A stretch of 17,006 nt of DNA from a virus (taxonomy: Duplodnaviria > Heunggongvirae > Uroviricota > Caudoviricetes). The notes under the pieces were generated by a model. It saw only the letters and a list, made by a program, of their open reading frames with translations, was not told the origin of the DNA and searched no databases. The stretch lies in IMG/VR virus record IMGVR_UViG_3300028591_008384; one strand, 5' to 3'. Shown here in pieces: positions 1 through 17,006 of the stretch (positions are counted from its first letter, which is position 1; the number at the start of each line of letters is the position of its first letter). Both the position numbers and the translations under genes were made by a program.

Positions 1-12
1 CCGGTGGCAACC

Positions 13-40
13 AAAAACGGCCCGGAACTAGTCCGGGCCG
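13..40 (-). terminator. Rho-independent terminator after the phosphoesterase gene
   Basis: Perfect 9-bp inverted repeat CGGCCCGGA (18-26) / TCCGGGCCG (32-40) with a 5-nt loop, followed on the minus strand by TTTTT (13-17). It lies 20 nt after the stop at 61. Confidence 0.85.
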
Positions 41-60
41 CCTTCTCTCTCCCCAATAAT

Positions 61-1398
61 TTAGCGCTGGATGCTCATCAGGTTCACGGAACCCTTCGAG
101 ACCACCTTCTTGCCATCCGTAATAAAAACGTAACTTTCGGCAGGGTAGCTACTATGGAGCTTGTTCACGGCATATTCGTTAGGACCAATCATGCTGGCGT
201 TCAGGTAAACCGGCGTATTCGTGCCCGAAAGGGACATTTCACCGCCAATGTGCCAGTGGCCCATGATAACGGCATCGAAATTCTGATATTCGTCGGCAGA
301 GAACATGCCCTTGTCCTTGAAGTTGTCGCGGACAACCGTGGAGAACGGGGAAACGAAGGCTCCACCGCCCTTATAACGGTCGCCATGTTCGAGTTTCCAG
401 CGCTGCTGGCCAACTTTCGTGAACTCGACCACGGAATCGGTCAATTTCATGGACACATTCTTCGGGGATTCCGGCATGTCGTAGTATTTCTTCATGAAAC
501 CATAGAGAATATACTCGTAGGAATCCTTGCCCTTGTTCTTGAACTGGTACTTGTCAGTGTTGCGGGCATGGTTTCCGACCACACAGGAGATGGTAATCTT
601 CTTGTACAGCTTGGAATACGCATTGATCAGCCCGGTAATGAAGCTGAAATAGTCCAGAACGCAGTCAGTAATCACCTGCTGGTTCGTTTCGCGGAGTTCC
701 GCGTGGATATTTCCCGAGAAAATGTCACCGAGCATGAAGATATGGAGTTCATCACAGCCATAGATGGAGGCGAACTCGTAATTCTTCTTGAAAAGGAGCT
801 CATGGCGCTTCTTGGAAATCTCCATATTATAATTGTTGATGCCGTTGATGCCGCGACCATCCACATATTCGCCATAATGCACGTCAGAAATCGGCAAGAT
901 ATTGTAGAACTTACCCTCGACATTCCCCTTCGGCGCCTTGGTGATATTGAGATTGACGGTGTAAGGCTTCACGCGCATCACCGATTCGCCCATCGCGTCG
1001 ATAATTTCCTGGGCGATGAACTTCTGTATCTTGGCTTCGCTCAGTTCCTTCTGGACATTGGCCATGTCCTTGCGGAGAATGGCGAGCTGGCCTTCGGAAG
1101 CACGCTGGACGACGGATTCGAGGTCGTCGGCAGCAATATCCCCTTCGTTTTCGGCTTCGCTCTTCATGCGGTTCCGCTGCTTGCGGACATTGGAACGGAA
1201 AGCGTCTTCGGAGTCGGTCACCCAGCCAAGGCCCTTGAGGGTCGTATAGAACGGGTAGACCTTATTGCAGTCCAGCTTGTAGAGTTTGAGGAGTTTTTCG
1301 ACCGGTGGAAGGTCGGTCTTGTTGTAACGAGTGTCCGGGGTCGGTTTTCCAATCAACTTCAGGAGCTTCTTGGAATCTACGGTTTCTTGTTTGCTCAT
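61..1398 (-). CDS. Calcineurin-like metallophosphoesterase with an N-terminal helical/coiled-coil extension
   Basis: All five metal-binding motifs occur in order: ISDVHYG, LGDIF, VGNH, LEHGD, MGHWH. The first ~140 aa are charged and helical. Confidence 0.85.
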   Translation of the reverse strand: MSKQETVDSKKLLKLIGKPTPDTRYNKTDLPPVEKLLKLYKLDCNKVYPFYTTLKGLGWVTDSEDAFRSNVRKQRNRMKSEAENEGDIAADDLESVVQRASEGQLAILRKDMANVQKELSEAKIQKFIAQEIIDAMGESVMRVKPYTVNLNITKAPKGNVEGKFYNILPISDVHYGEYVDGRGINGINNYNMEISKKRHELLFKKNYEFASIYGCDELHIFMLGDIFSGNIHAELRETNQQVITDCVLDYFSFITGLINAYSKLYKKITISCVVGNHARNTDKYQFKNKGKDSYEYILYGFMKKYYDMPESPKNVSMKLTDSVVEFTKVGQQRWKLEHGDRYKGGGAFVSPFSTVVRDNFKDKGMFSADEYQNFDAVIMGHWHIGGEMSLSGTNTPVYLNASMIGPNEYAVNKLHSSYPAESYVFITDGKKVVSKGSVNLMSIQR

Positions 1399-1438
1399 AG
1401 TGTATTGGTTGTTGATAAGTTGTTGTCTTCTGGTAGAA

Positions 1439-1467
1439 AAACTAACATATTCTTTTTACCTTGTCAA
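1439..1467 (-). promoter_or_regulatory. Sigma70-like promoter for the phosphoesterase gene
   Basis: Minus strand TTGACA (1467-1462), 17 bp, TAGTTT (1444-1439), with a TGn extension, in an AT-rich divergent spacer. Confidence 0.6.
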
Positions 1468-1497
1468 CCATTTTGTGTCATTTTTCTTAAAAAATTT

Positions 1498-1525
1498 TTG
1501 AAACATATAAAATTTTTGCTATATT
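1498..1525 (+). promoter_or_regulatory. Promoter with extended -10 TGCTATATT, probably leaderless, for the GT2 operon
   Basis: TTGAAA (1498-1503), 16 bp, TATATT (1520-1525). The ATG at 1533 follows after 7 nt with no SD. Confidence 0.65.
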
Positions 1526-1532
1526 GTCTGTT

Positions 1533-2426
1533 ATGAAGACATTATTAGTAATCGTTTCCAAGGATCAACAGCAATATGCCGATAATATGAACGCGGCAAT
1601 CGAAAAATTGACTGTGAAGCCAGATGGCGTCCTTGTAGTCCTCGAACGTCCCACTCCGGCAGAAATCAACGCGACAAAACGGGCATATACAAGCGAACTA
1701 GTGACCGTACTCATCTCGACCTCGCTTCCCGATTACGTCGGTCGTCCGCAGATGAACTACCATGTTCCCTATTTCTGCGCCGGCCATGCAAGAAACCTGG
1801 GTGTCAAGTTCGCCAATGAGCAAGGATATGACTCAATCGTATTCATTGACGGTGACTGCTACCCTGAACCGAACCTCATAAAGGCCCACAAGGAACTCCT
1901 GGATTCAGAAGAACCGGTTTTGACCGTCGGTAAGCGTTGTGAAGCCAAGTATGGATGGCACGACCAGCGCGAGAAGGACGGGAATTTTCCCATCCCCATC
2001 TTCAACAAGTCGGAGCGAGTTACCAGGGAAGCCTTCTTCGTGGACTCGGGTGTCCTCTGGACATGCAACATCGGCATCAACCAGAAAGCACTGGACTTGA
2101 TGACCTCCACAAACAAGACACTCTATGGCCGGGATGAACTGTGTTCTTCGGATTTCTGCGGCACTTGGGGCGGTGAAGATGGCTTCATCGGCCTCGAAGC
2201 CCTGTACCTGGATATTTCAGTTATCACAGTGTGCGCACCCGATTCCGGCGTTCGGCACAATGAGCACCCAAGACCATTGGACAAGTACGACCACGAAACC
2301 TTCGTCGCCTACCTCGAAGAAAAGCGCGAGGAACTGATGTACCTGATGAAGGCCAACGGCATTCCATGCCCACGGTATATTCCAAAGGACATCATCATCG
2401 GCAACCGAGACTGGATTACCAAATGA
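1533..2426 (+). CDS. Glycosyltransferase family 2 (GT-A fold)
   Basis: AGHARNLG, VFIDGDC (DxD), WTCNIGI and WGGED motifs. Start moved from the TTG at 1524, which overlaps the -10 box, to the ATG at 1533. Confidence 0.85.
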   Translation: MKTLLVIVSKDQQQYADNMNAAIEKLTVKPDGVLVVLERPTPAEINATKRAYTSELVTVLISTSLPDYVGRPQMNYHVPYFCAGHARNLGVKFANEQGYDSIVFIDGDCYPEPNLIKAHKELLDSEEPVLTVGKRCEAKYGWHDQREKDGNFPIPIFNKSERVTREAFFVDSGVLWTCNIGINQKALDLMTSTNKTLYGRDELCSSDFCGTWGGEDGFIGLEALYLDISVITVCAPDSGVRHNEHPRPLDKYDHETFVAYLEEKREELMYLMKANGIPCPRYIPKDIIIGNRDWITK

Positions 2427-2758
2427 AAGTAGCAAGAGCTTTATTCGAATCACGAAAGTTTCCGGAGCGCTTCCCTGAATTCAAGCGGTTCATGGCCTTC
2501 TGTGATGCAAATAAGCTGCGCATGTCATTCTATGATGAAACCCCGTATATTGGAATACGGGTATTCGATTCTTCAAATGAACCGATAACCCGATACAATC
2601 AATTCACGATACATTATAACACAATGGATAAGAAAATCTATGTGCTTGACTGTGAAGATTGGGATGAAGGAATGGGAATGCTCAACAAGGCACTTGGACT
2701 TTCCGAGCAGAAGAATGACGAAGACCTGATTTCTTCGCTCGGCTCAGCAATACTCTAA
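2423..2758 (+). CDS. Hypothetical protein, 111 aa, tandem paralog A
   Basis: ATGA overlap with the GT2 stop. Aligns without gaps to 2786..3121 at 80/111 identical residues by manual count. Confidence 0.85.
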   Translation: MKVARALFESRKFPERFPEFKRFMAFCDANKLRMSFYDETPYIGIRVFDSSNEPITRYNQFTIHYNTMDKKIYVLDCEDWDEGMGMLNKALGLSEQKNDEDLISSLGSAIL

Positions 2759-2785
2759 AATATTAACCTGAGACTGGATTACAAA

Positions 2786-3121
2786 ATGAGAGTAGCACGC
2801 GCCTTGTTCGAAGCGGAACATTACCATGAACGGTTTCCCGAATTCAAACGGTTCATGGCGTTCTGCGATGCCAATAAGCTGCAGATGGCATTTGCCATCG
2901 AACCGCCGTACATTGGAATACGTGTATTTAATTCCAACGATGAGGTGATAACCCGATATCGTCCATACACCATCTACTACTATACGATGGACAAGAAGGT
3001 CTACCTCATGGACTGCGCTAACTGGGACGAAGGAATGGGCATGTTCACCGAGGCGATCGGTCTCGACGAGCAGAAAAATGATGAGGATCTGATTTCTTCC
3101 CTCGGCTCAACAATACTCTAA
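2786..3121 (+). CDS. Hypothetical protein, 111 aa, tandem paralog B
   Basis: Same length as paralog A and about 72% identical to it. Both frames are intact and many differences are conservative. Confidence 0.85.
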   Translation: MRVARALFEAEHYHERFPEFKRFMAFCDANKLQMAFAIEPPYIGIRVFNSNDEVITRYRPYTIYYYTMDKKVYLMDCANWDEGMGMFTEAIGLDEQKNDEDLISSLGSTIL

Positions 3122-4170
3122 AAGATTATCCCGATAAAAGCAACGAGTAGTGCGACAATCGATATGGCCAGCGGCAAGACGCTGGTCTTTCTCTTACGCA
3201 TCGCATTCTCGTAAACCACGTTGCCGATTTGCGTATTCAATCCGTCCAGTCGTTCATTGACGGAATTGTACTTCAAGTTCACGGTTTCGAGCTCACTCCT
3301 GATACCTTCACCACAGAGATTGTTGGTATCGGCCATGCTGGAACGGAACTTATCCATCGTCTGTTCCAACTGGTTGACCTTTTCCTCGTTGCTGTTCAGT
3401 CGCTTCAATGCACCATTCTGCACGTCCAGTGCCCGCTGGAACAGTGACATCTGCACAAAATTTCTTAATGAATTCTTGACGTACTTGGTAACGTCCTTCA
3501 TGATTTCGTCCATGCCAATATCATCTTCGTAGTCATTGTCGAATGCTTCCAGATGGGAATTATCGACAACCAGGCCATCCTTGACAAAATCGAGAACCTT
3601 CGCAATGGCCGCTTCGTCTTCTTCCGAAGCCGGCTCGGATACATTGGAATCCATCTCGCCACATAGTCGTGCAAGTTCGGCATCCATGTCGCTTTCGGAA
3701 ATCATCAACTCGCCGGTCGGCTCGTAAATCATGATGTCATATCCGGCCTCGTTTTCCGACCTGGGTATGAAGCCATTAGTCTCGGCCAGACGCCATTTCC
3801 TGAATGTGAAATCGGCATTACGCTTATGCGGGGCCACGACAACCAGTCTGTGACAGTCGCATGTATCAAGAACGATGGGGAGAGTGCTTTCGGTGGCAAA
3901 AATCGTGCATGGCCAGGAATCCTCATCATGTGCAGCAGCTTCACAGAAAATTTTGAGAGTGCGCTCGTTCTTCATGGAAGCAATCTTAGGACAAACCACA
4001 CCAACATAGTTGGCAGCATCCTTCATCATAGAATCCATGAATATCCCAGCACTACCCGATACCTCGACCACCACCCTGGGGTCGCTTATCAGTTCCTGAC
4101 GATAAAAAATGTTCTTTTCAATGATATGTGCATCGCCGTCCACGGCGATTATAACGCTCAGATCCATCAT
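3118..4170 (-). CDS. Hypothetical protein: possible degenerate DHFR-like N-domain, acidic linker, coiled coil and C-terminal membrane anchor
   Basis: 350 aa. Hydrophobic end VLPLAISIVALLVAFIGIIF after basic MRKRK, and a heptad-like region near aa 250-320. The DHFR resemblance is weak. Confidence 0.75.
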   Translation of the reverse strand: MMDLSVIIAVDGDAHIIEKNIFYRQELISDPRVVVEVSGSAGIFMDSMMKDAANYVGVVCPKIASMKNERTLKIFCEAAAHDEDSWPCTIFATESTLPIVLDTCDCHRLVVVAPHKRNADFTFRKWRLAETNGFIPRSENEAGYDIMIYEPTGELMISESDMDAELARLCGEMDSNVSEPASEEDEAAIAKVLDFVKDGLVVDNSHLEAFDNDYEDDIGMDEIMKDVTKYVKNSLRNFVQMSLFQRALDVQNGALKRLNSNEEKVNQLEQTMDKFRSSMADTNNLCGEGIRSELETVNLKYNSVNERLDGLNTQIGNVVYENAMRKRKTSVLPLAISIVALLVAFIGIIF

Positions 4171-4179
4171 GCCATAAAA

Positions 4180-4611
4180 CTACTTCAAGTCACTCTTGAA
4201 CGTGACATAAGATAGCTTAAAGGCATCGACCTTGCCGTCCTTGTCAGGTACACCCTGCCCAACCGGTATAAACCGTATCTTGTCGAACCCACCGACCGTA
4301 TCTGCGGTGGCCATGAGTATCTTCCCGTACCTGGTATCGGGAACAGAAAATTCTACTTTAAGGATAGTCCCTTCAATGTTGGCCCCTACGGAACGGGCCA
4401 TCGCATGACCCTTCCATGGTTCATCCGGGCGAACACCCTTCTTCGTGCGCTCGGGCAAAGCCAAGTCCTCCACCGTGCAGCCATTGGCAGTAATCTGCGC
4501 ATAGGCCGCGAGAACGGCAGTCTCAGTAAAACGAATTCCGCCGATCGTATCGACAGCGGAATCCAGAATCTCGGCAGTGAACCGGGCAAGTTCCTTCTTC
4601 TTACTTGCCAT
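4180..4611 (-). CDS. Hypothetical protein resembling a catalytically dead T4 gp21-type prohead protease
   Basis: SD GGAGGGG. VEFSVPDTRYGKIL...FIPVGQG...DGKVDAFKLSYVTF follows the gp21-family pattern DTPxGKI...VSSRGxG...VxDFxLxxxD but lacks the catalytic Ser and His. Confidence 0.6.
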   Translation of the reverse strand: MASKKKELARFTAEILDSAVDTIGGIRFTETAVLAAYAQITANGCTVEDLALPERTKKGVRPDEPWKGHAMARSVGANIEGTILKVEFSVPDTRYGKILMATADTVGGFDKIRFIPVGQGVPDKDGKVDAFKLSYVTFKSDLK

Positions 4612-4894
4612 CGCCCCTCCACTTGACCAACAGGTCGTTCATGCCGACCCGTTCCATGGTGCGTTCGAGGGCAAGGCGCCTGCGGTTCCAGTAGTCGCTC
4701 ACGTTGCGGAGCAGGAGGCGAACCTCCGGTCCAATCTTGGAATCGTTGATTACGGCAGCAGCGTCGTCATACATTCGACGGCACAGCTTCCATTCCGCTT
4801 CCAACTTCGCCGTATCCCCCAACAGGATTTGCCATATTCTGGCCTGCTGGTCCGAGAACGACTTCTTGATTGCTTCGATCTTCTGTAAGTCCAT
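4601..4894 (-). CDS. Hypothetical helical protein, 97 aa
   Basis: SD GGAAGGA then ATG at 4894 (MDLQKIE...). Ends with an 11-nt overlap onto the next gene. Its 5' 128 nt overlap the nuclease ORF tail. Confidence 0.7.
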   Translation of the reverse strand: MDLQKIEAIKKSFSDQQARIWQILLGDTAKLEAEWKLCRRMYDDAAAVINDSKIGPEVRLLLRNVSDYWNRRRLALERTMERVGMNDLLVKWRGDGK

Positions 4895-5783
4895 ACTTAT
4901 TCCTTCCTTCCTCGGTGAGGAGTTCGGCTTCAAATGCCTTCGTGAGACGTTCCTTGTTTTCCTCCGCGCGGGCAATCAGGGCAGGGGCATTCTGCAACAG
5001 GTATGCCGCCTCGCTAGCCAGGTCCTTGCACTTGAACACCTTGTATGTCGGTTCAAGTTCACTGAACCAGCACAGGTACAGGTTCTTGATTGGAATTCCG
5101 GTCTCTTCTTCAAAGATGCGCTTGTAGCAGTGCAACTGCAACGAATACTCGGTGAGCTTGCACTTGTCCAGATGAGAGCATGGGGGTTCCAGGTTGAAGT
5201 CCGAACGGGTATCGAATTCGGAGTTGGTCTTCCAGTCCCAAATCTCGAAGCCGCCTGACTTCACGTTGTAGAAAATCTGGTCAATCATCCCACACACATT
5301 GTACTTCGGACTGCCGATTACAAGTTCGGAACGCACGCGGTGCATCTTGCCCTCGATGTCGTTGATGAACTGCCTAACCTTCGGTATGATGGCAGAATAC
5401 AACGGCTTGACAGGATCGCCCGGCATAATCGCCTGGAGACCGGGGTACTTCTTGAAATCCTTGGCAAATTCGTTGAACACGATATCCTTGGGATACGGCT
5501 GCACCTTGTTGGCCAGGGTGGTCTCGATGTACTTGTGCACTGCGGAACCCTTGGCACGGGAGATGAGGTTGTTCCGCTTCCACTGCAGGAGCAAAGCGTC
5601 GGCATTTACCTTCTGCTTCTTGGCGGACTGCAACGCCACCTTCTTCTCGATGAACGGCGGGGTCACCGAGCCGGTAACCTTGGTCACCGATACGGTCTTC
5701 TGCCCGTTCAGGGTGTAGCTGTGCCAATCATCATCAAAGGTGATTTTGTTGAACACGCTCGTCTTTTCAAAGAAATCAAACAT
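4767..5783 (-). CDS. PD-(D/E)xK nuclease, RecB-like phage exonuclease
   Basis: GSAVHKYIE, SELVI, CGMIDQI, EIWDWKT and the RecB-type QxxxY motif YSLQLHCY. Confidence 0.85.
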   Translation of the reverse strand: MFDFFEKTSVFNKITFDDDWHSYTLNGQKTVSVTKVTGSVTPPFIEKKVALQSAKKQKVNADALLLQWKRNNLISRAKGSAVHKYIETTLANKVQPYPKDIVFNEFAKDFKKYPGLQAIMPGDPVKPLYSAIIPKVRQFINDIEGKMHRVRSELVIGSPKYNVCGMIDQIFYNVKSGGFEIWDWKTNSEFDTRSDFNLEPPCSHLDKCKLTEYSLQLHCYKRIFEEETGIPIKNLYLCWFSELEPTYKVFKCKDLASEAAYLLQNAPALIARAEENKERLTKAFEAELLTEEGRNKYGLTEDRSNQEVVLGPAGQNMANPVGGYGEVGSGMEAVPSNV

Positions 5784-5790
5784 TGGAAAC

Positions 5791-6330
5791 CTATAATTCG
5801 GGGGTCCATTTCAGTAAGTGGATGTACCGGCAAGCCACCTTGTATCCTTCCGGCGCAACCGGGATTGCATTCTTGTACTTGGGTCCAAGAACGGTGTCCC
5901 AGCATTCTTCAAGCGCGTCCTTCAAGGTATCTTCGAGAGTGCAACTGATTACGGCAGCGGCAATTTCGTCGGAATCCATCTTGCGGCGCTTCTTCTTGGG
6001 CATGCCCGGTATGGGCTCTTCCTCGATGATGAAATCCGGATATTCCTCCTTCAGCCAGGCCTTCCACGCAGCCGCAACATCCTTCGGGAGGTTGTACGGG
6101 AACGGGCAGGTGTCCTTTCCATTCACGGCATCTTCGGCAACGGAAAGGTTCTTGATGAAAGTGGGAATGTATGGAATGATAATCGACGGGACGAGCACCC
6201 GGATACGGGCGGAATAGTGCCTGGTAGGCTGCGGCTGCGGCATGTCATACTTCAAGTCCTTCAAGATGTACTGGACCGTGAAGTCGGTGACCTTCACCGC
6301 GAGTTCTGTTTCATCGGCATCTAGTTTCAC
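5791..6330 (-). CDS. Hypothetical protein, 179 aa
   Basis: GTG start in a GTGA overlap with the upstream stop. Stop lies 7 nt before the nuclease ATG. Codon bias matches neighbouring genes. Confidence 0.75.
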   Translation of the reverse strand: MKLDADETELAVKVTDFTVQYILKDLKYDMPQPQPTRHYSARIRVLVPSIIIPYIPTFIKNLSVAEDAVNGKDTCPFPYNLPKDVAAAWKAWLKEEYPDFIIEEEPIPGMPKKKRRKMDSDEIAAAVISCTLEDTLKDALEECWDTVLGPKYKNAIPVAPEGYKVACRYIHLLKWTPEL

Positions 6331-7154
6331 GGTACGAGCTCCAACAGCTGCTTCTTGGTAATGTGCGACACCGTGAACATTGCATCGAAGGTCTGGATCA
6401 TGTGTTCCAGGCGTTCCATGTGCATCGGGTGCGTACTGAACCGGAGTTCTTCCTCGCTAATCTTGTGCGCCCAGTTAAGGCCGATGACCATCATTACAGC
6501 GGCAACGGCACCCTGCGCACCGAGGCAGCAGGATTGCAGTACGGCGGATGCCCAGGAGTCGGCCTGGCGTTCATCGTTGCGGTTGATGCTGCAATGCATG
6601 CCCTGTCCCTTGTAGTACAGGTGGCCAAGACAGATATGTCCGCATTCGTGGGCCATTACAGCCATGAGGATAGTCTTCGCGTACATGCGGGCGACTTCCT
6701 CCTGGACACTATCTTCTTCAAGATGGAACTTGTCCCACATCCTGAGCAGGAGGTCGGAACCAACGCAGCCCATTGTCGCCGCTTTGCGCATCCATTTGAG
6801 CATGGCACGGGCCTTGCGGGCGCTTCCGGTACGGTCGAGGATGGCAATCACCACTGCCAGTGCGCTTAGCCAGTCAAGCATGCCCTGCAGGATGACAATC
6901 CGGTACTTATGGGGAATGAAACCCTTGGCCTTTTCCGGATCCTTGGGAATCTGTGCCTTGATTTCCTCGTCACTCAGCCTAGATGCGAAGGCATTGACGG
7001 ACAGGCCATCCCGTATTTCGATACGGGTTTCCATGGCAAGACGGGCACAATGTTCCGTACGGAGCTGCACGAGCTCGGAAGAACATATTGCATTGAAGGC
7101 CGAACTCACATCGGCTTCGCTTAGATGATAGGCCGTTCCATTCCAATTCGACAT
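6327..7154 (-). CDS. Zinc metallopeptidase, M48-like or U49 (Lit-like), 275 aa
   Basis: MAHECGHICLGH (HExxH), NDERQADSWA (ExxAD) and FSTHPMHMERL (THP..R). Start set at ATG 7154 behind AAGGGGA. Confidence 0.8.
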   Translation of the reverse strand: MSNWNGTAYHLSEADVSSAFNAICSSELVQLRTEHCARLAMETRIEIRDGLSVNAFASRLSDEEIKAQIPKDPEKAKGFIPHKYRIVILQGMLDWLSALAVVIAILDRTGSARKARAMLKWMRKAATMGCVGSDLLLRMWDKFHLEEDSVQEEVARMYAKTILMAVMAHECGHICLGHLYYKGQGMHCSINRNDERQADSWASAVLQSCCLGAQGAVAAVMMVIGLNWAHKISEEELRFSTHPMHMERLEHMIQTFDAMFTVSHITKKQLLELVP

Positions 7155-7399
7155 GTGGCTATCCCCTTGTCGGTAAGGTACTTGTAGATGATCAGAGAAA
7201 GACCGGACTTTCCGCCTTCCTTGGCGAGCAGACGCTTTATATCGCGCATGCGGGATACCCGTAGCCAGGTCTTCCATTCGTCATCGGTCATGTCACCGCG
7301 TATTACATTGGTAATACCTGGTGTAGTTGATTTGAAATCCGGGACAACGACGTAACCGTCGCGGAAATCCTCGGGCAAACTTTCCTTTAATTCTGCCAT
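7121..7399 (-). CDS. Hypothetical protein, 92 aa
   Basis: SD AAAGGAAG and an upstream TGCTATATT promoter. Overlaps the peptidase start by 34 nt. Confidence 0.7.
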   Translation of the reverse strand: MAELKESLPEDFRDGYVVVPDFKSTTPGITNVIRGDMTDDEWKTWLRVSRMRDIKRLLAKEGGKSGLSLIIYKYLTDKGIATCRIGMERPII

Positions 7400-7428
7400 G
7401 GTAAAAACTTCCTTTGACTATATTGGAA

Positions 7429-7437
7429 AATATAGCA
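7429..7437 (-). promoter_or_regulatory. Extended -10 promoter TGCTATATT
   Basis: Exact motif in an AT-rich spacer about 30 nt upstream of ATG 7399. No good -35 at 17 bp. Confidence 0.6.
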
Positions 7438-7465
7438 TTATTTTTATCAAAATTATTATAAAATG

Positions 7466-7765
7466 CTAAAAACTTGCACCGTTGTCCGAATTATTGAACC
7501 AGAAATTGGGTGCATCCATGCCCTCGCTGCCGGAAATGTCGCCCCTGGCGCCACTGGAGAACGGGGAATAACGGGGACCGTTGTGCGGCGTGTCGAAACC
7601 ATCCGGGATAAACCCGTTGGCGATGTAGCCACGGGTGCCGTCCGCGTACAGGACGATGCGTCCGGTCTCGTCAGGGGTGTCGATGTAATCGACTATCTTG
7701 GCGACCCCGTACCTTTCTTCTGGCGGGGGACACGGAAATGGCGGATGGAAGGGCGGTCTCTGCAT
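7466..7765 (-). CDS. Hypothetical protein, 99 aa, Pro-rich N-terminus
   Basis: Strong C/G third-position bias on the minus strand (GAC ACC CCT GAC GAG ACC GGA CGC ATC GTC CTG TAC). No SD; may be the distal part of a frameshifted gene. Confidence 0.6.
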   Translation of the reverse strand: MQRPPFHPPFPCPPPEERYGVAKIVDYIDTPDETGRIVLYADGTRGYIANGFIPDGFDTPHNGPRYSPFSSGARGDISGSEGMDAPNFWFNNSDNGASF

Positions 7766-7860
7766 GTCTGAAGTTTATAGGCTTGAAGGATCGCCCTGGC
7801 CAGTCTGGCACCAATCAGGACCAGATTGAGGATATGTGCAACTTTCTTAATTCTACTCAT
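7693..7860 (-). CDS. Small leaderless ORF, 55 aa, amphipathic N-terminus
   Basis: ATG 7860 coincides with the predicted +1 of the 7867-7895 promoter. Begins MSRIKKVAHILNLVLIGARLARAIL. Confidence 0.55.
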   Translation of the reverse strand: MSRIKKVAHILNLVLIGARLARAILQAYKLQTCRDRPSIRHFRVPRQKKGTGSPR

Positions 7861-7866
7861 GCACAT

Positions 7867-7895
7867 AATGTAGCATTTTGGCTTAGGTATGGCAA
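7867..7895 (-). promoter_or_regulatory. Promoter TTGCCA-17-TACATT with TGn extension, leaderless
   Basis: TTGCCA at 7895-7890 (inside the last codons of the aroE-like gene), TACATT at 7872-7867, then 6 nt, then ATG. Confidence 0.8.
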
Positions 7896-8653
7896 CTTTC
7901 ACTTCTGATAGCCTTTCCCAGACGTTTGAGCTGTTCCGCCCGGTCGGATGGGCACCAGCGGTCGATGACCTTCGCGCACAGGCCCATCTTGAACCTGGTA
8001 TCCACCGGCAGGTCAATCAGCAACTGTCCGGGTTTCGGCTCAAATCCGGGGATAAGACCACACATCGGGATTGGGGTGGCGTTCACGATGATATCCATCG
8101 GTTCGAATGCGACCGCCTCGTAGGTAGTGCCCTCGACAGCGCATGTGACCTTTCCTACCTGTTCAGCGATGGAGTCAATGGCAAGCTCGATATCGACTGC
8201 GGTATCGGACTCGCCACGGCTTACCAGGTTCAGGTAGATGCACACTGGGTAGAGGGCCATTGCGGCAGCCTTCGCCATGCGCCCGGTGCCGAGGACGGCA
8301 GCCATCACGTCAGACTTCCCGAACAGGAACGGCATAATGGTATCGACCAGCATATCGTAGGCCGAATCGTTACCGCACACTACCCCAATCTCCTTGTTCC
8401 AGAAGATCGTGTCGGCAAATCCGGTAGGCGTCTTGGTGAAGCCTTGCCACCCTGCAGCATCCGCAGCCAATTTGGGTTCCGGCAGGTACAGCCCGCCCAC
8501 GTACCTATGTTCAACCAGGGACAAGAAATCCCATATATGCTTATGGTCAGTCAGTCCAACGGGATGAACATGGTCATAGGACAACTGCTTGAAGAAGGTG
8601 GTATCGGGGCCATCTTCGGACAGGTTGAGGGTCATGTACAGCGGTTCCCGCAT
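7883..8653 (-). CDS. Divergent shikimate dehydrogenase-like (AroE family) oxidoreductase
   Basis: Rossmann AAVLGTGRMAKAAAMAL, DIIVNATPIPM, LYLPEPK (cf. NVTxPxK), FADTI...CGNDS (cf. AVNT...GYNTD). SD GGAG. Confidence 0.7.
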   Translation of the reverse strand: MREPLYMTLNLSEDGPDTTFFKQLSYDHVHPVGLTDHKHIWDFLSLVEHRYVGGLYLPEPKLAADAAGWQGFTKTPTGFADTIFWNKEIGVVCGNDSAYDMLVDTIMPFLFGKSDVMAAVLGTGRMAKAAAMALYPVCIYLNLVSRGESDTAVDIELAIDSIAEQVGKVTCAVEGTTYEAVAFEPMDIIVNATPIPMCGLIPGFEPKPGQLLIDLPVDTRFKMGLCAKVIDRWCPSDRAEQLKRLGKAIRSESCHT

Positions 8654-8661
8654 GGTTTCTC

Positions 8662-9408
8662 CTACGGGTGCGGAATACGGATGATTTCACGCTTGAACTG
8701 GTTACGACCAGCCATCTCGGTGATTTTCTTGGCAACTTCCGGTTCAAGAGGCTTGTTGGCGAGGTAGTCCTCAATCTGGGCATAGGTGATGCCGAGGGAT
8801 TCCTCGTCAGTCTTTCCGGTGAGGCCGTCGCTAGGAGCCTTGAAAACGAGACGGTCGGGAAGGCCCATGAACTTGCCGAGTTCGCACACTTCGCGCTTGG
8901 TGAGAATTGCGAGCGGAGCAAAGTCTCCCGCCAGGTCTCCCCAGAGGGTGCAGTAGCCGACAATGGATTCACAACGGTTGCCAGTGCAGCAAACACGCCC
9001 GTTGTTCGGCTGTCCATTTTCATCCACGGACTGGGCGACCGCATAGAGAGTAGCCATACGCAGACGGGGACGGAGGTTCAGCTTGGCCTGTTCCGAGTTG
9101 GCGAATCCCGGAATAATCTTGGCCATGTGTGCATTGGTTTCGCCGATGTCAATCTCGTAGGTACGGGTGATACCGGCAGCAGCCGCGGCATCGTATGCAT
9201 CCTGGATATCAGGCTGGTAGCCGCAAGGCATGAACACACCAATCACGTTTTCGGGGCCGAGGGCTTCCGTCAAGAACCTGGCAGCCACGGTGGAATCAGC
9301 ACCGCCGGAGATGCCCAGGATGGCGGTCTTGCCACCCGTCGTCTTGAAATAGTCCCTGATCCACCCAACGATATGGTCGTGAACCTTAATCAATTCTTCT
9401 TCTTGCAT
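8662..9408 (-). CDS. nadE: NH3-dependent NAD+ synthetase
   Basis: LGISGGADSTV PP-loop, NLRPRLRMATLYAVA, TGNRCE.VGY.TLWGD, PLAILTKREV and KAPSDGL.GKTDEESLGITY. No glutaminase domain. Confidence 0.93.
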   Translation of the reverse strand: MQEEELIKVHDHIVGWIRDYFKTTGGKTAILGISGGADSTVAARFLTEALGPENVIGVFMPCGYQPDIQDAYDAAAAAGITRTYEIDIGETNAHMAKIIPGFANSEQAKLNLRPRLRMATLYAVAQSVDENGQPNNGRVCCTGNRCESIVGYCTLWGDLAGDFAPLAILTKREVCELGKFMGLPDRLVFKAPSDGLTGKTDEESLGITYAQIEDYLANKPLEPEVAKKITEMAGRNQFKREIIRIPHP

Positions 9409-9433
9409 ATTAACCTCTTGAAGGGTTTTTCAA

Positions 9434-9442
9434 AATATAGTA
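9434..9442 (-). promoter_or_regulatory. Probable -10 element TACTATATT for the nadE operon
   Basis: One mismatch from the TGCTATATT motif. Predicts a 19-nt leader containing SD AAGAGGT. Confidence 0.5.
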
Positions 9443-9488
9443 AAAAATACTAGTTTCTACCTGTAAAAATCAAACAAAGGACCAAATT

Positions 9489-9857
9489 ATGGTAACATTG
9501 GACGAATTGAAGCAAATTTCCGACATGACCCCGCTTGAACGCAGCTTCTACGTGAAGCTCGAAGAGGCCAAGAAGGTCGCACTTACGACCAACCAGCGCA
9601 GCATCGAACTCAATGTCATGAAGCGCAGCTTCTTTACCGACCAGCTCGCCCACTTCGTGAAGGGGCCAATCAATCCCGATGAACTGTACCAGAGCCAGAT
9701 CGACCTGGTGAACAAGTTCAAGGATGCCGGGTTCACCATGACCGAGGAAGAACCGTCCCCGGTAATCATCGCATCGGTGAACGAAGACCCAAAAGACTCG
9801 GCACAGCGCGAGTTCGAACAAAAATATCTTGAAAAGAAAGTCATCGCAGCATGGTAA
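9489..9857 (+). CDS. Hypothetical protein, 122 aa
   Basis: SD AAAGGA, typical codon bias, followed by a terminator hairpin. Confidence 0.8.
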   Translation: MVTLDELKQISDMTPLERSFYVKLEEAKKVALTTNQRSIELNVMKRSFFTDQLAHFVKGPINPDELYQSQIDLVNKFKDAGFTMTEEEPSPVIIASVNEDPKDSAQREFEQKYLEKKVIAAW

Positions 9858-9863
9858 GCAAAT

Positions 9864-9887
9864 GAGGCCGGTTCAACCGGCCTCTTT
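9864..9887 (+). terminator. Terminator hairpin between convergent genes, possibly bidirectional
   Basis: GAGGCCGGT (9864-9872) / ACCGGCCTC (9876-9884) perfect 9-bp stem followed by TTT. Confidence 0.75.
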
Positions 9888-9889
9888 CG

Positions 9890-11551
9890 CTAATCCTCAT
9901 CGCCATCGACACAGAAGTTCTTCCGGGCAACTTCCCTGGATTGCTTCAACGTCTCGATACCGACCTTGAACTCGTCGTAGTTGTAGGTCTCCTTGGCATC
10001 ATGCTTGACCTTCATCATGACCGTGAGGTTCTTGATGTCGGCAACGGACGCGCTCAATTCAACCAGTTCGGCTCCAACCTGTTCCAGCACATCATCGGCA
10101 ATAGAATAGCCGTTCTTCTTGCCATAGCGGCGGAGCAGTTCCTTGGTCATCCCGATATCCGGGGTGTTGATAGGCACCACTTCGTCAATGCGTTCCGGAC
10201 GGCCCATGATGGTGCTGTTCACGTTCTTCGGGTTGTTCACCGTGGAGAACAGGATAATAGGCACATCGGACTTGTTGAGGGCCGCGAAGAATTCCAGGAA
10301 CTCGCCCACATTGTCGCTACCCTTGCGCTTGATGTCAAGCTGGTCAAGGTCATCGAACAGGATGGCACACTTGGATGTCATCTTTGTAGTGAGGAGCACC
10401 TTTCCGAGCATTACGCCCATCATGCGGCGATCGAGGGAGCAACGGACGAGAGTGTAGCCGTCATTGCACAGTTCAGTCATCAGGTGCTCACACATGCCGG
10501 TCTTACCGGTACCCGGAGGACCGACAAGCGCATAGGAACGCTTCATGTTCAGGCTGGACACGCGCTTACATTCGGCACGGAGCCTGGTCATTTCGGCAGA
10601 CTGGACCCAGCAATCATTGCTGTCGCCGGTGAAGAAACTGTCGTTGTTGGCAACCATAATCTTGCTCTGGTCCACATAGAAGTGGTACCTATGGTAGTCA
10701 AGACGACGATAGATTGCCATGATGGCATGCTCGATTGTGCGGTATTCCGATTCGGCATAGCCCTTCAAGTATGCGGCATGCTCAATAAGCGTCTTGGAGA
10801 TGAACGAGGCACCGGTAGAAGCCTGGGCGGATTCCATCGACATGCGTTCGGCGATGGGAATGTCGCTGTCGCGCTCGTTATCCATGGAAATAGCGTAATA
10901 GACATCCTCAACCAGTTCGCCATGCCTGTCATAGCACTTGCAGTGGAGAAGCGTGGTGATATTGTCCTTCGTGATGATGGTGCCGTCACTGTTCATAATC
11001 GGATCTTCGCCAATGAACCCGACACGCTCGATGGTCACCTTGGACACGAAGTCGTCATCGGACGGCTGGTAGGTAATCGCATCGTGGTCCTTCACCTTGG
11101 AGAGGAGGTAGATAAGGATGTCGGAAAGCGGCAGTACACCGGAAGCCGTCGTGGAATAGTTGTCGCACAGCGGGATGTCCACCTTGAAGCGGTTGGCAAT
11201 TTCCTTCCAGAACATGATGTCGCCACGGTTCTCGACGGAAGTGCTCGGGATGATGTTCATGTAGATGTCATCGAGCACAGAGTAGAGGGCGATGGCGTTA
11301 CGGGCAGAGGAGACTGCCTGCACCCCGAAGGAGTCCTTCGGCTTGTTTTCCCAGAGGGTAAGGAGCAATTCCGTACCGGTAGTGGCCAACGGAAGCAGCT
11401 TCTTCGCATTGATATGCGTTATCTGGTTAAAGAGTTTCTTGTAGTCTATCCCGTCAGGGGTGATGAAATCCGTCGAAATCCTAGGAATGTCCTTGGAAAT
11501 CGAGGTCAGGATGTCCCAAAATTTTCCGCGTGGAGATGCGTCGTTTGACAT
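9890..11551 (-). CDS. AAA+ ATPase (classic AAA clade) with a long unrecognised N-terminal region
   Basis: Walker A GPPGTGKT, Walker B AILFDDLD, sensor STVNNP and second region of homology IMGRPERIDEV, all in the last ~220 aa. Confidence 0.85.
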   Translation of the reverse strand: MSNDASPRGKFWDILTSISKDIPRISTDFITPDGIDYKKLFNQITHINAKKLLPLATTGTELLLTLWENKPKDSFGVQAVSSARNAIALYSVLDDIYMNIIPSTSVENRGDIMFWKEIANRFKVDIPLCDNYSTTASGVLPLSDILIYLLSKVKDHDAITYQPSDDDFVSKVTIERVGFIGEDPIMNSDGTIITKDNITTLLHCKCYDRHGELVEDVYYAISMDNERDSDIPIAERMSMESAQASTGASFISKTLIEHAAYLKGYAESEYRTIEHAIMAIYRRLDYHRYHFYVDQSKIMVANNDSFFTGDSNDCWVQSAEMTRLRAECKRVSSLNMKRSYALVGPPGTGKTGMCEHLMTELCNDGYTLVRCSLDRRMMGVMLGKVLLTTKMTSKCAILFDDLDQLDIKRKGSDNVGEFLEFFAALNKSDVPIILFSTVNNPKNVNSTIMGRPERIDEVVPINTPDIGMTKELLRRYGKKNGYSIADDVLEQVGAELVELSASVADIKNLTVMMKVKHDAKETYNYDEFKVGIETLKQSREVARKNFCVDGDED

Positions 11552-11575
11552 TTGTATTCCGTTCTTGTTGGTTGA

Positions 11576-11770
11576 TTAAGAGTTTTCGAGTTCCTTTCCC
11601 GGATTGCACTGCAAAACGGGCTCCCGTAGAGGTACCCTCAGGCTGAGGGGAATATCACGGTCATCGTTTTCGGGGAACTTGGGGGGTTTGAATCGGGAGG
11701 CCATGCGGGGCAGTTCGTATCCGGCAATGAGGCCATACATGATAAGTTGAATGCACTTTGAAACAGTCAT
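11576..11770 (-). CDS. Small leaderless ORF, 64 aa
   Basis: ATG 11770 is the predicted +1 of the TGCTATATT promoter. Ends 24 nt before the AAA gene. Confidence 0.6.
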   Translation of the reverse strand: MTVSKCIQLIMYGLIAGYELPRMASRFKPPKFPENDDRDIPLSLRVPLREPVLQCNPGKELENS

Positions 11771-11776
11771 ATCCGA

Positions 11777-11809
11777 AATATAGCAAAAATCTTACAAGTT
11801 GCGTGGCAA
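11777..11809 (-). promoter_or_regulatory. Extended -10 promoter TGCTATATT, leaderless, with TTGCCA displaced to 21 bp
   Basis: TATATT at 11782-11777 and TTGCCA at 11809-11804. The spacer closely resembles that of the 16075-16103 promoter plus 4 nt. Confidence 0.65.
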
Positions 11810-11849
11810 TTTGACAAAAATATCGTATTTTTTGAAATAGTTTTGCATT

Positions 11850-12125
11850 ATGATAGTAAGGATTCAAAACGACCCCTATGTAAACGTAATCGAGCTCGCC
11901 TGGATATTCATCAAGCGCGAGTTCTTCACGACCATGGAGTTCCTGCAATTCTATGACCAGGAGGACCGGTCGTGGAACAGCAGGGCAGTATGGTGGTACA
12001 TCATCGCGCTTGCTATTATGTCGGTGTTCCTGTGCGGGTTTACCCACTTCATCCCGGCAATCCTGTTCTCGGCAATAGTTACCGGAACATTCACCCGCTT
12101 CCTGCAGGTATCAAAATGGAGATAA
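11850..12125 (+). CDS. Small membrane protein with about 2 transmembrane helices
   Basis: Hydrophobic stretch AVWWYIIALAIMSVFLCGFTHFIPAILFSAIVTGTF. Confidence 0.65.
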   Translation: MIVRIQNDPYVNVIELAWIFIKREFFTTMEFLQFYDQEDRSWNSRAVWWYIIALAIMSVFLCGFTHFIPAILFSAIVTGTFTRFLQVSKWR

Positions 12126-12406
12126 GGGACCCGGAAAAACTGGTGGAGTACATTACCACCATGCACCAAAATCCAAACGTCCTGGTACGAATCCAGGACG
12201 ATGGCACTATCGACTTGATGTTCAGTGAGATAAAGCGTTTGGAACCTGCAATAGAGAGCGTGAAATGTCCCTATTGTGACATCCCAATCCGGGAACATCA
12301 GCCACAGTTGGAAGATAATATCCGCGGCATGTATCTACGCTGTCCCGAATGCAACCAGAGGTTCTTCATCCACATGTTCGTTCAATTCGGCGGAACACCT
12401 GTCTAA
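12116..12406 (+). CDS. Zinc-ribbon protein, 96 aa
   Basis: CPYC...CPEC pair. Start set at ATG 12116 behind CAGGT, overlapping the previous stop by 10 nt. Confidence 0.7.
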   Translation: MEIRDPEKLVEYITTMHQNPNVLVRIQDDGTIDLMFSEIKRLEPAIESVKCPYCDIPIREHQPQLEDNIRGMYLRCPECNQRFFIHMFVQFGGTPV

Positions 12407-13134
12407 AGATAACTCCGTAAAGTTCCATTTACAAACTGCCGGCACTTGCACCAGAACTGGTAGAGCTCTCGGTCAACCTGGGGTATGTCCTTCTTCTCGC
12501 ACTTGTTCAACGCTTCTTCGCGGTACATCATCGTGACCACGGCGAGACGAGTGTATTTCAGGAACTTCTTGAACCGCTTCACACCCTTCTCGTAGCGGTT
12601 GGGAATTCTTGCCTTGCGAACCACGTCGCGGTGTCGGCACCCCTTGTTCGAACAGAACAACTGGTAATATCCCCAATCGGCAAGATCCATGAGCTGCGTG
12701 GACCGGATGCAGACCCTGGTTTCCAGCGGGGAACCCCAGGAAGGAAGATATACATTGGTACCGATTGACAGGCGCCAAAGGCAGGTGAGGTAATACAACG
12801 GACGACCGGCTGCCCGGACATACTCAGCAATCTTGTATTTCTTGTGGCCGGTCCTGAAATACACCGTATATATCTCGGCAACGGCAGCCACCCTGTATTC
12901 CCGCAAATTCGTAACACGGTCGATACAGATATTCTCCTCGTCAATATTGATGCCGATTGACGCGAGAAGCCTCTCTTCCGAACTGAATGCCGGCATGTGG
13001 TAGCAATCGGGTGTCTTTCGCCAACCCCAGTCCTTCGTGAGTTCCGGCATGTTGATTACGACCCGCTTATCTCCCCCGTCATTGACGAAAGAGATAAGTT
13101 TCGCGCTGTGGTCCCAGAGTTCTCTCGTTTCCAT
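12403..13134 (-). CDS. Hypothetical protein, 243 aa
   Basis: TAATG coupling to the upstream glycosyltransferase. No family recognised. Confidence 0.75.
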   Translation of the reverse strand: METRELWDHSAKLISFVNDGGDKRVVINMPELTKDWGWRKTPDCYHMPAFSSEERLLASIGINIDEENICIDRVTNLREYRVAAVAEIYTVYFRTGHKKYKIAEYVRAAGRPLYYLTCLWRLSIGTNVYLPSWGSPLETRVCIRSTQLMDLADWGYYQLFCSNKGCRHRDVVRKARIPNRYEKGVKRFKKFLKYTRLAVVTMMYREEALNKCEKKDIPQVDRELYQFWCKCRQFVNGTLRSYL

Positions 13135-13886
13135 TATCGCCTCATGAAGTTATAGACAGCATTGTCCCCGAGCTTCTTCCACATGTCGTTCTTGAGGATG
13201 TTGTCTATGGTTTCCGGGAGGTACTTCAACGGACATTCGGTAATACAGCCGTCAAGGTAGTTCCTGGCACTCTGCTCGGAAACGACGCATGCCCCGTTGA
13301 TTACCGGGTAGAACATGCGAACCTGTTCCTGACGGTTGTTGTTATCGTATGCGTGGATGTTCAGGATAATCTTGGAGCGACCGATCCATTTGGCCAAGTT
13401 TTCACCGGAAATGCCCATGGTGATTGTCGTTGCCCACTTGTTGCATCCGGCATTGGCAATCTGAGTAAGCAGCTTGGACCTACGCTCGGTCAGGTAGCCA
13501 TAGAACAGGACATCAACATCCTTTTCCATGTTCGGAACGTCGCGCAGGGTGCTTGCGTAGCGCATCGGGTGGAATGACGCCTGGATACCCTTCTTGGCAA
13601 GCCACTCGATGTTGTCCAGGTCATAGTCCCAGATTTCATCGGCGCCTTCAAGCCAATCGAACACATGCTTGTTGGCATACTTGCACCCGTTGTACATCTG
13701 TTCCAACTGGTACACGACGAGCTTCTTGTTGGGATACTTCTTGCGCATCCCATCCAGGGTGCACCGGGTGTCCACATGGCCGAGGATGAACACGGTATCG
13801 GCAAACTCGGGCTTGCCACCGCACTGTTCCTTCAACATGCGGGCCACTTCGGTAAAAACAAATCTGTTAGTTGCTTCAATAATCAT
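13134..13886 (-). CDS. GT-B fold glycosyltransferase, CgeB/Glyco_trans_1_2-like
   Basis: DVDVLFYGYLTERR...RSKIILNIH...EQVRMFYPVINGACVVSE pattern. ATGA coupling to the IF3 stop. Confidence 0.75.
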   Translation of the reverse strand: MIIEATNRFVFTEVARMLKEQCGGKPEFADTVFILGHVDTRCTLDGMRKKYPNKKLVVYQLEQMYNGCKYANKHVFDWLEGADEIWDYDLDNIEWLAKKGIQASFHPMRYASTLRDVPNMEKDVDVLFYGYLTERRSKLLTQIANAGCNKWATTITMGISGENLAKWIGRSKIILNIHAYDNNNRQEQVRMFYPVINGACVVSEQSARNYLDGCITECPLKYLPETIDNILKNDMWKKLGDNAVYNFMRR

Positions 13887-14563
13887 TTCTTAGGCATGCA
13901 GGAGATTGTGAAACTGTTTCCGGCGCGACTAATCTTCGCGATAGCGCCATGCTTCAATACGTTACCCATTTCTTCCTTGGTACGCTCGATGACATCATCG
14001 CAATGGGACACCTTGCGACCGGGGAAACGGATGCAGAAGTTGACCGGATGGCCCTGCTCCATGAACTCGTCACCCTGGTTCAGGATGCGTTCACGGTCGG
14101 CATCGCCACCGTTGCACGGGAAACGGAGTTCCTTGATTTCGGTAGCCTTGGCTGCCGCACGGTTCTTCTTTTCCATTTCGCGCTTCTTTTTCTTCTGCTC
14201 ATATTCGTACTTGCCGCGGTCGCCAAGTCTGGCCACCTGCGGATCCTGGTTGGGAGCCACGACAATGATGTCAAGACCACGGTCATCGGCAATCTTGCGG
14301 GCTTCCTCACTGGAAATGACACCGAACTGCTCGCCGTTCTCGCCCATCAGTCGCACGGTAGCCGTGGTGATTCCATCCTTCGGCGGGTTGCCTAGGCGGT
14401 ACACCGGCGGGTTCGCTGCCGGGTTGACGCAGACCAGGGGCAGGTCGCGGTCATTCGCGATTGCCTTGGCCTTGCCGGGGCTCATGACCCCCATAGGCTT
14501 GCCGTCCTCGCCAATCAGCATGACGGAAGAAGCAGCGATGTAGAAATTGTTCTTGAATCCCAT
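13883..14563 (-). CDS. infC: Translation initiation factor IF3 homolog with a duplicated N-terminal domain
   Basis: TVRLMGENGEQFGVISSEEARKIADDRGLDIIVVAPNQDPQVARLGDRGKYEY (IF3N), Lys-rich linker, IKELRF...FMEQG...IRFPGRK...MPKK (IF3C). An extra IF3N copy occupies aa 9-58. Confidence 0.92.
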   Translation of the reverse strand: MGFKNNFYIAASSVMLIGEDGKPMGVMSPGKAKAIANDRDLPLVCVNPAANPPVYRLGNPPKDGITTATVRLMGENGEQFGVISSEEARKIADDRGLDIIVVAPNQDPQVARLGDRGKYEYEQKKKKREMEKKNRAAAKATEIKELRFPCNGGDADRERILNQGDEFMEQGHPVNFCIRFPGRKVSHCDDVIERTKEEMGNVLKHGAIAKISRAGNSFTISCMPKK

Positions 14564-14564
14564 A

Positions 14565-14705
14565 TTATTTCTTTACCTCGTAGAGTTTGAAATCCGGTTT
14601 TGATGAAATCCTGTCATAGCAGGAATTAAATAAAATCTTTTCCCACCGTTGGGCAATTTCCTTGTCCGACGGGCGGGTGAATGTTAAGAGTTTCTGATAT
14701 TCCAT
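14565..14705 (-). CDS. Leaderless 46-aa ORF directly upstream of infC
   Basis: ATG 14705 is the predicted +1 of the promoter. The stop TAA lies 1 nt before the infC ATG. The ORF-track start at 14801 would cross a terminator and a promoter. Confidence 0.65.
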   Translation of the reverse strand: MEYQKLLTFTRPSDKEIAQRWEKILFNSCYDRISSKPDFKLYEVKK

Positions 14706-14711
14706 GTCGGA

Positions 14712-14740
14712 AATGTAGCATTTTGTATTACAGCTGGCAA
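14712..14740 (-). promoter_or_regulatory. Promoter TTGCCA-17-TACATT with TGn extension, leaderless
   Basis: TTGCCA GCTGTAATACAAAATGC TACATT TCCGAC ATG. Confidence 0.85.
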
Positions 14741-14741
14741 C

Positions 14742-14773
14742 AAAAACTACCGGGACCGAAGTCCCGGCAGTTT
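14742..14773 (-). terminator. Rho-independent terminator with a cUUCGg loop
   Basis: Minus strand ACTGCCGGGAC-TTCG-GTCCCGGTAGT-TTTT (one G.U pair), 28 nt after the ParB-like stop. Confidence 0.9.
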
Positions 14774-14801
14774 CTATGGCAACCAAATGTTTAACTGACA
14801 A

Positions 14802-15620
14802 TTAACCATTCTTCTTGAAAGTGGGCATCTCATCAGCATCATGTTCACTGAAACGAGGAGTCTTGCCACCGGCAACGAAAGCGTTCCAGGAACGGATCAC
14901 GTAAGCGACACGGAGCTTTTCGGAAATGCGCTTGTCCTTGTTGGCAAGATTCCAACGGCGCATCTTCTCGACAACGGCATTTTCGGCAGTGTCGAAGGAG
15001 TTGATCTGTTCGAAGAACTTCTCTGCACGGGCCTTGCCCACGCCAACATCATGAACAAGGGCGAAATAGAGGGTACCGACCATCTTCGGGGTCATTGCGT
15101 GAGATTCCGCGATACACTTCATGGCGACACGGGCGGCTTCATCATAGTCAGCCGGGCGAGAATTGTATTCCGCGAGAACCGCAGACGGGGTCATGCGGCG
15201 TTCCTTGATGGCAAGGTGGCCATAGCTGCGGAATTCGTTCATGCCGTTGATGATACCGGTGATGACCGTATGGTACTGGACACCGGACATCTGCAGGACC
15301 TGGGTACCGGTGCGGACACGGCCACAGTCAATAGTATCAAAAGTTTCACGGGCAACACCGCTGTTCACGACGGTCTGGAAGGAGCAACCGGACTGCACAC
15401 ATGCCATGAGACGGTGCTGGCCGTCAAGGATGTAGCCGTTTTCGTCCAACTTGATGGATTCGCTGTTCAGCTTCCAACGGTTGGAACGCATTTCGTTTGC
15501 GTAGATTTCGACCGTCCTGGGACTGGCCTTGCGGTTGAGGACACCGGCAGCCTGGGTTCTTTCGAGAAGTTCCTTTGCGAAACCGGGAGTGATGATTTTG
15601 ACCTTGGATTTTAGTGTCAT
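14802..15620 (-). CDS. ParB-like (DGQHR) domain protein, 272 aa
   Basis: LNRKAS...YANEMRSNRWKLNSESIKLDENGYILDGQHRLMAC...FDTIDCGRVRT. Start set at ATG 15620 behind SD AAAAGGAA. Confidence 0.8.
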   Translation of the reverse strand: MTLKSKVKIITPGFAKELLERTQAAGVLNRKASPRTVEIYANEMRSNRWKLNSESIKLDENGYILDGQHRLMACVQSGCSFQTVVNSGVARETFDTIDCGRVRTGTQVLQMSGVQYHTVITGIINGMNEFRSYGHLAIKERRMTPSAVLAEYNSRPADYDEAARVAMKCIAESHAMTPKMVGTLYFALVHDVGVGKARAEKFFEQINSFDTAENAVVEKMRRWNLANKDKRISEKLRVAYVIRSWNAFVAGGKTPRFSEHDADEMPTFKKNG

Positions 15621-15689
15621 GATTTTGTTCCTTTTAGGTTTGTTAACACAAGCATTCCCACACGGGACATTGTTTTCAGTAAAACGTTC

Positions 15690-15718
15690 TTGACAATCTA
15701 TACCATATATTCTATATT
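15690..15718 (+). promoter_or_regulatory. Near-consensus sigma70 promoter with no downstream sense gene
   Basis: TTGACA (15690-15695), 17 bp, TATATT (15713-15718). Confidence 0.6.
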
Positions 15719-15792
15719 GATACTTAGGTAGCGTCACGATCACTATACATCGTTCCAACATCCTTATATTAGGTGGACAATACTTTAAGATA

Positions 15793-15821
15793 AATGTAGC
15801 ATGTTTTCAACAAATTGCCAA
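15793..15821 (-). promoter_or_regulatory. Promoter TTGGCA-17-TACATT with TGn extension
   Basis: TTGGCA at 15821-15816 and TACATT at 15798-15793. Predicts a 166-nt leader before ATG 15620. Confidence 0.75.
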
Positions 15822-15834
15822 CATGTTACCAAAA

Positions 15835-16056
15835 TTATACACTTTCCGTGTTTACTTCCGGTTCAGAAGTTACCTCCGGGGTCTTGACTTTCGTCTTCTT
15901 TTTCGGGGTAAGTTCAGGATCGTCAAAGAATACCATATAGTATGACTGGTATCCCGTCGTGACATGAGTAATCTGCACTTCGCTCGGCTTCAAGCCGGCC
16001 TTGTTGAGGAATTTATCGACATCCGCAACTCTATCGCATTTCGCATGAGTAATCAT
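15835..16056 (-). CDS. Hypothetical protein, 73 aa
   Basis: SD AAGAGGT and its own promoter immediately upstream. Low-complexity K/E/P/T tail. Confidence 0.75.
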   Translation of the reverse strand: MITHAKCDRVADVDKFLNKAGLKPSEVQITHVTTGYQSYYMVFFDDPELTPKKKTKVKTPEVTSEPEVNTESV

Positions 16057-16074
16057 ATTTTACCTCTTTTCCGG

Positions 16075-16103
16075 AATGTAGCAAAATCATAACAAGTTGG
16101 CAA
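16075..16103 (-). promoter_or_regulatory. Promoter TTGCCA-17-TACATT with TGn extension
   Basis: TTGCCA directly follows the helicase TAG stop. The predicted 12-nt leader AAGAGGTAAAAT begins with the SD. Confidence 0.85.
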
Positions 16104-17006
16104 CTAGTCGAGAACGTGCAGCTCCTTGGCGGCACGGGTAAACGCGGTGTATTTCAACTTGTTGCGCAAGATGACATCGGTACAGACATTCATGTCGCGC
16201 TCGACCACGAAGGCGTTCTGGACGGTAGTACCCTGGGCCTTATAGACGGTCATGGCATAGATGTACCCGACATACATGAAGTGGTTCTTGAGCTTGTTGT
16301 AGGGCTCCCAGGCTTCCTTCTTGGTGTACTTGTGACGACCCATCTGGCCCAGTTCCTTGGCTCTCTCGCGGCATTCCTTGGCAAGGTCGGCCTTCAAGAG
16401 GTCCAGCTTCTCCTTCTCGGACGGCTTGACCACATAGGCGGTACACTGCTTGCGGTGTCCCGGCAGTGCGCGGAAGTTGACAACCGTCAGCTTGTAGCAG
16501 CCGATATGATACTCCGGATCGCCGTCGGGCATGTCTATTACATTGAGAACCTTTACGCGCTCTTCCATGCTGTACACGGATTCTTCCTCATAGCGAACCT
16601 TGCCGCGCTTGTTGGATTTGAGCATCCTGCGGTAGCCCCTGGCTATGCGGAGTTCCTCGCCTTCCACGTACTCGGCCTCGACACCCGGATATCTACGGCG
16701 ACGGATGACCTTGTTCAGGGCATCCACCGAGACATTGCGGTACGCGATTGCAAGGGCATAGTCGGTATCTTCCTTGTAAGCATCCGATGTGAAGTATTCG
16801 TACACCTTCGCCATGAACTCGCTTCGTTCCGTGTAGAAATAGATGCCACCGGACTCGCCCACCTCGGTCACATGGTCGAAATAGTCACCGGGTTCGGTGA
16901 TATGCTGGCGCATCATGGTGACCGTGCGCATAATCGGGTTGTCCAACGCGGTACGCATGACCTTGTTGAGCATGAAGCCGTATTGCAAGTCAAACACGGG
17001 GGACTG
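16104..17006 (-). CDS. Dda/RecD-like SF1B DNA helicase, 3' part (5' end outside the window)
   Basis: Frame is open to the window edge. SPVF...LNKVMRTALDNPI, LAIAYRNVSVDALN, YAMTVYKAQGTT and LKYTAFTRA (motifs IV-VI). Confidence 0.88.
   Translation of the reverse strand, partial: QSPVFDLQYGFMLNKVMRTALDNPIMRTVTMMRQHITEPGDYFDHVTEVGESGGIYFYTERSEFMAKVYEYFTSDAYKEDTDYALAIAYRNVSVDALNKVIRRRRYPGVEAEYVEGEELRIARGYRRMLKSNKRGKVRYEEESVYSMEERVKVLNVIDMPDGDPEYHIGCYKLTVVNFRALPGHRKQCTAYVVKPSEKEKLDLLKADLAKECRERAKELGQMGRHKYTKKEAWEPYNKLKNHFMYVGYIYAMTVYKAQGTTVQNAFVVERDMNVCTDVILRNKLKYTAFTRAAKELHVLD

Follow-up and report, generated by a model that had tools for sequence, protein, structure and literature searches.

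A promoter that abuts the start codon very probably gives many genes of this phage leaderless mRNAs, through an initiation route native to the likely host that the phage exploits and amplifies. The window, that is, the whole 17,006-nt stretch of DNA analyzed, comes from an uncultured rumen jumbo phage of roughly 200 to 250 kb. In more than half of the promoter copies, counting seven bases on from the -10 hexamer leads to the A of the gene's ATG, and the base before that A is always a pyrimidine. Transcription would then start at this A, so that the mRNA would be leaderless, with AUG at its very 5' end. Ribosomes would bind the terminal AUG directly, with loading probably either by 70S ribosomes or by 30S subunits with IF2 and fMet-tRNA. 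Downstream cistrons of these units may rely on a Shine-Dalgarno (SD) sequence, an A-rich leader, or coupling. The leaderless layout is real and clade-wide, but it is an already known type of gene organization.

A search of 50,697 phage records for cultured relatives gave zero DNA matches to the window. At the protein level, cultured phages matched with identities below 40%, and these matches carried no host signal. We compared the window with a 203-kb relative (G001) and with four more distant clade members (G002 to G005), of which G002 is 99% complete. DNA similarity to the window was undetectable for G002, G004, and G005 over the 3-kb stretch compared.

The promoter consensus is TGCTAYATT. 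It is a sigma-70-type extended -10 element (TG-n-TAYATT), and its usual partner is TTGCCA 17 nt upstream. The seven exact window sites have TG at -15/-14 and TANNNT at -12 to -7 (Table 1), and this number of copies in 17 kb is far above chance. When up to one mismatch was allowed, the window held 11 matches, versus 4.9 ± 2.1 in shuffled sequences, and 11 or more were reached in 0 of 200 shuffles. G001 contains 44 exact copies, and the reversed-pattern control gave 2. A -35 element (TTGCCA, TTGAAA, or TTGGCA) is found at 16 to 17 nt for the window motifs at 1517, 7875, 14720, 15801, and 16083. A properly spaced -35 was not found at the window motifs 11785 and 7437; an extended -10 promoter tolerates a missing -35. 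In G001, the motif is positioned 15 nt ahead of a tRNA-Arg and 29 nt ahead of a tRNA-Glu. It also sits 14 to 40 nt ahead of SD-led genes, and divergent back-to-back pairs occur. Because of the -35 partner at 16 to 18 nt, the upstream terminator, the tRNA and SD-led genes downstream, and the divergent pairs, we regard the motif as a transcription signal. TGCTAYATT is the phage's main recognizable promoter class, and the enzyme that reads it is most likely the RNA polymerase holoenzyme of the host, with a sigma factor that we infer. A candidate "late" motif, TATAAACT, was rejected, because its 8 to 9 copies in 203 kb, versus about 6 expected, are not significant as a class.

Table 1. Promoter sites and associated genes in the window
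Feature	Coordinates	Strand	Details
Leaderless-type site	1498..1535	+	TTGAAA-16 nt-TG-c-TATATT; TGCTATATT 1517-1525; 7-nt spacer gtctgtt; ATG 1533
297-aa GT2-like glycosyltransferase gene	1533-2426	+	Opened by ATG 1533
Leadered-type site	7397..7437	-	TGCTATATT 7437-7429; 29-nt leader with aaggaag; ATG 7399, 92-aa ORF
Leaderless-type site	7858..7895	-	TTGCCA 7895-7890, 17 nt, TACATT 7872-7867, TG 7875-7874; TGCTACATT 7875-7867; 6-nt spacer atgtgc; ATG 7860; 55-aa ORF 7693-7860
NAD synthase gene	8662-9408	-	Downstream of the 9442 variant motif
Leadered-type site	9406..9442	-	One-mismatch variant TACTATATT 9442-9434; 25-nt leader, SD aagagg
Leaderless-type site	11768..11785	-	Extended -10 TGCTATATT 11785-11777, no well-spaced -35; 6-nt spacer tcggat; ATG 11770
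64-aa ORF	11576-11770	-	Followed by 553-aa AAA ATPase gene 9890-11551
Phage IF3 homologue	13883..14563	-	Two IF3_N stretches and a weak IF3_C
Leaderless-type site	14703..14767	-	TTGCCA 14740-14735, 17 nt, TACATT 14717-14712; TGCTACATT 14720-14712; 6-nt spacer tccgac; ATG 14705; conserved 46-aa ORF 14565-14705
Terminator-like hairpin and T-run	14767-14750	-	Directly upstream of the 14720 promoter
ParB-like 319-aa gene	14802-15761	-	Downstream of the 15801 motif
Leadered-type site	15759..15821	-	TTGGCA-17 nt-TACATT, motif 15801-15793; leader at least 31 nt, SD-like core
Leadered-type site	16054..16103	-	TTGCCA-17 nt-TACATT, motif 16083-16075; 18-nt leader, SD aagagg; ATG 16056, 73-aa ORF

An earlier note on this DNA had reported 6-nt spacers between hexamer and ATG at 7860, 11770, and 14705 and a 7-nt spacer at 1533; these coordinates and spacings are exact. 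Its arithmetic is also correct: with the hexamer at -12 to -7 and a 6-nt spacer at -6 to -1, promoter geometry puts +1 at the A of ATG. As the note had said, the four starts lack an SD. There is neither room for one nor any present, and the cores GGAG, GAGG, AGGA, and AAGG are absent upstream of all four. The chance probability that at least four of the seven window copies have an ATG at 6 to 7 nt is 1.4e-4. The note had also stated that the same promoter precedes SD-led genes, and we found SD-like cores in the leaders behind motifs 7437, 15801, and 16083.

We then built the distance histogram that the note had proposed, with a spike predicted at 6 to 7 nt, on G001. The spike was there: among the 44 motif copies, an ATG lies at exactly 6 nt in 22 (about 1 expected; p = 1e-24), an ATG at 7 nt in 2, and a GTG at 6 nt in 1. 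These 25 leaderless-type starts open ORFs of 46 to 562 aa, and 24 of them are ATG. ATG is what is expected of 5'-terminal start codons, for which most systems require AUG. The 6-nt spike is repeated in three of the four more distant clade members (10/27 in G002, 8/25 in G003, and 10/20 in G004; only 1/10 in G005), and pooling all four gives 29 of 82 motif sites (p = 1e-22). Either C or T occupies position -1 in 28 of 28 and 29 of 29 sites, 57 of 57 overall, which matches the preference of bacterial RNA polymerase for Y(-1)R(+1) start sites.

Comparison of orthologs separated the two types of site. Leaderless spacers vary in their letters and never in length, whereas the leaders of leadered copies vary in length. 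In the G001 ortholog of 1533, the spacer has other letters but still measures 7 nt, and the first codons are changed only synonymously. At the 7860 site, L002 keeps 6 nt, with aggtgc replacing atgtgc. The three genomes compared at 11770 have the 6-nt spacers tcggat, tcgggt, and tcgaat, and the 14705 spacer is tccgac or tccacc among the relatives. The leader ahead of the ParB-like gene is 31, 33, or 35 nt among relatives. The distance from the 16083 motif to the first ATG is 18 nt in the window, 19 nt in L001, and 15 nt in L002, where the gene's own start lies 29 nt downstream. The 29-nt leader of the 7399 ORF is also present in L002.

These comparisons bear on the possibility that the ATGs lie near AT-rich hexamers by accident and that the true start codons are elsewhere. 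Three of the four window ORFs are indeed very short (46 to 64 aa), and the ORF listing extends two of them to upstream TTG codons. However, those TTG extensions run through the promoter itself, the counts in G001 and in the four further genomes are far from random, and the spacing is conserved across diverged genomes. In addition, coding-type substitutions begin at codon 2 in the orthologs. The three short ORFs show synonymous or conservative changes after the ATG: the 55-aa ORF is conserved over its N-terminal 25 codons, in which synonymous exchanges (AGA to CGT, for example) occur; the 64-aa ORF has a conserved N terminus; and the 46-aa ORF has equal length in three genomes and a coding substitution pattern. 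Judged by these patterns, the 55-, 64-, and 46-aa ORFs are real coding sequence, at least over the N-terminal 25 or so codons. An origin by chance or by miscalled starts is effectively refuted, and we give it next to no probability.

The 6-nt spike, the invariant -1 pyrimidine, and the conserved spacer length together support the leaderless reading. The same in silico signature defines leaderless genes in Zheng et al. 2011 (PMC3160421) and marks them in Deinococcus-Thermus (PMC12340547). Leaderless mRNAs are predicted with strong in silico support, with the start site placed by E. coli-type promoter geometry.

We also considered that the motif might act at the RNA level, with read-through transcripts in which UGCUAYAUU serves as an AU-rich, SD-independent ribosome-binding element at a set distance from the start codon, or that transcription might start a few bases away and leave very short leaders. 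Initiation regions that are AU rich and lack an SD are in use in hosts of the FCB group (PMC3160421, PMC3155529). Some leaderless-type sites directly follow a same-strand gene, as 7875 follows a 256-aa gene, so read-through is possible. The phage also encodes two sigma-70-family proteins, so the holoenzyme could be phage modified and might start elsewhere. Against these readings, the motif has a -35 partner at 17 nt, comes after a terminator (14767-14750), precedes tRNA genes and, by 14 to 40 nt, genes that carry an SD of their own, and forms divergent back-to-back pairs. The invariant -1 pyrimidine, too, is typical of the sites where RNA polymerase starts rather than of ribosome binding. We therefore consider these RNA-level and shifted-start alternatives improbable, and transcription from the A of the ATG remains the preferred reading.

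The host is probably a member of the Fibrobacteraceae, on the basis of phage-like contigs binned into metagenome-assembled genomes (MAGs) and of composition. Phage-specific DNA and protein matches were confined to Fibrobacteraceae MAGs; none of 363 genomes from three control families matched. A Bacteroidota-type promoter and host (TTTG at -33, TAnnTTTG at -7) were rejected: TG opens only about one-third of the spacers, the -35 is TTGCCA, the leadered genes have strong SDs, and 0 of 401 Bacteroidota genomes match the window. In a sample of Fibrobacter chromosome, TANNNT peaks at the 6-nt spacer (25 versus a background of 7.3; p = 2e-7), and the -1 base is a pyrimidine in 31 of 38 sites. The chromosome thus bears the 6- to 7-nt signature of the phage, but at lower frequency. 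This suggests that Fibrobacter itself may use leaderless initiation, a use for which we found no report in the literature examined. SD usage in Fibrobacteria is low, listed at 37% (PMC10783764). Because the chromosome of this likely host lineage has the same -10-to-ATG geometry, the phage would be exploiting and amplifying a native route.

Three other leads on the host were discarded. Near-exact matches of 27 to 31 nt that might have been CRISPR spacers for Fibrobacter were not in repeat arrays; one fell inside a 769-aa chromosomal ORF, others fell in the AAA Walker A region of a window gene, and the control families gave similar short matches. The exact phage consensus is not a common Fibrobacter promoter, as there is only one copy per genome, and the conserved unit behind it resembles a small RNA but matches nothing in Rfam. 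A signature scan of 185,579 species genomes returned 81 scattered single matches, and no lineage stood out. About half of these 81 open ORFs of at least 60 aa, as would be expected if many phyla have ordinary leaderless genes.

The earlier note had gone further and proposed that the phage sorts its genes into two initiation classes. Distinct modes do exist in G001, but they number at least three. Of the first cistrons behind the same promoter, 25 are leaderless and about 13 are SD-led. A further block, separate from these and 40 kb long, holds about 31 genes, each with a near-invariant, strong hairpin-plus-AAGGAGAC SD leader. Many internal cistrons have neither the leaderless feature nor an SD, and they make up a third mode or more. 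A clean functional split between leaderless and leadered first genes was not seen, and a temporal split was not demonstrable. The hairpin-plus-SD block was rejected as a late or structural module, as it gave no structural matches in PHROGs.

The note had also proposed that the two classes respond oppositely to IF3, and the phage IF3, with two N domains and a divergent C domain, could then be the switch. Early synthesis of IF3 might, for instance, silence the leaderless early mRNAs and favor strongly SD-led ones. We consider this idea unlikely, although several observations speak for it. In the window, the leaderless 14705 unit has the phage IF3 gene as its second cistron, and the GAGG SD of this gene, 12 to 16 nt upstream of it, falls within the last part of the 46-aa ORF. 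The AAGGAGAC leaders of the 40-kb block set a second class in G001 sharply apart. In E. coli, model leaderless mRNAs are inhibited when IF3 is high (reviewed in PMC9031893), and phage phiYS40 (reviewed in PMC3594737) pairs leaderless middle and late mRNAs with a rise in host IF2 and a fall in IF3. Against it, the IF3 gene is present in G001 and G003 and missing from G002, G004, and G005, as judged by IF3_N, and G002 and G004 keep the leaderless layout without it. In G003, the IF3 gene has a promoter-like box and an SD leader of its own and no leaderless ORF upstream. Leaderless-type genes occur in the likely host lineage, whose normal IF3 must therefore be compatible with them. The addition of IF3 runs opposite to phiYS40, and the classes show no functional or demonstrable temporal split. 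The phage tRNA array does not encode an initiator tRNA either: the sole tRNA(CAT) in the G001 array, tried as an initiation booster, has a paired U1-A72 and lacks the three anticodon-stem G-C pairs. The opposite response to IF3 would be an extrapolation from E. coli work that finds no support here, and the IF3 link is weakened, although no result disproves an effect of IF3.

Slightly more doubtful still is a broader role, in which the phage IF3 (tandem N domains, divergent C domain, present in a subset of the clade) may retune start-site discrimination. It might then act as a class switch that sets the times or rates at which mRNAs with a 5'-terminal AUG and those of the roughly 31 AAGGAGAC genes are translated, with the 46-aa leaderless ORF providing feedback. 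If true, a virus-encoded initiation factor would serve as a translational class switch.

The layout has practical consequences. Gene callers that expect an SD will misset starts or miss small first cistrons in this clade, and with the promoter-plus-6-nt rule, some 25 starts in each genome can be placed exactly. The clade includes members that have a phage IF3 and members that lack one, all with leaderless promoters in common, and it offers a natural comparison of how IF3 variants act on leaderless and SD-led mRNAs. The analysis points to the Fibrobacteraceae, major rumen cellulose degraders, as hosts.

Several known systems share parts of this organization. Phage T4 has many near-consensus sigma-70 early promoters with extended -10 features, by which the host polymerase transcribes early and tRNA genes. 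Its early mRNAs, unlike the present leaderless class, have leaders with an SD. The phages phiKZ (PMC8244752) and AR9 (PMC5312081) are of a similar genome size class and reuse consensus promoters, but they have phage-encoded multisubunit polymerases and non-sigma-70 promoters. None of the 65 start sites of phiKZ gives a leaderless transcript (PMC8244752), and AR9 leaders are 26 to 491 nt long (PMC5312081). In contrast, the jumbo phage described here is predicted to express many of its genes for replication and nucleic-acid functions from leaderless mRNAs. The lambda cI mRNA from pRM (PMC10491246) likewise has a 5'-terminal AUG from a promoter abutting the start codon and is translated by 70S ribosomes. 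However, cI and other single leaderless phage genes are isolated regulatory genes, whereas here the layout is the majority mode of one promoter class.

The TA-led genes of Actinobacteria and Deinococcus-Thermus (PMC3160421; Zhong et al. 2025, PMC12340547; mycobacteria, PMC4633059) share the TANNNT -10 box, whose first T lies some 12 bp ahead of the start codon, the absence of an SD, the leaderless first cistron, and many small-protein products. Fibrobacterota, the likely host phylum, are not among the groups listed in the available part of Zheng et al. 2011 (PMC3160421). Unlike those bacterial genes, the phage reuses one near-invariant, strong extended -10 promoter dozens of times. The phage phiYS40 of Thermus thermophilus (Sevostyanova et al. 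2007, as summarized in PMC3594737) is also a large phage with a leaderless transcript class. In that summary, the IF2/IF3 balance is implicated in favoring leaderless mRNAs, and the host phylum itself uses such mRNAs. The layout here predicts a whole leaderless class as well, from 25 of the 44 G001 promoter copies, but IF3 manipulation does not accompany it across the relatives. The leaderless genes of phiYS40 are middle and late genes and host IF3 falls; here the leaderless genes follow a sigma-70-like promoter and encode replication and nucleic-acid enzymes. Part of the present clade, unlike phiYS40, adds an IF3 gene of its own, which on E. coli data (PMC9031893) would act against leaderless mRNAs.

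The window has a G+C content of 51% and carries phage-type genes, on the plus strand up to about 3.1 kb and on the minus strand from there to its end. An earlier note had proposed leaderless mRNAs at four ATGs, and the spacings it gave between the -10 hexamer and the ATG proved exact at all four (see the table). The hexamer sits within the extended -10 element TGCTAYATT, of which the window has seven exact copies. Three of the four leaderless-type sites have a -35 element (TTGCCA or TTGAAA) 16 to 17 nt farther upstream; no well-spaced -35 was found for the site at 11785. It is also correct that other genes behind the same promoter have Shine-Dalgarno (SD) leaders. The copies at 7437, 15801 and 16083 are followed by SD-like cores, with leaders of 18 to at least 31 nt, and the NAD synthase gene is preceded by a one-mismatch variant of the motif and a 25-nt SD leader. 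A GC hairpin and a T-run lie directly upstream of the 14740 promoter, so that terminator, promoter, and ATG stand in immediate series.

Positions of the features discussed, in the window unless another sequence is named (G001, 203-kb relative of the window; L-numbers, individual sequence pieces or contigs)
Feature	Position	Strand	Detail
Leaderless-type site	ATG 1533		TATATT, 7-nt spacer
Leaderless-type sites	ATG 7860, 11770, 14705	minus	TACATT or TATATT, 6-nt spacer
Phage-type genes			Dda-like helicase, phrog_298 exonuclease, ParB-like phrog_5931 protein
Further phage-type genes			M48 peptidase, AAA ATPase, NAD synthase, GT2-like glycosyltransferase
IF3 homologue	13883-14563; L185 1195-1874		Tandem IF3_N pair
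TATAAACT word	7765-7779; G001 30262	minus (window)	6 nt before ATG 7765 of a 99-aa ORF
ParB-like gene start region	15726-15766; L154 1528-1568		41 nt, 93% identical to Fibrobacter MAG contig
350-aa phage ORF, short identity	3671-3697; L155 1505-1531		27 nt exact (30/31), in Fibrobacter 769-aa chromosomal ORF
Motif ahead of tRNA genes	G001 168194, 202103, 135180; L035 3349-3709	minus, minus, plus (G001)	15 nt before tRNA-Arg(CCG), 29 nt before tRNA-Glu(CTC)
Sigma-70-family proteins	G001 5188-5802, 159858-160457	plus, minus	About 270-280 aa
Hairpin-plus-SD block	G001 162-201 kb; L186 1-19901; L188 around 11207	minus (L186)	About 31 genes
Fibrobacter ~130-nt unit	L083 1429-1600, L112 1249-1420, L149 2580-2747		Three species, own terminator

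No DNA match to the window was found among deposited phage genomes, and two IMG/VR contigs (55 and 203 kb) match it at 79 to 96% identity. We built a histogram of the motif-to-ATG distance on the 203-kb relative, G001, from which every motif site was retrieved. The exact motif occurs 44 times in G001, versus 2 times for the reversed pattern. The spike that the earlier note had anticipated is there: the distance peaks at 6 nt, with 22 of the 44 copies opening ORFs of 46 to 562 aa. About one ATG was expected at this distance (background of 0.023 per position; p = 1e-24). The other leaderless-type copies have an ATG at 7 nt (two) or a GTG at 6 nt (one). Of 2.9 million viral contigs, only nine matched the complete signature (-35, extended -10, five bases, pyrimidine, ATG), which therefore marks one small clade; five of the nine are 198 to 253 kb long. 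In more distant members, an ATG stands at exactly 6 nt at 10 of 27 sites (G002), 8 of 25 (G003), 10 of 20 (G004), and 1 of 10 (G005). Over the 3 kb that were compared, three of these four large members showed no detectable DNA similarity to the window. The histograms of G002 to G005 also have a minor second bump, absent from G001, with the ATG 1 nt after TAYATT at eight sites; this is probably an effect of AT-rich sequence behind the hexamer.

Bacterial RNA polymerase prefers a pyrimidine at -1 and a purine at +1 at its modal start, 7 bases past the -10 hexamer. The base preceding the ATG was C or T at all 28 sites in the window and G001 and at all 29 sites in the other genomes, which is evidence that the A of the ATG is +1. 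Spacers at orthologous sites (tcggat/tcgggt/tcgaat, tccgac/tccacc, atgtgc/aggtgc, and gtctgtt/gaatatc) vary in their letters and are constant in length. Leadered copies, on the other hand, vary in the distance to the first ATG (18, 19, and 15 nt behind one promoter; 31, 33, and 35 nt behind another). ATG is the start codon in 24 of the 25 leaderless-type genes of G001. The reading frames appear coding from their outset: a 55-aa ORF has a coding pattern from codon 2, with an AGA-to-CGT substitution (both Arg), the glycosyltransferase gene has only synonymous changes in its first 12 codons, and a 46-aa ORF is identical in length across three genomes. Together, the spacing, the -1 pyrimidine, the length-invariant spacers, the ATG starts, and the coding codons predict transcription from the A of the ATG, and we consider the leaderless interpretation, drawn from sequence, to be very likely. 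The TATAAACT word lies within the 55-aa leaderless ORF, ahead of a 99-aa ORF, and is kept in G001; its genome-wide enrichment was not significant.

The motif would act as a transcription signal rather than a translation signal, because it has a -35 partner and an upstream terminator, occurs in back-to-back divergent pairs, and precedes both tRNA genes and, by 14 to 40 nt, genes having their own SD. In G001, it also stands ahead of tRNA-Pro and a phage tmRNA with the tag ANNAYACRMAA, at a distance of about 420 nt. G001 encodes two sigma-70-family proteins.

The earlier note had further claimed that the phage genes fall into two initiation classes with opposite responses to IF3. In Escherichia coli, excess IF3 inhibits model leaderless mRNAs, an effect that varies with concentration and mRNA (review PMC9031893). 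In the window IF3, two stretches match IF3_N, and the IF3_C match is below threshold; its gene comes second in the unit, after the leaderless 46-aa ORF, and carries a GAGG SD of its own. G001 and G003 share the tandem IF3_N pair. However, IF3_N was not found in G002 (99% complete), G004, or G005, and G002 and G004 nevertheless retain leaderless promoters. The G003 IF3 gene lies behind a terminator, with a TATAAT box and then a GGAGAG leader in between, and lacks a leaderless ORF upstream. The phage tRNA array contains no initiator tRNA. Leaderless and leadered first cistrons showed no clean functional sorting. The leaderless ones mostly encode recognizable enzymes (PIF1/Dda-like helicase, NAD-dependent ligase, a CCA/poly(A) polymerase family enzyme, an RlaP-like nucleotidyltransferase, HU, radical SAM, and glycosyltransferases); ten leadered first cistrons had no Pfam match. 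A sorting by IF3 into two designed classes appears unlikely. Since numerous internal cistrons lack both an SD and a promoter, the number of initiation modes is at least three rather than two.

What stands of that claim is some class structure, for which a single-strand 40-kb block of G001 argues. Upstream of each of its genes lie a conserved structured module, about 60 nt long, and a near-invariant AAGGAGAC leader. In the module, ACCGTGTCCC base-pairs with GGGGG-NNN-ATCGT so as to enclose an inner GC hairpin, and behind it an A-rich stretch of 25 to 40 nt ends in AAGGAGAC, a strong SD 4 to 9 nt from the ATG. The reversed-pattern control gave 0. The products are mostly ORFans. Of the other genomes, G002 has only 3 copies of the exact pattern, G003 and G005 have none, and G004 has one atypical match, lacking an SD. 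The module may represent an RNA structure repeated between cistrons for processing or stabilization, or else a second class of promoter.

When one genome from each prokaryotic species was scanned for the signature, only scattered single matches came up. We then compared the window DNA with 121 Fibrobacteraceae genomes and found phage-specific genes matched in five MAGs. The best match (534 nt, 70% identity, E = 6e-61) covers the exonuclease gene, on a contig (L160) that has several window genes in the same order by tblastx. Three other Fibrobacteraceae contigs had multi-gene protein matches to phage loci (tblastx). In contrast, 121 genomes each of Lachnospiraceae, Oscillospiraceae, and Treponemataceae gave cellular-type matches (NadE, IF3, and the AAA Walker A region); their other matches were few, isolated, at most 45 nt, and none better than about 1e-8. 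No match at E <= 1e-5 was found in 401 sampled Bacteroidota. Therefore, Fibrobacteraceae are the best host inference, by binning and association, not spacers. Contigs L160 to L164 (4 to 96 kb; MAGs G101, G125, G054, and G090) carry homologues of window phage genes, with 75% aa identity for the exonuclease, and appear to be more distant clade relatives or prophage-like DNA. The TGCTAYATT promoter was not found in L160.

No short Fibrobacter match lay inside a CRISPR array. The 27-nt identity with a Fibrobacter chromosomal ORF lies outside such arrays and has no flanking protein similarity. At the start of the ParB-like gene, the Fibrobacter MAG counterpart reads ATA in place of the annotated ATG; this raises the possibility that the 41-nt element is non-coding (serving as a binding site or RNA element) and that the gene truly starts further downstream.

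We sampled 400 kb of a 3.1-Mb Fibrobacter chromosome (G+C, 49%) as 20 evenly spaced 20-kb pieces (L165 to L184; contig C1 of G024). Before the 5'-most ATG of long ORFs, TANNNT peaks at a 6-nt spacer (25, where the background is 7.3; p = 2e-7); the peak has a 7-nt shoulder, and the -1 base is a pyrimidine at 31 of 38 sites, versus 52% overall. The boxes read TAAATT, TATTTT, or TATATT, 6 to 7 nt before the first ATG, with a T-run upstream and usually no TTG -35. SD usage in the class Fibrobacteria is only 37% (PMC10783764); we found no published report of leaderless genes in Fibrobacterota. From this signature and the low SD usage, the phage appears to amplify an initiation route already used by its likely host. 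Mycobacteriophages and Thermus phages likewise amplify initiation routes of their hosts. A conserved unit about 130 nt long, present in three Fibrobacter species, has a promoter that matches the phage consensus exactly (TTGCCA-14 nt-TGCTATATT). With only a 22-codon ORF and no Rfam match, the unit is probably an unnamed small RNA.

The promoter-ATG geometry equals the published in-silico definition of bacterial leaderless genes (PMC3160421), and experiments in Deinococcus-Thermus show such geometry working as a promoter abutting ORFs (PMC12340547). Lambda cI is the classic single leaderless phage case (PMC10491246). The closest systemic phage case is Thermus phage phiYS40, in which most middle and late mRNAs are leaderless, host IF2 goes up, and host IF3 goes down (review PMC3594737). 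Given these precedents, the layout of the clade is an already known type of gene organization. Two jumbo phages with mapped start sites differ from the clade: phiKZ lacks leaderless transcripts (PMC8244752), and the leaders of AR9 measure 26 to 491 nt (PMC5312081). The clade is thus a clear and quantitatively strong leaderless example among uncultured jumbo phages, probably with Fibrobacteraceae as hosts.

Follow-up and report, generated by a model that had tools for sequence, protein, structure and literature searches.

The initiation factor 3 (IF3) homologue encoded by this giant rumen phage has, as comparison of related sequences shows, a selectively kept Pro at the equivalent of residue R131 of E. 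coli IF3. In bacteria, the choice of start site is policed chiefly by IF3, which is known to disfavour leaderless mRNAs. The reading that we favour, with a probability of about 0.45, is that the gene product is a functional jumbo-phage IF3, maintained by selection, in which two N-domains precede the C-domain (N-N-C) and whose Pro-bearing loop would reject unusual initiation complexes less strictly and so favour leaderless messages. The fold of the protein, the residue mapping, the rarity of the Pro, its derived and conserved state, the purifying selection and the promoter geometry are all directly supported. Coordinates within the window, by which we mean the whole 17,006-nt stretch analysed, are collected in Table 1.

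The open reading frame encodes 226 residues, in which two N-domains are followed by a linker helix and then a C-domain. Pfam searches returned IF3_N (PF05198) in two stretches (E 1.5e-36; 124.8 bits, the cut-off being 26.9), the best of them covering residues 64-130, and IF3_C (PF00707) at 28.2 bits, under the curated 34.8, with profile positions 1-65 of 86 matched. PDB sequences yielded IF3 matches at E 1e-22 (phmmer), with residues 65-200 aligning to the full-length, 180-aa E. coli IF3 (8jsg_A); it is the second N-domain copy (N2) that aligns with cellular IF3 N-domains (T. thermophilus, Bacillus, E. coli). An AlphaFold2 (AF2) model based on 12 relatives (mean pLDDT 86) displays two alpha/beta N-domains, a helix at 116-140 and a beta-alpha-beta-alpha-beta-beta C-domain, the first N-domain (N1) consisting of strands 14-17, 23-27, 43-47 and 54-57 and helix 29-38. 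The best PDB matches of this model in Foldseek are IF3 chains (5lmn_X, E 3e-13; C-domain entry 1tig, TM 0.80, rmsd 2.1). The protein departs from the one-N plus one-C plan of bacterial InfC in that its N-domains are doubled in tandem (Pfam, AF2), and shares with bacterial InfC a C-fold joined to an N-domain by a long basic helix (AF2, Foldseek). With a net charge of +1 to +2, the C-domain falls near the bottom of the values found for bacterial IF3s (0 to +9, median +5). No close relative was found among 50,697 GenBank phage records, the best match showing 33-37% identity over N2-C.

Table 1. Features of the window, with the evidence or remarks attached to each
Feature	Position	Strand	Basis or remark
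Phage IF3 gene (N1-N2-linker-C)	13883..14563	-	ATG start; Pfam, PDB, AF2, Foldseek
First IF3 N-domain copy, ~residues 1-63	14375..14563	-	Pfam two-stretch IF3_N match; AF2
Second IF3 N-domain copy, ~residues 64-115	14219..14374	-	Pfam; PDB sequence alignment
Lys-rich interdomain linker helix, residues 116-140	14144..14218	-	AF2 helix; aligned to IF3 linker
IF3 C-domain, residues 141-226	13886..14143	-	AF2 secondary structure; Foldseek 1tig
D156-R-E-R-I160 (E. coli D106-Y107-Q-V-K110)	14084..14098	-	Alignment; family-wide D-R-x-R-[I/L] motif
Loop R179-F-P181-G-R-K184 (E. coli 129-RFRGR-133 plus E134)	14012..14029	-	HMMER alignment
Predicted leaderless 46-codon upstream ORF	14565..14705	-	TAA, one base, then IF3 ATG
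Promoter of IF3 operon	14712..14740	-	Ends 6 nt before ATG at 14705; kept in L002, L004, L005
Promoter copies, TTGCCA or TTGGCA, 17 nt, TGCTACATT	16075-16103, 15793-15821, 14712-14740, 7867-7895	-	

Positions 14012-14137 (minus strand) encode residues 143-184, and the segment 143-187 aligns with residues 93-137 of E. coli IF3 without a gap (HMMER). This ungapped alignment equates P149 with R99, D156 with D106, R157 with Y107, I160 with K110, N162 with R112, E166 with R116, R179 with R129, F180 with F130, P181 with R131, G182 with G132, R183 with R133 and K184 with E134, and the R99P, Y107R, K110I, R131P and E134K equivalents that the initial annotation had read from a hand alignment are exact. 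The conserved R-F-R-G-R loop is broken at its central Arg, replaced by Pro (codon CCC at 14021-14023, minus strand), with R179, F180, G182 and R183 kept; in the AF2 model, the R179-K184 loop sits between strand 174-179 and helix 185-202. Equivalents of D106, F117, R129, F130, G132 and R133 are all retained, and the alignment to 8jsg_A places Pro at the R131 equivalent, as in the E. coli R131P low-fidelity class.

In PMC11775629 (Nucleic Acids Res 2025), the 129-RFRGR-133 motif is described as highly conserved in bacteria and R131 as touching start-codon bases +2 and +3 and base +4. According to the same paper, the E. coli IF3 R131P change was found as a recJ154 suppressor, raises initiation with 3GC-modified (non-3GC) initiator tRNA and promotes initiation on non-AUG starts and leaderless mRNAs (O'Connor et al. 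2001 RNA 7:969 and Tedin et al. 1999 Mol Microbiol 31:67, as cited in PMC11775629). The tolerance of non-canonical starts that the initial annotation had attributed to R131P is thereby confirmed, extending to leaderless mRNAs and non-3GC tRNA; the allele name infC135 returned no match in a literature search. PMC3401457 links D106 and K110 with binding to the ribosome, and R131 with touching the mRNA and telling start codons apart.

Two samples, both picked by N-domain similarity only and thus independently of the C-domain, were used to gauge how rare the Pro is outside the phage family. A genome scan with an N-domain alignment gave 80 bacterial species, spread over many phyla and each having the C-domain too, of which none has Pro at the R131 site (R 75, K 4, W 1). 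The second sample, from a search of 1.84 billion representatives (50% clusters) with N2 as query, comprised 150 matches, and no Pro occurs at the site in the 44 diverse cluster representatives with an intact loop (R 38, K 4, S 1, F 1). A common Pro at this position had been set beforehand as grounds for abandoning the low-fidelity proposal; it is rare, at 0/124 sampled outside the N-N-C family. Seven further phage IF3s from IMG/VR (L009-L015) have R or K there. In the 80 species, the K110 site is occupied by K 74, R 4, V 1 and T 1, the E134 site by E 70, A 7 and Q 3, and the Y107 site by Y 27, F 21, L 20 and others 12 (R once). The R99 site is only weakly conserved (R 46, or ~58%; S 25, others 9, Pro 0), and R99P therefore carries little weight.

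N-N-C IF3s like the phage protein make up a large family known from metagenomes, for which a profile search collected 145 clusters at E < 1e-10 on contigs of up to 470 kb; its IMG/VR relatives are records of 200-355 kb with 37-47 tRNA genes and a tmRNA. The family, with more than 100 cluster representatives, forms one clade against single-N IF3s (SH-aLRT 100). A 249-aa protein, P0055, is a second, apparently independent two-N-domain IF3 that groups with single-N IF3s, a placement made unsure by its long branch. The R131 site of the 122 N-N-C members with the loop is occupied by R in 97 and P in 16, the other residues being S 2, N 2, F 1, Y 1, H 1, T 1 and K 1. Of the 16 with Pro, 15 read IRFPGRK and make up the whole Pro clade at the level of cluster representatives, and the remaining one, VKFPGRQ, is a second Pro-bearing N-N-C phage lineage. 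A tree built from 116 full-length members implies at least eight state changes at the site, with three non-R rows being singletons that could be errors and the Pro clade, an F/P pair and an S/N pair each backed by at least two rows. In this tree, the 15 IRFPGRK rows form the sister group of all remaining members, which are mostly R; given that R occupies the site in the outgroup as well as in most of the 116 members, Pro is derived. Judged on these alignments, the R131 site is far more changeable in the phage family than in cellular IF3, and all three residues reported from mycoplasmas (P, F and Y) are among those that it takes.

Codons were compared between the window sequence and four distinct relatives with 70-92% protein identity. 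The Pro at the P181 site is encoded by CCC, CCT or CCG among the relatives compared. Each pair differs by 5-10 synonymous and 0-1 nonsynonymous changes over residues 174-190, and by 26-39 synonymous and 6-14 nonsynonymous changes over the whole C-domain. Since Pro is fixed in the 15-member clade in spite of three different Pro codons, it is under purifying selection. A decaying pseudo-domain, considered as a candidate, is ruled out by the strong synonymous excess and by the keeping of Pro through three codons. The synonymous excess across the C-domain also bears on the idea that the protein is an occupancy factor or decoy, whose two N-domains would block or replace host IF3 on the 30S subunit or the initiator tRNA and so shut down or re-route host initiation, the loop change being incidental. 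The doubling of the N-domain as the defining trait of the family speaks for such a role, as do the sub-threshold Pfam score of the C-domain and its low positive charge, but a domain under purifying selection in which the core of the IF3-C fold is preserved, along with the D106, F130, G132 and R133 equivalents, is not what it would predict; of the lesser rival explanations that we considered, we hold this one to be very unlikely.

The main rival to reduced stringency is a compensated remodelling of the loop in which proofreading is essentially kept, K184 supplying the charge lost at 131 and R157/R159 that lost at K110, with the Pro being lineage-specific and near-neutral. The net basic charge of the loop is indeed kept (RFPGRK versus RFRGRE), the K184 that replaces E134 keeps the loop basic such that mRNA contact might be retained, which counts against relaxed proofreading, and position 134 varies across the family (E, M, Q, L, G, K). 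Throughout the family, RFRGRE members included, there is hardly any variation in the D-R-x-R-[I/L] motif, which may relocate positive charge rather than lose binding; the charge of the C-domain as a whole stays within bounds seen in bacteria. The family-wide motif also means that Y107R and K110I are not specific to the Pro clade: of the role that the initial annotation had ascribed to Y107 and K110, the link of K110 with the ribosome stood, but R157 and I160 do not set the Pro lineage apart. Against compensation, R or K occupies the R131 site in 79 of the 80 bacteria, R131P on its own produces a clear phenotype in E. coli (PMC11775629), and strict conservation of the Pro despite synonymous turnover suggests that it matters. 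We consider the remodelling explanation unlikely on balance, while noting that what a single mutation does in E. coli may not hold for a phage C-domain that differs at many other sites.

The initial annotation had further proposed that the factor favours leaderless mRNAs of the phage. A minus-strand promoter is repeated in the window (TTGCCA, 17 nt, TACATT plus an upstream TG), its copies lying at 16103, 15821, 14740 and 7895. Two of the four copies have leaders bearing a Shine-Dalgarno (SD) sequence; in the other two, at 14740 and 7895, an ATG follows the end of the -10 element at a distance of exactly 6 nt. The copy at 14740 serves the IF3 operon, and IF3 synthesis may be coupled to translation of the predicted leaderless 46-codon ORF that precedes the IF3 gene. 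The layout of hairpin, promoter, 46-codon ORF and IF3 gene is kept in L002, L004 and L005 and not in L006; the hairpin, at 14750-14767, is terminator-like and precedes the promoter and the 46-codon ORF. Other observations in this neighbourhood concern an NAD synthase gene (PF02540, E 1e-51) at 8662-9408 and a gene for an M48/U49-like metallopeptidase at 6327-7277, both on the minus strand of the window and downstream in the IF3 gene block, with synteny kept with L001-L003, and an IS605-type OrfB/TnpB with a Y1 transposase (L001/L002:3766-5710) some 4 kb upstream of IF3 in a 250-kb relative.

To count candidate leaderless starts, extended -10 sites with a downstream start opening an ORF of at least 40 codons were collected from four whole relative records. 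In the Pro clade, the start lies at offset 6 for 23 of 53 sites in G001 (25 at offsets 5-7) and 12 of 34 in G002 (15 at offsets 5-7); in the RFRGRE clade, the corresponding figures are 13 of 59 in G004 (20 at offsets 5-7) and 5 of 27 in G003 (6 at offsets 5-7). The histogram of start offsets in the four records has a sharp spike at 6 nt with neighbours near zero, and nearly all starts at offsets 5-7 are ATG. Leaderless transcripts are strongly implied by this promoter geometry. The share of offsets 5-7 is higher in the Pro clade, at 39/87 versus 25/86 in the Arg clade, which with two genomes per clade is weak evidence of a difference. Given that the RFRGRE relatives G003 and G004 have the same geometry, Pro is not needed for the leaderless habit, which is a trait of the entire N-N-C family and is not tied to Pro. 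The leaderless mRNAs that had been postulated for the phage are thus supported by an extended -10 followed by 6 nt and ATG, but not as a feature requiring Pro; restriction of leaderless promoters to the Pro clade is ruled out. Use of non-AUG starts, another candidate consequence, is unsupported: at overlapping (coupled) gene junctions, GTG and TTG starts show no excess over a CTG control in either clade.

By analogy with what has been proposed for mycoplasmas, the Pro might instead be a co-adaptation to a phage-encoded non-canonical initiator tRNA, letting through an initiator that lacks the three G-C pairs. The Pro-clade genome G002 does encode an initiator-like CAU tRNA (L053:3248-3320) with a U1-U72 mismatch, A73 and an anticodon stem of A29:U41, G30:C40 and G31:C39, i.e. 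two of the three G-C pairs, and R131P enhances the use of 3GC-mutant initiators in E. coli (PMC11775629). A non-3GC initiator-like tRNA and an altered R131, the combination described for mycoplasmas, occur together in G002, but G004, with the canonical RFRGRE, combines Arg with an even more deviant initiator-like CAU tRNA (L055:10059-10132, minus strand; C-U at 1:72, A73; anticodon stem A:U, G:C, U-G, one of three G-C pairs). No initiator-like tRNA was seen in G001, the closest relative, whose record is 52% complete, and no formyltransferase was found in the four relative records. We therefore regard this second of the lesser rivals as improbable.

Further translation genes were noted in the same records. 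The anticodon loop of the G002 CAU tRNA reads CCCAUAA, with C at position 33. Genes for tmRNA occur in G001 (L047:998-1358, tag ANNAYACRMAA) and G002 (L053:1093-1451, tag ANDAFACRMAA), in each case adjoining an array of at least 33 tRNA genes; the window has no tRNA genes. An IF1 homologue is present in Arg-clade G003 (C1:154265-154456) and G004 (C1:224866-225057), and none was seen in the Pro-clade records G001 and G002, both of which are incomplete.

Phage IF3 genes, the R131P phenotype and a natural Pro in mycoplasmas are already known. Huge phages carry IF1 and IF3 genes (Al-Shayeb et al. 2020 Nature 578:425; PMC7162821), and resemble the present phages in exceeding 200 kb and in their large tRNA sets and other translation genes; that survey lists IF1 and IF3, and its passages on translation genes do not describe the N-N-C plan or a substitution at R131. 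The E. coli R131P mutant has Pro at the same RF-x-GR position with F130, G132 and R133 kept, but arose in the laboratory as a point mutation of a one-N IF3 that is wild-type elsewhere, whereas the phage Pro is natural and fixed in its clade and comes with a second N-domain as well as E134K, K110I and Y107R, the phenotype being known for E. coli only. In mycoplasmas, the R131 site of IF3 is occupied by P, F or Y and the uS9 tail is altered as well (Ayyub et al. 2018 RNA Biol 15:70, as cited in PMC11775629), so that the Pro, although rare, is not unique, all the more as it recurs in the second N-N-C lineage. The mycoplasma IF3s share with the phage protein a natural change of R131 to Pro, in organisms whose mRNAs can lack an SD and which also employ non-AUG starts and non-3GC initiator tRNAs; the mycoplasma factor is the sole IF3 of its cell and co-evolved with the uS9 tail, whereas the phage factor is a viral extra beside host IF3. 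Mammalian mitochondrial IF3 likewise has a naturally altered start-codon loop in a leaderless-mRNA system, but KKGK replaces RFRGR and the protein, which is organellar, has terminal extensions and lacks a second N-domain (PMC11775629). Our literature search turned up no account of viral IF3s forming a family that combines a doubled N-domain with recurrent change at R131.

Returning to the reading that we favour, relaxed proofreading by the phage IF3 is plausible, and from the above we infer 30S binding, competition with host IF3 and reduced stringency. The phage IF3 would bind the 30S subunit of the host where IF3 normally sits and, by analogy with E. coli R131P and the mycoplasma IF3s, would be less stringent against weak or unusual P-site complexes. 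Made from an early-type promoter, it would compete with host IF3, and this competition would lift the IF3 penalty on the many leaderless AUG-start transcripts of the phage and possibly also on phage initiator tRNAs without three G-C pairs.

About a third to half of promoter-proximal phage genes apparently start at the first RNA base. A broader proposal, which we put forward as tentative and somewhat doubtful, is that the N-N-C IF3 of rumen and gut jumbo phages might be a dedicated initiation factor for a largely leaderless transcriptome, with repeated replacement of R131 (at least six lineages: P twice, S, N, F, Y, H) tuning how far each phage loosens the host start-site check. If true, this would amount to a virus-encoded rewiring of initiation fidelity. 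A phage with its own IF3 in which the gatekeeping residue is changed would be a natural experiment in the re-programming of initiation fidelity, and a family of more than 100 members varied at one site would offer a natural variant series for dissecting P-site codon reading by IF3.
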